Source: Terracidiphilus sp.
Lineage (GTDB): Bacteria; Acidobacteriota; Terriglobia; Terriglobales; Acidobacteriaceae
DNA: 64,000 bases
Assembly: GCA_050012015.1 (NCBI GenBank)
Contig: JBEKHZ010000003.1
Location: 332,970-396,969, forward strand
Direction: 5' to 3'
Below are positions 1 through 64,000 of this stretch, piece after piece. Made by a program: the position numbers and the translations under genes. The stretch's first letter is position 1. Each line of letters starts with the position of its first letter. Below the pieces are notes generated by a model. The model made no database searches and was not told the origin of the DNA. It worked only from the letters and a program-made list of their open reading frames with translations.

Positions 1-404
1 GCTCGTTCTCCGGTACTGAGGCTCCTTCCGGTGTTGCCGCAGATGGGTTTTATCAAAAAGGCAGCAGCATTGCCGCCCTGTTGCGGATCATTGAAACACT
101 GCCCAAAGTGGAGCGGAAAGCACACCCGCCCACCAGCCCGGACGAGCTTCTCTGGATTCATCACAACAGCCACGACTTCTCGCCGGATGCATGCATTACG
201 ATCACTTGCCCGGAGTGCCTGCGTACTTTTCCCCAGACACTCGGCACTGGCTACCTGAAGCGCAAGACAGATTGCATCTATTGCCGTTGTCCGATTCACT
301 ACGCGATTGTGCAGCATGTAGAACGTATGCCATTGCAGGCGTTTCAGAGACAATCATCTGCAGCAATGTGTTTTTCGCAAAGCGCGCCCAACTCCAGCTA
401 CTGA
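1..404 (+). CDS. hypothetical protein, 3' end (partial at window edge), zinc-ribbon-like C-terminus
   Basis: Frame 3 is open from the window edge to the stop at 402-404. The ORF-track piece 81..404 contains ITCPEC...CIYCRC (CxxC-N~20-CxxC). No family recognised. Confidence 0.3.
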   Translation, partial: SFSGTEAPSGVAADGFYQKGSSIAALLRIIETLPKVERKAHPPTSPDELLWIHHNSHDFSPDACITITCPECLRTFPQTLGTGYLKRKTDCIYCRCPIHYAIVQHVERMPLQAFQRQSSAAMCFSQSAPNSSY

Positions 405-633
405 ATTTCGCAATAAAGCATGCATATAGACTGTTCTAACTTCCGCGCGGATCGGCGTTATAGCATGCGAGCCCGGGAAGCGGTAATGACCCGTATCATC
501 CTAAATTCATTGTGGTCTCAATAGCTCAGATAAAGGCAGTATGAACCGCTACTCTCGAGAACGTAGGGGCGCAGGAATAGAATTTCTGTGCCTTAATCAA
601 ATCAATCGGAGATAAATCCACGGAGGTGGAACA

Positions 634-894
634 GTGAACAGGGATCGAGTAAAGGGAACTATCGATGAAGTAGCGGGAAGCGCCAAGCGCAAAGCAGGCG
701 CGTTGACAGGCAATACGAAGCTTGAGATTGAAGGCATGGTTCAGCAGGCAAAGGGCAAGGTTGAAAATGCCTGGGGCAAGACGAAAGATGCGGTTCGTGA
801 TGCCGCTGAGGGCAGTGAGGTGCATCTCGATACTCGCGTGACTTTGAAAATGAAGAATTCTACAGCGGATGCCAACTGTAAAAAGTGTAAGTAG
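634..894 (+). CDS. csbD: CsbD-family general stress protein
   Basis: GTG start preceded by GGAGGTGG. The N-terminus KGTIDEVAGSAKRKAGALTGNTKLEIEGMVQQAKGKVENAWGKTKDAV is the typical CsbD repeat pattern. Confidence 0.8.
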   Translation: MNRDRVKGTIDEVAGSAKRKAGALTGNTKLEIEGMVQQAKGKVENAWGKTKDAVRDAAEGSEVHLDTRVTLKMKNSTADANCKKCK

Positions 895-1105
895 GTATTT
901 TGCCGCGCCGTGATTATGACAAGCATGAACTGGAGTCGACGTTTATCGTTCATCTTTCCCATAAGGTGAGCAGTTGTGCACAGATTCAGCAAGGCATCTG
1001 GAAATACCTTAATCTTGACGCGGAATGCGTCGCCTTTCAATCCTCGCAGCTCCGATGAGCGCAGCAAAGTCGGGCAATCGAAGGACGATCGGCAAAAGGA
1101 CTTAT

Positions 1106-2161
1106 ATGCGTACCATTCGGACTCTGTTAGTGTTTCTTGCATTGGCCATACCGGCCATCATGTTCGGACAGATTAGCGTAAGAATCGCGATCGGCCCCCC
1201 CATGCTGCCGGTCTACGAGCAACCCATTTGCCCCGGCGACGGCTATCTCTGGACACCTGGCTATTGGGCCTATGACGACAGCATCTCCGACTACTATTGG
1301 GTACCAGGAACCTGGGTATTGGCGCCGGAAGAAGGCTATCTTTGGACGCCGGGTTATTGGGGCTGGGGCGACGGCGGCTATTTCTTCAATGAAGGCTACT
1401 GGGGTCCGGAAGTTGGCTTTTATGGCGGGATCAACTATGGCTACGGTTATTTCGGTGAGGGATATGAAGGAGGCCGTTGGGATAACGGACACTTCTTTTA
1501 TAACCGTTCTGTGAACAACGTGGATGTTACACGAATCCACAATGTCTACGACACCAAGATCGAGAATCACAATGAGAATCGCGTCAGCTTCAACGGCGGA
1601 TCAGGCGGAATCGCGGTGCGTGCAACTTCTCAGCAGGAAGCAGCGGCAAAACAGAGGCATCTTCCGCCCGTAGCTGCTCAAGCTAACCATACACAGGCAG
1701 CGCGCAGCAATCCGGAGCAGCGGGTATCGGTTAACCATGGCAAACCGTCCACCGTGGCAACCCCCTTACCAATAGGCTTCAATGATCACTCGGCGGTAAC
1801 GACCCAACAGACGACTGAGCCACGCGCCGCAGTCCATCCCAAGGATCTTCCGCCGATTACTCGTCCCGCGGCAGTCAACTCAGGAAACGCCAAGGCGGAC
1901 CAGAAATACGAGCAGCAGCAAAACAAATTAATCGCCAAACAAACCCAGGATCGGCAGAAGCTTCAGCAGAAGCAGGATGCGGAACATCAACGGACGGCGA
2001 ACGCCAACACACAGCAACTGGAACAAAAGCACCAGCAACAGACGCAGAATCTGGTGCAAAAACATACATCTCAGCAGCAGTCGTTACAGGCCCGCCAGCC
2101 TCAGGCTCGCCCATCAAGCCAACCTCAGGCTCGCACATCGGGGTCAGGACCGCATAAGTAA
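1106..2161 (+). CDS. secreted Tyr/Trp/Gly-repeat protein (YXWGXW-like repeats) with Gln-rich C-terminal tail
   Basis: The internal Met at 1106 gives a signal peptide (MRTIRTLLVFLALAIPAIMFGQ). Repeats GYLWTPGYWAY / GYLWTPGYWGW are present. The C-terminal third is Q/K-rich low complexity. Confidence 0.7.
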   Translation: MRTIRTLLVFLALAIPAIMFGQISVRIAIGPPMLPVYEQPICPGDGYLWTPGYWAYDDSISDYYWVPGTWVLAPEEGYLWTPGYWGWGDGGYFFNEGYWGPEVGFYGGINYGYGYFGEGYEGGRWDNGHFFYNRSVNNVDVTRIHNVYDTKIENHNENRVSFNGGSGGIAVRATSQQEAAAKQRHLPPVAAQANHTQAARSNPEQRVSVNHGKPSTVATPLPIGFNDHSAVTTQQTTEPRAAVHPKDLPPITRPAAVNSGNAKADQKYEQQQNKLIAKQTQDRQKLQQKQDAEHQRTANANTQQLEQKHQQQTQNLVQKHTSQQQSLQARQPQARPSSQPQARTSGSGPHK

Positions 2162-2317
2162 CAGGATCATCCTCAGTGAAGACAGGGATTGTCCCTTGAA
2201 ACCATTTGCGGCCAAGCTCTCTCTACATGGCCGCGAACGCCGCTCTGTATTAGTTTCCTAACACACACCTTGCAAATGGCCTAGCTGTGAAGCGCCGGAC
2301 AGAACGGCCTGGGGAGT

Positions 2318-3013
2318 TTAGCCCGATTGAGCTGCTTCGTCCTGCAATGCGAGTTTCTCTGCCGCGTCTATCTTGCGCAGACCGCGAATCTTCCATATCC
2401 CATAGCAGAGGCCGGCTACCATTAGGCCAACGAAGACACAGAGCAGCGGAGTCGACCACGTCTGGAGCGTTCCAGACCATAAGCGGACTATCCTGCGCCC
2501 ATAAGTCACGCCAAGCCATGCGACAAAGGAGTAACGCAGGGTGCGAGCGGCGCCAAAGACAGTAAGGAATCGGCTGCGTGAAACACCCAGCGCACCGGAG
2601 GCGAGCGCAAACGGCAAGAGCGGAATGGGCGGAGGAAGTATGGCGGGAACGAAGACAGCGAGAACGGGATGACGCTCAACCCAAACGACGATAGGCCCAA
2701 GGAGGCGAGCCGGCACGTAGTGACGCAGCGCTTCTTCGCCGCCTCTGCGTCCAATGTGCCAGGTGGTGTATCCGCCCACTATGCTGCCAGCTATTGCACA
2801 AGGAGCCAGCAGCCAGGGATCGCCGCCATGCGCCACAAGCCACAGCAACAGCAGGTCCGTGCTGCCGGGCAAGGGTAAAGGAATGACCGAGGAATCTACT
2901 ACCGCAACAGAAAAAAGCCCCAGCGCTCCCAGGTGCGTGAGCCAGTGCGGCGCCAACGGCTGATGCAAGAGAGGCGCTGGCAATTGCACTGGTTGTCGAA
3001 CAAACATACCCAT
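2318..3013 (-). CDS. YqaA/DedA-superfamily membrane protein
   Basis: VVDSSVIPLPLPGSTDLLLLWLV...GSIVGGYTTWHIGRRGG motif and multiple hydrophobic segments. The start is set at the internal Met (MGMFV); the upstream extension in the track looks non-coding. Confidence 0.7.
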   Translation of the reverse strand: MGMFVRQPVQLPAPLLHQPLAPHWLTHLGALGLFSVAVVDSSVIPLPLPGSTDLLLLWLVAHGGDPWLLAPCAIAGSIVGGYTTWHIGRRGGEEALRHYVPARLLGPIVVWVERHPVLAVFVPAILPPPIPLLPFALASGALGVSRSRFLTVFGAARTLRYSFVAWLGVTYGRRIVRLWSGTLQTWSTPLLCVFVGLMVAGLCYGIWKIRGLRKIDAAEKLALQDEAAQSG

Positions 3014-3078
3014 ACAGGCTTGTCTCTGGATTCGCGTTTGAATGCCAAGGTTACGAACTACCTCAACCCGCAGAAAAC

Positions 3079-3300
3079 CTATTCTGCAATCGCGTCGCGC
3101 AAAGTGAACCAGTAATATCGTCGCCAACAAAATAAGCATCGAACGGGCCTTAGTGCAAACATAGCCAACAGGCCATCGAGCGAGCGCAACTCCGCTTGCT
3201 TAAATTTCACCGAATTACAGCGCGGGCACTTTCGCCGTATCCAAAGCAGATGCGGCAGCCAGTCGGGCAAGTTTCGTCTTATGTTACTCATTCTGCCCAT
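3079..3300 (-). CDS. small hypothetical zinc-ribbon protein
   Basis: 73 aa with CPRC...CLFC pairs. Co-oriented with and just upstream of the YqaA-like gene. No family recognised. Confidence 0.35.
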   Translation of the reverse strand: MGRMSNIRRNLPDWLPHLLWIRRKCPRCNSVKFKQAELRSLDGLLAMFALRPVRCLFCWRRYYWFTLRDAIAE

Positions 3301-3326
3301 CCATTTCTGTTATGCAGCAATGCACG

Positions 3327-4349
3327 CTAAAGTACGCCTTCGTTTGCGCGACTCGAATTCGAGTCCAGCCAGGAGAGCAGACAACGGATGCTGCCTTTCG
3401 CCATAGCTATGCTGGAATCGGCGGCTCCATAATACAGATTGATGGTGTCGTTATCTGCTTCGATGGTCTGTCCGCAGGGAAACACAATATCATTGACATC
3501 TCCGCCGCGCTCATAAGACGCCTCCGGTCCGAAAATCCAGGAGTCTCCCCGTTGCAGGCATATATCTGGATGTTCCAGATCAAAGAGCGCCAGTCCCAGG
3601 CGATAAATGCTTCCCGATGCCGTTTGCCGCACTCCGTGATAAATCATCAACCATCCGTTGGCCGTTTCTATCGGCGGTGAACATAGTCCAATCTTGTTCG
3701 CGTCCCACCAGCCGCCTCGCCGCGCCGTGAGAATAATCTTATGGCTTCCCCAATGCCGCAGATCAGGCGAGTAGGATATCCACATATGAGCGCCAAGAGC
3801 TGTCATGGGCCGGTGAATCAACGCCCAGCGTCCGCCTATCCTGTGGGGCAACAACGCCGCATCTTTATCCTCTGGAGTCATGATTACGCCGTACCGCTCA
3901 AAGCTCCGAAAGTCCTTGGTGAGCGCCAGCGAGACTCCGGGACCTCCCCGCGCAAAGGATGTGTATGCCACAGCGTATTGCTCAAGTTCAGGGACATAGG
4001 TAATGCGCGGATCTTCGATTCCCCAGATTTCTTCTGGAAATTCCTTCGGATTCGCCATCAATGTTGGTTGAGCGTCAATTCTCCATCCATCCATACCATT
4101 GGCTGAACGCGCGGCACAAAGATGCGACAGGCCGCTGTGATCTTCAACGCGGCAGAGCAGCAAAGTGTCGCCGTTGGCCAGCCGTACAACCCCCGCGTTG
4201 AAGACGCTGTTGATCGGATAGGGCCATACTTCCCTGCTGAGAATCGGATTGCCGGAATAGCGTGTAAACAGGTGATAGTCGTCACATGGTTTTGGCTGTT
4301 TCTGGGCGATAGATTCCCGCGATTCCTCTGGAGAGAAATTTGGACTCAA
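3327..4349 (-). CDS. GH130-family glycosidase/phosphorylase (beta-mannoside phosphorylase-like beta-propeller)
   Basis: NSVFNAGVV...LLLCRVED...DPRITYV...YAVAYTSF...KDAALLPHRIGGRWALIHRP pattern typical of GH130. The start overlaps the upstream GT4 stop by 4 nt. Confidence 0.85.
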   Translation of the reverse strand: MSPNFSPEESRESIAQKQPKPCDDYHLFTRYSGNPILSREVWPYPINSVFNAGVVRLANGDTLLLCRVEDHSGLSHLCAARSANGMDGWRIDAQPTLMANPKEFPEEIWGIEDPRITYVPELEQYAVAYTSFARGGPGVSLALTKDFRSFERYGVIMTPEDKDAALLPHRIGGRWALIHRPMTALGAHMWISYSPDLRHWGSHKIILTARRGGWWDANKIGLCSPPIETANGWLMIYHGVRQTASGSIYRLGLALFDLEHPDICLQRGDSWIFGPEASYERGGDVNDIVFPCGQTIEADNDTINLYYGAADSSIAMAKGSIRCLLSWLDSNSSRANEGVL

Positions 4350-6727
4350 TAGGAGACACTCATTCCATGGTGCAGTTCGTCTGCGCTTGCCACTTTGGCA
4401 GTCTGCATTTCAAGCAGTGCCATGAGAAACGAGAGCGTGGATTCAGCTCCCTGATTTTCGTTTACACGGTCTGGATGAAGGCCATCCCGGCATCCACCTG
4501 TCAATGCATCATACAGCGGAACCTGCAAATCGTTCTTTCCGAGAAACCAACCAAAGACTCTGCGCGCTTCCTCAAGCCATTGGCTTGCCTCCGTCAGCCT
4601 GTACACCTCAAGACAGGCAGAAATGGTTGCGCATGCCTCCACTGGTTGCTGATCGAAGCGCGCCTTTCCATTCCCCTCAATGAAGAATCCATTGGATCCT
4701 ATCGGTACAAAAATCTCCTTATCGTCACGGTGTTGCTCGGCAACCAACCACTTCAGAGAGTCCATTCCAGCTTCAATCATTCGCTGGTTGTCACTCCGCC
4801 ATCCTGCAAGAATAAGCGCCTGAGAGAGCCTTGCATTTGAGTAGGAAAGGCTCTTCTCAAACCACCTCCAGGTATCTGAATGACTTCTTTCGTAGATGTC
4901 AAGGAGCCGATTAGCAAGGATATTGCGCGCGCTCTGAATGGCTCTGTCACCCGGAAACCAGTCCAGGTAAGCTTGCATGCCCAGAATGCAATACGCCCAG
5001 GCTCGTGGACTGGTAAACGAAAGTGTCGCAGGTACAACCGCTTCAAAAAGCCTCCCCGCAGCACCTCTCAATCCCGCATTTTGAGAAAGTCCCAGCACCT
5101 TCCCCAGCGACCACAATGCGCGCCCATGGCTGTCATCCGACCCAACATCTTCAAGCCACCTGCGGTCATACCCAAGATAGTTTCTAAACCTCCCTGTATC
5201 GGCATTGAAGGCAAGCCACAAAAAGGAAAGGTAGCGGTGGGATAGATTCGAATACTCCCGCTGGTCCGCATACTCAGGATTCTCGTCCAGAAGAACTGAC
5301 ACGATCAGAGCCCGTGCGTTGTCGTCGGTTGTATAACCTTCTCGTGTATTCGGCACCGAAAAGATAGCGTGTTGCAGGATGCCGGTATCGTCAGTCATGG
5401 TCAACAGATGGCCTGGGTTCAGTGCGGGCAGAAGGTCTGCCAAATTCATCGCAGAATCGTCCTGCTGGGCCGCTCTTGGATGTAAAGAGCGTTCAAAGCG
5501 TGCCCGCTGAAAGCATGCCATGTAGGCCCGCGCCGTTTTTGCCCACGTTGTTCCGCGAGAGTGAAGATAGGCGCGCTTTCGCATAGCATGACGTTCCGCA
5601 TTGTTCTCCAGTAATCCCAAGACCGCTTCTGCAATCGCATCAGGACTCTGGAACGGAACAATTACGCCGCGATTCTCCGCAAGTAACTCCTCGGCATGCC
5701 AGTACGGTGTGGAGACAATTGCCTTACCGGCCCCGAGCGCAATTGCAAGAGTGCCGGAGACGATCTGCTCTTCATGCCGGTAAGGCGTGATATAGATATC
5801 AGCAGCACCTACGTGCTCTATAAGTTCTTCCGTGCTCACAAAGCGATTGTTGAATATCAAGTGGTCGGAGACGCCAAGTTGCTCTGCCAGCGCCTGCAGT
5901 TCTTCCCGGTAGCGTTCGCCCTCTCGCCGGCGGACATGCGGGTGGGTCACTCCGGATACAATATAGACCACGTTTGGCTGTCTAGCCAGGATCGCAGGTA
6001 ACGCCTGTATGACGTTTTCAATGCCCTTATTAGGAGATAGCAACCCGAACGTAAGCAGAACCGGCTTGCCTTCCGTGCCGAACTTGTCTTTGTAGTAATT
6101 TGGATCCATAAATGGAAGATCTGGCACTCCGTGGGGAATCACGTCGATTTTTTCGCCTGGAACGGCATAAACTTCACGCAGCAGTTGGGCTGCCAGTTTG
6201 CTCATCACCACCATACGATCGGATAGCTGTGCAATCTCTTCAAGCACCATCCGCTGATTCAGATCCGGGTCGCGCAGTACCGTGTGCAGAGTGGTCACCA
6301 ACGGCATCTTCAATTTGCGCAGCAAGGTCAGTATGTGGCTGCCCGCGCTGCCGCCGTAAATGCCATATTCATGCTGCAGACAAGTCAGATCGTTGCCATT
6401 GAAGTTGAGAAAATCAGCGGCGCGCTCATAGGAGGAAAGGTCCTCCTGCTCTAGTTCCAGGCGTACTTGTTCCGGATACTGATAACTTGAATCGGGATCG
6501 TTGACCGGGATGGCAAACAATCGTCCCTCTCCGTACTCGGTCGCGAGCGCCGTGCACAGGTCAGTTGTGAAAGTGGCAATTCCGCACTCTCGCGGCAGGT
6601 AATTACCAACAAACGCAATGCGAGTTGGCAAAGGCAGTTTGCACGCTTTCGTGGTGATATGCAAATATGCTGCAGGATCTGGATTTCCGCCAGGCTTCTC
6701 AGAATGTATCATCTCAGAAAGCGACAT
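4346..6727 (-). CDS. GT4-family glycosyltransferase fused to a ~400-aa C-terminal domain of unknown function
   Basis: N-terminal RIAFVGNYLPRECGIATFTTDL and the following GT-B (GT4) region to about aa 390. The C-terminal half is helix-rich and I could not assign it to a family. Confidence 0.85.
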   Translation of the reverse strand: MSLSEMIHSEKPGGNPDPAAYLHITTKACKLPLPTRIAFVGNYLPRECGIATFTTDLCTALATEYGEGRLFAIPVNDPDSSYQYPEQVRLELEQEDLSSYERAADFLNFNGNDLTCLQHEYGIYGGSAGSHILTLLRKLKMPLVTTLHTVLRDPDLNQRMVLEEIAQLSDRMVVMSKLAAQLLREVYAVPGEKIDVIPHGVPDLPFMDPNYYKDKFGTEGKPVLLTFGLLSPNKGIENVIQALPAILARQPNVVYIVSGVTHPHVRRREGERYREELQALAEQLGVSDHLIFNNRFVSTEELIEHVGAADIYITPYRHEEQIVSGTLAIALGAGKAIVSTPYWHAEELLAENRGVIVPFQSPDAIAEAVLGLLENNAERHAMRKRAYLHSRGTTWAKTARAYMACFQRARFERSLHPRAAQQDDSAMNLADLLPALNPGHLLTMTDDTGILQHAIFSVPNTREGYTTDDNARALIVSVLLDENPEYADQREYSNLSHRYLSFLWLAFNADTGRFRNYLGYDRRWLEDVGSDDSHGRALWSLGKVLGLSQNAGLRGAAGRLFEAVVPATLSFTSPRAWAYCILGMQAYLDWFPGDRAIQSARNILANRLLDIYERSHSDTWRWFEKSLSYSNARLSQALILAGWRSDNQRMIEAGMDSLKWLVAEQHRDDKEIFVPIGSNGFFIEGNGKARFDQQPVEACATISACLEVYRLTEASQWLEEARRVFGWFLGKNDLQVPLYDALTGGCRDGLHPDRVNENQGAESTLSFLMALLEMQTAKVASADELHHGMSVSY

Positions 6728-6937
6728 CGTGCCCTCCTTTCAACTTCATATCCGGCCAAGAACCAGGAGAAGAACAATAATCAAGAGAATCAGTCCAACT
6801 CCGCCGCTCGGAAACTTTCTACTACAAATCACAGCTTGAGCTTAAAAAGATCTCTCCTACAGACAGAACTCTGCCGTACAGCGGTGAACGTTCGTTTTTG
6901 GCGGGCACAATCTGCTGGGTCTTAGCAGGTTGATCTT

Positions 6938-7339
6938 TCAATGCCCGACGCGGAACTTATAAATGTAGTCAAAGAGGCCGAATACTTTGAGAAGCCACAG
7001 GACGACGACTATTACGACGACACCATTCAGAATTCCCTTGATTTGACCCTGCATGGGAACGAAACGGTTCACCAGCCATAACAACAGGCCGACTACACAC
7101 AGCGTGATGACAACAGGAATGAGTGGCGTATCATGTCCGATACGGTACTGAGAAAGGTTGTCAAAGAGACCGACAACCTTCAGAAGCCACAGAACCACGG
7201 CAATCACTATAACGCCATTCAAAATGGCCTTGATTTGCCCCTGCATGGGTATGTAGCGGTTGACCAGCCATAGCAACAGGCCGACTACTGCAAGCACGAT
7301 AACTACAGTGACAAGTGGCATTTCATGTTCTCCAATCAT
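6938..7339 (-). CDS. small membrane protein, internal tandem duplication of a ~60-aa two-TM unit (Thivi_2564-like)
   Basis: Two consecutive units: LLLWLVNRYIPMQGQIKAILNGVIVIAVVLWLLKVVGLFDNLSQYRIGH and LLLWLVNRFVPMQGQIKGILNGVVVIVVVLWLLKVFGLFDYIYKFRVGH. Confidence 0.7.
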   Translation of the reverse strand: MIGEHEMPLVTVVIVLAVVGLLLWLVNRYIPMQGQIKAILNGVIVIAVVLWLLKVVGLFDNLSQYRIGHDTPLIPVVITLCVVGLLLWLVNRFVPMQGQIKGILNGVVVIVVVLWLLKVFGLFDYIYKFRVGH

Positions 7340-7670
7340 TATGTGGACTTGTCCACACTCAAGGAATCTTCGAGGCGTTCGACAGATTCGTGTTAAATTG
7401 CTTGCTTCTTGCCTGGCTCATTTCTGAAGTTGCATATGCAAAAACGGAAATTGCGCCGGTCTTATGAAAAATGACGGTCTTTTGTGCCCTTGCACAACCT
7501 GGGCGGCTAAAAGGGCACAAATCCATTGATTTGCCTTAGCTCAGGAGCCAGTGGAGAGAGAAAAACGGTCATTTTTCTTCATGTTTATTGTTCCAAAGTG
7601 GTAAACAAATAGCTGAGCTATAATGCACAGGATAAAGGTTGAAAAAGTAGGTTTTCGACGGTGGGTATAA

Positions 7671-7911
7671 TCACGCCGTTGCTTCCTGCGAGTCGGCGCC
7701 CTCTCCTGCCGGCAGGCGATCCGGCAGGTAAAGGCGCACCACACCAATGCGGTTGTCGGCCATCCCATTTGCGACCATTCGCGGAAAATAGATACAGTTC
7801 AACATCCGGGCCGCGAGCGGCTGCCGGATTGAGAACGCCTTCGGCCTCCAAAGAGTTTTCCGCCTCCGGCTCCATCACCATCTCCAGGCGGCGCAGAGTG
7901 AATTCACTCAT
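7671..7911 (-). pseudogene. GH130-superfamily glycosidase remnant (N-terminal ~75 codons, frameshifted and truncated)
   Basis: The ORF starts with an ATGA overlap on the HAD stop and reads ...EAEGVLNPAAARGPDVELYLF. The expected continuation, PRMVANGMADNRIGVVRL, is in the +1 frame after a T4 run (plus-strand A4 at 7785-7788) and stops at 7671. Confidence 0.6.
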
Positions 7912-8690
7912 TCATCCACCTTACAGAATCGCACCTGTTGACCGTCGTCCAAACAAGCGATGATCGCTTCAATCACACGTTTGGTCTCACTGGGGCCTTG
8001 AACGGGAATGGAAACAACTCCTGCCTGTTCAGCCGGATAATCATTTCCCCCAGGAAACAAGGCATCTCCGACGTATATCATCTCTTTCAATGAAATGCCG
8101 AGAATGTCTCGCAGCTTTTTGATTCCGTAGGCTTTGTCAATGCCGGGTTTAGTAACATCAATGGAAGTCGCGCCACCCATTCGGACGGAAAACTCGGGAA
8201 TAAGAGTATCCAGAATTGCTTTAATCTTCTTCCGCTTTGCAAAATCTGAATCCCATTTGCTCTTTTCTTCCAAGGGGGCCAGCTGGCCAAGTGCGGAATA
8301 TGTCACCTGACTTCCACGATCTTCAATGGTTTCTCCCCAGGTTCTTTCGGCAGGAAAGCCCGCTATTTCGATTGCTTTCTTCAGGGAACTGACGATCTTC
8401 TCTTTTTCATTCGCCGTGAAGTCTTCTGAATAGAGCAGCTTCCAATCCTCTGCGTACTGGAAGAATTTTGTTCCGCACGTCGGGAGCAATGAAAGATTAA
8501 CGAGGCGATTGTCCTGGGGAAGATTGGAGAGCAACTGTTTTTGAAATTGCAGCCATGCGCCTCCGGAGATGACCGCCACCTTGACAACGCTGAGCAGGTC
8601 ATGCAGAAGACTCGACATCTCAGCATCAAGAGGCGATTTGCTGGCGGCGAGTGTTCCGTCAAGATCAAAGACAATCAGCTTTTTTACCAT
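7908..8690 (-). CDS. HAD-IIB family hydrolase (sugar-phosphate phosphatase / phosphomannomutase-like)
   Basis: N-terminal LIVFDLDGTLAASKSPL (DxDGT motif) and C-terminal YVGDALFPGGNDYP motif. Confidence 0.85.
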   Translation of the reverse strand: MVKKLIVFDLDGTLAASKSPLDAEMSSLLHDLLSVVKVAVISGGAWLQFQKQLLSNLPQDNRLVNLSLLPTCGTKFFQYAEDWKLLYSEDFTANEKEKIVSSLKKAIEIAGFPAERTWGETIEDRGSQVTYSALGQLAPLEEKSKWDSDFAKRKKIKAILDTLIPEFSVRMGGATSIDVTKPGIDKAYGIKKLRDILGISLKEMIYVGDALFPGGNDYPAEQAGVVSIPVQGPSETKRVIEAIIACLDDGQQVRFCKVDE

Positions 8691-8885
8691 TCATCCGCCT
8701 TGGAACTCTTGCAATGCCATTTCAAGCTTCAAGACTGGCAAGCCATTTCTTTGCTGATCTGGTCCAGATTACGATGGATCACAATCTCCAACGAATTTGT
8801 CGCACAGTACGAGTGAAAGATCTGTCTCAAGATTGAAGTGCTTGTGTGACTAGACAGACACACACGAAGATGTATGCTGCCTATC

Positions 8886-9116
8886 CTACGGAAGTGGATG
8901 TCGTGGCAGGCCTCGTGGAACCCACGCCAGGTCTCCACTCAGAATGTAGATGGCGAGAGCCATTACCATGAAGACTGCGCCGACCCAGAAGCGCCAGTCA
9001 CTATGCATACGCCTCCAGTATGGGCCGGGATCCGGCTCACCACTATTACCGCTATTTCCTTCGAGGTTGTGTTTGCTGCCGGTCATCTCTTCTCCATTTT
9101 CGGAATACCCGAGCAA
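8886..9116 (-). CDS. small hypothetical membrane protein
   Basis: 76-aa ORF with one hydrophobic helix (WRFWVGAVFMVMALAIYIL). It lies between mlaD and the HAD gene on the same strand. Weak support only. Confidence 0.3.
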   Translation of the reverse strand: MLGYSENGEEMTGSKHNLEGNSGNSGEPDPGPYWRRMHSDWRFWVGAVFMVMALAIYILSGDLAWVPRGLPRHPLP

Positions 9117-9178
9117 TGCTTAAGCGGAAGGCTTCTGTTGAAGCGAACAATTACAGATTCCGCTCATCGTGTAACTCT

Positions 9179-10348
9179 CTATTGTTTCTGAGCAGCCACA
9201 GAAGTGACCTGAACCGGGCTGTCGGAATCTGTTACTGGTGCGCTGACAACCGGCGTCAGTTTGTTCACAGGTATTTCTGTTCCTACGGGGAAGATGAGAA
9301 TCTGGATCGAGCCCCAATCCGCTTCCAGGGTTGCATCTGCCTGCTTACCCATTCCCAAGGTCTTAAGCTGGCTGTCGTCAAATCCAAAGTTTTCGACTAA
9401 ATACTCACGCACAACCATAGCCCTGGCTTCGGTAAGCACCAAGTCCTTTTGGGTATCGCCTTCCATGCCTGTTGAAACCACGATTACAGCAAATCCAAAT
9501 TGATTCTCTGCCAGGTACTCGCCGCCGGCGTTGAGAGTCTTCTCATTCTTCAGCTTGGCCGAATCGCGAGCATCGAAGAGTTGCCTCGCTGTGTAGGTAA
9601 ACGCCTTCAGAGGCGTACCGAGCGGAAGCCAGCTAATCTTATGTGCTGACAAAGCGGCGGAGTCTTCGTATCCACGCTTTCTGAAATACCCGCTCAAAAG
9701 AAAGTTATGCTTCAACGCTTCCATATTTTCCTGGAAGTCTGTCACGCCGACTTGCGCCTGGAGCATCGTGGCGTGTAGCGTAGTCGTTGTCTGTTCCAGG
9801 TTGTTATAGAGTTGCTTGTCGTTCACCAGCGCACCTATAGTTCCCTGTCCCGAGTCGATCTTGGCGCTAACCGAATTCAGATGCTCAGTGGCTTGCTGGC
9901 CGCTATCCAGCATTCCGTTCGCCTTCTTGAGCATATCCGCCATCAAAAGCGGAGGTTCACTCTCAATGAGATCGCCATCTTTTACTTCGGCTTGCCCGGC
10001 AGATCCAAACGAAATGGCCACGAACTGATTACCCAACACTCCTTCAGTTTCGATTGAAGCCACGGAGTCCCGCTTGATGATCTCGTGTGTCGATCTGTCG
10101 AGATCCATGACCACCGTGACCTTTTCACCTGGCTTATGAGGTAAATCGATGCTATGCACAGTTCCGCTGTGAACTCCGCCTACCTGCACGTCGGCTCCAT
10201 TAGCCAGGCCCGCCACATTGTCGAATTGCGCTTTCAGTTGGTAAGTGGAGCGAAACAGATAGTTCTTGCCTCCGATAATGAAGACCCCGGCAGCCAGAAC
10301 TGCCAGCGCCAAAACGATGAATGCTCCCAGCCGCGCTACTCTCGACAT
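9179..10348 (-). CDS. mlaD: MlaD/MCE-domain protein with OmpA-C-like C-terminal extension
   Basis: N-terminal TM plus MCE domain (YQLKAQFDNVAGLANGADVQVGGVHSGTV). The C-terminal region VIVVSTGMEGDTQKDLVLTEARAMVVREYLVENFG resembles the OmpA-like N..LS..RA..V..YL motif. Confidence 0.85.
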   Translation of the reverse strand: MSRVARLGAFIVLALAVLAAGVFIIGGKNYLFRSTYQLKAQFDNVAGLANGADVQVGGVHSGTVHSIDLPHKPGEKVTVVMDLDRSTHEIIKRDSVASIETEGVLGNQFVAISFGSAGQAEVKDGDLIESEPPLLMADMLKKANGMLDSGQQATEHLNSVSAKIDSGQGTIGALVNDKQLYNNLEQTTTTLHATMLQAQVGVTDFQENMEALKHNFLLSGYFRKRGYEDSAALSAHKISWLPLGTPLKAFTYTARQLFDARDSAKLKNEKTLNAGGEYLAENQFGFAVIVVSTGMEGDTQKDLVLTEARAMVVREYLVENFGFDDSQLKTLGMGKQADATLEADWGSIQILIFPVGTEIPVNKLTPVVSAPVTDSDSPVQVTSVAAQKQ

Positions 10349-10356
10349 ATATCCTC

Positions 10357-11145
10357 CTACGACAGTTTCAGAAAATCTTCAACGAATCCGATATCGCTCT
10401 GTTGAAGATCTTTAAACGTGCCTTCGATTACAACATTTCCCTTATCCAGCAGAGCCAAACGGTTGGCAGTCGTTCTGGCGCTGTGCAGGTCGTGTGTTAC
10501 TACAATGGATGCCATCCGACGCTCACGCTGCAGCTTGAGAATCAAATCGTCGATCTCGCCCGAGCTGATGGGATCAAGGCCTGCAGTGGGCTCGTCAAGA
10601 AGCAGAATCTCCGGCTCCAGCGCGAGCGCGCGCGCCAGGCCAACGCGTTTTTGCATCCCGCCTGAGATATCGGAAGGCATCGTATCAAGGTTGCCTTCCA
10701 TGCCCACCTCAGCGAGTAACTGCTTCACACGTTTGCTGCGCTCAGAGCTGGACATATCTTTCCTGTGGTGTACAAGGGGAAACGCCACGTTTTCAGCCAC
10801 AGTGAGCGAATCGTAAAGCGCTGCATGCTGAAACAAAAAGCCCATCTTCTTCCTGATCTCGCCCATCCGGTCAAGAGCCAGGCCAACAATATTCTGGCCA
10901 TGGATGCAAACCGATCCCGAGTCGGGTGTTTCCAGGCCGATGATCAACCGCAGCAAAACGCTTTTTCCCGTGCCGCTACGTCCTAGCACGGCCAATGTTT
11001 CCCCGCGGTTCACGCTCAGGCTAATTCCGTTGAGAACCATGTGACTTCCAAAGGTCTTCCGCAGGTTATTGACCGCGATAACCGGCGCACAGCCATCTTC
11101 TTCAGATCGCTCTTGCTTCATCGCGATGTCACAGGTTGTGGCCAT
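10357..11145 (-). CDS. mlaF: ABC transporter ATP-binding protein (MlaF-like)
   Basis: Walker A GRSGTGKS, signature ISGGMQKRVGLARAL, Walker B ILLLDEPTAGLD. Confidence 0.9.
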   Translation of the reverse strand: MATTCDIAMKQERSEEDGCAPVIAVNNLRKTFGSHMVLNGISLSVNRGETLAVLGRSGTGKSVLLRLIIGLETPDSGSVCIHGQNIVGLALDRMGEIRKKMGFLFQHAALYDSLTVAENVAFPLVHHRKDMSSSERSKRVKQLLAEVGMEGNLDTMPSDISGGMQKRVGLARALALEPEILLLDEPTAGLDPISSGEIDDLILKLQRERRMASIVVTHDLHSARTTANRLALLDKGNVVIEGTFKDLQQSDIGFVEDFLKLS

Positions 11146-11180
11146 TCATATCTCACAAATGGTGCGTAAAGGGTTAAGGG

Positions 11181-12032
11181 TTAAGGGAAGACAACCAGAA
11201 TGAATTTCACCAGGACAACATCGGCCAGAATCACGAAGAGCGATGCGAGAACCACCGAGTTTGTGGCAGCTCGGCCAACGCCCTCAGCTCCACCGCGTGT
11301 TCGCATTCCTTGAAAGCACGCTATAAGCCCGATAATCAGGCCATACACAGAGGTCTTGAATGTCTGGGGCAGGAACGTACTAAAAGTCGCGCCCTTGAAG
11401 CCGTCCTGGATGAACTGATGAAACGAGAGCGGCTCGACCAGTGTTTGCGCAAACCAGCCCATCAACAGGCCGCATCCATCGGAGATAAGGGTCAGCAACG
11501 GCAGCATCAGGATGCAGGCCAGAATTCGTGTCGCTGCCAGATACCGATAAGGATTGATTGCCGATGCCTCAATGGCGTCGATCTGCTCGGTAACTTTCAT
11601 CGATGCAAGTTCCGCGCTAATGCCGGCTCCCACACGCCCGCTTACTACCAGGCCGGTGATGATCGGACCCATCACCTGGATCACGGAGTACACGAGAGTG
11701 GCGGGAAACATGGATTTAGCGCCGAATCGACTTAGACTGTAACGTGCTTCCAGCGAGATAATTACGCCGATAGCGGAGCCGGCCATGACGACTACCGGAA
11801 AAGACTTCGATCCAACCTCGTCGAGTTGATGGATTAGCTCACGCCACTCATACGGCGGCGTTACAGCCGCGCGCAGTACCTGCCAGAAGAAGATGCCCAG
11901 ATTGCCGAACCACTCGAAGAAGCCTTCAACCAGCCCGACTGCAGAACTCGCAGCGGTGTTCATGAGCATATTCCGCCGCCCCGGAAGCGGCGGGTTGATG
12001 GCTGTGACGGTAATGATTCCGCTGTTACTCAA
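11181..12032 (-). CDS. mlaE: ABC transporter permease (MlaE-like)
   Basis: MlaE-type polytopic permease (…QIDAIEASAINPYRYLAATRILA…). Operon position upstream of mlaF/mlaD. The exact start is uncertain. Confidence 0.9.
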   Translation of the reverse strand: MSNSGIITVTAINPPLPGRRNMLMNTAASSAVGLVEGFFEWFGNLGIFFWQVLRAAVTPPYEWRELIHQLDEVGSKSFPVVVMAGSAIGVIISLEARYSLSRFGAKSMFPATLVYSVIQVMGPIITGLVVSGRVGAGISAELASMKVTEQIDAIEASAINPYRYLAATRILACILMLPLLTLISDGCGLLMGWFAQTLVEPLSFHQFIQDGFKGATFSTFLPQTFKTSVYGLIIGLIACFQGMRTRGGAEGVGRAATNSVVLASLFVILADVVLVKFILVVFP

Positions 12033-12901
12033 TGGTTTGGACCGGGTTCTAGCGCGCCGTGCCTATTGTTAAGATGCATGCGTGAAAGCAAGGAATGGGG
12101 TCCGCTATAGATGAATTCCAGGGCAATATTCTCGCCGGCAAATGCCAGCAAACCGTAGTTGCCCATTCTAAATGCATCCTTGGCGCCGTAGCGGTTGGGG
12201 TACCAGCCATAGACGGCGGTCATCGTGCCCGCATACGGCCCGACGAGCGCAGGAATAGAAAAGACACGATGGCCGTCTCTGCCGCGGCGCGCTGTCAAGG
12301 TCGAAATTACGGCATAACTCAGCCGCGGAAACACGCCTCTGCACTCGCAGCGGTAGTACATCGCGTCTTGCTTAAAGGCCTCTGACAGCCCGTAACGTGT
12401 CGTTGTGGCTACCATTGCGATGCCGTAGTCGGACCCGAATCTCTTGGAGTAACCCTTAACGCCTTGATTCCATTCCGGCGGAGAATTGGTTGCCTGGTTA
12501 ATGCCGGCGCCGAACGCGGCTCCGGCAATAGGGTACGGACCGAACGCGTCGAAAACGTAGTTGATGATCTTTATTCTCTGCGTCGGGCGCACATACGTCA
12601 GATCAATCTGGCTAGAGGTTGTGCTTGCTTGAGTGTCAGAGGAGTCTCCCGCATAGGGTAGTGATTGCGACCCAGCCATCACTGACAAACATGCCATGAC
12701 TACAGCTACCAGCAGCATAAACAATACTCGGCGGACCTTTTTGTCGATAGGCTCGTTGATCGAGCGGAATCCAAGTATTCCGGCCAGATCGCCATAGAAG
12801 GCAAGCATAGACTGCGAATTCGGTATCTTCATGGAGGTCGTCAAGGTTTCGTCTTCGGTCAGCATCGGCTCTCCTGATACATCTGGCTCTGTCAAGAACA
12901 A
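12029..12901 (-). CDS. hypothetical exported/membrane protein, first gene of the Mla-like operon
   Basis: 290-aa ORF whose stop overlaps the mlaE start by 4 nt, with an internal signal-like segment LFMLLVAVVMACLSVMAGS. No family recognised and the start is uncertain. Confidence 0.55.
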   Translation of the reverse strand: MFLTEPDVSGEPMLTEDETLTTSMKIPNSQSMLAFYGDLAGILGFRSINEPIDKKVRRVLFMLLVAVVMACLSVMAGSQSLPYAGDSSDTQASTTSSQIDLTYVRPTQRIKIINYVFDAFGPYPIAGAAFGAGINQATNSPPEWNQGVKGYSKRFGSDYGIAMVATTTRYGLSEAFKQDAMYYRCECRGVFPRLSYAVISTLTARRGRDGHRVFSIPALVGPYAGTMTAVYGWYPNRYGAKDAFRMGNYGLLAFAGENIALEFIYSGPHSLLSRMHLNNRHGALEPGPNH

Positions 12902-13140
12902 ATGCAGCGTTTAGCTGCACCTCAATAGATGTTGACAGAGTATGAACCTCTCTGGATGGTCACATTTGCTCGCAGCCGCATGGAAGCATATGTGCTGCTT
13001 CCGAGTCACACGGTGACACAAAACTGCCCCTATCAGCGTTTGTGATTACGCAAAACATGTCTAAAAGAGCACAGCTTTTGCTCTCATCATTGCCGAGAAT
13101 AAGACTCCAGCTAATTCAGTAGTTCGGCGAGGAGACTGTC

Positions 13141-13608
13141 ATGTCTGAAGCTCGTGCTTTCCCTGCGATTCCCACGAAGATTCTGTTGCCCATCGACTTT
13201 AGCCCATCGTCTCAAGCTGCTTTGGAGATGGCAGCGGACCTTGCTCAGCATTTTCATGCCGAACTCCATCTTGTAAATGTCATTCCGTTCTTTCCCACTA
13301 CCACTCTCCCTGACCTGATCCCTGAAACCGAATTCATCCAGGCGGCAAGAACATTTGCAGAACAGCATCTGGCCAAGTGCCATGCTGCCCTTGCGGCCAG
13401 GAAAGTCAAGGCGTGTTCCAGCGTCGAAGTTGGAAATGACGTAGCGGGGAGCATCATGGAGGTGGTTGTGCGCGAACATATCGACATGGTCGTTATCTCC
13501 ACCCACGGCATCTCCGGCTGGCATCCGCTGGTTTTCGGTTCGATTGCTGAGAAGGTTGTCAAGCTGGTGCAATGTCCGCTCTTGCTTCTTCGCTCGGCCA
13601 AGCCTTAG
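13141..13608 (+). CDS. uspA: universal stress protein (UspA family)
   Basis: ILLPIDFSPSS...HLVNV...DMVVISTHGISGW...GSIAEKVVKLVQCPLLLL are the typical Usp motifs. Confidence 0.85.
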   Translation: MSEARAFPAIPTKILLPIDFSPSSQAALEMAADLAQHFHAELHLVNVIPFFPTTTLPDLIPETEFIQAARTFAEQHLAKCHAALAARKVKACSSVEVGNDVAGSIMEVVVREHIDMVVISTHGISGWHPLVFGSIAEKVVKLVQCPLLLLRSAKP

Positions 13609-13620
13609 AGTGGCGTGAAG

Positions 13621-13645
13621 ATTCCATAAGGGCGCTTTATGGAAT
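13621..13645 (+). terminator. perfect 9-bp stem-loop just after uspA (possible terminator, no T-run)
   Basis: ATTCCATAA-GGGCGCT-TTATGGAAT, 13 nt after the uspA stop. Confidence 0.3.
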
Positions 13646-13960
13646 GGCGGTAGCGATGACAGCAGCACAGGTCGCCAATGATGAGCGCGCATAGCACTAT
13701 TGTCCTGGCATCATCCAGACAGACCAAGATTCTGAGCCTGATATTTTTTTATATATATGTTGAAGTGTGCGGAACAGAACAGACATAAGCCTGAGCCAAA
13801 CGAGATAATTGCAAACACATGGCTGTAAACGCCCTCAAGCAAAGGGATGTTTGCCTGATGTGACGCCGAACCTCCCTTAAGCCGCTCGGAACTGCGTTGC
13901 AGAGACCAAGATGCGAGTCGCACTCAGGTATTCCTGACTGAAGTTTCTCCTCTCCAGTCC

Positions 13961-14824
13961 TTGATGAATTCGCCACAAGCGCTGGAATTTTCAAAGCCAA
14001 AGAGGCTATTTCCTGGGCGTTCATCCACACACCGGACAAACTGTCTAGAATGGGGCGTTATTTTGAAGAACAGAAACACACGAATTGCATTTGACTGCGT
14101 AGCTTTTCTTGCAAACGCGGGACTTGGCCGCAAAATCGTTCATCTGGAGCCTAAAGAGACCTTTTTCTCCCAGGGAGATCTGGCCGATACCGTTTTCTAT
14201 CTCCAGACAGGCCGGGCAAAACTCACTGTCGTTGCGCAGAACGGCAAAGAAGCCACAATCACGCTCCTTTCTGTCGGCGATTTCGTTGGAGAGGAGTCCC
14301 TGGCGTCCATTCCTGGATTGCGCCTGGCGACAGCTTCAGCTATCAATACATGCACCGCGCTCAAGATCACCAGGGGAGAGATGGCCCACGTGATGCATGA
14401 CGAACCGGTATTTGCGGACTTCTTTCTGAAATTCATGCTGAATCGCAGTATGCGAACTCAGGCGGATCTTGTTGATCAACTTTTCAATTCCAGCGAAAAG
14501 CGTCTGGCGAGGATTCTTCTGATCATGGCGGAATTCGGCAAGCCCGGCGAGCGGGACACCTTCATTCCTCCCATTTCACAGGAAACTCTGGCGGAAATGA
14601 TCGGAACAACACGGTCGCGGGTGAGTTTCTTCATGAATCGCTTTCGCGCTCTCGGTTATATCAATTACAACGGCCGCATCCAGGTAAACAAATCTTTGCT
14701 CAATGTGGTTCTTCTCGACCAATTGCCGGATCATAACGCGCAAAAGCCGCTCTTTTCAGCGGTCAGAGCTGATCTGAGCTCGCAGTCTCAAAAGTTGAAA
14801 CCATTCTTGAGCCAGTCATTTTGA
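13961..14824 (+). CDS. Crp/Fnr-family transcriptional regulator
   Basis: cNMP-binding fold (FFSQGDLADTVFYLQTGRAKLTV...GDFVGEESL) plus a C-terminal HTH (TTRSRVSFFMNRFRALGYI). The true start may be the in-frame TTG at 14063. Confidence 0.85.
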   Translation: MMNSPQALEFSKPKRLFPGRSSTHRTNCLEWGVILKNRNTRIAFDCVAFLANAGLGRKIVHLEPKETFFSQGDLADTVFYLQTGRAKLTVVAQNGKEATITLLSVGDFVGEESLASIPGLRLATASAINTCTALKITRGEMAHVMHDEPVFADFFLKFMLNRSMRTQADLVDQLFNSSEKRLARILLIMAEFGKPGERDTFIPPISQETLAEMIGTTRSRVSFFMNRFRALGYINYNGRIQVNKSLLNVVLLDQLPDHNAQKPLFSAVRADLSSQSQKLKPFLSQSF

Positions 14825-14888
14825 TCGTCGAGGTTGTAAAGCGTAAACATTCAGTCGTGACGCGGGATTGAGAAAAGCTATCCTGTCG

Positions 14889-15506
14889 CTATTGCCTGTG
14901 CGCATGAACAATAAATCGTTCCGGAGCTGCTCCGATATAGTAAAACGGATAGCAGGTGACAAGCGTTAGGGAAGATTCAGTTGTAGGGGCCAAAACGCCA
15001 TTGTCGCTCGGGGAAGTGATCCGAATCCAATCTACTTCGTATGTGGTGATTCCAGTGGCAGTCTCAAGCTGAATCTCGTCATCCTTGTGAATGTCTTTCA
15101 GTGCGCGAAAGTAGGTATCCCGGTGCCCGGCGATTCCTATGTTCCCCGGCTCGCCGGGGAGCGCCGTTCCTTTGATGTGGCCTACACCCAATCGCAAAGT
15201 TCTCCATGTCGTCCCTTGCAGAACAGCTACCGATACTCCAATCCTTGGAATCTCAATGCGGCCAAGAACATCGCCTTCTTTAATTGCGAGAACAGGTTGC
15301 ACTATCTTGTGCTGTTCTTCCGCTTGAATCTGTTTATCCAGAGCTAACACGGCGTTTTTCTGATAGATCCTTGCACTGACCAATGTGAACACAACATATG
15401 AAAACGCGAGAATACCGCTGACTAGCAAAATGTTTCGCGTCCAGCGCATGAACCGCTGGTTTCGCGTTGTGAACGTCTTTGGCTCAGTTATGGGAATCAT
15501 GTCCAA
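14889..15506 (-). CDS. sortase-family transpeptidase (class D/E-like, N-terminal TM anchor)
   Basis: TM segment ILLVSGILAFSYVVFTLV, IAGHRDTYF (His), TLVTCYPF (Cys), PERFIVHA (Arg). The start overlaps the VWA gene stop by 23 nt. Confidence 0.85.
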   Translation of the reverse strand: MDMIPITEPKTFTTRNQRFMRWTRNILLVSGILAFSYVVFTLVSARIYQKNAVLALDKQIQAEEQHKIVQPVLAIKEGDVLGRIEIPRIGVSVAVLQGTTWRTLRLGVGHIKGTALPGEPGNIGIAGHRDTYFRALKDIHKDDEIQLETATGITTYEVDWIRITSPSDNGVLAPTTESSLTLVTCYPFYYIGAAPERFIVHAHRQ

Positions 15507-16566
15507 CTGTCACAGATCCTGGTGGAGGGGGCGTCAATGGCACGAAGTAACCAGCCCGTGTGCGAGCCGATAAGCGGCCGCGATCCGGCGAGCTAACCTT
15601 CACATCGATGACCCGATACCCGCCATCTTGCTTTAGAATCTTGGGAACGTAAGCTAATGTGTACTGATTACGAATATCGTGTGCAATCCCTTCACAGATT
15701 AAAGATAGCTCCTTCGAGGATTGTGGAAAGAATGCCTCGCCGCCGGTTTCTTTCGCAAATCGTTTGAGCACGCTTGGGTTCTGATCGCCGTCCTGTTCAT
15801 CGAAGATGCCGATCGCGTAGATGATTGCTCCGGAATGCCTGGCCATTTCAATAACCTGGGCAAGATTGTGCTTACTTGCATTATCGCCGCCATCACTGAT
15901 TAGGATAAGCACTTTCTTGTCGCAACTGCCCTGCTTGAGATGATCGAGAGCCACGGCTATCGCATCATAAAGGGCGGTCTCTCCTATTGCCGTGATATCA
16001 GAAAGCCCGAGCTGCAACTGGTCAAGCTTATCTGTAAACGGAATTCCGGCTGGCAGGCCGTATGACACATGCTCATTGAAATTGACCACAAACATCTGGT
16101 CCTGCGAATTGCTGGAACGAGCGAACGACATTGCCGCGGCAATCACATCTGAGCGCTTCGACGCCATACTTCCGCTGTTATCGATAACCAGGCCTACTGT
16201 AACCGGGAGATCTTCATGGCTGAAATCTGTGATTTGTTGAAGAACATGATCTTCATAGACCTGAAAATCTTTTTTATTAAGTCCGGAAACAAGCGCATTG
16301 TGACTGTCCACGACTGTCGTGCTCAAGATAACCAGATTTGCATCGACTTTGAGAGTGTAGTTGTCACTTGAGTGATTCTGTGAAGGAGCACTGACTATTT
16401 GAGACCAGGCAGCGCCAGGGAATGCAATCAATATTGCAAGAGCGATAAGGCAAAGAAGCAAATTGTTCCCTATTTTAACAATACGCCATCCTGTCGAGAA
16501 ATGCCCCTGCGCAGACAAGCCGGCTACTCTCTCTTGACATCTCTTGGACGAGGTTATCTCCGTCAT
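15484..16566 (-). CDS. membrane-anchored VWA-domain protein (Acidobacteria-expanded VWFA type)
   Basis: N-terminal TM, then a MIDAS-like VGLVIDNSGSM and ...ETALYDAI...VLILISDGGDNAS. From memory, the overall layout resembles the TIGR03436 family. Confidence 0.85.
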   Translation of the reverse strand: MTEITSSKRCQERVAGLSAQGHFSTGWRIVKIGNNLLLCLIALAILIAFPGAAWSQIVSAPSQNHSSDNYTLKVDANLVILSTTVVDSHNALVSGLNKKDFQVYEDHVLQQITDFSHEDLPVTVGLVIDNSGSMASKRSDVIAAAMSFARSSNSQDQMFVVNFNEHVSYGLPAGIPFTDKLDQLQLGLSDITAIGETALYDAIAVALDHLKQGSCDKKVLILISDGGDNASKHNLAQVIEMARHSGAIIYAIGIFDEQDGDQNPSVLKRFAKETGGEAFFPQSSKELSLICEGIAHDIRNQYTLAYVPKILKQDGGYRVIDVKVSSPDRGRLSARTRAGYFVPLTPPPPGSVTVGHDSHN

Positions 16567-16627
16567 CTATTTTGTCCTTTGTCCTGGCCTAAAGTAATTC
16601 CACAATAAATCCACGCACGTGCTCCAA

Positions 16628-16661
16628 TGAAAAAGTGAGGCGATGCTCCTGCACCGCCTCA
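16628..16661 (-). terminator. rho-independent terminator/attenuator between the sortase-substrate gene and the VWA gene
   Basis: Minus strand reads TGAGGCG-GTGCAGGAGCAT-CGCCTCA followed by CTTTTTC, starting about 22 nt after the stop of the 234-aa gene. Confidence 0.5.
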
Positions 16662-16683
16662 TTTACTGAATCGTGCTTCTGAG

Positions 16684-17388
16684 TTAGACGGACTTCTTGA
16701 GAAGGCCGGAAACCAGAAAGCCGGCGCCCAATAACATCAGTCCGGACAGTCCAATCAAGCCAAGATCGCTGGCGGTTGCCGGTAAAGATGCGACTTCCAC
16801 TGGTGCTGGCGCGGCAGCAGCCACGACCGGCGCGGGAGGCGGTTCAACAACCTGGGCTGTTTCAACTGTTTCGCCGGCCGGGGTGACTGCCACGACGGGT
16901 GCCGTCACTAAAACCTCGACGGGCGCGGCTGCCAGTGCGACGGGGGTTGCAAGTACAACCTCATTGGTTTCCTTGGCCAGTTGGATGGCTTTGGGCTTGT
17001 CATAAACAAATTGCTCGCCCCATTCACGGCCGGGATAGAACCATGCCTTCAGAGCCTCAGGCTGTCCGGCAGGCCGCTCGCTAAAGGTCATGACCGTTTT
17101 GTTGGTGGACTTCAGACGATAGTTGGGCATTGCGACGATGAGGGTGAAGACATGGGTTTCATCCAGGTTCGAGATCTGGACGATGTGTTCGTACACTCCT
17201 GCATTGATGACTTTGAAAACATAGGTCCCCGCGGGCAATATCTGGGCGCCTGTGCCCCCAACTTCGACCGGTGCGCTAAATGTTACGATAGACTTTCTGT
17301 TGAAATCGTCGGCCTTCGCTTTCGGCGCGACGAGTACACAGAGTACGGTAAGGCAGAGTCCTGTTCCTAAGCCTTTGAGCAGTGTCAT
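16684..17388 (-). CDS. secreted protein with C-terminal sortase sorting signal (LPATA + hydrophobic helix + KK tail)
   Basis: Signal peptide MTLLKGLGTGLCLTVLCVLVAPKAKA, a ~120-aa globular domain and an Ala/Pro/Val-rich stalk. LPATA is encoded at 16771-16785 and is followed by SDLGLIGLSGLMLLGAGFLVSGLLKKSV. Confidence 0.7.
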   Translation of the reverse strand: MTLLKGLGTGLCLTVLCVLVAPKAKADDFNRKSIVTFSAPVEVGGTGAQILPAGTYVFKVINAGVYEHIVQISNLDETHVFTLIVAMPNYRLKSTNKTVMTFSERPAGQPEALKAWFYPGREWGEQFVYDKPKAIQLAKETNEVVLATPVALAAAPVEVLVTAPVVAVTPAGETVETAQVVEPPPAPVVAAAAPAPVEVASLPATASDLGLIGLSGLMLLGAGFLVSGLLKKSV

Positions 17389-17804
17389 TGTTTTTCCATT
17401 ACTTCCTCCGACTCACTTGCACGGTGGTTAAAATGCGTCTCTGTATGTTGTCGGGTTCATAAGAGTTCGCACGCCGGAAACTCCGGCAGCCTTCTATCCG
17501 TGGCGTGTACTAAATGTCAGTATTTCCCGTCGCTCATCAAATAGCTGCTCAATATTGACCTGATGCGTATAATCCATGATGTGCAACGATAAGTAATCGT
17601 GTGCTTCCTATTGCTCAGACAATGACGCTCCCAGTGGTTAGAGTCAAGAGCGTAAGGGTAGATAGACGTCGACCAGATCGAGCTTCTGGTCTTCTTATAC
17701 AGACTTAACCCCTTATGGTGTCTGCTGTTGACAAACTGTTATTAAAGGCAACAGAGCATCCCACATAACACAGGTAACCCAGACACCTCAAAGGGGGGTC
17801 TCAT

Positions 17805-18368
17805 ATGCGAGCACTCAAAACTCTTCTCGGAACAACAGCATTGCTGGCGGGCCTGGCCCTGGCGCCAGCAGTTCAGGCTCAACTCGTCATCGACGTTGGC
17901 GCTCCACCCGTATGTGAGTACGGCTATTACGATTATTCACCTTACGCCTGCGCGCCCTATGGATTTTACGGACCGGGGTACTTCTACGGCGGCGTCTTCC
18001 TGGGCATGGGCCCATGGTCCGGCTGGGGCTATAGCCACGGCTGGGGCAGCCATCGCTTCAGCAACGGTGGCGGCGGAAACTATCGTGGCGGCGGCGGCGC
18101 CATGGCCAATCGCAGCAATTATGCACGCGGCGGCGGGGAAACACGCTCCAATGGCGGTGGTCAGGTTCGCGGTAACGCAGCGGCTTATCATTCAAGCGGT
18201 GCGCGTCCCAGTGCAGGTCATGCAACAGTGACTCGTACATCAGCTTCGCGCGGCAGCGCTTCTCACGCAGCGCCAGCGCGTGGCGGTGGAGGACATCCCA
18301 GCGGCGGCGGTGGTGGACATCCCAGCGGCGGTGGCGGTGGTGGACATCCCAGCGGCGGGCACAAGTAA
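17805..18368 (+). CDS. secreted Gly/Tyr-rich protein with C-terminal (G4-6HPS)3 repeat
   Basis: Signal peptide ...ALAPAVQA, then YGYYDYSPYACAPYGFYGPGYFYGG. The 3' end holds three tandem ~21-nt units encoding GGGGHPS. RBS-like GGGGGG lies before the ATG. Confidence 0.65.
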   Translation: MRALKTLLGTTALLAGLALAPAVQAQLVIDVGAPPVCEYGYYDYSPYACAPYGFYGPGYFYGGVFLGMGPWSGWGYSHGWGSHRFSNGGGGNYRGGGGAMANRSNYARGGGETRSNGGGQVRGNAAAYHSSGARPSAGHATVTRTSASRGSASHAAPARGGGGHPSGGGGGHPSGGGGGGHPSGGHK

Positions 18369-18408
18369 CTTGTAGCTGCTGCATCATGCAGTATTTAAAA
18401 CAAAAAGT

Positions 18409-18441
18409 GGCGGGGCTTAACGGCTCCGCCGCTTTGCGTTT
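18409..18441 (+). terminator. putative rho-independent terminator
   Basis: GGCGGGGC-TTAACG-GCTCCGCC (8 bp, one G-U) followed by GCTTTGCGTTT, 40 nt after the stop at 18368. Confidence 0.45.
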
Positions 18442-18673
18442 GCATGAACTGAGCAGCATAATGTAGAGGAAATAGTTCGTCGTTGTTTCATGGTTTCGTA
18501 GTGAGAAGCGCTCTTCTATTGTTTTGTAACGCCGGAGAGCATCCTGCTACAACTTCTGACAGCCGCTGCACCAGAGGCGCGCCCAGGCTCCCATCGATCT
18601 GAGCTGGGCTATGGCATCTTTTAGCCTCCTTCTGTGCCTAGTAGGGATTCTGACTCATGAGACAAAATTCACT

Positions 18674-18772
18674 ACGCCCCGCTCCGCTGGGGGTACTCTT
18701 AGGGGTATTCTTCAAGACTCAATTACTAATCTATTTCAAATACACCTCTTGCAGTCTGATATGAATCCCTCT
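18674..18772 (+). repeat. copy A of a ~100-bp dispersed repeat
   Basis: ...CGCTGGGGGTACTCTTAGGGGTATTCTTCAAGACTCAATTACTAATCTATTTCAAATACACCTCTTGCAGTCTGATATGAATCC... aligns in the same orientation with 35851-35950 at roughly 85% identity (hand alignment). Confidence 0.75.
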
Positions 18773-19105
18773 CCCCCGTAATTCAAGCCGCTTATTCGAA
18801 TATATTCCATCAGAGAAATTCTCCGCTACGATAATCTAGCCTGAGAAGAGGTCTTTTCTCTGACCTGACCATCGAAGGTCCGATTTTTACAAACTGCTCT
18901 AGGGAGAGCTCTTGGGGCGATGCTTCTGAATTGTCAGAGCCTAGTTGGGGAATTGTGAATTATTGGCCTAATACTCAACCCGCTGAACGGTCCCATGGTG
19001 AGTGACTCGGCGAATACGCATCAGCCGAGAATCGTTTCTGGCGACATCGGTGTCTTCCGGGACTTATCGACCTGACGCTGCTCCATTCAGTGTTTACAAG
19101 TACCT

Positions 19106-22100
19106 TCAATGAGTTCTCTTGTGATATCGGTTGGGCGCGCCCGGTGTGGGAACGTTGTCAGTGACCTGTGCTCCGCTGGCATGGTTTCGCGTGAGCGGCG
19201 CGGTGAGGGTGATGCCGGAGCCTGAGAGCTGTGCTCCAGCGGGATGCGCCTGCTTGAGGGGCGCAGTGACGGTGATTGCGGCGGCTGGGAACCTCTGGAC
19301 AGAGGCAATGACTGCAGTCTCGGATGCGACGCCGTTGTCGATGGTGATGGTCTGACCCTCGCTAAAGCCAGCCGGGTTAACGACAGGAATGGCGGTTGCA
19401 CCCAGGGCGGTGGCCGTGCGCACCGTTGTAGCTCCTGCGGTACCGACAGTCGCAATCGTTACGATTTCCAGGTCCGCTCCCGAATCGATGCGGATCGAGT
19501 CTCCAGCGACGAAGCCTTCCACGCCTGCGACCTTGATGTTGGTTGCGCCTGCATCCGAGGCGACCGGCAGGGTTGTGGCGGCCTGGGTCAGAAAATCGGC
19601 GCAGTTGCTGCCGGTGTCAGCGCCATCCGGGTAGCGGCCAGTGCTTGTAGTAGTTGCAGCGGCAGCCGCCTGACCGAAACCGCTCACGACCGGTCCAGGA
19701 GTGGGTGCGAAGCAGCCGCTCCTGTTGAGACCCGAGGCAGCTTGATAGCCCTCTGCGGCCCATGGATCGGCGAGGCTGCCGTAATTGAGGCTGTCGACAA
19801 CCAGACCCGAGGCATCGCGCAGAATTATGCTGCCTTCACGGAGGGTGGTGATGCGGCCAAAGAACGGAACCTTGGAGGTCAGTTCAGGGCCGCCAAACCA
19901 CTGATTGGGCTCGGGGGTCCCCTGATAGCCGGCAGTAGTGACGGCTACGTCGCGGACAACGGTATTTATCCCATATGAGCCGGAAAGAGGCTTGTCGAGG
20001 GTGATACCCGTTCCCGCCGGCTGGACGGGATCGTTGCTGTAGTGGTCGTAGATGGTGGCCGGCGCAAAGCTGATGCCCGTTCCGCGATCGCTGAATGGTA
20101 GATTGGCGGCGTGATTGAACCTGAGTGGAGTGGCCAGGTCGAGGCCGGTACCTGGAGAGACGACCCACTCGTCGCGAATGTGCGCCTGGGTAAGGGCTGG
20201 CGTGAAGTCAATTCCCACGCCATTCGGCCCTCCGCCGCCGACCGCCGTGATGGTCACGATTTCTTTGTTTGCAGGAGTGCCAACCGTGATCTTGTCGCCT
20301 ACGGCAAAGCCCTCCGCGCGGCGGACCTTGATCGAAGTCGCGCCTGTGCTCACATCTGCCGTGAGTTTGGTCTGGTTGGCCTTGGTTCCGATGCGCGTGA
20401 CGGTGACGGTGTCAATTCCATGGCCGACACTGTCGATGTCCAGACGGATCTTGTCTCCCTCGGAGATATCGGCAACGGAAGTGACTTTGAGATTCAACTC
20501 ACCTATAGAGGCATCCGCTGCCAAATAGGCTTGTGTGCCGGGCTTGCCGACAGCCGTCACGGTGACCATCTCATATTCACTCAGTTTGCCGGTCACAGAA
20601 CGCAGCGTGGAATCGTCGCCTTTCAGGGAATATTTTCCCATTACTCCCCCGATGGCGATCTTCTGGCCAACGACGAAGCCCGCCGTGGTGGTGACGGGGA
20701 GATTCTTTGAGCCAGCGGGAATAGCGATCACCGGGCCATCGGGAAGTGGTTGCCAGATCGTTGTGAGAACGGGGGCGGCTGTACCGATGGAGGCGATTTT
20801 TCGGGTCTCCGAGTGCGCGCCGTCGCCGATTGTTATCTCATCGCCAACCTTCATTCCCTCGATACTGCGGAGATAGATCGTGGAAGCTGTAGGAGTAGCC
20901 GGAAGTACGAGTCCGGAGTTTGCGAGGCCGAGCAGATAAAAGCCATACGAAGCGAGCCTGGTTCCGGTAGGAATCTTCACGGCCGAGAAGATGGCCTGCT
21001 GGGCGGGGTGCTCAGTGAGGGTCCAGTTGGAGATGTCAACGCTGCTCGCGCCGGCGTTGTAGAGTTCGATGAAGGAGTTCGTCGGATTGCTGGGCGATCC
21101 GGAACTGATGCGGAACTCGTTGATCTTGACCGGGCTGGCGTTGTGAAGCTTCTCGACCGCCGTCTCGGTCTGCGATTTGCCGTTGGCTTGATTGGTCCAT
21201 GTGGCTTTGGCGACGAGGTCGCCGTTAAAAGCGGCCGGGCCGGAGGTGACCTTGAAGGTGGCGCTGACGCTCGCACCGGGCGCAACGGGATCGGCGAAGG
21301 TCTTTACGGTTTCCTTGCCCTCAGCGACGACGACGGTCCACTGCTTGCTGGGCAGCGAGAGACTCAAGCGAAGCCCGGCGACGGGCGCGCCTGTCGTGTT
21401 GGTGAACGTAACCGTTGTTTCCTGCGAAGAGCCCGGAGCGAAGATCTGAATTCCCGGCGGCTCGGTGGCGGCCGATGCAGGCGCTATGCTCACAGGCGCA
21501 ACGTCGTAGTGCGCGGCAACCACGTTGGCTTGCACAAGCTGATCGGTGGCATTGGTTGGGAAGGTGCCCGCGGCTGTCATCGCGCCTTCGTAGAAGGTGC
21601 CCTGCGAGCCATTGCTGTTGTCGCCGCCGTTGCCCAGTAGGATGGCCCCCTGCTTTCGCATGGGGTCGTAGGTGCCGTTGACTCGGCCTCCATCGAACAT
21701 GACCAAGAGCGCTCCCTGTTGCGCGTCACCGCCCATCGAGGTCCAGTGGTGCGGCTCGCCCTTGGCGATCGCGGTAACAAACCGCCATGTGATGTTTGGC
21801 AGTGTGCAGTTTTTTGAGCCATCCGCGATGACGCAGCCGACGAGGTTGTTCTCCTGGTCGGTCATGATCCATGGGCCGGGCATGGTCCCGTGATACCAAT
21901 AGGGGGCATCGCCGTAATAGGCGGTTTCCATGGTGCCGTTGTCGTCGTCGCGGCTGTCGATCTCGGCGTTGCCGTAATCGAAGCAGCAGCCGGAGTTGAA
22001 GTGCTGGCCGTTGATGACCCAGTACTGGTCCTCGGCCTGATCGTCGACCGCTGTGCCCCTCGCATCGTCCTGGCGAAGGCCCATGCCCGGCTCGATGAAG

Positions 22101-22603
22101 ACACCGTAGGCCTTGTGGCCCATGATCGTAATCGGCGCCATGTCGGCGAGCGGGAGGTTGTTGAAGCCGCCCAGGGCCGGGCCGTTGAATCCGCCGCGGG
22201 GCGCCTGGGTCAGGTCGTTGTGCTTGGGTGACTGATCGTAGATTTTGCTGATCCAGCAGTACGTGTTTGCGCAGAATTTGTCCTGCGCGGCTGCGTCGGC
22301 GTACCCGCCTCCATCCGGAACCGGCGACTTCACTGGCTGAACAACGCCAATGTCCAGAGTCTTGCCGTCCGACTGGCGCAGAACCTGGTAGAGTGGGCCG
22401 CTGTACCCGGCGTAGAGTGCGCGTGTGGTGCTGTGGGCGGCCACGCATGGATCTCCTGCGACGGCGTAGATGTCGCATGGGCCTTGCGGCCTGGAGGGAG
22501 CAACATTGGCTCCCGCCCCGGCTTGAGCCGCCATCGTTAACGTGGCGCCGGTCATCGTCAGCGCTACCGCGAGCATAAGTGCACAATCGATTCTCGTTTT
22601 CAT
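19106..22603 (-). CDS. secreted GH54 alpha-L-arabinofuranosidase fused to NEW3-like and lamin-tail (LTD) domains, with repeat-module arrays
   Basis: After the signal peptide, GPCDIYAVAGDPCVAAHSTTRALYAGYSGPLYQV...CCFDYGNAE...GPWIMTDQENN...GNGGDNSNGSQGTFYEGAMT matches fungal/bacterial AbfB (GH54) almost motif for motif. LTD signature VKINEF...FIELYN...ISNWTL and later ...LRDASGLVVDSLNYG...GRYPDGADTGSNCADF. Confidence 0.9.
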   Translation of the reverse strand: MKTRIDCALMLAVALTMTGATLTMAAQAGAGANVAPSRPQGPCDIYAVAGDPCVAAHSTTRALYAGYSGPLYQVLRQSDGKTLDIGVVQPVKSPVPDGGGYADAAAQDKFCANTYCWISKIYDQSPKHNDLTQAPRGGFNGPALGGFNNLPLADMAPITIMGHKAYGVFIEPGMGLRQDDARGTAVDDQAEDQYWVINGQHFNSGCCFDYGNAEIDSRDDDNGTMETAYYGDAPYWYHGTMPGPWIMTDQENNLVGCVIADGSKNCTLPNITWRFVTAIAKGEPHHWTSMGGDAQQGALLVMFDGGRVNGTYDPMRKQGAILLGNGGDNSNGSQGTFYEGAMTAAGTFPTNATDQLVQANVVAAHYDVAPVSIAPASAATEPPGIQIFAPGSSQETTVTFTNTTGAPVAGLRLSLSLPSKQWTVVVAEGKETVKTFADPVAPGASVSATFKVTSGPAAFNGDLVAKATWTNQANGKSQTETAVEKLHNASPVKINEFRISSGSPSNPTNSFIELYNAGASSVDISNWTLTEHPAQQAIFSAVKIPTGTRLASYGFYLLGLANSGLVLPATPTASTIYLRSIEGMKVGDEITIGDGAHSETRKIASIGTAAPVLTTIWQPLPDGPVIAIPAGSKNLPVTTTAGFVVGQKIAIGGVMGKYSLKGDDSTLRSVTGKLSEYEMVTVTAVGKPGTQAYLAADASIGELNLKVTSVADISEGDKIRLDIDSVGHGIDTVTVTRIGTKANQTKLTADVSTGATSIKVRRAEGFAVGDKITVGTPANKEIVTITAVGGGGPNGVGIDFTPALTQAHIRDEWVVSPGTGLDLATPLRFNHAANLPFSDRGTGISFAPATIYDHYSNDPVQPAGTGITLDKPLSGSYGINTVVRDVAVTTAGYQGTPEPNQWFGGPELTSKVPFFGRITTLREGSIILRDASGLVVDSLNYGSLADPWAAEGYQAASGLNRSGCFAPTPGPVVSGFGQAAAAATTTSTGRYPDGADTGSNCADFLTQAATTLPVASDAGATNIKVAGVEGFVAGDSIRIDSGADLEIVTIATVGTAGATTVRTATALGATAIPVVNPAGFSEGQTITIDNGVASETAVIASVQRFPAAAITVTAPLKQAHPAGAQLSGSGITLTAPLTRNHASGAQVTDNVPTPGAPNRYHKRTH

Positions 22604-22817
22604 TCTTATCCTGTCTGCTTGCCGGGTTTCTTACTGCATCTAGAATTCTCGCGGTTCCAGGGATGGAATGCAAGCAGATCGAATTAACAGCCTGAAGAAG
22701 AAGGGGGTGGAAAATCGTCCACTCGGTCTCTGTGGTATTTTTCTTGTTGAAATGGTTCGAGCCCAAATCGAACGGCCAGTGAATCAACGAGCCAAACAGG
22801 ACCAAAGGAGATAGGAC

Positions 22818-24971
22818 ATGCCAATGAATCGACGTGAGTTTTTAGCAGTTTCGGTGGCAGGCGCTACCCTGTTGCAACAAGGGATGACAGCCTTTTCCGA
22901 ACCGTCAGGAAGCCTAAAAGTCTCAATCGATGCGTCGAAGAGCGGTGAGCCGATCAATCCGCTGATCTTCGGGGGATATATGGAGCCGGCTACCACTCAG
23001 GTGTGGGCCGAGATGCTGACCGACAGGAAGTTTGCCAACCCGGTGACCGATGCGACTCCGCCTCTGACGAACTCATTCTTCCGCCGCTTTATGGGCGAGC
23101 CATTTAAGCCGGTGGGGCCAGCGGGAACGGTCGAGATGGATACTGTACGGCCATTTGTGGGCAAACACAGCCCGCGCGTCAAGCTCCAGGGCTCAGAGCC
23201 GCGCGGCATTCGGCAATCAAAATTGCGCCTGGGCAAAGGCAAGACATATGTTGGCCGCATCTATCTTGCCGGCGATCCCGGCGCAAACGTTGTGGTCCGC
23301 TTGATATGGGGAACAGGCGCCGGCGGCTCTCAAACCATCCATATCCCGCCGCTCTCGCGCGAGTACAAAAAGTTTCCGTTAAAGTTCACTCCGACGGCCG
23401 GCACAGTGGATGCAAGCCTCGAGATCCTGGGCACTGGCAGTGGCGCATTTCACATCGGGACCGCCTCGCTAATGCCCGCCGACAATGTGGAGGGATTCCA
23501 CTCTGGGATGATCCGCCTTTTCAAAGAAGAAGGTTTCAAAATGTTCAAGTGGCCCGGCGGCAACTTTGTCTCCGCTTACGACTGGCGTGACGGTCTTGGC
23601 GATCGGGATAAGCGCCCGCCGCGCCTGCAGGTGATGTGGTCCGACAGGGTGGAGTCGAACGACGTTGGCCTTCATGAGTTCATGGCCCTCTGCCGGCTGG
23701 TCGGAGCCCAGCCCGATTTGACCATCAACAGCGGAATCGGCTCGGCGCGAGAGGCGGCCGAAGAAGTCGAATACTGCAATGGCTCCGCCGAGACGCGCAT
23801 GGGAAAAATGCGCGCTGAGAATGGCCATCCTCTGCACTTCAAGGTCCGTCTCTGGACCATCGGAAACGAGATGTACGGCGACTGGCAGTTCGGCTACATG
23901 GCGCTTGACCAGTATTGGGTCAAGCACAATTTCATCGTCGAAGCCATGAAGAAGGTGGACCCAACCATTAAGGTGACCGTTTCCGGGGCGACTATCTGTG
24001 AAAAGTCCGTGGGAGGCGCGGAAAAGCGGAACAACTTCTTCCCGGATATCTGGGAGGCGCCGATGCGCGACAAACTTCCCTATGAGTTCGGTGGGCTCAA
24101 TGACTGGGACGGATGGCTGCTGGAAAAGTGCGCCGGCAACATCGACTTTCTCTCCGAGCATACCTACGCTTATCCTGACCTGGCCTTCGACGCTGAGAAG
24201 CAACTCTTCGTGGATGTTCACGACCCGCTGCAGTTCAAAGCCCGGCGTCTGGCCAACCGCATCGGCGAAGCCTTCGAAGCCTGGGATAAGTACGTGGAGA
24301 AGATGCCGTGGTTGAAAGACAAAGGCATCAAATTCATATTCGATGAGTGGGGCAATCGCCTCTTTTCAGCCTCCGGGAATAGCAACGGCGCCAGTTTCTT
24401 CCGCCAGACCGGAATGCTGATGCCGCTCTCTTACGCGCTTTGCCTGCATGAGATATTCCGCCACTCCGGCATGGTGGAGGCCAGTTGCGCCACCGGAGGG
24501 CTGCGCTTGTTGACCGACAACACCGGCGAGGCAGTGGGCCTTGCGGCCGAGGGAATGGTGATGAAGCTCTTGCAAACTCACTTTCTCAACGCTCTACCGG
24601 TTGCCGTCGACGGAGATTCGCCGCAGCCGTTGGTGCCCGGCACGCCGTTTGTTGACAGGGGCACAAAGCCCACGGGAAGCCCGACCTATCCTCTGGATAT
24701 TCTGGCGGCGTTCTCCAGCGATCGCAAGAAGCTCCTCATCTCGGTGGTAAACCCCACGGAAGTGCAGCACAGCTTCGCTGCGAAGATCGGCGGCGTCAGG
24801 ATGCGCGGACAGGGGAAGCTGTATCGGATTGCGCCGCCCAGCGTGAACTCAACCAATGAAGCGGGCAAAGATCCCGCGGTCAAAATCGTTGAAACTGCGC
24901 AAGACATGCTTCCGGAAACGGTGCAGGTTCCGCCCGTAAGCGTTAACCTCTACGAATTGGAGATTGCATAA
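22818..24971 (+). CDS. secreted GH51-like alpha-L-arabinofuranosidase (Tat-type signal)
   Basis: MNRREFLAVSVAGATLL twin-Arg leader, clan GH-A motifs WTIGNEMYGDWQFGY and IFDEWGN. AGGAG RBS upstream. Confidence 0.75.
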   Translation: MPMNRREFLAVSVAGATLLQQGMTAFSEPSGSLKVSIDASKSGEPINPLIFGGYMEPATTQVWAEMLTDRKFANPVTDATPPLTNSFFRRFMGEPFKPVGPAGTVEMDTVRPFVGKHSPRVKLQGSEPRGIRQSKLRLGKGKTYVGRIYLAGDPGANVVVRLIWGTGAGGSQTIHIPPLSREYKKFPLKFTPTAGTVDASLEILGTGSGAFHIGTASLMPADNVEGFHSGMIRLFKEEGFKMFKWPGGNFVSAYDWRDGLGDRDKRPPRLQVMWSDRVESNDVGLHEFMALCRLVGAQPDLTINSGIGSAREAAEEVEYCNGSAETRMGKMRAENGHPLHFKVRLWTIGNEMYGDWQFGYMALDQYWVKHNFIVEAMKKVDPTIKVTVSGATICEKSVGGAEKRNNFFPDIWEAPMRDKLPYEFGGLNDWDGWLLEKCAGNIDFLSEHTYAYPDLAFDAEKQLFVDVHDPLQFKARRLANRIGEAFEAWDKYVEKMPWLKDKGIKFIFDEWGNRLFSASGNSNGASFFRQTGMLMPLSYALCLHEIFRHSGMVEASCATGGLRLLTDNTGEAVGLAAEGMVMKLLQTHFLNALPVAVDGDSPQPLVPGTPFVDRGTKPTGSPTYPLDILAAFSSDRKKLLISVVNPTEVQHSFAAKIGGVRMRGQGKLYRIAPPSVNSTNEAGKDPAVKIVETAQDMLPETVQVPPVSVNLYELEIA

Positions 24972-25166
24972 GATTGAGCGTTCGCCGCTTTTCTTCCTGC
25001 AGCAACTTTCCGGGCCCTTCAAACATCCAGTTTGTCTCACGTCCACTGGCACAGATTTTGCCGGGCAGACCAATGGCACATGCCTGTGACCTTTCAAGCC
25101 ATTTAAAATTGCATCGACGCGGAAGTGTTTATCTTTAAGAAGCACCTCCTCGAAAGAAAGGAATCC

Positions 25167-27461
25167 ATGTTGTCTGATTTTCACCGCCGATTCGCTCTGA
25201 TTCTAACCTGCGCGCTGTCCGTAGTTCCGGCTCTGGCACAATCATCTCCCACGCCCTATGACGCAGTGAATCCCTTCATTGGAACTGCTGGCGGCGGCAA
25301 CACTTTTCCCGGCGCGTCGCTCCCCTTCGGCATGGTGCAGTGGAGTCCCGACACCAACCAAGACGCGTGGTATTTCTACAACGATAAGCAGATTCAGGGC
25401 TTTAGCCTGACTCACATCAGTGGCGCGGGTTGCCCGCTCTATGGCAACTTCGCCGTGCTTCCGACGACATCCGCGTTGGCCTCGAGCCCGGGCGGCAATT
25501 TTGCACCCTACGCCGCCTACTTCAGCCACGACAAGGAAGAAGCCCATCCCGGCTACTACGATGTCACGCTGGCGAACGGAATCCGCGTCGAGATCACCGT
25601 AACCGAGCGCGCCGGCATCGCCCGCTTCACCTTCCCTGAAGGAACTCCCGCGCGCCTGCTGGTCAACGCCGGATCGAGCGCAAACACGGCGGGAGACGCG
25701 CTGACCAAAACGCCCGGAACCGGCATCTATGGCAACCGCATTGAACTCAACGATGCCTCCTTCACCGGATCCGTTACGGCAGGTGGTTTTTGCGGTCAGG
25801 AATCGCATTACACCCTCTACGTTGCCGGCCGCTTCAACAAGCCCTGGAAAGCCTCCGCCGTCTGGCAGGACAACACAACCGATCCCGCCGCCACCTCCGC
25901 TCATGGCAAGCACACCGGCGCATGGCTAGACTTCGGCTCCGAACGCGAAGTCCTCCTCAAAGTCGGCATTTCGTTTGTCAGCCAGAAGGGCGCCCAGACA
26001 AATCTCGACAAGGAGATTCCCGGCTGGAACTTCGAGGCTGTTCGCTCGAAGGCCCGCTCTGTCTGGTCCGCCCTTCTCAGCCGCGTCGCCATCGAAGGCG
26101 GCACACCCTCCCAGCGCACCATCTTCACCACCGGTCTCTATCACTCCCTGCTTTCTCCCACCCTCTTCAGCGACCAGGACGGCCAATACATCGGCTTCGA
26201 CAACAAGATCCACTCCCTCGCCGGCTCCCGCCAGAAAGCCCAGTACGCCAACTACTCCGACTGGGACATCTACCGCAACACCGTCCAGTTCCAGGCCCTC
26301 CTCGACGCCGACCGCTCCTCCGACATGATGCAGTCGCTGGTCAACGACGCGGAGCAGAGCGGCTGGTATCCCCGCTGGCCCACAGCCAACGATGTCACCT
26401 ATGTCATGGGCGGCGATTCGCCCGCCGCAATACTGGCCTCCTCCTATGCTTTCGGAGCGCGCAACTTCGATCTCGAAACCGCTCTGAAGTACATGGTCAA
26501 GGCCGGAACCGAGCCCGGCGTGAGCGCGCACGGCGGCTCCGAGCGCCCCTTCCTCGCCGAATACATGAAACTCGGCTATGTGCCCGAGGAGATAGATCGC
26601 ATCGCGGCTTCGCGCACACTCGAATACGTCAATGACGATTTCGCCGTCGCCCAATTCGCAAGGAACACCGGACATGAGGCCGAATACAAGACGTTCCTCA
26701 AGCGCTCGCAGAACTGGAAGAACCTGCTCGATCCCGCAACAGGCTGGATCCGCCCCCGCGCCAGCGATGGCACATGGCTACCCGGATTCGACGCGGACCT
26801 GGTGCTCCCCAAAGGCAAGAACTCCTGGGATACGGCTTCTCAGCAAGGCTTCGAGGAGGGCAATTCCTACCAATACACCTTCATGATTCCCTTCGACTAC
26901 CCGGCTCTCTTTGCCGCTATCGGCGGTGAAGACAAAGTGATTCCCCGCCTCGACAAGTTTTTTACCAAGCTGCGCTGCTGGGGCGACCCTTGCTACAACA
27001 TCGAAAACGAGCCCGACTTTGTTGTTCCCTATGCCTACGTCTTCGCAGGCCAGCCATGGAAGACCCAGGACGTAGTCACGCGCATCGCGAAAGAAACTTA
27101 CAAGGCCACGCCTGACGGCATTCCCGGCAACGACGATCTTGGGGCCACCTCGGGCGTCTATGTCTGGAATGCGCTCGGTTTCTATCCCGCAGTTCCAGGT
27201 GTCGGTGGTGTGGTTCTGGGCACGCCAATGTTTGACAAGGCCACCCTGCACCTGGCGGGAAAGAGAATCGTCGTCATCAGCCGCCGCGGCAGCGGTTTCT
27301 TCGTCCAGAAAGTCACACTCGACGGCATGGAGTACCCGAATTCCTGGCTGCCACTGGAAAAGCTGCATCCGGGCACCACGCGCATCGAGTTCACCACCGG
27401 TGATACGCCCAGCAAGGAGCGCGGCCGGGACCTTGAAAACCGCCCGCCATCCTTCCGATAA
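25167..27461 (+). CDS. GH92-family alpha-mannosidase (secreted)
   Basis: NPFIGTAGGGNTFPGASLPFGMVQWSPDT..., SGAGCP, GNDDLGATS are typical GH92 motifs. The start is set at the Met giving a signal peptide. Confidence 0.9.
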   Translation: MLSDFHRRFALILTCALSVVPALAQSSPTPYDAVNPFIGTAGGGNTFPGASLPFGMVQWSPDTNQDAWYFYNDKQIQGFSLTHISGAGCPLYGNFAVLPTTSALASSPGGNFAPYAAYFSHDKEEAHPGYYDVTLANGIRVEITVTERAGIARFTFPEGTPARLLVNAGSSANTAGDALTKTPGTGIYGNRIELNDASFTGSVTAGGFCGQESHYTLYVAGRFNKPWKASAVWQDNTTDPAATSAHGKHTGAWLDFGSEREVLLKVGISFVSQKGAQTNLDKEIPGWNFEAVRSKARSVWSALLSRVAIEGGTPSQRTIFTTGLYHSLLSPTLFSDQDGQYIGFDNKIHSLAGSRQKAQYANYSDWDIYRNTVQFQALLDADRSSDMMQSLVNDAEQSGWYPRWPTANDVTYVMGGDSPAAILASSYAFGARNFDLETALKYMVKAGTEPGVSAHGGSERPFLAEYMKLGYVPEEIDRIAASRTLEYVNDDFAVAQFARNTGHEAEYKTFLKRSQNWKNLLDPATGWIRPRASDGTWLPGFDADLVLPKGKNSWDTASQQGFEEGNSYQYTFMIPFDYPALFAAIGGEDKVIPRLDKFFTKLRCWGDPCYNIENEPDFVVPYAYVFAGQPWKTQDVVTRIAKETYKATPDGIPGNDDLGATSGVYVWNALGFYPAVPGVGGVVLGTPMFDKATLHLAGKRIVVISRRGSGFFVQKVTLDGMEYPNSWLPLEKLHPGTTRIEFTTGDTPSKERGRDLENRPPSFR

Positions 27462-27578
27462 CGCACCTCCGATGTTTCCTCACTGATAGGCAGGGAGCGA
27501 TGGCAACGATGTTCTTCAATCCATCACACTCAATTCGAAGGTTAAGTCGCAGACAGACCGAAAGGATGTAACGAAGCC

Positions 27579-29078
27579 GTGAAGAAGTTGTTTTTATCAT
27601 TAAATGTCACAGTGATTCTGCTGATGGGTCTTGCGGGTAATCAGGCCTGCTTGGCAAAGGTATCTCTTCCTTCTCTATGGTCGGATCATGCCGTTGTGCA
27701 GCGCGGAATGCCGGTGCGAGTGTGGGGAAGCGCGTCGGCTGGCGAAGTGGTCACTGTGCGATTCCGCAACGCGGAGGCGAAAGGAACGGCCGACAGGCTG
27801 GGACATTGGGAGATTGATCTTCCGGCAGGCGAAGCTGGTGGCCCCTTTACGATGGAGATCGAGGGCGAGAACAAGATCAGCCTTTCAGACATTCTGGTGG
27901 GCGATGTATGGCTGGCATCGGGCCAGTCCAACATGGAGTTCGGTCTCAGTGGCGTTCTTCATGCTGAGCAGGAGTTGAAGGATGCCGATCAACCGAAGAT
28001 TCGCCTCTTCCATGTGGATAAAAGATCGTCGGACTTTCCGCAGGATAATGTGCTGACCAAATCCTGGACGCTGTGCACGCCAACGACGGTTGCGGATTTC
28101 TCGGTTGTGGCCTACTTCTTTGCGCGCAATATCCAGGCGGACCAGCATGTCCCCATCGGCATGATCGAGGCGGATTGGGGCGGTACGCCGGGCGAAGCAT
28201 GGACGAGCCTGAAGGCTCTTGCGCAGGATGCTTCCCTGATGCCCTCCTGGGAAAACTGGGCTGACATGAGCGAGAAGGAACCGACGTCCCTTTTGGAACG
28301 TGCTTTGGAAGACAAGGCCCGCAAGGAAGCAATCGATGCCGGCAAGCCTGCTCCCGAGTTTCCATGGCGTCCCGAGTTGCGCTCGTGGTTGCCGGGCGGA
28401 ACTTTCAACGGCATGATTGCGCCGTTGGTGAAATTTCGCATTCGTGGATTTCTTTGGTATCAGGGCGAGAGCAATGCCAGCATCGAGCGCTCGTTCTATT
28501 ACGACCGCCTGATGGCGGCCATGATTTGTGACTGGCGCAAGCGCTGGCAGGAGGGAGATATTCCATTTCTTCTGGTACAGCTGGCCAGTTTTACAACCGC
28601 GCCGGACTCCAAGTGGCCCGAACTGCGCGAGGCGCAGCGGCGCACTCTGAGCGTGAGCCAGACCGGCATGGCCGTCACCATCGACATCGGCGATCCTGAC
28701 AACGTTCACCCAAAGAACAAGCAGGAGGTAGGCCGCAGACTCTCGCTGGCGGCACGCGCTCTGGCCTATCATGAATCGCTGGAGTATTCCGGGCCACTCT
28801 ATCGCACCTATATGAAAGAAGGGACGTCCATGCGGATTTTCTTCGATCATGCTCAGAGCGGACTGGTTTCCAGGGGCGATCTCCTGACCGGGTTCGAGAT
28901 TGCTGGAAGCGATGGGAAGTTCGTGCCGGCACAGGCGGTGGTTGATGGAACAACGGTAGTGGTATCGTCGCCCCAGGTTGAAAGTCCCGCGGCGGTGCGT
29001 TATGGCTGGGCCGGAAATCCGCCATGCAACCTGTATAACCAGGACAACCTCCCGGCTTCACCCTTCAATACGGAATAG
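27579..29078 (+). CDS. sialate O-acetylesterase-like carbohydrate esterase (SGNH/DUF303 type)
   Basis: Signal peptide, VGDVWLASGQSNMEF active-site block, GFLWYQGESN, WAGNP C-terminal pattern. GTG start. Confidence 0.85.
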   Translation: MKKLFLSLNVTVILLMGLAGNQACLAKVSLPSLWSDHAVVQRGMPVRVWGSASAGEVVTVRFRNAEAKGTADRLGHWEIDLPAGEAGGPFTMEIEGENKISLSDILVGDVWLASGQSNMEFGLSGVLHAEQELKDADQPKIRLFHVDKRSSDFPQDNVLTKSWTLCTPTTVADFSVVAYFFARNIQADQHVPIGMIEADWGGTPGEAWTSLKALAQDASLMPSWENWADMSEKEPTSLLERALEDKARKEAIDAGKPAPEFPWRPELRSWLPGGTFNGMIAPLVKFRIRGFLWYQGESNASIERSFYYDRLMAAMICDWRKRWQEGDIPFLLVQLASFTTAPDSKWPELREAQRRTLSVSQTGMAVTIDIGDPDNVHPKNKQEVGRRLSLAARALAYHESLEYSGPLYRTYMKEGTSMRIFFDHAQSGLVSRGDLLTGFEIAGSDGKFVPAQAVVDGTTVVVSSPQVESPAAVRYGWAGNPPCNLYNQDNLPASPFNTE

Positions 29079-29183
29079 CCGATTGTGTGACGGGGAATTC
29101 ATGAATGTTGAACTCAATTCGCCGATCATATCCCTCTGCGTCAGTTTCAATACTAGTCTACGGAAAAGCACGCTTGGGCCACG

Positions 29184-29231
29184 CCGGAAGGTAGCCGGGG
29201 GTTGTGGGTTCGATTCCCGCCTCGCCTGCCA
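29184..29231 (+). pseudogene. orphan tRNA 3' fragment (possible long variable arm + T-arm + 3' acceptor strand + encoded CCA)
   Basis: CCGG-AAGGTAG-CCGG, then GTGGG-TTCGATT-CCCGC (T-arm), then CTCGCCT-G-CCA. No complementary 5' acceptor strand ([A/G]GGCG[A/G]G) was found within 400 nt upstream. Confidence 0.5.
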
Positions 29232-29513
29232 CTTAACATCTATAGTCTGTTGGAATTGGTCTTTATTTGCCCTCTCCCTGCCGGCTTCAGAATCGTCCCC
29301 CTGTCCGTTGCGTTTGCGTGCGTCTCTACATGCACTCCCGCAAATACTACTTATAACAAGTGAAGGATTTGGTTACGTTATCGGCCACGCACGTCTTTCC
29401 GAACTGCGAGGCCTGCTTGATCATATTCCCAGCTCCGGATGGCGATGTGCCTCCTGATCAGGTAGCGATCCAATGGCTGCAAGTAATTGATGCGTATTGC
29501 CGCAGTCCACTAA

Positions 29514-30329
29514 TCAATAAGTAACGGTGACAGTAATCGTATCGGAGTAAGAACCCGGTGTGGGATACAGCGCCGCGGCAACTCGGCCATAGACAGTAAG
29601 CGCCTGGGCCGTCCCATTGCCGGTCCCACTCACCCAATTGGTGGCTGCGCTATTGCCCCAGTTTGTGGTTCTTCCGGAGTTCGAGTAGAGCGCGTAGGGC
29701 AGTAAAGCCGTTCCATTTTGCATCTTCCGGGTGGTCACGGTGGCGCCTGTTGCCAGTCCTGCACTAAGCCCGACGGTATATGGCGTAGTGTTGGTACAGG
29801 TGACTGTTACGGTGGATGTCGCGTTGTTTACTGCGCCAGTGTAGTTTCCGAATACCATATTCGTGGCGGTGACCCCACAGTCTTTGAGCAAGGTCGCGGT
29901 GACGCTGAAATTAGTAGTGGCGGTAGAGAGCGTATCAGTGTATGTGCCTGGAGCGACATATTGTCCCGCCGGGATTTGACCGTAGAAAGTAACCGTTGCG
30001 TTGCCGGTTCCGGTCAGCTCGGTGCCGGTGGTGTTGCCCCAGTTGATGGTCCGCGCGGCATCCTGGAATACCTGGTAGGCCAACTCGGCGCCACCAGGGC
30101 CGGTCATGTACCGGGTTGTTTCGGTCGCGCCTGCACCCGTCCCGGCATCGAGGGGAATATCCCACGCGCCGGCGCAGACAACCTTACCGGTAGCAGTGCC
30201 GTTTAGCACCGCGCCGGTGTAATTGCCAAAGCTCATGCTGGTGACCGTGAGTGTGCAGGTCTGTGCCGCCGCCGGCCAAGCGCCAATAGTAAGTAGGAAG
30301 AGTGCCGCCAATGCGAATCTTTGCATCAT
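29514..30329 (-). CDS. two-domain spore-coat-U (SCPU) protein, distal/tip subunit position (CsuE position)
   Basis: Two tandem SCPU domains (…MSFGNYTG…, …MVFGNYTGAVNNATSTVTVTCTN…TVTVTY). GGAGG RBS and an ATGA overlap with the usher stop. Confidence 0.8.
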   Translation of the reverse strand: MMQRFALAALFLLTIGAWPAAAQTCTLTVTSMSFGNYTGAVLNGTATGKVVCAGAWDIPLDAGTGAGATETTRYMTGPGGAELAYQVFQDAARTINWGNTTGTELTGTGNATVTFYGQIPAGQYVAPGTYTDTLSTATTNFSVTATLLKDCGVTATNMVFGNYTGAVNNATSTVTVTCTNTTPYTVGLSAGLATGATVTTRKMQNGTALLPYALYSNSGRTTNWGNSAATNWVSGTGNGTAQALTVYGRVAAALYPTPGSYSDTITVTVTY

Positions 30330-32962
30330 GGTTTTACCTCCACGCAATGCAACGGCCCGATCGAGGGGATTTCTCCGGGCATGGGTTTGTAGTCGAAGGT
30401 GACAGTACAGTGCCGCCCTTTCGGCAACTCAACGAGAAGTTCGTTGTGGGGGCCGAGGTCCTCAACGTATGCATCGCCGTCAAATCCTATCGGGACAACG
30501 GCGCCGGTAGCCTTCAGGGTAGCGGCGCTGCCCAGCGGCAGCGGAACTCCAGCCTCATCGACCAGCCGCAGCAATGCGGCATGGCTGAATTTAATCGGGA
30601 ACTTGACCACTACGCCAGAGAGATCCCGGGGCCTGATATCACGTACGGCAATGTCAACCGTAACGTCAGCCGGAATATCGGTCGGCTCAATGGTAATATG
30701 ATTCAGCTCGTACGAACGCATATCCGGCACCAGCAGCCGCCCCGAAGAGTTGGTGCGGCCCACGTCGCGGTTTTCCTGCTGGACGTGTACGTGCGCAATG
30801 GGACTGGTGTCTACAACGGCGAAGCTGTCATAGACCCAGTTGGACGGAAACAGGGCGTGGTCGACGAACGAGAGTGCTCCCTGGGCTTCCAGGCGCACTG
30901 TTGTTTGCCCGGCGGAACGGTCAACGCCGGCCGTAAACAGGCCCACGGGCGATTTGTATTGCCCCTGGGCGAATATGTGAGTGCCGTTGCCGGCGGAAAC
31001 ATAGGCATCATAGCCCCAATCGCCAACCTGCGGCGCTGACCTCTGGGCCTGCGCCTGTCCAGTGCCGGCTGAGGCTCCACTCAAGGAAATCGAGCTATGC
31101 TTGCCGAACGGAATGGTCACGCCGACTTGCAACCCGTTGTTGCCGGTATTCACCAGGTCGCGAAACTCGTTGGCATAGATCGACATGTGGTGCATCTGGA
31201 CAGAATAACTGGCGGAGAAGATCTTGGAGTGCTGGGCCGAATTAGAACCCGGCGGAATCGGGTTGGGTGAGTTGTCCTGATCGAGACTCGTATATGCGGC
31301 GCCCACTGAGCCGATGTGCTTCAGGTTTACGCTGGTGTTGCCGCTGAGCTGCTTCCGCGTAACAGCGGCGCCATTCATTGCCGCGATGTCTCTGAAGTTG
31401 CGGCCGGCGATGATTGCGGAGGCTCCCACGCTGAAAACCCTGCCGATGCGCTGAGCTCCCGCGGAGTATAGCGCGCTGGTGGTTCCCGAGCCGGAGCTTG
31501 CCGCCGCCGCGAAATTAACCACGCCGAGATGGCCGACCTGCAATACGCCGCCCGCCCCCTCAGTGTACGCGCCGGGCGTGTCTTCAATACTGCCCTCGAT
31601 AGTAAACTTCCGGGTCAGGCCGCGGCGGAAGATGGCGCTGCCCGCCATCTTCCCGTAGATGTTGCTGTACGAGCCCCAAAAGCGCCGCGCCAGGCCAACA
31701 TCCACGGCGAAGGTCTGCAAACCGGGGACCAGCAGCGATGTGCTGGCGTAGAAGGGTTGATTCACGGTCACTTGTTGACCCAGCGCATTGGTCATCGTCA
31801 TCGTGATCGTGCCCGCTCCCGATATCACCGGGAGCTGCGGAACCTCGAAGGGGCCGGGGGCTACCTGTTGCGTCATCATCAGGTTGCCGTTCGTCAGCAC
31901 GGATATCGTAGAGGGCACCCCGGCCGAGCCGGTGACATTGGGCAGGGGAAATGTGATCAGATCGGGGCGCGTGCTGAAATCAGAGCGGAGTTGTGCGCCT
32001 TCCAGGTGAACCGGACGGGTCCAGGACAAGCCGCTGGTGATGAAGTCGCCCAGGCTATAGCGCCGCAGTTTATTGGCGTCGGCAAAGGTGTAGACCGAAT
32101 CCAGGCGCACTGTGGTGTTTGTGCCTGATGCGCACATGGCTGCGCCTGTATAGGCAAGCCAATTCGAGCTTACGATGCCCTTGGGCGTAAAGGCCCGTAG
32201 ATTCAGAGATCCGATGCCGCTGGCCTGACCGCCGGCAAATGTGCCGGTGAAATCGTAGTTGAACGTCAAGCCCGTGCCGCTCTCGATTATTCGACGGCCT
32301 CCAGGCTCTTCTCTGCCATAGAAGTTCAACATCGTCGGCAGCAGGGCGCTATCGCTGGCTGTCACGCGTAGTATCAGGTTCTCCTGATCGACGGTATAAG
32401 TCACCCCCGGCAGGTCAGATAAAGCGATAAGGCCTCCGGTTTCAGAGGCGTTAGACAGGGGAACCCTGAAGCCGAGGTTGTGCAGTTCGTCCGGCCGCGC
32501 CATCAGCCTGCCGCGACGCAGGGAGAATTCGCCGATCTTACCGATGGAATGACCGTTGACATAAACTTCCATAAGCAGTGTCTCAGTAGGCACTGCGGCA
32601 GCCCCCGAAGCTGCGCCGGGGACTGCGCTGGGTTCTGCATTGGGATCAACCGCGTTAGGGTCCGAGTCGTTGGGGTTTGCGCTTGGGGTTGTGCGGGGGG
32701 CTGTGCTAGGTGCTGTACCAGGAGCAGTGCTGGGTGCAGTACTGGGTGCAGTGCTGGGTGCGGAACTTGGTGCAGTGCTTGGGGCGGAACTGGAAGCGGA
32801 GCTGGAAGCAGAACTGGAGGTTGCGCTGGTAGCGGCGCACAGCCGCGGCACGATTGTCAGCAGAAGTAAAAGGCTCCCTGCATAGAGGAAACATCTGGCT
32901 GCCGCGCGCCTCGAATCATGGTAGCCCAACAACGCGAACCTGTTGATCGATAGTGCCTGCAT
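30326..32962 (-). CDS. fimbrial outer-membrane usher (CsuD-like) with Ser/Thr/Ala/Pro-rich N-terminal extension
   Basis: 878 aa. Usher-like beta-barrel body (…LMEVYVNGHSIG…, plug and C-terminal domains), preceded by ATSATSSSASSSASSSAPSTAPSSAPSTAPSTAPSTAPGTAPSTAP. Confidence 0.9.
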   Translation of the reverse strand: MQALSINRFALLGYHDSRRAAARCFLYAGSLLLLLTIVPRLCAATSATSSSASSSASSSAPSTAPSSAPSTAPSTAPSTAPGTAPSTAPRTTPSANPNDSDPNAVDPNAEPSAVPGAASGAAAVPTETLLMEVYVNGHSIGKIGEFSLRRGRLMARPDELHNLGFRVPLSNASETGGLIALSDLPGVTYTVDQENLILRVTASDSALLPTMLNFYGREEPGGRRIIESGTGLTFNYDFTGTFAGGQASGIGSLNLRAFTPKGIVSSNWLAYTGAAMCASGTNTTVRLDSVYTFADANKLRRYSLGDFITSGLSWTRPVHLEGAQLRSDFSTRPDLITFPLPNVTGSAGVPSTISVLTNGNLMMTQQVAPGPFEVPQLPVISGAGTITMTMTNALGQQVTVNQPFYASTSLLVPGLQTFAVDVGLARRFWGSYSNIYGKMAGSAIFRRGLTRKFTIEGSIEDTPGAYTEGAGGVLQVGHLGVVNFAAAASSGSGTTSALYSAGAQRIGRVFSVGASAIIAGRNFRDIAAMNGAAVTRKQLSGNTSVNLKHIGSVGAAYTSLDQDNSPNPIPPGSNSAQHSKIFSASYSVQMHHMSIYANEFRDLVNTGNNGLQVGVTIPFGKHSSISLSGASAGTGQAQAQRSAPQVGDWGYDAYVSAGNGTHIFAQGQYKSPVGLFTAGVDRSAGQTTVRLEAQGALSFVDHALFPSNWVYDSFAVVDTSPIAHVHVQQENRDVGRTNSSGRLLVPDMRSYELNHITIEPTDIPADVTVDIAVRDIRPRDLSGVVVKFPIKFSHAALLRLVDEAGVPLPLGSAATLKATGAVVPIGFDGDAYVEDLGPHNELLVELPKGRHCTVTFDYKPMPGEIPSIGPLHCVEVKP

Positions 32963-33662
32963 TAGATTGCGCCGTTAATCGCAAAGTATCGTTCGCTGGC
33001 GGCAGGGTCCCTTGCGCGGCAATGACCCAGCGCCGTGTGGCACCGGCGAGAATGTAGGGAAGTCCGCTTGTCTCTGGCTTCAGCTTGCGGCCATCACTCG
33101 TTGTCAGCTCGATGTCGCGAATCACTTCATGGCGAAGTCCATCGTTGATCGCCACGAAAAAGAGCTTTCCGGCATCGAGCTCGAGGTGGAATACAACATG
33201 AGGTTCTGTGCGAGTCGTAGGCAGGGCAAAAATTGGAATCGACAGGCGCAGCACCATATTCACCACTCCCGGCTGGGCCGGAGGTGGAATCTGGTCGATA
33301 AGAATGCGGTAGGTAGCCTCTCGTCCCTTCGGCGGCTGGCGCAAAATAAGGCGAATGACCTGTGTAGCTCCCGGCGCCATCCTGGCAAGTGGCGGACTTG
33401 CCACTATTAAGTCAGAGGCCGTGAGCTTGTCGATCCCTTCAGGCTGGTTCCAGGCGTAGGCGCGAATCTGGATGGCAGTCTCGCTTGTCCCCTGGTTGGT
33501 CACCGTCAGGCTCGTCGCCTTCTGTCCGGGTGCAAGGAAAATGTTGACAGGCAAAACCGACAGCGCTTGCGCGCTGGCCCCAAGGCTGGTCAGCAAAAAG
33601 AAAAGAACGGCGGCGGCCGCAGAGGCCGCCGCCGTAAGTCGACATGGATTCCGCGTAATCAT
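32916..33662 (-). CDS. periplasmic pilus chaperone (PapD/CsuC-like)
   Basis: Signal peptide, then LSVLPVNIFLAPGQKATSLTVTNQG...IQIRAYAWN..., a two-Ig-domain chaperone pattern. Confidence 0.85.
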   Translation of the reverse strand: MITRNPCRLTAAASAAAAVLFFLLTSLGASAQALSVLPVNIFLAPGQKATSLTVTNQGTSETAIQIRAYAWNQPEGIDKLTASDLIVASPPLARMAPGATQVIRLILRQPPKGREATYRILIDQIPPPAQPGVVNMVLRLSIPIFALPTTRTEPHVVFHLELDAGKLFFVAINDGLRHEVIRDIELTTSDGRKLKPETSGLPYILAGATRRWVIAAQGTLPPANDTLRLTAQSNAGTIDQQVRVVGLP

Positions 33663-33692
33663 GGAGTCCTGAGTTGCAAGCGCGGCTAACGG

Positions 33693-34211
33693 TTAATAGT
33701 TGACAGTGACGGTGATCAAATCGCTGTATGTGTCGATGTTCAGAACTTGCCCCGCTGGGACCGCGCCATAGACGTTGATTGACTGGGAGGAGCCTGAACC
33801 CGTGCCTGACACCCAATTGGAGCCGGCGTCATTGCCCCAGTTATTCCCCGCATAACTAACCGAAGTGATCGTATAGTTCAGGTGGTTAGCGCTGTTGTTG
33901 GTGCCAGCCATATACCGGGCCGAGTAGTTCGCGCCGCCCGCTTGTCCTGCATTAAGGCCGACACTGTACTGCGTGTTGTTTGTGCATGTCACCGAAATGC
34001 TGGTTGTGACCTGGATTGCTGTCCCATTGTAGGTACTGAAAGGCAGAGGGTTAGTGCTGACTGTACAGTAGGCCACAATATCCGCAGAGACGGCAATCGT
34101 GGCTGTGGATGTGTTGCTGTATGCGAAGACCGGTGTTGAAGTCAGGCCCAGCGCCAGGATGCTAATAACGGCGATGGACAATACGGAGAGTACAGTTTTC
34201 GACCTTTTCAT
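33693..34211 (-). CDS. SCPU-domain pilin subunit
   Basis: Signal peptide plus an SCPU fold ending ...YSDLITVTVNY. AGGAG RBS. Confidence 0.85.
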   Translation of the reverse strand: MKRSKTVLSVLSIAVISILALGLTSTPVFAYSNTSTATIAVSADIVAYCTVSTNPLPFSTYNGTAIQVTTSISVTCTNNTQYSVGLNAGQAGGANYSARYMAGTNNSANHLNYTITSVSYAGNNWGNDAGSNWVSGTGSGSSQSINVYGAVPAGQVLNIDTYSDLITVTVNY

Positions 34212-34466
34212 TGAGACAATGACTCCTTGAAAAACAGGATTTGGAGGACTTGAAGAGATTATTGCTCCGAATTATTTTCTTTGGCAATAGCAAATGTGTT
34301 TTTAGCAGGTTTTAATTCCGTTCCATAAGTTTCAAATGAAATTACTAATAAACATTTCGCGGCATTACCTTTGGGTTTGCATGCAAAATTAAAAACGTAA
34401 TGAGAACTCGGAAACAGCGCCCCAGCGCTTGCAGTAAGACGAATAAACAGAGAAGATGACGCAACT

Positions 34467-34488
34467 CCTCAGGCTTTTTTGCCTGAGG
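34467..34488 (-). terminator. 8-bp stem-loop (CCTCAGGC-N6-GCCTGAGG) after the second pilin gene; possible attenuator
   Basis: Perfect hairpin about 23 nt downstream of the stop at 34511, with no clear T-run after it. Confidence 0.35.
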
Positions 34489-34510
34489 AATCGGGTAGCC
34501 AGTCAGCTGG

Positions 34511-35020
34511 TCAATAAGTTACGGTGACGGCGATCGTATCGGCGTAAGAGCCGGGTGTCACATACTGACCCGCAGGAATCTGGCCGTAGACGGTGAGATT
34601 CTGGGCAGCCCCGTTGCCGGTCCCGCTCACCCAGTTGGTGACGGAGGTATTGCCCCAGTTGGTCGTCCACGTGCCGTTCGAGAACAGGCCATAGTTCAGC
34701 AAGGCCGCTCCATTTTGCATCTGCCGGGTGGTCACGGTAGCGCCGGTCGCCAGGCCTGGGCCAAGTCCGACAGTGTATGTCGTTGTATTGGTGCAGGTAA
34801 CCGTGACGGTGGATGTGGAGGTATTAACCGCGCCGGTATAATTTCCGAAGGCCATGGCGGTGGCGGAGACTATGCAGTCTTTGAGCACAGTCGCGGAGAC
34901 GCCAAACGTTGTAGTTGCCGGGTCGGCTTGTGCAACGGCTGGTGCGGAAGCAAGGCCCAGGGCCAGGAATCCCAGAATGGCGGCAGACAGGGTGAACTTC
35001 ACAGTATTTGAGTACTGCAT
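34511..35020 (-). CDS. SCPU-domain pilin subunit (candidate major subunit)
   Basis: ATG at 35020 preceded by AGGAG. Signal peptide ...ASAPAVAQA. The SCPU domain ends ...ADTIAVTVTY. The upstream extension in the track is AT-rich non-coding sequence. Confidence 0.85.
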   Translation of the reverse strand: MQYSNTVKFTLSAAILGFLALGLASAPAVAQADPATTTFGVSATVLKDCIVSATAMAFGNYTGAVNTSTSTVTVTCTNTTTYTVGLGPGLATGATVTTRQMQNGAALLNYGLFSNGTWTTNWGNTSVTNWVSGTGNGAAQNLTVYGQIPAGQYVTPGSYADTIAVTVTY

Positions 35021-35172
35021 TGAAGTGGCTCCTAAAAAAGAACGCGATTTGTAGACATTATTACGCCTAATTAATTTATTTAGCAATATAGAATTGTGTT
35101 TTTTTATATGGACATAGTACATCTTTAGTGTCATTTAAGAGGGAAAAGGTAATGCCCCGGGGATGCCGCCGG

Positions 35173-35586
35173 TCAGTAGGTGATTGTGACAGTAACCAAA
35201 TCGGCGTTCGTACCGGGCATGTCGTGCTGTGCCCCTGCGGGCTGGCCAGAAGCGGCGTCTTGCTGGGGAGATCCGGTACTGGTTCCGGGCTCAGTACCAG
35301 TATCGGTTCGCTTCCGCGTAGTCACGGTTACATTGGGCGCTGGGTCTGTACGGTAGCTGACATTGTATGGCGTGGGCATGGTGCAGTTAACCGAGACGGG
35401 GGACGCCGCGTTCGCCCTCGCGGCTGTGTAGGATCTGGAAGCTGTGGCAGGGGCAGAGATCTGGCAGGAGGACACAACCGTCGCGGTAACGCTGAATGAG
35501 GCGGTTTGAGTCGCTGCAAGTACCGGTCTTGAAGCCAGAGCAGATGCCAGAAAACCCAATGCGAACGCCAGGGTGAAGTATTTCAT
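35173..35586 (-). CDS. SCPU-domain pilin subunit (first gene of the operon)
   Basis: MKYFTLAFALGFLASALASRPVLAA signal peptide, ...SFSVTATVVSSCQISA...LVTVTITY. Confidence 0.8.
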   Translation of the reverse strand: MKYFTLAFALGFLASALASRPVLAATQTASFSVTATVVSSCQISAPATASRSYTAARANAASPVSVNCTMPTPYNVSYRTDPAPNVTVTTRKRTDTGTEPGTSTGSPQQDAASGQPAGAQHDMPGTNADLVTVTITY

Positions 35587-35850
35587 GGATGTTGCTCTTT
35601 TCAAGAGCTCGGAAGCACGCCCTGAGTAAAGTCATCGACTGTTTTTGGCGGGACTTTAATGGCCGGCGATACCCAGGTTTTGATCGCAGGCTTTATCTGA
35701 GCGCGGAATTCTAATGAAAAGGGAGAGGCGAATTTTCATTCTTACGGAGAGAGATTCGGAGTGTGTGAGCCATTTTTAAGATGGGAAGATTCTAGTAAGT
35801 GCCATACGACATGGGCTTCAGTATCAACATTCCACTAAGGGTAAAGGCGC

Positions 35851-35950
35851 AACGCCCGTTCCGCTGGCGCTACTCTTGGGTGTATTCTTCAAGACTCAAT
35901 TACTAATCTATTGCAAATACACGTCTAACAATCTGATATGAATCCACTCC
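35851..35950 (+). repeat. copy B of the ~100-bp dispersed repeat
   Basis: Same orientation and ~85% identity to 18674-18772. It lies in the 490-bp non-coding gap upstream of the pilus operon. Confidence 0.75.
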
Positions 35951-36098
35951 ACATATCCGTGCACAATCGGGTCTTTGGCCTTGTAACCAACACAAAAAGA
36001 TCACGAGCGAAGGCAAATGGGGGGTATATTGGTTCACAGCCGAAAAGTAAAACGGAAATTCCGGTATGCTGCGAAAATCCTGACGGTCGGAGCGAGCA

Positions 36099-36725
36099 AT
36101 GAGCATCATGACGCAGTGGCGCAACCCGACAGGCTGGCTCGGCAGATTGTTGCTGCGAGGAATGAACATCACGCATTCCGGACTGACCAACTGGGGTCTG
36201 ACGCATGTCGCGATCCGCAAGTGCGATGCGATTCTGGACGTGGGCTGCGGTGGGGGGAGGACCGTTCAGAAGCTCGCGGGAATCGCTGCCAGCGGTAGGG
36301 TCTACGGTATCGATTCCTCCGAGGCGAGTGTCATAGTATCCCGTAGGGCCAACAAGCAGTTCATAGAGACGGGCCAGGTCGAGATTCGGCACGGTTCCGT
36401 GTCTTCTTTGCCGTTCCCGGATTCCGAGTTCGATCTCGTCACTGCTGTCAATACCCACTGCCACTGGCCGGACCTCGTAGCCGGCATGAAGGAGGTCTTG
36501 CGCGTACTCCGGCCCGGCGGCACGCTGATGATCCTGGCAGGAGCCTACAAAGGCGGGAGACACAGTGCCCTAAACGAGAGGTTCGTGCAGCTGATAAACG
36601 TCGCTTGCCAAAGCCGCGATGAACTCGGGGGACTCTTGGCTGCGGCAGGCTATTCAGGTGTCCAGGTGTTCGAGGAAGTTCGCAGGGGTTGGATCTGTGG
36701 CGTAGGCAGAAAACCCCGTCTGTAA
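36099..36725 (+). CDS. class I SAM-dependent methyltransferase
   Basis: ILDVGCGGGRTVQKLA (motif I), VTAVNTHCHWPD, LRPGGTLMI. Confidence 0.8.
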   Translation: MSIMTQWRNPTGWLGRLLLRGMNITHSGLTNWGLTHVAIRKCDAILDVGCGGGRTVQKLAGIAASGRVYGIDSSEASVIVSRRANKQFIETGQVEIRHGSVSSLPFPDSEFDLVTAVNTHCHWPDLVAGMKEVLRVLRPGGTLMILAGAYKGGRHSALNERFVQLINVACQSRDELGGLLAAAGYSGVQVFEEVRRGWICGVGRKPRL

Positions 36726-36769
36726 GATATCCTGTTGATAGCGAGGGAACATAAAGAAAGGGTTTTTGT

Positions 36770-38164
36770 ATGAATCTGGGGTTTATTGAGAGCAAGACAT
36801 ACGACGAGATTTCCGTTGGCGATACAGCTAGGACAGAGCACGTTCTAACCGCGGATGACGCGATGGCATTCGCCTCGATTTCCGGATTCCACTCCGTTCT
36901 GAATACCGACGAACTGATTGATCGCGCCGGGGGCATACCTCCGAATGGACCAAACATGTGGTGTGCCTCGCTTATCTCAGGTCTCTTCAGCATGAATGTA
37001 CCCGGGCCTGGATGCACGCTGACAAACGTTTCACTCTCGTTTCATAATCGCATTCGTGTCGGTGATCGCATTCTCGCCCAGGTGCAGGTTACGGCCAAGG
37101 ACGATTCTACAAAGGAGATTCACTTCGATTGCGAGGCACGCAATGGCGCCGGTCTCCCCATCTTCTCCGGTACAGCCCAGCTCATCGCGCCTCCGAAGAA
37201 GCTGCGCTGGGCCACCCTTCCCCTTCCCCAGCTCATTGTCAGCAATCCCTATCGTCATTACCTTGACATGATCGCGCGTGCGAACTCCCAACCGGCTGTG
37301 AAAACTGCGATTGTCTGGCCCTGCGACGAGGTTTCTCTCGGAGGCGCAATGCAGGCATTCAAGGACAGTCTGATCATCCCGGTTCTTGTGGGCTGTGAAG
37401 CGAAGATGCGCGCCTTGGCAGGCACTTTGCAACTCGACTTGGGAGGCATTCAGATCGTTGATACCGACGATCGCCGCACGGCTGCCGTGCGGGCCGTAGA
37501 GATGGCGCGTAAGAGTGAGGTACAAATGCTCATGAAGGGTTCTCTTCAGACTGACGAACTCATGAGCGCTGTCGTGTCGCGCGAAGGAGGGTTGCGCACA
37601 GGGAGGCGCATCAGCCATGTATTTGCTTTGGATGTGCCTTCCTATCACAAGACTCTCTTCGTAACCGATGCGGCCATGAACTTCCAGCCGGACCTGGAAA
37701 CCAAGATCGACATTCTGCAGAATGCTATCGACATGATGCTCACGCTTGAGGTCGTGAACCCCAAGGTGGCCATACTGTCGGCGGTGGAGTCAGTCAACCC
37801 GGGCATTCCCTCAACGCTTGATGCCGCCGCTCTCTGCAAAATGGTTGATCGCGGACAGATTACTGGCGCCATCGTCGATGGCCCACTCGCCTTCGATAAT
37901 GCCATTTCGAGCGACGCCGCTCGGATCAAGATGATCAAATCGCCGGTCGCGGGAGACCCGGATCTTCTGTTGGTCCCCAATCTGGAAGCCGGAAATATTC
38001 TCTTTAAGGAGCTTCAGTACTTGGCCGGAGCAGTAGCGGCGGGAGTTGTGGTGGGAGCTAAAGTCCCGGTAGTTCTCACCGGCCGTGCCGACGGAGAACT
38101 GGCTCGAACCGCGAGTTGCGCCCTGGGCGTCCTGCTCGCGAAGCCGGCGCCCGACCTGGGTTGA
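36770..38164 (+). CDS. bifunctional MaoC-like enoyl-CoA hydratase / phosphate acyl(acetyl/butyryl)transferase
   Basis: N-terminal ~140-aa hot-dog (MaoC) region followed by a PTA_PTB domain (…MKGSLQTDELM…VPNLEAGNILFKELQYL…). Confidence 0.85.
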   Translation: MNLGFIESKTYDEISVGDTARTEHVLTADDAMAFASISGFHSVLNTDELIDRAGGIPPNGPNMWCASLISGLFSMNVPGPGCTLTNVSLSFHNRIRVGDRILAQVQVTAKDDSTKEIHFDCEARNGAGLPIFSGTAQLIAPPKKLRWATLPLPQLIVSNPYRHYLDMIARANSQPAVKTAIVWPCDEVSLGGAMQAFKDSLIIPVLVGCEAKMRALAGTLQLDLGGIQIVDTDDRRTAAVRAVEMARKSEVQMLMKGSLQTDELMSAVVSREGGLRTGRRISHVFALDVPSYHKTLFVTDAAMNFQPDLETKIDILQNAIDMMLTLEVVNPKVAILSAVESVNPGIPSTLDAAALCKMVDRGQITGAIVDGPLAFDNAISSDAARIKMIKSPVAGDPDLLLVPNLEAGNILFKELQYLAGAVAAGVVVGAKVPVVLTGRADGELARTASCALGVLLAKPAPDLG

Positions 38165-38491
38165 GCCCAAAGTCTCATATCAGACAGCCCCGCGAATTGA
38201 GGTTTACAGCTGTAATCCAGATCACCGGACCATCAGGTCGCACGGCTGCTGCAGCGCCGGCAATTTCATCAGTGGATTTCTTTTCTGAATTGCACCGTAA
38301 ATACAGCAATTAGGGCTTTACAACCGCTCTTCCGTTGCGCTATTGTGGACGGTAGTTTTTCCTGCATCGAAACGGGAACGCCAAAGAGTAGACAGAAAAC
38401 CTCTCTGGCCTTGCGGCTCTTTGCATAGTATGTCTATCCTGGCATCGTGAGCCGGTTCGGCGCATCCAGGACAGAGAACGGGTGTGATCTT

Positions 38492-39220
38492 ATGGCGACT
38501 GTTGTTCCTTCTCAGCGCGGCCTCAACAAGCTATATCCCGACGCGCGTACGGCGCTTGAGGGCATTGTTCGCGATGGCATGTTGCTGGCCGTCGGCGGTT
38601 TCGGCCTGTGCGGCATTCCGGAAGCGCTCATCCAGGCGCTACGCGAAATCGGCGTGCGCAACCTGACCGCGGCTAGCAACAACGCGGGCGTCGACGGCTG
38701 GGGCCTCGGCGTTCTCCTCGAATCGCGGCAGATCAAAAAAATGATCTCCAGCTATGTGGGCGAGAACGCGGAATTCGAGCGCCAGTTCCTTACCGGCGAG
38801 CTCGAAGTCGAGTTCAGCCCCCAGGGCACGCTGGCCGAACGCATGCGTGCCGGCGGCGCCGGCATTCCCGGCTTCTATACGCGCACCGGCGTGGGCACCA
38901 TGATTGCCGACGGCAAGGAGCTCAAGGACTTTGACGGTGTGACTTATGTCCTCGAGCGCGGCATCGTGGCTGACTTGGCGCTGGTCAAAGCCTGGAAGGC
39001 AGACCTGTACGGCAACCTCGTCTACCGGCGCACCGCGCGCAACTTCAACCCCGTCGCCGCCACCTGCGGCAAAATCACCATCGCGGAAGCGGAGATTATC
39101 GTCAAGCCCGGCGAGCTCGACCCCGACGAAATTCACACGCCCGGCATCTTCGTCCACCGCCTGGTCCACAATCCGCATCCGGAGAAGCGCATTGAGCGGA
39201 GAACCGTTCGCGAAGGTTGA
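38492..39220 (+). CDS. scoA: 3-oxoacid CoA-transferase subunit A
   Basis: LLAVGGFGLCGIPEALI..., SNNAGVDGWGLG, ELEVEFSPQGTLAERMRAGGAGIPGFYT are typical of ScoA/AtoD. Confidence 0.9.
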   Translation: MATVVPSQRGLNKLYPDARTALEGIVRDGMLLAVGGFGLCGIPEALIQALREIGVRNLTAASNNAGVDGWGLGVLLESRQIKKMISSYVGENAEFERQFLTGELEVEFSPQGTLAERMRAGGAGIPGFYTRTGVGTMIADGKELKDFDGVTYVLERGIVADLALVKAWKADLYGNLVYRRTARNFNPVAATCGKITIAEAEIIVKPGELDPDEIHTPGIFVHRLVHNPHPEKRIERRTVREG

Positions 39221-39294
39221 TCAATATTCACTGAATCCACAACCGCCTCAATCGACACCGATTGAGCTGGAGCTAAAAGCTAGGAGACGCATCC

Positions 39295-39927
39295 ATGCCC
39301 TGGACCCGTCAGCAAATGGCCGCCCGCGCCGCCCGTGAGTTAAAGGACGGCTACTACGTCAATCTCGGTATTGGCATTCCCACCCTCGTCGGCAACTACA
39401 TTCCCGAGGGCGTTACTGTCGCTTTGGAATCGGAAAACGGGCTGCTCGGCATGGGCCCGTTCCCGCTCGACTCCGAAGTCGATGCCGATCTCATCAACGC
39501 TGGCAAGGAGACCGTGACCTTCATTCCCGGTGCCTCCATCTTCTCCAGCGCCGACTCCTTCGCTATGATCCGCGGCGGCCACGTCGATGTCGCCATTCTC
39601 GGCGCCATGGAAGTCTCCGTGCACGGAGACCTGGCCAACTGGATGATTCCGGGCAAGCGCGTGAAGGGCATGGGCGGCGCCATGGATTTGGTCAACGGCG
39701 TGCACCGCGTGATCGTCATCATGGAGCACAACGGGCCCGGCGGCAGCTTCAAACTGCTGCCCGAGTGTAAGCTGCCGCTTACCGGCAAGGGCGTCGTCCA
39801 TCTCATCGTCACTGATCTCTGCGTCCTCAACGTCACGCCCTCCGGCTTCGAGTGTGTCGAGCTCGCCGATGACGTCACGCGCGAGATGGTCGAGCAGCGC
39901 ACCGGCGCGCCCGTGCGCTTCCGCTAA
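39295..39927 (+). CDS. scoB: 3-oxoacid CoA-transferase subunit B
   Basis: [13 protein letters not shown]..., [12 protein letters not shown] (catalytic Glu block), GAMDLV. Confidence 0.9.
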
Positions 39928-39940
39928 GTCTATCGCCGCA

Positions 39941-40029
39941 GTGAATGTGATTGGCTAGGCCATCGCGCTGGGCCATCCAATCGGAGCTTCGGGGCGCCGG
40001 TTTCTGTTGCCCTTGCTCCACAAAATGCA
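39941..40029 (+). pseudogene. 89-nt thiolase-derived relic (left arm of an inverted repeat)
   Basis: Reads [28 protein letters not shown] with an in-frame stop. 79/89 nt are identical to the reverse complement of 44289-44377. Confidence 0.65.
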
Positions 40030-40051
40030 TTCGTACAAAAGGAGTCATTTT

Positions 40052-40849
40052 ATGGCAGAAAGTAGCGGTATTGGCAGTACGAGCAACATCAGCGGGCCGG
40101 CGACGGACTCGCTCAAAGGCAGAGTCGCCCTGGTGACGGGCGGATCACGGGGCATCGGAAAGGCTATCTCACTGGAACTTGCCCGCAATGGGGCAGCGGT
40201 GGCCGTCAACTTTGTCAGCAATGTGGCCGCGGCGGAGGCGGTCTTGGCCGACATTCGCGCCATGGGCGGCGAGTGCATGTTGGTGCAGGGCGACGTGTCT
40301 AAAAAAGAGGCCGCGCGCAGTGTCGTCGGCAAAATCCTGGAGGCATGGAAGAAGATCGACATCCTGGTCAACAACGCCGGGATTACGCGCGATCGCACAC
40401 TGAAGAAGATGACCGATGAGGACTGGGAAGCGGCCATCTCGGTCAATCTGAATGGGACCTATTACTGCACCAGTGCCGTTATTCCGTCCATGATCGAGCA
40501 AAAATACGGGCGCATCATCAACATTGCCTCTATCGTCGGCCAGGCGGGATCCTTCGGCCAATCCAATTATGCCGCCAGCAAAGGCGGCATCATCGCGTTC
40601 ACCAAGTGCCTGGCGCTGGAGCTGGCGAAAGAGAACATCACCGCCAATGTAGTTTGCCCGGGGTATACCGGTACGGAAATGGTAGAAGCGATGCCGGCAG
40701 AAGTTCTCGAAAAGATTTGTGCCAGGATACCGCTGCGCCGGCTGGCAAAGCCCGAAGAGATCGCCAAGGCGGTTCTCTTCCTGGCCCGGGATGCGGATTA
40801 CATCACCGGAGCGGAGTTGAATGTAAACGGTGGGCTGTTGATGTCCTAG
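40052..40849 (+). CDS. SDR-family 3-oxoacyl-(ACP/CoA) reductase (FabG/PhaB-like)
   Basis: AGGAG RBS before the ATG at 40052. VALVTGGSRGIGKAI, NNAG, SxxxxxxxxxxxxYAASK, and a C-terminal ITGAELNVNGG. Confidence 0.85.
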   Translation: MAESSGIGSTSNISGPATDSLKGRVALVTGGSRGIGKAISLELARNGAAVAVNFVSNVAAAEAVLADIRAMGGECMLVQGDVSKKEAARSVVGKILEAWKKIDILVNNAGITRDRTLKKMTDEDWEAAISVNLNGTYYCTSAVIPSMIEQKYGRIINIASIVGQAGSFGQSNYAASKGGIIAFTKCLALELAKENITANVVCPGYTGTEMVEAMPAEVLEKICARIPLRRLAKPEEIAKAVLFLARDADYITGAELNVNGGLLMS

Positions 40850-41115
40850 GGCCTGTGAACACTACCTGGGGTGGATGGCGTTGCGTGCGAAAAACCGTTC
40901 AGACGAGGCGGAGGACGAAGGCTTAGGTCGCTCCTAGGCTAGGACGACAACGAAGTATGAGCGGTTTTTTCGCCGCAACCCGAAGGGACGGGGCCAATTT
41001 CCCCTATCTCTTCGTCGCTCGTCGCTCCAGTAGGTCGACTACAGTTCGCTCCTCGCTTCTTGATCTGAGAAAAATTGGCTCTCGTCGCCGCCATCCCAGG
41101 TAGTGTTAACAGGCC
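40850..41115. repeat. 266-bp structured element with 27-31 nt terminal inverted repeats (MITE-like or structured RNA)
   Basis: GGCCTGTGAACACTACCTGGGGTGGATGGCG (40850-40880) pairs with CGCCATCCCAGGTAGTGTTAACAGGCC (41089-41115): 26/27 matches plus a 4-nt indel. Nested internal hairpins include 40881-40978. Confidence 0.55.
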
Positions 41116-41237
41116 CTGAGGCCTGCTTGAATTACTTCGCGGATTTTGGAGCCAGCCAGCAAGCTACAGCCTAGCGCGCTAGCTGGCTCCACTTCCCGCC
41201 ATGAACCCGATGTGCCCTCTGCCCGGACAAGCCCGAG

Positions 41238-43283
41238 CTATTTCGTCTGCTGCCCCTCGAGCTCCAGCAGGTGCTGGCTGGCCTCCTCGGCATTCTCGTA
41301 AATGTGAGGAGCGACATTGCGCTCGGCCAGCGCGTCTCCGAGTTTCATGCGCGCGAAGCCGCTTGTCGTGTAGCGGGTGACGCCCGAGTAGCAATCCTCC
41401 ATCAGTTCCTTCACCATGTCGGTATACGGCCCCAACAGCTCGGGAGTGATCGAGAAGTTGTCGTAATTGACGATGGTGTATACCTTGCCGGTCACCTGTT
41501 TCAGATGCTCGCGCACCGCCTGGTTGATGTGGCTGATCTGTTCTATGCTGCGCACCGCGTAGCCTTCGAAGTTGACGAAGAACAGATTCTGCTTCGGCTC
41601 GTAGCTGAGCCGCCTCTCCAGAGGCAGATCCAATAAATCGCTACGCAGACCCATGGGCTTGGGCAGGAACAGGCGCGCGTCCATGAGCTTGGGCTGTTTC
41701 ACGATGGGCTTGAAATCCATGTGCGCCAGGATGTCCTTTTCGATATCGATTCCCGGTGCTACCTCAATCAGTTCCAGGCCATCCGGCGTGAGGCGGAAGA
41801 CGCAGCGTTCGGTTACATAATGCACCGGCTGTCCGCGCAGGCTGGCATATTTGCCGCTGAAGGTGCGGTGTTCAACCTCATGCACAAACTTTCGCGTACG
41901 GCCTTCCTTGATGATTTGCAATTTGCCGTCTTCGAATCCGAGCTGGAGACTGCCTGCCGTGAAGGTGCCGCAGAAAACCAGGCTCTTGGCGTTTTGGCTG
42001 ATATTGATGAACCCACCGGCGCCCGCCAACCTGGGGCCGAATTTGCTCACATTGAGGCTGCCCTCGCGGTCCGCCTCTGCCAGGCCGAGGAAGGCCAGGT
42101 CAAGTCCGCCGCCGTCGTAAAAATCGAACTGGTAGGGCTGATCGATGATGGCGTGGGCGTTGACCGCGGCGCCGAAATCCAGCCCTCCGGCCGGAACTCC
42201 GCCCACCACTCCGGGCTCGGCAGTGAGGGTAATGAGATCGGTGATCTTTTCCTCATTGGCCACATTGGCCACGCCTTCGGGCATGCCAATTCCCAGGTTG
42301 ACCACGCTGTTGGTTTTCAGCTCGAACGCCGACCGGCGCGCAATCACCTTGCGCGCCGACAGCTCCATCGGCGGGATGGCTCCCATCCGCGTACGGATCT
42401 CTGAGCTAAAACCAGGGTTGTACACGGTAGCGAAGGTCTGCCAATGGTACTCCGGCTTTTCCGCTACCACCACGCAATCGACGAGTATTCCCGGGATCTT
42501 CACCTGGCGTGGATTGAGCGTGCCGCTCTCGGCCACCCGCTCCACCTGGGCGATAACGATCCCGCCGGAGTTGTGCGCGGCCATGGCAATGGAGAGCATT
42601 TCGATCGTCAGCGCCTCGCGCTCCATGGTGATATTGCCTTCGGGATCGGCCGTGGTGCCCCGGACAATGCCCACGTTGACTGGAAACGTTTTGTAGGACA
42701 GGTACTCCTGGCCGTCGATGGTCACCAACTCGACGATATCCTCGGTGGTGCGGTCGTTGATTTTGCCGCCGCCGTAACGCGGATCGACGTAGGTTCCCAG
42801 GCCGACTCTGCTAATGTGCCTGGGACGATGCGCGGCGATATCGCGAAACATATGCGAGATCACACCTTGGGGAAGGTTATACGCCTCGATCTGGCCGGTG
42901 ACCGCCAGCGCTCCAAGCTTAGGCACCAGGCCGAAATGGCCACCAACGACGCGTTTCACCAGACCTGGATGACCGAAGTGATTCAGCCCCCGTTCCTTTC
43001 CGTCGCCCTGCCCCGCTGCATAGAGAAGCGTAAGGTTGCGAGGCCGTCCGTTACCCGGGCCGAGTTCCTCTTCGGACGTCAGGAACTGTTGCTCAATGGC
43101 AACGGCAATCCCTTCGGCAAAGGCAACGCCCACGAAGCCTCCGGTCGCTACCACATCGCCATCGTGAATCAAGCGCACGGCATCGGCGGCGGAGACAAGT
43201 TTGTGCCGCTCCGGAGTACGCGCGGATGCCAGCGTGGCTATAGGGTGGGTCTGAAGAGATGTGGTCAGAGGATTGGAAGGCAT
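41238..43283 (-). CDS. fused acyl-CoA:acetate/3-ketoacid CoA-transferase (YdiF/Pct-like) with ~130-aa C-terminal extension
   Basis: Both CoA-transferase halves are in one chain (…[14 protein letters not shown]…, …[19 protein letters not shown]…). Confidence 0.85.
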
Positions 43284-43343
43284 AGCAATTCTCCCTGCGA
43301 GTTATGAAGGCGTGCCTTGCGGCACGCCTTGAAGCATCTTGTC

Positions 43344-44117
43344 CTAGCGCGCTGTCCAGCCCAAATCAATGTCCAGCGCCGCGCCGGTGATACCTGAGGC
43401 CTCGTCCGTGCATAGGTACTTCACCAGCGAAGCAACTTCGCTGGGTTCCAGCAGTCGCTTGATGGCGGCAGGTGCAAGCATGATCTTCTGAACCACCTCG
43501 TCCTCTGAGATGCCGTTCGTTTTGGCCTGATCCGCAATTTGTTTCTCGACCAGCGGAGTGCGCACGTAGGCGGGACAGATGGCATTGCAGGTAATGCCGT
43601 TCTCGGCCTGCTCCAACGCCACGACCTTCGTCAACCCCAGCACCCCGTGCTTGGCCGAAATATAAGCCACCTTGAAGGGCGACGCCACTCTGCCGTGGAG
43701 CGAGCTGATGTTGATAATCCGGCCCCACTTCTGCTTAATCATGTGGGGCAAGGAATACTTGCAGCAAAGGAACGCTCCGGTAAGCATGACGCCTATCAGT
43801 AGGTTCCAGCGCTCTTCGGGGAAATCCACCACCGGCGCTACGTGTTGCAGACCCGCATTGTTGACCATGATGTCGAGACGTCCAAATTTTTCGACGGCGG
43901 CATCGACGAGGTGGCGTACATCGTCGGGCGAGGAAACGTTTGTTTTAACAAAAAGGCTGGTAAACCCGGCCTCTTTCAGTTTCGCCTCGGCTCGTTCCCC
44001 GCCGGGAACGTCCATGTCGGCAATCACGCAGTTCACGCCCACCTGCGCGAGCGACTCCACGCACGCCCACCCAATCCCGCTTGCACCACCTGTTACAATC
44101 GCAACTTTTCCCTTCAT
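43344..44117 (-). CDS. bdhA: 3-hydroxybutyrate dehydrogenase (SDR)
   Basis: AGGAG RBS plus the ATG at 44117. MKGKVAIVTGGASGIG, NNAG, YISAKHGVLGLTK, and the CPAYVRTPLVEKQI block typical of BdhA. Confidence 0.85.
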   Translation of the reverse strand: MKGKVAIVTGGASGIGWACVESLAQVGVNCVIADMDVPGGERAEAKLKEAGFTSLFVKTNVSSPDDVRHLVDAAVEKFGRLDIMVNNAGLQHVAPVVDFPEERWNLLIGVMLTGAFLCCKYSLPHMIKQKWGRIINISSLHGRVASPFKVAYISAKHGVLGLTKVVALEQAENGITCNAICPAYVRTPLVEKQIADQAKTNGISEDEVVQKIMLAPAAIKRLLEPSEVASLVKYLCTDEASGITGAALDIDLGWTAR

Positions 44118-44206
44118 GATGTTACTCCTTGCGACACTACTGTTCGCTGCTTGGCTCTGTCTGTATTTTGGATGTGTGCCTATGGCATACACCTTCCGCT
44201 ATGGAT

Positions 44207-44410
44207 TCAATCGCGCTGCAGGGCCATGGCCACACCTATGCTCCCACAGATACAGAGGGAAGCCAAGTCTTTCCTGGCATTGCGCCGCTGCATCTCGTGG
44301 AGCAAGGTCACTAGAAACCGGCGCCCCGAAGCTCCGATAGGATGGCCCAGCGCGATGGCTCCGCCATTCACATTCACTTTCGCCAGCTCCCGGCCCAACT
44401 CCTTGTGCAC
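44207..44410 (-). pseudogene. acetyl-CoA acetyltransferase (thiolase) 3' fragment, last ~65 codons only
   Basis: ...[65 protein letters not shown]. An in-frame TAA lies immediately upstream and no N-terminal ~330 codons exist. Confidence 0.75.
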
Positions 44411-44773
44411 GGTATCCGGCGAAATTTACACTGACACGCTGAGTGCAATAAGCATCTTAAACGGCGACGGCCTTGTCAAGGGGATGCGAGCAAATATATG
44501 TAAATAAAGAGCATACCGGGGCACAGGCGTGGCGATGCTGGCGTAAAGGGCCCCAAAGGGGGGTCAGAGGCCATCTCCGAATCGGCCCCCGGATTCCCCT
44601 CGAAAAATTGTGCTTCAAACGCGCCACTTCCTATGCCAAAGTCCCGGTCGGCTATGGCAGGATGAACTTCGAATACAACGCCCCATACGGCCGCTTTACC
44701 GGCATTGCCCTGCGGCGGCAGCGTGGACGTCAGCTACAAGATCTTCTGATCCGCCGCGCAGCAATTCAATTCC

Positions 44774-45787
44774 TTAGTGCTCTTCCCTGCCCGGCCGCAG
44801 CATCAAATCCCTGATCGCCTCCCGGGGATCCTTGCCCTCGTCCAGAATCAACTCCATCTGCTCGGTGATGGGCATCTCAATCCCATGTCTGCGGGCCAGT
44901 CCCAGAGCCGCGCGCGTAGTCAGAACGCCCTCCGCCACCTTGCCGCCCAGTCCAGCAAGAATCTCCGGTAGTTTGCGCCCCCGCCCCAGCTCCTGCCCTA
45001 CGGTGCGGTTGCGGCTGAGTGAGCCGGTGCAGGTCAGCACCAGGTCGCCTACACCCGAAAGCCCGGCCAGCGTCTCCCGCCGCCCGCCGCAGGCCACCGC
45101 CAGCCTCGTAATCTCCGCAATCCCTCGGGTCATAAGGGCGGCGATAGAGTTGTGTCTCAGTCCCACTCCGTCAGCGACTCCGGCGGCGATGGCGATTATG
45201 TTCTTCAGCGCTCCGCCCATCTCCACGCCAATCACGTCCGTCGAAGTGTAGAGCCGCAGCGTTTCTGACGACAGCTCAGCCTGGATGCGCGCCGCAACCG
45301 CCGCGTCGTCAAATGCCACCGTGATGGCCGTAGGCTGCCCCTGCGCCACTTCCAAAGCAAAGCTCGGTCCGCTGAAAGCTCCTATCGGCAGCTTGAGTCC
45401 GGTTCCTGTCTCCGCTATGCATGCGGCAATCACCTGGCTCATGCGCAGCAGGCTGCGCTCCTCCACGCCCTTTGTCGCGCTGACAATGATCTGCCCAGTG
45501 TGCAGATGAGGGCGCAGGCGCGTAAATGTAGCGCGCAAAAATTCCGAGGGAATTACGGAGACAACAATCTCCGCCTCGCCAACGGCAGCCTCGTCGCCCG
45601 TAACGCGGACTCTTTCAGGAAGGGTAAAGCCCGGCAGAAAAAGTTTGTTTTCGCCGGCGTCTGCAATCTCCCGCGCAAGCTCGTTGCTGTGCGCCCACAG
45701 CGTGAGCTCGTGCCCGCCGCGCCTTTCGAGCGACAGTGCGAGTGCTGTTCCCCAGGCTCCGGAACCCAGAATTGTGATGCGGCTCAT
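44774..45787 (-). CDS. gpsA: NAD(P)H-dependent glycerol-3-phosphate dehydrogenase
   Basis: ITILGSGAWGTALA..., SATKGVE, GALKNIIAIAAG. Confidence 0.9.
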   Translation of the reverse strand: MSRITILGSGAWGTALALSLERRGGHELTLWAHSNELAREIADAGENKLFLPGFTLPERVRVTGDEAAVGEAEIVVSVIPSEFLRATFTRLRPHLHTGQIIVSATKGVEERSLLRMSQVIAACIAETGTGLKLPIGAFSGPSFALEVAQGQPTAITVAFDDAAVAARIQAELSSETLRLYTSTDVIGVEMGGALKNIIAIAAGVADGVGLRHNSIAALMTRGIAEITRLAVACGGRRETLAGLSGVGDLVLTCTGSLSRNRTVGQELGRGRKLPEILAGLGGKVAEGVLTTRAALGLARRHGIEMPITEQMELILDEGKDPREAIRDLMLRPGREEH

Positions 45788-46416
45788 GCGCTCTTTTTAG
45801 CTCCCAGCTTGGATTCCGTGCCGGCCAGCAGCCGGCGGATGTTCTGGTGATGTTTGACGATCAGCAACAGGGCGACGGCTACTTGCACTGCGGTGAAAAA
45901 CAGAAGCCTGTCGCCGTATCCCAGCAGCCAGGCAAAAAACGGAAAGCTTGCCGCGCCCAGAATCGATGCCAGCGAAACGTAGCGGCTTAGCGCCAGCACT
46001 ACGAAGAAGACCGAGATGGCCGCCAGCGCCGCCCACGGAGCTGCCACCAGGAAGACGCCAAAGCCGGTGGCCACGCCCTTGCCTCCTTTGAAGCCCAGCC
46101 ACACAGGAAACATGTGGCCCAGAACCGCAAACAGCGCCGCCAGAGCCTTCATGTTGTCCATCTCGGCGCCGGGCGCGAGTAGGTGGCCAATCAGCCATCC
46201 CAGCCACACCGCGGCGCAGCCCTTGAGCATGTCCATCAGGAACGTGGCCGCGGCCAGGCCCTTGCTGCCGGTGCGCAGAACATTGGTTGCCCCAATGTTC
46301 CCGCTGCCGGTCTGCCGGATATCCTGGTGGCGAAAGATGCGCACCAGAACGTAGCCGCTGGGGATCGATCCCAGCAGGTAAGAAACAATCACAATAAGCA
46401 GGCAGGCGAGGATCAT
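45784..46416 (-). CDS. plsY: glycerol-3-phosphate acyltransferase PlsY
   Basis: YLLGSIPSGY...GSGNIGATNV...FKGGKGVAT. The stop overlaps the gpsA start by 4 nt. Confidence 0.9.
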   Translation of the reverse strand: MILACLLIVIVSYLLGSIPSGYVLVRIFRHQDIRQTGSGNIGATNVLRTGSKGLAAATFLMDMLKGCAAVWLGWLIGHLLAPGAEMDNMKALAALFAVLGHMFPVWLGFKGGKGVATGFGVFLVAAPWAALAAISVFFVVLALSRYVSLASILGAASFPFFAWLLGYGDRLLFFTAVQVAVALLLIVKHHQNIRRLLAGTESKLGAKKSA

Positions 46417-46514
46417 AACGAAGGAAAGTGTAGCAGGTTGCGGGTGGTCATTGCAGCGGGAGCCCCGACCCGCGAAAAATCTATCGAATGATCATCAACA
46501 TTGTTTATTCCCCC

Positions 46515-46543
46515 TTGACCTTATAAACATAATTGTTTATATT
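46515..46543 (+). promoter_or_regulatory. sigma70-like promoter of hicAB with embedded palindromic operator
   Basis: TTGACC (46515-46520), a 17-nt spacer, then TATATT (46538-46543). The spacer and -10 contain the perfect palindrome TATAAACA-TAAT-TGTTTATA (46522-41). The hicA ATG at 46551 sits only about 7 nt after the -10. Confidence 0.55.
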
Positions 46544-46550
46544 TGAATTC

Positions 46551-46727
46551 ATGAAGAGCAGCGAGTTCAAGCGCTGGCTGAAGAAACAGGGTGCGACATT
46601 CGGTAAGTTCGAAGGCTCTCACATGAAGGTTTATTTGAATGGCCGCCAGTCCATATTGCCCATGCACCACAAGGAAATCGGCAAAGGCTTGGTTGAGGAC
46701 ATTAAAAAGCAACTTGGATTGAAGTAA
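46551..46727 (+). CDS. hicA: HicA-family mRNA interferase toxin
   Basis: MKSSEFKRWLKKQGATF...GSHMKVYLNGRQSILPMHHKEIGKGLVEDIKKQLGL is the canonical HicA pattern. Confidence 0.85.
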   Translation: MKSSEFKRWLKKQGATFGKFEGSHMKVYLNGRQSILPMHHKEIGKGLVEDIKKQLGLK

Positions 46728-46738
46728 AGGAGCGTCCT

Positions 46739-47155
46739 ATGCGAGCATATCCGGTGACACTGACCCAGGATGGAAAGTTCGTCAAGGTGAACTTCCCCGA
46801 TATTCCCGAGGCGCTCACCCAGGGCAAGGACCGTGAAGAGGCTTTGGTGATGGCAAAAGAGGCTCTTGAATTGGCGATGGAGTTCTATTTTGAAGATCGG
46901 CGTCCGGTTCCAGAACCATCGAAAGCGAAGCGCGGACAAGCGGTGATTGAGTTGTCCGCGAGTCTTTCCGCCAAGGTGCTGTTGTTGAATGAAATGCTCC
47001 GCCAAAAGGTCAGGCCGGTTGAATTGGCGCGGAGATTGCAAACCTCCCCGCAGGAGGTTAACCGGCTGACAAATATACGCCACACATCCCGTATCGACGG
47101 CATCGCCGGCGCGCTCAAGGCGCTGGGCAAGACCATGGAGATTCGGGCTGTTTAG
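46739..47155 (+). CDS. hicB: HicB-family antitoxin with C-terminal HTH
   Basis: AGGAG RBS. YPVTLTQDGKFVKVNFPDIPEALTQGKDREEALVMAKEALE (HicB fold) plus an Xre-like HTH (VRPVELARRLQTSPQEVNRL). Confidence 0.85.
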   Translation: MRAYPVTLTQDGKFVKVNFPDIPEALTQGKDREEALVMAKEALELAMEFYFEDRRPVPEPSKAKRGQAVIELSASLSAKVLLLNEMLRQKVRPVELARRLQTSPQEVNRLTNIRHTSRIDGIAGALKALGKTMEIRAV

Positions 47156-47209
47156 GCAGTACCGAGACTTGGCGGTCCTGCCCGCCTGACTTTCGTCCCC
47201 GATTCTTGT

Positions 47210-48337
47210 CTATTTTGGGGGTGGAGCGGGCGCTCCACAAGATTGTGTACTTTGATTTCCGCTCAAGTCAATACGAAATACTCGGTCATAGCTAACCCCA
47301 TACAGATATGTTCCCTCAACCGATAGCGCAACGATCTTTTTCGCATGCAATACGGGAGTCCATGTTGCGCCACCGTCTTCGGTTTTCATCAAGACATCTA
47401 CTTCATATCGTCCACTTTTAGGGCTTTTCTCAGAGGAGACTCCAAATCCTGTGCATGAATTGACGAACACCAGAGGTCCGAGCAGATTGGATAAATGTGC
47501 AACTGACGACAATGCGGTTTCTGTAATCGATCCTTCAAGGATCCATCCATTCTTCAAACTGACCACAAGCCGATCTCCGGCAATCGAAGCGGAAATTGGA
47601 TATGCTTCCTCATCATTGCCCGGAATATTCATCTCCACAAGTTTCCAAGAGAAACCGGTATTTGTCGTTGAATAAACAGCATAGGATCCCCACGCTACTC
47701 CATACGTACCGGACATCTTCAACCCATCCAAATAGCCGATCGATTTGGGCAATTGAATCGATTGCCATGTTCGTCCCTGGTTATCGCTGATAGAGATCGC
47801 AGGAATAATCATGCTGGGAGTATCGGAGGTTGAATCTTCCGCGTATTTTGGTACATCATTCATCTGATCCCTTGTGATAGAGACACTTCTTCCGCCAGCG
47901 AGAATGATTCGGCCGCTCGTTTCATCCCCGGCAATTGCTAGATATCCCTCTTTCCCATGATTGGAGGATATCCGTATTCTGGCTGAACCAGGATCTGAAT
48001 TCACGAACCAAGTTTCGTCAGAAAGCACATACATAAGACTGGAAGACACCGGCCAGGCATTATAGATTGATTGAGATTCATACTTGGCCTTTGCATACAT
48101 CTTCCAGACATTTCCTCCGTCAGTTGAGCCCAGTATCGTGTCATGGGTAACGATAATCCCTTTTTCACCGAAGATACGGAAAGCTCTTGTTGAATAGAAT
48201 TCATCAGGGGGTAAATATCCTAACCATGTAACTTTCACGGAATTATCGTGAGGAGACGTCTGCTGTAAATACTGCTCGGAGGGTTGTGAATCATGCCCCC
48301 CGATGACCAAAATAGCTGCCAAAAACAGGATCAACAT
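47210..48337 (-). CDS. exported BNR/Asp-box repeat beta-propeller protein
   Basis: Four Asp-boxes: STDGGNVW, SDNQGRTW, TTNTGFSW, TEDGGATW. N-terminal hydrophobic anchor. Visibly lower GC than its neighbours. Confidence 0.7.
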   Translation of the reverse strand: MLILFLAAILVIGGHDSQPSEQYLQQTSPHDNSVKVTWLGYLPPDEFYSTRAFRIFGEKGIIVTHDTILGSTDGGNVWKMYAKAKYESQSIYNAWPVSSSLMYVLSDETWFVNSDPGSARIRISSNHGKEGYLAIAGDETSGRIILAGGRSVSITRDQMNDVPKYAEDSTSDTPSMIIPAISISDNQGRTWQSIQLPKSIGYLDGLKMSGTYGVAWGSYAVYSTTNTGFSWKLVEMNIPGNDEEAYPISASIAGDRLVVSLKNGWILEGSITETALSSVAHLSNLLGPLVFVNSCTGFGVSSEKSPKSGRYEVDVLMKTEDGGATWTPVLHAKKIVALSVEGTYLYGVSYDRVFRIDLSGNQSTQSCGAPAPPPK

Positions 48338-48407
48338 AGCTCTAGCCTCCTTGCCGGGTGCCCCAGGTCCGGATTTTCGGACCTGGGAGGGACGGATTCC
48401 GCCCGGT

Positions 48408-48701
48408 TCATCGCAACAGCGCCGCTTCCGCCTTCTCCAGCGTCACCCCCCGCAGCAAAAAAACCTTGCTCCGCGACAATTCGCCGGCCTTCAGCTCCAC
48501 GGCATTCTTCGCCACGCCCAGGCTCTCCGCCAGAAACGCAATCAGCGCCAGGTTGGCGCGGCCTTCGAGAGGCGGAGCTTTCACGGCGATCTTCAGTTGC
48601 GCCGTTGCCCCCTCGCCATAAATTCCGGTGATAGCCGTCTTCTTCGCGCCGGGCTGCGCGCGAACCGCCAGCGTCACTCCCTCTGTGGTCGAGCGCAGCA
48701 T
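48408..48701 (-). CDS. yggU: DUF167 (YggU) family protein
   Basis: ...LAVRAQPGAKKTAITG...LKIAVKAPPLEGRANLALIAFLAESLGV is a typical YggU sequence. Confidence 0.85.
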   Translation of the reverse strand: MLRSTTEGVTLAVRAQPGAKKTAITGIYGEGATAQLKIAVKAPPLEGRANLALIAFLAESLGVAKNAVELKAGELSRSKVFLLRGVTLEKAEAALLR

Positions 48702-49429
48702 CAGGCCGTCTCCCGGTCTGCCGAGCGCGCTCCAAACAGCGCTGTTCCTATGCGAATCCTTGTTGCGCCCTCCTCGATAGCCAGCGCAAAATCCTCGCTC
48801 ATGCCCATCGAAAGCGTCTCCATAGAAATCCTTCTATGCGCCGCCGCCCAGCGATCTCTCCACTCCCGCAACCCGCGAAAGCAAGCCCGCGTCTCGGCCT
48901 CGGCCACACCCAACGGCGCAATCGTCATCAGCCCGCGCACTTCAAGATTCACGAAATCCGGCAGCCGCTCCAGCAGCTCCGCGGCTTCCGCCGACTCCGG
49001 CTCCAACCCCGTCTTGCTCTCCTCCCGGCTGAGCTTCACCTCAATTAGAACCGGCAGCCGCTTGCCCAGCTTGCCTGCCGCTACGTTCAGACGTCCGGCC
49101 AGCCGCAGCGAATCCAGCGAGTCGATCCCATCAAACACCTCCGCCGCCCGCGCCGCCTTGTTCGATTGCAGATGCCCAATGAGATGCACGCGAATCGGCT
49201 GCGCGCCCATGCGCAACAGTTCCACTTCCGCCACTTTATTCGCAAACTCCTGCACGCGATTCTCCCCAAAGAGCGTCAGCCCCAGCGCGGCAGCCTCGGC
49301 CATCGTCGCCGCCGGCCATGATTTCGTCACGACCATCAACTCCACATCGCCGCGCCCACGCCCCGCCCGCCGGCAAGCGTCAGCGATCGCCTCTTCCAGC
49401 CGTTCGAGATTTTCAGCAAGCGTCGTCAT
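48701..49429 (-). CDS. yggS: YggS-family pyridoxal-phosphate homeostasis protein
   Basis: LMVVTKSWP...GENRVQE...HLIGHLQSNKA...MGMSEDFALAIEEGATRIRIGTALFG. The start is set at MTTLAENLERL. Confidence 0.9.
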   Translation of the reverse strand: MTTLAENLERLEEAIADACRRAGRGRGDVELMVVTKSWPAATMAEAAALGLTLFGENRVQEFANKVAEVELLRMGAQPIRVHLIGHLQSNKAARAAEVFDGIDSLDSLRLAGRLNVAAGKLGKRLPVLIEVKLSREESKTGLEPESAEAAELLERLPDFVNLEVRGLMTIAPLGVAEAETRACFRGLREWRDRWAAAHRRISMETLSMGMSEDFALAIEEGATRIRIGTALFGARSADRETA

Positions 49430-49455
49430 TGTCTTGAAGAAACTCCTGCGAGCGT

Positions 49456-50133
49456 TTAGCGAGCGTCTGCCCACCGCAGGTGTTCAACCCTTCGTCTGGC
49501 CGAGAGATAGATACGCCGCACCGCAATCTCCTCGGGTAACGGCTCTCGAACCTCGCATCCAGTCACATCAAACCCATTGGCAGATACAAAAGACTGTAAC
49601 TCCTCGGGCTGAAAGTCACACCAGAATACCTGCTGGTCGCTGCCCATAGGGTCCGCGATCCATCCCTCTCTGTTTCCTTCTTTCACCACAATCAACAATA
49701 ATCCGGCTGGATGAAGAACCCGGGCAAACTCCCGGATAACTCCATTCAGGCTGAGTTTCGGCTGATAGTGCAAAGAGTAATAGGAAACCAATCCCTGAAA
49801 AGCACCGTCCGGAAAGTCCATCCGGGCCATATCCATGACTTTAAAGCGCAGCGCCGGCTGTTCCTTGCGCGCGAGTTCAATGCACTTCGAGGAGATATCC
49901 ACGCCAACTGCATCAAGCCCCGCATCGGCAAGCATGCGGGTAACATGGCCGCATGGGCCGCAACCCGCATCGCAAACACTTGCGCCCTCCTTCAGCGCTG
50001 CCGCGAAGGAGGTAATGACCTGTCTGTCAAATGGCTTACCTTGAAATTCGTCTCGGAATAGCTCCAGATAGCGATCAGCAACCGTATCCCAATACCGGGT
50101 AACCGTCGCGCGATGCTCATCCTTTTCCGGCAT
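49456..50133 (-). CDS. class I SAM-dependent methyltransferase
   Basis: VCDAGCGPCGHVTRMLA (motif I), DGAFQGLVSYYSLHY, LHPAGLLLIVV. Confidence 0.8.
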   Translation of the reverse strand: MPEKDEHRATVTRYWDTVADRYLELFRDEFQGKPFDRQVITSFAAALKEGASVCDAGCGPCGHVTRMLADAGLDAVGVDISSKCIELARKEQPALRFKVMDMARMDFPDGAFQGLVSYYSLHYQPKLSLNGVIREFARVLHPAGLLLIVVKEGNREGWIADPMGSDQQVFWCDFQPEELQSFVSANGFDVTGCEVREPLPEEIAVRRIYLSARRRVEHLRWADAR

Positions 50134-50247
50134 TCATACAGTTTAACCGGGGAGCGCTTAGCGAGCGCCTGCGCCAGCGCGGCAGCTTCGGCCATCGTCG
50201 TCGCAAAATTCATGGCGCGCAAGCGCCGTCCGCCCCATCGCAGGTGG

Positions 50248-51195
50248 TCAGTGCCCCTGCTCCTCCAGAAACTTCTCCGCCTCCAGCGCCGCCATGCACC
50301 CCGACCCCGCCGCCGTAATCGCCTGCCGGTACCGCCGGTCCTGCACATCCCCGCAGGCATAAACTCCCGGAACCACCACGCCGCCCTTCGTCACCAGCAC
50401 ATTGCCCGTCGTCCGGATGTATCCGTCGTCATCCAGATCAATCTGCCCGGCAAACATCTTCGCATTCGGCTCGTGCCCAATGCCCAGAAACAATCCGCTC
50501 ACGGCCAGCGTCGTCTGCTTTCCGGTCGTCACATCCTTCAGCCTGAGCCCCTTCACTTCCTTCTCTTCCACGCCCAGCACTTCCTCAATCACTGTGTTGG
50601 GCCGCAGCTCAATCTGCTTGTGAGCCTGCACTCGATCCAGCATGATCTTCGAAGCGCGGAAGCCCGACCGCCTGTGCAGCAGCGTCACCTTGGAGGCAAA
50701 GCGCGTCAAAAACAGCGCCTCTTCCATCGCCGAATCGCCTCCGCCCACCACTGCAATCTCCTTGCCGCGGAAGAAAAAACCGTCGCACGTGGCGCAACTC
50801 GATACCCCGTGCCCAATCAGCGCCTGCTCGCTCTTCAGCCCCAGCCAGCGTGCGCTCGCCCCCGAGGCCACAATCAGCGTCCGCGTCAGAATCTCGCCCG
50901 CAGAGGTCTGCAGCCGGATGGGATTCTCCTTCAAATCCACCGAAGCCAGGTGCGCATGCTGAAATGTCGCCCCAAACCGCGCCGCCTGCTTCTTCATGTT
51001 GTCAATCAGCTCCGGCCCCTGGATGCCCTCCGGCCAGCCCGGAAAGTTCTCCACCATGGTGGTCATCGAGAGCTGCCCGCCCGGCTCGTGCCCCTCCAGA
51101 ATCAACGGGTTAAGGCTGGCCCGGCCAGTGTAGATAGCGGCCGTGAGTCCGGCGCAGCCGGAACCCAGTATTACGGTCGATCGAATCTCTGTCAT
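50248..51195 (-). CDS. trxB: thioredoxin-disulfide reductase
   Basis: VILGSGCAGLTAAIY, CATCDG redox centre, VVGGGDSAMEEALFL, GVYACGDV. The start is set at MTEIRS. Confidence 0.9.
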   Translation of the reverse strand: MTEIRSTVILGSGCAGLTAAIYTGRASLNPLILEGHEPGGQLSMTTMVENFPGWPEGIQGPELIDNMKKQAARFGATFQHAHLASVDLKENPIRLQTSAGEILTRTLIVASGASARWLGLKSEQALIGHGVSSCATCDGFFFRGKEIAVVGGGDSAMEEALFLTRFASKVTLLHRRSGFRASKIMLDRVQAHKQIELRPNTVIEEVLGVEEKEVKGLRLKDVTTGKQTTLAVSGLFLGIGHEPNAKMFAGQIDLDDDGYIRTTGNVLVTKGGVVVPGVYACGDVQDRRYRQAITAAGSGCMAALEAEKFLEEQGH

Positions 51196-51462
51196 GTGCT
51201 TTCCCTGCTTGATTTTAGCTCTTGCTGTGGGCAGATTTTCTTTTCTTAACCTCACCCCACTGTTTCTGATGATTTTCAGGCCATTTTTGACTCTCTTCTG
51301 TCCCCATCCCAACAAACCGCGCCCAAAACCTCTTGTTACTTAAATTTTTCTAGCCAAATCTCGCCTTGCCGATGAACAAACTGTGGCAGTCTTTGAACCT
51401 GCTCAGAGTTTTCCTAAGTAGATTCCAATGCGGCCCGGCTCTTTCGCTCTGGAGCGCCGCCC

Positions 51463-54408
51463 ATGTCCAACCTCAACCATCTTCGCCGCCGCACGGCAGC
51501 CTGGCTTCTCGCCTTGCTTCTCGTCCCGGCCGCGGCGGTGGCTGGCGGGCCAAAGTACGTGGCCGGGGTCAGCTACTTCAATCCCGGAGTCGTTGGCCAG
51601 CCCCTTCACTGGGCCAACGGCCAGCTAAATTACTACGTCGATCAGGGGCCGCTGAACTCTTCCGTCTCCAACGTACAGGCCAAAGCCATGGTCGATGCCG
51701 CCGCCGCACTCTGGAGCGCCGTTCCTACCGCCGGTGTCACCCTCACCGACATGGGCTCCCTCAACGAAGACGTCAGCGGCGCCAACATCCTCGTCAGCGG
51801 TACAAACTTCACCGTGACCAACGAGCAGACCGGCCAGCTTGGCGTCATCATCGAGCCTGCCGACGTCACCCCCTCGGCCACCAGCTATCCGCTGGCAATC
51901 ATCTTCGACGCCGACGGCTCCATCATCAACGCCCTCTACGGCTCTGGCGCAAGTTCGCCCACCAGTTGCCAGAACAACGGCGTCTACCTCTGGATCGACA
52001 ACGTCAATCCCGATGCCACCATCGCCCACGCCGTCATCCTGCTCAACGGCCTCTGCGCCACCAACGCCAACCTCCTCCAGATGATGAGCTTTGAGCTGGA
52101 GCGAGCCTTTGGGCGCATTCTCGGCCTGGACTACGGGCAGGTAAACCCCGGCGCCCTCACCAACAGCGAGGTCAACGGCACTCTCGGCTGGCCGGTGATG
52201 CAGCCCCTCAGCGGCCTTTGCGGCGCATCCGGCGGAGCCTGCATCCCCAATCCCTCCGTCCTCCGCTGGGACGACATCGCCGCCCTCAACCGCCTCTACC
52301 CCATCACCGCCGGCAACCTCTCGAGCTTTCCCGGCAAGCAGCTCACCGCCGCCAACACCGTCTCCATCCAGGGAACCATCGCCTTCAAAACCGGTGCGGG
52401 AATGCAGGGTGTCAACGTCGTCGCCCGCCCGCTCGACTCCAGCGGCAATCCCCTCTACCAATACACCGTCACTGCCGTCTCCGGCGTCTCCTTCAGCGGC
52501 AATCACGGCAATCCCGTTACAGGCTTCGTCGACGCCAACAACAATCCGCTTACTATGTGGGGATCGAACGCCGCCTCCACGCAGGGCTTCTTCGATCTCA
52601 GCGATATGCCCCTGCCTCCCGGCATGACCACCGTCAACTATCAAGTCACCTTCGAGCCCATCAATCCTCTCTACATCCTCTCGAACTCCGTCGGCCCCTA
52701 TCTCGACAGTTCGCCCGAGCCTTCGGGCACGCTCGCGCCCATCTCCGTCCCATCCATGTCGGCGGGCAGTTCGCAGACCCTCACCGTCAACGTCTCCGAC
52801 TCAGCCGCAGGCGGCTATGACGACGCCATCGGAACCGAGGCCCAGCCGCGCCTTCTCCCCGCCAGTGGTCTCTGGGCCGGCCGTCTCAGCCAGGTTGGCC
52901 AGACTGACTGGTTTACCTTCCCCGTTCGTGGCGGCCGCTCCTTCACTGTGGTCACCCTCGCCCTCGACGAGACTGGCGCTCCCACCAGTGCCAAGGCTAT
53001 GCCCTCTCTTGGCGTCTGGGATGCCTTCGATCCTGTCTGCTCTAAGGCCGTCGGCTCTGAGGCCGGCCTCAACGGTCTGGCCACCGGCCAGAGCTGGCTC
53101 CAGGTCTCCGTTGCGGGCGACGACATCGTCCGCCTCGCCATCGCCGATGAGCGCGGCGACGGCCGTCCCGACTACGCCTATGAGGGCTGGGTTCTCTACG
53201 CTGACACCGTCTCGCCCCAGCGCCTCCCCGCCTCCGGTGGCCCCATCGTCATTCACGGCATGGGCTTTCGCTCCACCGACACCGTGCAGGTCGGCGGCCA
53301 ACAGGCCCTGATCACCAGCATCACGCCCAATGAGATCACCGCCATTGCCCCTGCTGTCGCCAGCGGCGTCACCGGCTCGGTCAATGTCGAGGTAGACGAC
53401 CTGCCTGTCTACTACGCCTCCACCGTCATCTCCGGCGGCATCAGTTATGATGCCGGCACGGGCGACTCGCTCACCCTGCTCACCGCGCCTACAAGCTCAG
53501 TCCCCATCGGCGTCCCTGAGCCCTTCTCCGTCCTCGCTCTCGACTCCAATCTCAACCCTGCTGGCGGCGTCTCGGTCATCTACACCGTCACCAGCGGAAC
53601 CGCCTCCCTGGGCTGCGGCCTCTCCACCTGCACCGTCACCGCCACCGGCGATGGCCGCGCCACCATCAACGTAACTGCCACCAGCAACGCATGGTCCACG
53701 GTCACCGCCTCGCTCACCAACAGCTCCTCCAGCCTCAGAACCGAGTTCTATGGCGGAACGCCGCCCTCCCTCGCCTCGCTCACGCCCACGCTCTCGCTCG
53801 CCGCAGGCTCCACCATCACCTGGACCACTCAGGCCCTGGTCCTCAACAACGGCCATCCCCTCAGCGCCCAGTCCGTCGCCTGGCAAACATCTTCCAGCGC
53901 CATTACCTTCCAATCCGGCGCGGTCACCACCAACTCCAGCGGCCTCGCTGCCAAATCCCTCACCGTCGGTCCCCTCGCCGAGGGCCAAACCGTCACCGTC
54001 ACCGCCTGCCTCAATGGAACCAACCAGTGCATCACCTTCACCGCCTTCGGCTCCCGCCCGGAGTACGCCACCCTCCAGGCCGTCTCCGGAACGTCTCAGA
54101 GCCTCTCCGTCAGCGGAACCCCCGCGCAGATCACCCTCCGCGTCCTCGACATGGACGGCAACCCCATGGCCGGCGCCACGGTCACGCTCTATCAGGCGCT
54201 CTACGCCTGGGCGCCCGCCTGCCCGCCTCATGGCCGCTGCGCCTCACCCGATTTGCTCGCCACCCAGGCCGCCACAGCCACCTCCGCCCTCGATGGCACC
54301 GTCAACTTCGCCCCCGCATCTCTCTCCGCCGTAGCCACTAATCTCCTCGCCCTGGCCGTCACCGGCAACACCGCCAGCGTCAACATCGCCGTCGAGCAGC
54401 ATCCGTAA
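51463..54408 (+). CDS. large secreted surface protein: degenerate metzincin-like N-terminal domain, IPT/TIG domain and Ig-like repeats
   Basis: Signal peptide. IPT/TIG-like PIVIHGMGFRSTDTVQVGGQQALITSITPNEITAIAP. The C-terminal half has repeated Ig-like segments (…TVTATGDGRATINVTA…, …TVTVTACLNG…). Confidence 0.75.
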   Translation: MSNLNHLRRRTAAWLLALLLVPAAAVAGGPKYVAGVSYFNPGVVGQPLHWANGQLNYYVDQGPLNSSVSNVQAKAMVDAAAALWSAVPTAGVTLTDMGSLNEDVSGANILVSGTNFTVTNEQTGQLGVIIEPADVTPSATSYPLAIIFDADGSIINALYGSGASSPTSCQNNGVYLWIDNVNPDATIAHAVILLNGLCATNANLLQMMSFELERAFGRILGLDYGQVNPGALTNSEVNGTLGWPVMQPLSGLCGASGGACIPNPSVLRWDDIAALNRLYPITAGNLSSFPGKQLTAANTVSIQGTIAFKTGAGMQGVNVVARPLDSSGNPLYQYTVTAVSGVSFSGNHGNPVTGFVDANNNPLTMWGSNAASTQGFFDLSDMPLPPGMTTVNYQVTFEPINPLYILSNSVGPYLDSSPEPSGTLAPISVPSMSAGSSQTLTVNVSDSAAGGYDDAIGTEAQPRLLPASGLWAGRLSQVGQTDWFTFPVRGGRSFTVVTLALDETGAPTSAKAMPSLGVWDAFDPVCSKAVGSEAGLNGLATGQSWLQVSVAGDDIVRLAIADERGDGRPDYAYEGWVLYADTVSPQRLPASGGPIVIHGMGFRSTDTVQVGGQQALITSITPNEITAIAPAVASGVTGSVNVEVDDLPVYYASTVISGGISYDAGTGDSLTLLTAPTSSVPIGVPEPFSVLALDSNLNPAGGVSVIYTVTSGTASLGCGLSTCTVTATGDGRATINVTATSNAWSTVTASLTNSSSSLRTEFYGGTPPSLASLTPTLSLAAGSTITWTTQALVLNNGHPLSAQSVAWQTSSSAITFQSGAVTTNSSGLAAKSLTVGPLAEGQTVTVTACLNGTNQCITFTAFGSRPEYATLQAVSGTSQSLSVSGTPAQITLRVLDMDGNPMAGATVTLYQALYAWAPACPPHGRCASPDLLATQAATATSALDGTVNFAPASLSAVATNLLALAVTGNTASVNIAVEQHP

Positions 54409-54425
54409 TCAATCGCACCATCACA

Positions 54426-55844
54426 TTGCCGTCTGTCACTTATCGTTCCTTCACGCATCTCATAATAGAGAGGCGCACCGTGGGTGAATTGACCAGACCG
54501 CTCGTACAACCACTGGCCTGCAAGCCCCGTGTGGTGATTGTCGGCGGGGGCTTTGCCGGCCTTCACGCAGCCAAGGGTCTCGCTCGCCTGCCTGTGGAGG
54601 TAACCGTGGTGGATCGCCGCAACCACCACACCTTCCAGCCGCTGCTCTACCAAGTGGCTCTGGCGGTGCTATCGCCGGCCGACATCGCCCAGCCCATCCG
54701 CTCTATTCTGCGGCGTAATAAAAATACCCAAATCCTGATGGAGGAGGTTGTGGGCATCGACACGGGAGCGCGGCGGATTGCGCTGGCCAGCGGCGCCGAG
54801 CTCCCCTACGATTACCTGGTGCTGGCCGCCGGGGTCACTCACTCCTACTTTGGCCGCGACGACTGGGCTCCGTTTGCGCCGGGACTCAAGACCATCGAGG
54901 ACGCCACTGAGATTCGCCGCCGGGTGCTGCTGGCCTTCGAGTTGGCTGAGCGTCAGATGGTCGAGTATGGCTGGCACCCGCCGCTCAATTTCGTGGTTAT
55001 CGGCGGAGGACCCACCGGCGTCGAGCTGGCTGGCGCCATCTCCGACATCGCACAGCTCTACATGCGCCACGACTTCCGCCACATCGATCCGGCTAAGTCC
55101 AGGGTATTGTTGCTGGAGGGCTCGCCGCGCATATTGGGAGCCTATCCGGAAGACCTCTCTGCAAAAGCCGAAGCAGCGCTGGACAGGCTGGGCGTTGAGG
55201 TCCACACCCACACTCGCGTAACCGGAATCGGGCCGGGCTGGGTGGAGATGGCCGGTAAACGAATCGAAGCAGCCGTCACACTATGGGCCGCCGGCGTCGA
55301 GGCTTCGCCGTTGGGCAGGTTTGTGGGCGCGCCGCTCGATCGCTGCGGCTCAGTGCTGGTGGATGACCGGCTCAATCCGCCGGGACTACCCGAAGTCTTC
55401 GTCCTGGGCGATCTGGCCCACCTGGAGCAGGACGGCCATCAGGTTCCCGGAGTCGCTCAGCCCGCAATGCAAATGGGCGACCACGTCGCCAAAATCCTCG
55501 CCGCCGACCTGGCGGGCGTGCGTCGTCCTCCCTTCCGCTACTTCGACAAAGGCGACATGGCCACCATCGGCCGCATGGACGCCGTGGCCAGGATTGCATG
55601 GCCCTTCAAGGCCCATTGGAGTGGTTTTCCCGCCTGGGCCACCTGGCTCACTGTGCATATTTTTTTCATCATCGGCTTCCGCAACCGGCTCTCGGTCTTT
55701 GCCGCCTGGATATGGACCTACTTCACCTTCACACGCGGCGCACGCCTCATCACTGGTGATCAACGGCTGCCCGGTTGGCAGGATCAGATAGACGCGGGGC
55801 CGGGCAAGGCGGCGGATGCGCTCATCTCCAAACCACTCGTGTAA
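54426..55844 (+). CDS. ndh: type II NADH:quinone oxidoreductase (NDH-2)
   Basis: VVIVGGGFAGLHAAKGL...HHTFQPLLYQVA...VVIGGGPTGVELAG...VFVLGD, plus a C-terminal membrane-association segment. The start is uncertain. Confidence 0.85.
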   Translation: MPSVTYRSFTHLIIERRTVGELTRPLVQPLACKPRVVIVGGGFAGLHAAKGLARLPVEVTVVDRRNHHTFQPLLYQVALAVLSPADIAQPIRSILRRNKNTQILMEEVVGIDTGARRIALASGAELPYDYLVLAAGVTHSYFGRDDWAPFAPGLKTIEDATEIRRRVLLAFELAERQMVEYGWHPPLNFVVIGGGPTGVELAGAISDIAQLYMRHDFRHIDPAKSRVLLLEGSPRILGAYPEDLSAKAEAALDRLGVEVHTHTRVTGIGPGWVEMAGKRIEAAVTLWAAGVEASPLGRFVGAPLDRCGSVLVDDRLNPPGLPEVFVLGDLAHLEQDGHQVPGVAQPAMQMGDHVAKILAADLAGVRRPPFRYFDKGDMATIGRMDAVARIAWPFKAHWSGFPAWATWLTVHIFFIIGFRNRLSVFAAWIWTYFTFTRGARLITGDQRLPGWQDQIDAGPGKAADALISKPLV

Positions 55845-55856
55845 ACCGGTAGTGCG

Positions 55857-55914
55857 ATGCACGACCTGGGCTTTGTCCGTACCAACCTCGAACTAGTTGA
55901 GAAGAAACTGCGCG
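55857..55914 (+). pseudogene. duplicated 5' fragment of serS (first ~19 codons)
   Basis: MHDLGFVRTNLELVEKKLR versus genuine [19 protein letters not shown]. 53/62 nt are identical between 55853-55914 and 56350-56411. Confidence 0.65.
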
Positions 55915-56353
55915 TGCCCCGCTGCCTCGCTAACTTGCTGCACCCAGTTCTCTGTTCATTGTCCTTGCAGATAATTTCCCCTTTTTGTTGGACAATCATC
56001 CTATGAGGCATTCATCCCGGCACGATGCGGCCTCTAGAAGCCGAAAAACAACGCGTAACTCCTTATTCTGGAATATTTTGCAGACAACTTCTTTGTTATG
56101 AGGATTTTACAGCGATACCCTGTCTGTAACCTCAAGAAAACAACGAGTTTGCGTCCAAAATACGGGTGGGGGTGGGGTAACCAATGTATCAACAGCCATC
56201 CATGCCGGATACCGTGTACATTCACCGTTTACTACCATGTGCTGGGCAACAATTCGGCGAGGGCGGGTTAGGGGAAACCGCATCAATTCAATTTGCCACT
56301 ACAGTTCTCCGCTGGAACTGTCGTTCAAACCTGTCGATTAAAATGGAATTGCG

Positions 56354-57676
56354 ATGCTCGACCTCAGTTTTGTCCGTGCCAACCTGGAACTCGTTGAGAA
56401 TAAACTACGCGCGCGTGGGTTAGACCCGGCCGCGCTGCTGGGTGATTTTCGCTCGCTCGACGCCAGCCGCCGAGAGGCCATTACCACCGCCGAGCGCCTC
56501 AAGGCCCGCCGCAACGAGCTGAGCCATCAGGTCGGCGTCCTCAAAAAATCAGGTCAGGACGCGACAGCGGTCATGGACGAGACCCGCGCCCTCAAGGATC
56601 AGTTCGACGCGCTCGACCAGACCGCCGCCCAGCTCGACGAACAGATGCGACAGGTACTGGCCGGCATCCCCAACCTCACACGCGACGAAGTCCCCACTGG
56701 CAACTCCGAATCCGACAACCTAACCGTCAAGACCTGGGGCGAAATCCCAAAATTCGCATTCACCCCCAAACCGCACTGGGAACTCGGCGAAGCCCTCGGA
56801 ATCCTCGACCTGGAACGCGCGGCCAAAATCAGCGGCGCGCGTTTTGCCGTCTACATCGGCGCCGGAGCCCGCCTCGAACGCGCCCTCATCAGCTTCATGC
56901 TCGACCTGCACACCAGCAAGCACGGCTACACCGAAGTCCTGCCGCCCTTCATGGTCAATAGCAAGTCGCTCTTCGGCACCGGCCAATTGCCCAAGTTTGC
57001 TGAAGACCTCTTCCGCTGCTCCGACGCCGACGCCGAAGCCGTCGCTCGCGGCGAGTTCCGCGACAACGACCACTGGCTCATTCCCACCGCCGAGGTTCCC
57101 GTCACCAACCTCTATCGCGATGAAATCCTCGACGAAGCGCGCCTGCCCATCTCGCTCACGGCCTACACGCCCTGCTTCCGCGCCGAAGCCGGAGCCGCCG
57201 GCAAGGACACGCGCGGCATCATCCGCCAGCACCAGTTCCAAAAAGTCGAGCTGGTCAAGTTCACCCGTCCCGAGGACTCCGAAGCCGAGCACGAGCGGCT
57301 GACCCGCGACGCCGAAGAGATTCTCGAAGCACTCAAGCTCCCCTATCGCCGCGTCCTGCTCTGCACCGGCGACACCGGCTTCTCCTCAGCCAAAACCTAC
57401 GACCTCGAGGTCTGGCTGCCCGGCCAGCAGCTCTACCGCGAAATCTCCTCCTGCTCTAACTTCGAGGCCTTCCAGGCGCGCCGCGCCAACATTCGTTACC
57501 GGCCCAGCGGCCCCAAAGGCAAACCCGAGTTCGTCCACACATTGAACGGCAGCGGTCTGGCTGTGGGGCGCACCTGGCTGGCCATTCTCGAAAACTATCA
57601 ACAGGCCGATGGTTCGGTCCTGATTCCAGAAGCGCTCCAGCCCTGGATGGGCGGCCTGAAATGCATCACAAGGTAA
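56354..57676 (+). CDS. serS: serine--tRNA ligase
   Basis: Full-length class II aaRS: N-terminal coiled coil, FRAEAG..., [24 protein letters not shown]. Confidence 0.95.
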
Positions 57677-57681
57677 AAACA

Positions 57682-58059
57682 ATGAACAACATCTTCAAAA
57701 GCTATTTCTACTGGACCTACCCGCGCGGTTGTTTTCACTACGACGTGATGGTGACGCTGATCCTGTTGTTCATCTTTATCACGCCGCATGTGTGGAACTA
57801 TGGCGACAGGCCTTCCAGCGCCGCCGGTCCGACGCATCCCATCCAGGTCATCGGCGATGGCGGCCGTGGGCTGATCATCACCGTGCCGGCCTCGGATGTC
57901 GACCTCGACTTGAATACCAAGACTTCCAACATGGCCGTGAAGAAGGCTCTGCACAAGGCCATCGAGCCGGTTACCGGCGACGCCGTCTTTGTCACGCACT
58001 GGGAGACCGCGAAGGACGCGCAGGGCAACTGGACATGGAAGGTCTGGGCGAGCCACTGA
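57682..58059 (+). CDS. hypothetical small membrane-anchored protein
   Basis: MNNIFKSYFYWTYPRGCFHYDVMVTLILLFIFITP TM segment followed by a soluble ~80-aa domain. No family recognised. Confidence 0.5.
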   Translation: MNNIFKSYFYWTYPRGCFHYDVMVTLILLFIFITPHVWNYGDRPSSAAGPTHPIQVIGDGGRGLIITVPASDVDLDLNTKTSNMAVKKALHKAIEPVTGDAVFVTHWETAKDAQGNWTWKVWASH

Positions 58060-58134
58060 GAACAGCACGCGCGATTGCGTATTTGATCTGCACCTAACAG
58101 GTTGCTCATCACGTCTAACAAAATAAGGAAATCC

Positions 58135-58842
58135 ATGCATAAGGTAAGTAAATCTGTCGTCCTTGCGTTGATCGCGATATTATTGTTCACGACCCGTCCC
58201 GTCGTCGCCACTCCCGACGCTCCCGACGAAAAAGAAAAAGTGCTCCGCCGTCTCGACGAAGCAGCTAAAAACTTCCGTTCTACCTCCGCTGACTTCGAGT
58301 TTGATTCCATCACCACCGAACCGGTCCCCGATAAAGATGTGCAGAAGGGCGTGGTCTACTACGAGCGCAAAAGTGGCTCTTTCCAGATGGCCGCCCACAT
58401 CCGCGAAGAGAACGGCAAGCCTGTGCCCAAGGTCTATGTCTACTCTGGCGGAGCCGTCAGGCTCTATGAGCAGTTGATTAACCAGGTCACCACCCTCACC
58501 AAAGCCGGCCAGTACGAAAGCTGGTTCATGCTCGGCTTCGGCGCCAGCGGCAAGGACCTCGAACAGAAGTGGGAGATTAGCTATCTCGGCTCGGAAACCC
58601 TCGACGGCGTGAAGACTGAAATTCTGGAGATGGTCCCCAGAGACCCCGCAATTCGCAAGAATCTCTCCAAGGTGAAGATGTGGGTCGACCCCGAACGCGG
58701 CGTGAGCCTCAAGCAGATCCTCTACTTTAGCTCCAGTGAATACAGGGTCTGCGTCTACTTCAATATCAAGATCAATCAGCCTCTGCCTGCCGGCGCCTTC
58801 ACCTTCAAAACCGACAGCAAGACCACTTACGTCAGCCGGTAA
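58135..58842 (+). CDS. LolA-like outer-membrane lipoprotein carrier / lipoprotein-sorting protein
   Basis: Signal peptide, then a LolA-fold-like pattern (…FRSTSADFEFDSIT…VVYYERK…VRLYE…MVPRDP…VKMWVDPERG…). Assigned from memory of the family. Confidence 0.6.
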   Translation: MHKVSKSVVLALIAILLFTTRPVVATPDAPDEKEKVLRRLDEAAKNFRSTSADFEFDSITTEPVPDKDVQKGVVYYERKSGSFQMAAHIREENGKPVPKVYVYSGGAVRLYEQLINQVTTLTKAGQYESWFMLGFGASGKDLEQKWEISYLGSETLDGVKTEILEMVPRDPAIRKNLSKVKMWVDPERGVSLKQILYFSSSEYRVCVYFNIKINQPLPAGAFTFKTDSKTTYVSR

Positions 58843-58900
58843 GAAAATGGTTGCCCCACCTTCGGCACGTCTTTGTTATTGTGCCTAAGGTAAGATAGAT

Positions 58901-59416
58901 TCATCCATCCTTATGGTTGGGAATGTAAAGAGTGGAATCCGCCTTGTGTAAGACTTCGACGCGCTGAATGCAGCCCTCGTAGTAGTGAATCCGAACGTAC
59001 AATCCTTCTCGAATGGGACCTTTGCGGAAAGGTGCATTTTGAAAACATGGTGTGTTATCAGCCGCATAATACGAGAACGATACTCCGTTTACCGAAAAAG
59101 ACTCTAATGTGGGACCTAGAGTTGGAGCCGGGCGGAAATCTTTTACAACCCCCTCCACGATCAAACTCTTACCGGACACATATTCATTCTGCAGTTTGGC
59201 ATATTCGTTCCAAAAGACCATTGAAGATACAAGAAGAAAGATTGAAGCCGCCGTAGTCATCATAATTCCCGCAATAAAGAAATACTTTTTATTCCTGAAA
59301 AACTTAATCTTAATGAGGAGCACTCCGATGATAAACAAAACGTATAGATGAATTGGTGGCCATGGTAAAGACCGTAAACCTAGCTCAAATATGGTCTGGT
59401 AGTTATCCGCTGTCAT
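58901..59416 (-). CDS. hypothetical two/three-TM membrane protein (low-GC orphan)
   Basis: The ORF sits in an AT-rich patch. Hydrophobic N-terminal half and a soluble C-terminal ~90 aa. No family recognised. Confidence 0.45.
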   Translation of the reverse strand: MTADNYQTIFELGLRSLPWPPIHLYVLFIIGVLLIKIKFFRNKKYFFIAGIMMTTAASIFLLVSSMVFWNEYAKLQNEYVSGKSLIVEGVVKDFRPAPTLGPTLESFSVNGVSFSYYAADNTPCFQNAPFRKGPIREGLYVRIHYYEGCIQRVEVLHKADSTLYIPNHKDG

Positions 59417-59456
59417 AAAATGACCCCTTTCCGTCAGTACAAAAGTTGTTTTATAA

Positions 59457-60968
59457 CTAGATCGAAAATTTCCAACGCGTGATTCCCTTCCCCAGCGCCG
59501 CAATCCGTCGCAAACCCCACCACATCGCCACTCCCCCCAGCGCGAACAGCATCGGAAAGCACTCCAGCGTGTATCGTACTTCGGGCGCCGTGATGGTTGT
59601 CAGCAGGGCGCTGCGCATCAGCATATAGGCCAGCATCGGCAGCCAAAAACGCGGCCTGAGCCACATCCCCGCAACTCCCAACAGCAGGTAAAGCGCATTC
59701 AACCCCACGTAGGCCCAGCTGATGCAGGTCTCCTCCTCGTGGTTCTCGTAGACCCACCAGTCCAGGTCGATGGGCAGGTTTTCCACGCGCGGCCTCAGCC
59801 ACATATCTGCCATCCGTCCCAGCGGCAGCCACAGGTAGTAACGCAGCGGGTGCACCACGATCCGCTCATCAGCCAGCATGCCAAAGCTGGCATCGATCTC
59901 CGGCGTCAGCTCCGTTTTCACGTTGTATTCGGCGGCCAGTCTTGCGGTTTCAGCGTACTGCTCCTGTGAATCGAAAGCTCGCGCAGGCAGCTTGTTCATC
60001 TCCAGCGTGTCGCCGGGAATGTGCCAGTAAACCTCAGCAGTCGAATTGAAGTCCAGGCACCAGCTCTTCACCCAGTGCTCCCAGCCGGGATGGGGAAGTT
60101 CGCCTGGATTGATGGCCTGCCGTGGCGCCAGCGGCTGAAGAACGTGAAAGGTCTTCCAGTTGCGCCAGCTCCAGGCTGCAAACGGCATCAGAGCCAGCAG
60201 CGCGCAGACCACAGCAATTCGGGTCAGTTTTGTATTGGAAATTGCGCCATCGCCCACTTTGCGCCCCAGCCCGATCAGCAGCGCCGGCGCCAGAGCCACC
60301 GCTACCAGCCCTCCCTCCGGCCTGAGAAGCGCCGCAAAGGTCACCGCAAACGTAAACCACAGCGCCGCCGGCCATCCCGGCCGCGTCCGGAAGCGGGCTG
60401 CCGACCACAGCGCCAGAGCAATCGCAAACAAGGTGGGCGCCTCGGTCAGCGGCTCGGCGGCATAAACCGCTGTGAAGGGGCAAAGCGTGGCCAGCCATAG
60501 CGTGCAGTGCGCTGCCCCGGTGCTGAGCGGCATAGGCGCTATGCGGCGCGCAAAATCGGCCAGCAGCAGGCAGCCGGCCAACTCCATCGCAATCTGCGCC
60601 CAGGCCGCGGAAACGTAGTTTTCCATCCCGAAGAGCCGGAAGCACAGGGACAGAAACAGCGGGTAGCCCGGCAGCCGCATCAGCGCCGGAACCAGCACGC
60701 CCCCGCCCTCTGTCTGGGCATAACTGCCATGCAACAAGAGGTTTTTCGCCAGGTCGCCGTAGATCAGCGGATCGCCGTCGAGATTAAAAAACTCCTTCAG
60801 CATCCACAGCCGCAACGCCAGCCCCAGGGCCAGGGCCAGCAGCACAGACACCGCGCCGGCCACAGGGAAGCGTCTCCCGCTGCAGGTTGTCGATTGACTA
60901 TGGAGGGCGGTTTCCATACGATTCGTACTGTATAGCGTAGACTGTTTTTCCGGTTTCCGCGCCCCCAT
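59457..60968 (-). CDS. GT-C fold glycosyltransferase (ArnT/PMT, GT39/GT83-like)
   Basis: About 12 predicted TM helices, with a DGDPLIYGD acidic motif in the first periplasmic loop. The size and layout are typical of ArnT-like enzymes. Confidence 0.65.
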   Translation of the reverse strand: MGARKPEKQSTLYSTNRMETALHSQSTTCSGRRFPVAGAVSVLLALALGLALRLWMLKEFFNLDGDPLIYGDLAKNLLLHGSYAQTEGGGVLVPALMRLPGYPLFLSLCFRLFGMENYVSAAWAQIAMELAGCLLLADFARRIAPMPLSTGAAHCTLWLATLCPFTAVYAAEPLTEAPTLFAIALALWSAARFRTRPGWPAALWFTFAVTFAALLRPEGGLVAVALAPALLIGLGRKVGDGAISNTKLTRIAVVCALLALMPFAAWSWRNWKTFHVLQPLAPRQAINPGELPHPGWEHWVKSWCLDFNSTAEVYWHIPGDTLEMNKLPARAFDSQEQYAETARLAAEYNVKTELTPEIDASFGMLADERIVVHPLRYYLWLPLGRMADMWLRPRVENLPIDLDWWVYENHEEETCISWAYVGLNALYLLLGVAGMWLRPRFWLPMLAYMLMRSALLTTITAPEVRYTLECFPMLFALGGVAMWWGLRRIAALGKGITRWKFSI

Positions 60969-61023
60969 TTTTTCGCAGCCCTTTTTTCGTGGTCAGGAGC
61001 GTTTAGGATTAAATAAGCCTCTC

Positions 61024-64000
61024 ATGCCGGATAAACAGATATTCTTCGACCCGCAACGCAAGCGCTGGAAACGGCTGCGCCGCATTCTCGACGCTATGGC
61101 CGTGGTTTTCACGCTGGTTCTGGTAGTTTTTATCTTCAACGTGCTGCGTTATCAGCAGTTACCCGAGCTCTTGCTGCCCACCCCCCGGCATAACTACAAG
61201 GCGCTACCTGATCGTGCCACATTGTTGCGCGGCGTTAAAGAACAGCGCCCCACCCGGCGCAAGACCACCCGCAAGCCCTCTGAGATTCCCTTCAACACCG
61301 GCGAAGGTCTGCGCGCGGCCTACTACGTGCAGGACGACCCCGCCAGCTACTCCTCCTTCAAAGAGCATGTCCAAGAGATCGACATGCTCTTTCCGCAGTG
61401 GCTGCATGTCAACTCTCCCCAGGGGACATTGATGGCCACCAGCGGCGACCACCGCCATGAGTATCCAATTGTCGACGGAGCCACAGTCCACGATCCCGAC
61501 GACTCGAACAGGGTTAAGAGGGTCATCGAGGCAACCAGGGATGACATTGAGGTCTTTCCTCACCTCAACAACTACAACTCCATCTCCCAGCACTGGGATC
61601 CGGCCTTCGCCGGCGTCCTCGCCGACGTCTCAAAACGAGCCGCGCTACGCCAGCAAATCGTTCGTTTCCTTACCGCATTCCCCGCTTATCGCGGACTTTC
61701 CCTGGATATCGAAAATATTCCTGACAGCGCCACTCCGGATTATCTGAACTTCATCCAGGAACTCTACGCCGACCTGCACCCCCGCAATCTCCGGCTCTAC
61801 GTCAGCACTCTGGTCTCTGCGCACGACGACTCCCTGAAGCGCATTGCCGCCAACTCCGACGGCATCGTGCTCATGAACTACGACCAGCACGAGATTGAAA
61901 GCCAGCCCGGCCCCGTCGCCAGCCAGGATTGGTTTGTGGCCAACCTGCAACGCGTCCTCAAGATTGTCCCTAAAGAGAAGCTCATCTGCGCTATAGGCAA
62001 TTACGGCTACGACTGGACGCTCTCCATCCCTAAAAAGGGGATGTTCCGCAAGCATTCCACGCCCGAAGTTCTCAATACCGATGCCCTCTCGGTCTCCGAC
62101 GCGTGGCAGCGCGCCTCCGACGCCGAAGCCGACCTTAGCCTCGATCCCGACACCCTCAATCCCCACTTCGAGTACATCGACGAGGACAACAACCAGCGCC
62201 ATGTTGTCTGGTTCCTCGATGGCGTCACCGTGCTCAATCAGATGCGCGCCGCTCGCGCCTTGGGATTGCAAACCTTTGCCCTATGGCGCCTCGGCGAGGA
62301 GGACAGCTCCCTGTGGAGTATTTGGGACAAGCCCAGCAACCCCGACTCGCTGAAGGCCCTCGGCCAGGTCCAGCCCAGCCATGACGTTGACACCGAGGGC
62401 GACGGCGACATCATCCGCATCACCGATACACCCAAGCCTGGTAAGCGCACCGTGCAGGTGGACGGCGACGAGCCCGACGAGCGCCGCAGACTCATCCTCA
62501 ATGAGCATATGGATGTCTATCCGCGCACCTACGTCATCGAGCAATACGGATACCATCCCAACCAGGTCGCTCTCTCCTTCGACGACGGGCCCGATCCCAA
62601 GTGGACTCCCAAAATCCTCGACATTCTCCGCGATAAGGGCGTCAAGGCTACCTTCTTGCTCATTGGCGACGAGGCGCAGGCCAATATCGGCCTCATGAAA
62701 CGTGTGGTCCGCGAGGGTCATGAGATCGGCAACCATACCTGGACCCATCCCGACATCAGCGAAATCTCCACCCGCCAGCTCGACCTCGAGCTTAAGCTCA
62801 CCGAGCGCCTTTTCGCCAGCAAGCTCGGCATCCAGCCCCTCTACTTCCGTCCTCCATACGACATCGACGAGGAGCCGGGAACCGACGACCAGGCTGCCCC
62901 CGTCTACCGCATCCAGCAGGACGGTTACACCATCGTCGGCAGCAAGATCGACACCAACGACTGGAACGAGAATCCCCGTAAGTCGCCCTTCGAGATCGCT
63001 CAGGTTGTCCTCGACCAGTTGGAGATCATGAAGACCAAGCCGCAGTTCCGCGGCTCCATCATCCTGCTCCACGATGGAGGCGGCGAGCGTTCAGCCACCG
63101 TTGCCGCCCTGCCCGTCCTCATTGACGCCCTGCGCGCCCATGGTTACAGCATTGTCACCGTCTCCTCGCTGATGGGAAAAACCACCGATGAGGTGATGCC
63201 CAAAATCAGCTTCCGCCAGTACCTGCGCGCCCTGCCTGACTCCATCGCCTTTTCCACCCTGGACGTCGCCGGCGAATTCATCGTGCTGGTCTTTTTCCTT
63301 GGCAACATCCTTATGAGCGCCCGTCTCCTGCTGGTCGGCATCTTTGCCGTTATCGAACGCTCGCGCGCCCCCCACCCCGCCGCCTCGCCCGGATTTAATC
63401 CCCGCGTCGCCGTCCTCATCCCCGCCTTCAACGAGGAGAAGGTCATCGTGCGCACCATCCGCTCGGTGCTCAACTCCGACTACCATAACTTGCGCATCAT
63501 CGTCGTTGACGATGGCTCCAGAGACCACACCTTTGATGTCGCACGCCAGGCCTACGCCGCCGAAATCGCCGCCGACCGCGTCCAGGTCCTCTCCAAGCGC
63601 AACGAAGGCAAAGCCTCCGCTCTTAATTTCGCTCTCGACCATCTCACTGAAGAGTTCTATATTGGCATCGACGCCGATACCGTTATCGCCCCTGACGCCA
63701 TCAGCAAGCTCATCCCCCACTTCGAGGATCCGCGCGTCGGCGCCGTCGCTGGCAACGCCAAGGTCGGCAATCGCGTCAATCTATGGACCCGCTGGCAGGC
63801 CCTCGAATACATCACCAGCCAGAACTTCGAGCGCCGCGCCCTCGACCTCTTCAACGTTGTCACCGTCGTCCCCGGAGCCATCGGCGCATGGCGCACTGCC
63901 CCCGTTAAAGCTGCTGGTGGCTATCCCATCAATACTGTGGCCGAGGACGCAGACCTCACCATGAACCTGCTCGAGCAGCAATTCAAGGTCGTCTACGAGG
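61024..64000 (+). CDS. fused GH18-like / polysaccharide deacetylase (CE4) / GT2 synthase, 3' end beyond the window
   Basis: Not in the ORF track because no stop is reached; hand translation is open from the ATG at 61024 to 64000. TM anchor. GLSLDIE (GH18-like DxE block, 61693-61713). CE4 motifs FDDGP (62578-92), HEIGNHTWTHP, RPPY, LLHDGGG. Then TM segments and GT2 motifs VLIPAFNEE, VVDDGS, GIDADT. Confidence 0.85.
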   Translation, partial: MPDKQIFFDPQRKRWKRLRRILDAMAVVFTLVLVVFIFNVLRYQQLPELLLPTPRHNYKALPDRATLLRGVKEQRPTRRKTTRKPSEIPFNTGEGLRAAYYVQDDPASYSSFKEHVQEIDMLFPQWLHVNSPQGTLMATSGDHRHEYPIVDGATVHDPDDSNRVKRVIEATRDDIEVFPHLNNYNSISQHWDPAFAGVLADVSKRAALRQQIVRFLTAFPAYRGLSLDIENIPDSATPDYLNFIQELYADLHPRNLRLYVSTLVSAHDDSLKRIAANSDGIVLMNYDQHEIESQPGPVASQDWFVANLQRVLKIVPKEKLICAIGNYGYDWTLSIPKKGMFRKHSTPEVLNTDALSVSDAWQRASDAEADLSLDPDTLNPHFEYIDEDNNQRHVVWFLDGVTVLNQMRAARALGLQTFALWRLGEEDSSLWSIWDKPSNPDSLKALGQVQPSHDVDTEGDGDIIRITDTPKPGKRTVQVDGDEPDERRRLILNEHMDVYPRTYVIEQYGYHPNQVALSFDDGPDPKWTPKILDILRDKGVKATFLLIGDEAQANIGLMKRVVREGHEIGNHTWTHPDISEISTRQLDLELKLTERLFASKLGIQPLYFRPPYDIDEEPGTDDQAAPVYRIQQDGYTIVGSKIDTNDWNENPRKSPFEIAQVVLDQLEIMKTKPQFRGSIILLHDGGGERSATVAALPVLIDALRAHGYSIVTVSSLMGKTTDEVMPKISFRQYLRALPDSIAFSTLDVAGEFIVLVFFLGNILMSARLLLVGIFAVIERSRAPHPAASPGFNPRVAVLIPAFNEEKVIVRTIRSVLNSDYHNLRIIVVDDGSRDHTFDVARQAYAAEIAADRVQVLSKRNEGKASALNFALDHLTEEFYIGIDADTVIAPDAISKLIPHFEDPRVGAVAGNAKVGNRVNLWTRWQALEYITSQNFERRALDLFNVVTVVPGAIGAWRTAPVKAAGGYPINTVAEDADLTMNLLEQQFKVVYE

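What the first reader, a model, noticed from the sequence alone, without database searches (positions are those of the whole stretch)
14889..17388. Sortase + VWA protein + dedicated LPATA-tailed substrate module in an apparently diderm (Acidobacteria-like) genome
Three co-oriented minus-strand genes form a compact unit:
1. A 234-aa secreted protein with an Ala/Pro/Val-rich stalk. It ends in a textbook sortase sorting signal: LPATA at nt 16771-16785, about 22 hydrophobic residues, then a KK tail.
2. A hairpin + T-run attenuator at 16628-16661.
3. A membrane-anchored VWA/MIDAS protein.
4. A TM-anchored sortase with His (GHRD), Cys (TLVTCYPF) and Arg (ERF). Its start overlaps the VWA stop by 23 nt.

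Sortase anchoring is a monoderm paradigm. As far as I recall, in diderms only proteobacterial sortase / VWA-target pairs have been catalogued, and they remain functionally uncharacterised. Here the VWA protein has no sorting signal and a separate small protein carries it. The acceptor could be peptidoglycan, the VWA protein or self-polymerisation, and the biological role is open.
Basis: partly seen in the sequence, partly recalled or inferred. Interest (0 to 1): 0.7.

Follow-up and report, generated by a model that had tools for sequence, protein, structure and literature searches.

The report
Dedicated sortase operon in Acidobacteria
A soil bacterium with two membranes carries a conserved three-gene unit in which a Gram-positive-style sortase enzyme sits beside its own single target protein and a metal-binding partner, which offers a widespread, unstudied case for asking what sortases do in Gram-negative cells.

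Summary
Three co-oriented minus-strand genes encode three proteins:
- a secreted 234-aa cargo ending in LPATA, a hydrophobic helix and KK;
- a VWA/MIDAS protein (TIGR03436);
- a membrane-anchored sortase with an intact His-Cys-Arg triad.

The sortase scores as class D (NF058671, 155 bits against a cutoff of 140). Its closest solved structures are the class D enzymes of Clostridium perfringens and Bacillus anthracis. It does not score as the proteobacterial "class GN" type.

The cargo tail (LPxTA-S-x-hydrophobic-K/R) is present in all 120 close homologues and in every related genome locus examined. The order cargo, VWA, sortase holds in 64 of 82 loci across Terriglobia, from Terracidiphilus to Bryobacterales, while the flanking genes change. 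The identities of the three proteins co-vary (r = 0.80-0.86).

The cargo domain is predicted with confidence (pLDDT 88.6). It has no match in the PDB and only a sub-threshold partial match to DUF2911.

Three details need correcting:
- the VWA protein has a cleavable signal peptide, not a membrane anchor;
- most of the "stalk" is predicted as folded;
- the hairpin is a conserved, covarying stem-loop whose T-run is strong only in the window.

The most likely mechanism is that the sortase cleaves the cargo after Thr and links it to periplasmic peptidoglycan. The acceptor was not tested. I found no paper describing this system. It is a new variant of a known kind, of moderate interest.

The parts
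16684..17388 (-). Cargo gene (234 aa): the secreted sortase substrate
   Evidence: ORF. More than 4399 homologues were found; the 120 listed all carry an LPxT[AGDS] tail. The N-domain family has 2678 clusters at 50% identity.
17311..17388 (-). Signal peptide of the cargo (residues 1-26, probable cleavage AKA|DD)
   Evidence: Read from the sequence. A26 and D27 are conserved in the alignments.
16849..17310 (-). Folded beta-rich cargo domain (residues 27-180). It includes the WFYPG...FVY motif and the conserved segment APVxAVxPxGExVxxAxVV.
   Evidence: AlphaFold2 on 65 sequences gives mean pLDDT 88.6 and pTM 0.72. Alignments. No PDB match by fold (best E = 0.64) or by sequence profile. Weak partial match to DUF2911.
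16786..16848 (-). Pro/Ala-rich linker (residues 181-201) between the domain and the sorting motif
   Evidence: Lower pLDDT of 74-80. Length and sequence vary among homologues.
16771..16785 (-). LPATA sortase recognition motif (residues 202-206); predicted cleavage after Thr205
   Evidence: Sequence. L202, P203, T205, A206 and S207 are conserved in at least 93% of 82 orthologues. Motif counts.
16687..16770 (-). Hydrophobic membrane-spanning segment and basic tail (residues 207-234, ending KKSV)
   Evidence: PF00746 Gram_pos_anchor matches this region in relatives.
16626..16661 (-). Intercistronic stem-loop (11 bp, tetraloop) followed by CTTTTTCATT
   Evidence: A hairpin was found in 33 of 83 loci, against 4.8 expected from shuffles. 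Covariation: 6 of 11 pairs change on both sides, and 0 of 500 shuffles reach the observed score.
15484..16566 (-). VWA/MIDAS protein (360 aa) of the acidobacterial TIGR03436 family, with an N-terminal cleavable signal peptide
   Evidence: MIDAS conservation. Conserved AxA|Q cleavage site. No sorting signal at the C-terminus.
14889..15506 (-). Class D-type sortase (205 aa from TTG, 203 aa from the ATG at 15500): N-terminal membrane anchor and periplasmic catalytic domain. Its start overlaps the end of the VWA gene.
   Evidence: NF058671 at 155.4 bits (cutoff 140) and PF04203. Closest solved structures are 4d70 and 2ln7. Triad conservation. The overlap with VWA is kept in relatives.

Best explanation
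This is a dedicated class D-type sortase operon that is ancient and widespread in Terriglobia (Acidobacteriota).

SHOWN
- The cargo has a Sec signal peptide, a novel beta-rich domain, a short linker, and an LPxTA-S sorting signal followed by a membrane helix and a basic stop-transfer tail.
- The sortase is a type II membrane protein with an intact His-Cys-Arg triad.
- The two genes are inherited together.

INFERRED
1. After export, the cargo is held in the inner membrane by its C-terminal helix.
2. The sortase cysteine attacks the Thr205-Ala206 bond and forms a thioacyl intermediate.
3. The intermediate is resolved by an amine. Following the Bacillus class D enzymes, this is most likely the side-chain amine of meso-diaminopimelate on lipid II or peptidoglycan.
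4. The result is a protein domain covalently fixed to the thin periplasmic wall.
5. The VWA protein is exported as a soluble periplasmic protein. Its gene overlaps the sortase start, so the two are probably made in roughly equal amounts. I read it as an accessory that binds the cargo, or an acidic ligand, through its conserved MIDAS metal site. I do not read it as the obligatory acceptor.
6. The conserved stem-loop after the cargo gene probably sets the stoichiometry, giving much cargo and little VWA and sortase, either by partial termination or by stabilising the 3' end of the cargo transcript.

The physiological role of the wall-bound domain is unknown.

The confidence of 0.55 is for the whole chain, including peptidoglycan as the acceptor. 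The sortase-cargo pairing alone I put at about 0.9.
For: SORTASE CLASS
- NF058671 'class D sortase, LPxTATN-specific' scores 155.4 bits, above its cutoff of 140. Class GN (TIGR03784) scores 95.7, below its cutoff of 158.25.
- The best PDB sequence matches are C. perfringens SrtD (4d70) and the B. anthracis class D sortase (2ln7). His, Cys and Arg align with theirs.

SIGNAL
- The consensus LPxTA-S-[N/D/P/S] closely resembles the Bacillus class D signal LPXTA-T-[N/S/T].
- PF00746 matches 27 of 65 family members, one of them above the gathering score.

ONE-TO-ONE PAIRING
- The cargo gene carries the only such tail in the 64-kb window.
- Cargo genes carry the only credible such tails in 948 kb of related loci.

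UNIT OF INHERITANCE
- The trio is in the same order and on the same strand in 64 of 82 loci, from Terracidiphilus to Bryobacterales, with differing flanks.
- It is also kept in a cargo homologue of about 45% identity.
- Percent identities of the three proteins co-vary, r = 0.80-0.86.

VWA IS NOT OBLIGATORY
- Four loci keep cargo and sortase without VWA.

VWA-SORTASE COUPLING
- The two genes overlap by 4-17 nt in relatives.

MIDAS
- The metal-site residues are conserved.

HAIRPIN
- It is conserved with compensatory base changes.

DIDERM SETTING
- Mla genes, an OmpA domain and an outer-membrane usher lie in the window. A PagL gene lies next to the trio in a relative.
Against: - There is no experimental evidence for cleavage, for the acceptor, or for where the cargo ends up.
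- The broad class D subfamily model NF033746 scores 134.9, below its cutoff of 165. Class D membership therefore rests on one model plus similarity to solved structures.
- The peptidoglycan chemistry of these bacteria was not established here; a literature search gave nothing usable.
- The role proposed for VWA is inference from gene arrangement alone.
- Genome-wide exclusivity of the cargo could not be tested, because only 12-kb neighbourhoods were available.
- The T-run after the hairpin is weak in most relatives, so termination is uncertain.
- The loci used for the covariation count were preselected for having a hairpin.
Confidence: 0.55

Rival explanations
1. The sortase joins the cargo to another protein rather than to peptidoglycan. 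Either it links cargo to a lysine or the N-terminus of the VWA protein, giving a covalent cargo-VWA adhesin, or it polymerises the cargo head-to-tail like a Gram-positive pilus with a VWA tip.
For: - VWA domains are the tip adhesins of many sortase-built pili (my own knowledge).
- The operon layout, an abundant subunit gene followed by VWA and sortase, resembles a pilus island. A stem-loop after the first gene fits a major-subunit gene.
- Distant cargo homologues carry 'FVYPK', reminiscent of the pilin motif VYPK.
- VWA has an invariant Lys137.
Against: - No lysine is invariant in the cargo. The 'YPK' position is K or R and becomes YDK/YER in the window's clade. K59 and K97 are lost in distant members.
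- The sortase scores lower on the class C model (86 bits) than on the class D models (155 and 135 bits).
- The sortase sequence has no DP[FWY] lid motif (read).
- Four loci keep cargo and sortase without any VWA gene nearby.
- A periplasmic polymer would still need a route through the outer membrane, and none is encoded in the unit.
Confidence: 0.12
2. The sortase acts mainly as a release or maturation protease, or it transfers the cargo to a non-peptidoglycan acceptor such as a lipid head-group amine, lipopolysaccharide or exopolysaccharide. The cargo then ends up soluble, in the outer membrane, or on the cell surface rather than on the wall.
For: - In diderms, other C-terminal sorting systems (exosortase/PEP-CTERM, rhombosortase, the type IX PorU) cleave a tail and pass the protein on to non-wall destinations.
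- Tail-less paralogues of the cargo domain exist without a neighbouring sortase. The domain can therefore work unanchored.
- The role of sortases in Gram-negative bacteria is stated to be unknown.
Against: - Every characterised sortase of this class resolves its acyl-enzyme with a wall or protein amine (my own knowledge). Hydrolysis is slow.
- The enzyme is closest to wall-anchoring class D sortases.
- No export or lipid-handling gene is conserved next to the trio.
Confidence: 0.2
3. The unit is a recent horizontal import from Firmicutes with no settled function in this host, or it is a decaying remnant.
For: The sortase class is otherwise typical of Bacillus and Clostridium.
Against: - The cargo family was found in at least 510 stretches of species-representative genomes. 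The 80 best were almost all Terriglobia.
- Identity falls smoothly from 88% to 48% across genera and orders, and does so in step for all three proteins.
- The catalytic, MIDAS and sorting residues are conserved.
- The cargo domain has no Firmicute-type Pfam family.
Confidence: 0.03

Closest known systems
Class D sortases of Bacillus and Clostridium (B. anthracis SrtC, PDB 2ln7; C. perfringens SrtD, PDB 4d70; B. subtilis YhcS; the LPXTA-T-N systems of B. cellulosilyticus)
   Same: - Best HMM (NF058671, above its cutoff) and best solved-structure matches.
- An N-terminal membrane anchor, the TLxTC-type Cys motif, and His and Arg in register.
- A cognate signal of LPxTA followed by a small hydroxyl residue.
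   Different: - The host is a diderm, so the reaction takes place in the periplasm under an outer membrane.
- There appears to be one cargo of a novel fold rather than many enzymes or spore proteins.
- A VWA gene is translationally coupled to the sortase gene.
- The broad class D subfamily model falls below its cutoff (134.9 against 165).
Proteobacterial dedicated sortase system (class GN sortase TIGR03784, VWA-containing target TIGR03788, PdsO, PdsS/PdsR; Shewanella SO2192-SO2196)
   Same: - A diderm host.
- A single sortase with a single neighbouring target.
- A VWA domain within the unit.
- The physiological role is unknown.
   Different: - Here the VWA protein has no sorting signal, and a separate small protein carries it.
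- The sortase belongs to a different class (TIGR03784 at 95.7 bits, cutoff 158.25).
- The VWA protein is not of the TIGR03788 family (24.6 bits, cutoff 551.65).
- The motif is LPxTA, not LPQTG.
- No PdsO or dedicated two-component pair is part of the conserved unit. The commonest neighbour is a Crp/Fnr regulator, in 26 of 82 loci.
Sortase-assembled pili of Gram-positive bacteria (class C sortase, major pilin, VWA tip adhesin)
   Same: The gene trio of an LPxT-tailed subunit, a VWA protein and a sortase, and the likely excess of the first gene product.
   Different: - No conserved pilin lysine.
- No class C lid motif.
- The VWA protein has no sorting signal.
- The host is a diderm.
Braun's lipoprotein and L,D-transpeptidase-linked outer-membrane proteins (covalent protein-peptidoglycan links in Gram-negative bacteria)
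   Same: If the main explanation is right, the outcome is the same: a protein covalently bound to the diaminopimelate-type wall inside the periplasm.
   Different: - The enzyme and the chemistry are entirely different. Here a sortase would join a C-terminal Thr carboxyl to an amine. There, an L,D-transpeptidase joins a Lys or N-terminal amine to the stem peptide.
- The cargo has no lipid anchor and no beta-barrel.

Membership tests
Sortase superfamily (PF04203, peptidase C60) | Sortase-domain HMM match above threshold | tested here: met
   PF04203 at 115.5 bits against 26.6; TIGR01076 at 85.4 against 39.35.
Sortase superfamily (PF04203, peptidase C60) | Catalytic His, Cys and Arg conserved | tested here: met
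   H128 and C185 are invariant, and R197 is kept in at least 93% of 68 orthologues. They align with the triad of 4d70 and 2ln7.
Class D sortase | Score above the cutoff of a class D model, and higher than for the other classes | tested here: inconclusive
   NF058671 at 155.4 is above its cutoff of 140 (met). The NF033746 subfamily model at 134.9 is below 165 (not met). The other classes score lower: E 110, GN 96, C 86, F 22.
Class D sortase | Cognate substrate carries LPxTA rather than LPxTG | tested here: met
   111 of the 120 close homologues have LPxTA. Among the 62 diverse representatives with a strict LPxT tail, LPxTA predominates. This resembles the Bacillus LPXTA-T-N signal.
Class D sortase | Transfers the substrate to the meso-diaminopimelate of peptidoglycan | not testable with these tools
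   Needs biochemistry or muropeptide mass spectrometry.
Proteobacterial dedicated sortase system (class GN) | Sortase matches TIGR03784 above its cutoff | tested here: not met
   95.7 bits against 158.25.
Proteobacterial dedicated sortase system (class GN) | The target is the VWA protein itself, carrying the sorting signal (TIGR03788) | tested here: not met
   TIGR03788 at 24.6 bits against 551.65. The VWA C-terminus (...GSVTVGHDSHN) has no LPxT motif or hydrophobic tail.
Proteobacterial dedicated sortase system (class GN) | Adjacent PdsO (OmpA-like) protein and PdsS/PdsR two-component genes | tested here: not met
   These are not among the conserved neighbours. The window has Crp/Fnr and Usp genes next to the trio.
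Acidobacterial VWFA family (TIGR03436) | HMM above cutoff, with an intact MIDAS site | tested here: met
   212.7 bits against 81.25. D129, S131, T197 and D225 are conserved.
LPXTG-type cell-wall anchor (PF00746 / TIGR01167) | LPxT[GA] motif, about 20 hydrophobic residues, and a basic tail at the extreme C-terminus | tested here: met
   Read directly from the sequence. The window protein itself gives no PF00746 hit at E <= 1. However, 27 of 65 family members do, the best at 26.2 bits against the gathering score of 20.
Sortase-assembled pilus (class C system) | A conserved pilin-motif lysine in the substrate and a lid motif in the sortase | tested here: not met
   No lysine is invariant in the cargo. 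The class C model scores 86.1 against 160. The sortase sequence contains no DP[FWY].
PEP-CTERM/exosortase and other diderm C-terminal sorting systems | A PEP or other signature motif matched by the corresponding NCBIfam or Pfam model | tested here: not met
   At E <= 1, the only tail-related hits are an LPXTA family (TIGR04383) and PF00746.
DUF2911 (PF11138), for the cargo domain | HMM match above the gathering score over most of the domain | tested here: not met
   34 of 65 members match, but only over profile positions 45-90 of 145 and at 12-18 bits against 27. The window protein has no hit.

The most novel reading that the evidence does not exclude
Terriglobia use a sortase to fix an abundant protein of a previously unseen fold covalently to the periplasmic peptidoglycan. 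This would be a third, enzymatically distinct route to covalent protein-wall linkage in Gram-negative-type cells, alongside Braun's lipoprotein and L,D-transpeptidase-linked outer-membrane proteins. The VWA partner would bridge the wall-bound domain to another envelope component, so that the unit acts in envelope architecture or in the stress response.
Probability: 0.35. Interest if true: 0.75.

Novelty: new variant of a known kind. Interest (0 to 1): 0.55.

Why it matters
What sortases do in bacteria with an outer membrane is still an open question. A 2021 review and a 2023 preprint both say so.

This unit is not a rare oddity. The cargo family alone has thousands of sequence clusters, and it was found in at least 510 stretches of species-representative genomes of one of the most abundant soil phyla.

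The pairing of one enzyme with one cargo is clean, and the recognition motif is known. Three experiments are therefore well defined: mutate the sortase cysteine, locate the cargo, and look for the wall-linked peptide.

If the cargo is wall-linked, it adds a new mode of envelope construction in diderms and a new protein fold with an unknown role. If it is not, it shows a sortase used for something other than wall anchoring.

Tried and rejected
STRUCTURE
- The first AlphaFold run, on 18 close homologues, gave a poor model (pLDDT 56). It was replaced by a 65-sequence run.
- Foldseek found nothing significant against the PDB or against viral structures.
- A profile search of PDB sequences gave no hit at E <= 10.

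SEARCH SET-UP
It was repeated with a 14-sequence alignment.
- One script failed because makeblastdb could not read from standard input. It was rerun.

IDEAS CONSIDERED AND DROPPED
- A pilin-like 'VYPK' motif was considered and rejected, because the lysine is not conserved.
- Rfam has no family for the intercistronic hairpin.

TAXONOMY
- Cluster look-ups of distant representatives gave no organism names.
- The one locus labelled Verrucomicrobiia (L048) has Terriglobia-like identities and no sortase nearby. It is probably a binning error and was not used as evidence of wider spread.

LITERATURE
- Searches for an acidobacterial sortase paper and for acidobacterial peptidoglycan chemistry found nothing usable.

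GENE CONTEXT
- The Mla genes next to the trio in the window are not conserved neighbours in other lineages, so they were not counted as part of the unit.


Full report
WHAT IS THERE

Three minus-strand ORFs lie head to tail at 16684-17388, 15484-16566 and 14889-15506.

The first encodes a 234-aa protein. It has an N-terminal signal peptide and ends in ...VASLPATASDLGLIGLSGLMLLGAGFLVSGLLKKSV. A six-frame scan of the whole window finds no other tail with this motif, a hydrophobic stretch and a basic end.

The second encodes a 360-aa VWA protein of the acidobacterial family TIGR03436 (212.7 bits, cutoff 81.25; PF00092).

The third encodes a sortase (PF04203, E = 1.7e-33) with an N-terminal membrane helix.

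Between the first and second genes lies a hairpin with an 11-bp stem and a 4-nt loop, followed by CTTTTTC.

The unit is bounded on one side by a divergently transcribed gene for a glycine-rich secreted protein, and on the other by convergent Crp/Fnr and Usp genes. It therefore reads as a three-gene operon.

WHICH SORTASE

- The best NCBIfam model is NF058671, 'class D sortase, LPxTATN-specific', at 155.4 bits against a cutoff of 140.
- The broader class D model scores 134.9, below its cutoff of 165.
- Class E scores 110, class GN (the proteobacterial type, TIGR03784) 95.7 against 158.25, and class C 86.
- The closest solved structures by sequence are C. perfringens SrtD (4d70, E = 3e-23) and the B. 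anthracis class D sortase (2ln7, E = 2e-20). The GHR histidine, the TC cysteine and the PxR arginine are in register.
- Across 68 orthologues, H128 and C185 are invariant and R197 is kept in at least 93%.
- The sequence has no class C lid motif.

The enzyme is therefore class D-like and clearly not the proteobacterial class.

IS THE TAIL A REAL, CONSERVED SORTING SIGNAL?

- All 120 closest cargo homologues end in LPxT followed by A (111), G, S or D, then S-[N/D]-LGLIGL, a hydrophobic run and K/R.
- An exhaustive HMMER search with the N-terminal domain alone found 2678 clusters at 50% identity (1468 at E <= 1e-10). Of the best 150 representatives, 62 carry a strict LPxT tail (LPKTA 24, LPQTA 14, LPHTA 7). 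Several more carry MPxTA or APKTA. Most of the rest are fragments or frameshifted calls.
- The extended consensus, LPxTA-S-x, is close to the LPXTA-T-[N/S/T] signal described for a Bacillus that uses only LPXTA anchors.
- PF00746, the LPXTG anchor model, matches 27 of 65 diverse members, one of them above its gathering score.
- No PEP-CTERM or other sorting model matches.

SYNTENY

- A scan of one genome per species (GTDB) with a 14-sequence cargo alignment returned at least 510 confirmed stretches. The 80 best were all Terriglobia: Terracidiphilus, other Acidobacteriaceae, Sulfotelmatobacter, Angelobacter, Bryobacterales and Solibacteraceae. The one exception is labelled Verrucomicrobiia and is probably a mis-binned contig.
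- tblastn of the three window proteins against these loci shows cargo, VWA and sortase in that order on one strand in 64 of 82 non-redundant loci.
- Of the rest, eight are cut by contig ends. Four have cargo and sortase but no VWA. Two have cargo and VWA but no sortase nearby. About four have cargo alone.
- In several Bryobacterales a malic-enzyme gene has been inserted between the cargo gene and VWA-sortase.
- The flanks differ between lineages. Examples are Crp plus Mla genes, or PagL plus YebC plus a Tricorn-TPR protein. After the trio, the commonest neighbour is a Crp/Fnr regulator, in only 26 of 82 loci.
- The percent identities of the three proteins to the window's copies co-vary (r = 0.80-0.86), as expected for a unit that is inherited together.
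- A cargo homologue of about 45% identity still sits before VWA and sortase.
- In 948 kb of these loci, the only credible LPxT-tailed ORFs are the cargo genes.

THE CARGO

- With 65 diverse sequences, AlphaFold2 gives a confident model (mean pLDDT 88.6, pTM 0.72). It shows a beta-rich domain spanning about residues 31-180.
That segment carries a motif, APVxAVxPxGExVxxAxVV, that is conserved even at 45% identity.
- Only about residues 181-201 look like a linker.
- Foldseek finds nothing in the PDB (best E = 0.64, TM below 0.2) or in viral models. A sequence profile finds no PDB chain at E <= 10.
- Pfam gives only a sub-threshold match of about 45 residues to DUF2911, in half of the members.
- Conserved residues cluster in an aromatic motif, ERPxGxPxAxxAWFYPGxxxGxxFVY.
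- No lysine is invariant. The 'FVYPK' of distant members looks like a pilin motif but is K or R there, and YDK/YER in the window's clade.
- Tail-less paralogues exist without a sortase nearby.

THE VWA PROTEIN

- The MIDAS residues are conserved.
- In the orthologues, the N-terminal hydrophobic segment is followed by a conserved AxA|Q site, which is a signal-peptidase site. The protein is therefore probably soluble in the periplasm.
- It has no C-terminal sorting signal.
- Its stop codon overlaps the sortase start by 17-23 nt in the window and by 4-17 nt in relatives. This suggests translational coupling.

THE HAIRPIN

- A stem-loop with the consensus GGAGGYGGTRC-tetraloop-GTRYCRCCTCC follows the cargo stop codon in 33 of 83 loci. 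These are mostly the Terriglobales-type loci. Shuffles predict 4.8.
- In 27 aligned copies, 96% of cells pair, 6 of 11 pairs show changes on both sides, and none of 500 shuffles reaches the observed covariation score.
- Caveat: these loci were chosen because they have a hairpin.
- The T-run is strong in the window but weak in most relatives.
- Rfam has no matching family.
- I read it as a partial terminator or a 3'-end stabiliser that raises cargo expression relative to VWA and sortase.

MECHANISM

Shown:
- the parts;
- their topology signals;
- the enzyme class;
- the conserved pairing.

Inferred:
1. The cargo is exported and held by its C-terminal helix.
2. It is cleaved after Thr205 by Cys185.
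3. It is transferred to an amine. By analogy with Bacillus class D sortases, and because diderm walls are generally of the diaminopimelate type (my own knowledge), the wall precursor is the most likely acceptor.
4. The product would be a periplasmic domain covalently bound to the wall.
5. VWA is more likely an accessory or binding partner than the acceptor. It is lost in some loci that keep cargo and sortase, and it is coupled to the enzyme rather than to the cargo.

Rivals not excluded:
- protein-protein ligation or polymerisation;
- release, or transfer to a non-wall acceptor.

COMPARISON WITH WHAT IS KNOWN

- The proteobacterial dedicated sortase system shares the diderm setting and a VWA domain. 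It differs in sortase class, in motif, and in having the signal on the VWA protein itself.
- That system is induced more than 17-fold by peptidoglycan damage in Shewanella. Its deletion did not change ampicillin resistance, and its role is stated to be unknown.
- Five literature searches found no paper on an acidobacterial sortase system. A 2011 genome paper merely counts six sortase genes in Solibacter.
- NCBI annotation already names these proteins 'class D sortase', and sometimes 'LPXTG cell wall anchor domain-containing protein'.

VERDICT

The system is a new variant of a known kind: a class D-type, one-cargo sortase operon of diderm Terriglobia, with a cargo of unknown fold and a coupled VWA partner. 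Interest is moderate (0.55). The parts are familiar and are catalogued by annotation pipelines. The function, the acceptor and the cargo fold are all open, and the unit is very widespread.

Noticed in passing
window 16626-16661 (-); L004, L007, L011-L020 and other loci: The stem-loop after the cargo gene has a conserved sequence as well as a conserved structure (GGAGGYGGTRC, usually a GNRA tetraloop, GTRYCRCCTCC). Its arms resemble a Shine-Dalgarno sequence and an anti-Shine-Dalgarno sequence. No Rfam family matches it.
   Followed up: partly
L076 6849-8585; L068 6758-8548; also L049, L062, L064, L066, L080, L084: In Bryobacterales a malic-enzyme gene of about 580 aa sits between the cargo gene and VWA-sortase. 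In L068 and L086 it sits between cargo and sortase, with VWA missing. It is an unrelated metabolic gene inserted into the unit.
   Followed up: partly
L089 708-1331 (protein P0308); also P0316, P0330, P0332: Paralogues of the cargo domain end in Ser/Asn/Thr-rich tails instead of a sorting signal. L089 has no sortase nearby; its neighbours are a weak DUF5335 match and a resolvase.
   Followed up: partly
window 17805-18368 (+): A divergently transcribed gene encodes a secreted protein rich in Gly, Tyr and Pro, with a repeated GGGGHPSGG C-terminus and no Pfam match. The same family neighbours the trio in about 10 Terracidiphilus-type loci.
   Followed up: no
window 13961-14824 (+); L001; L068 10542-11246: A Crp/Fnr-family regulator is the commonest non-core neighbour (26 of 82 loci). 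A CHASE3-PAS histidine kinase with response regulators lies near the trio in L001 and L088. These are possible regulators of the unit.
   Followed up: no
window 9179-12032 (-): An Mla-type lipid-transport operon (MlaE, MlaF) in which the MlaD protein is fused to a C-terminal OmpA-like peptidoglycan-binding domain. A 290-aa protein with no Pfam match lies upstream at 12029-12901.
   Followed up: no
window 30326-32962 (-), with smaller ORFs at 32916-35134: An outer-membrane usher (PF00577, PapC_C) is present, so a chaperone-usher pilus cluster probably lies in the same window. The neighbouring ORFs were not examined.
   Followed up: no
window 19106-29078: A glycan-degradation cluster. It includes a 1165-aa arabinofuranosidase B catalytic domain fused to a lamin-tail domain and long Ala/Thr/Gly-rich repeats, a GH92 mannosidase, and an SASA-type esterase.
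   Followed up: no
L048 (contig DATMPO010000082.1): This is the only locus labelled Verrucomicrobiia. Its cargo and VWA proteins are 54% and 61% identical to the window's, which is typical of Terriglobia, and no sortase follows. It is probably a binning error.
   Followed up: partly
L020 and L025 (same MAG, MFD05705.bin.1.153): One genome carries two copies of the unit. The second copy keeps cargo and sortase but has only a C-terminal remnant of VWA.
   Followed up: no
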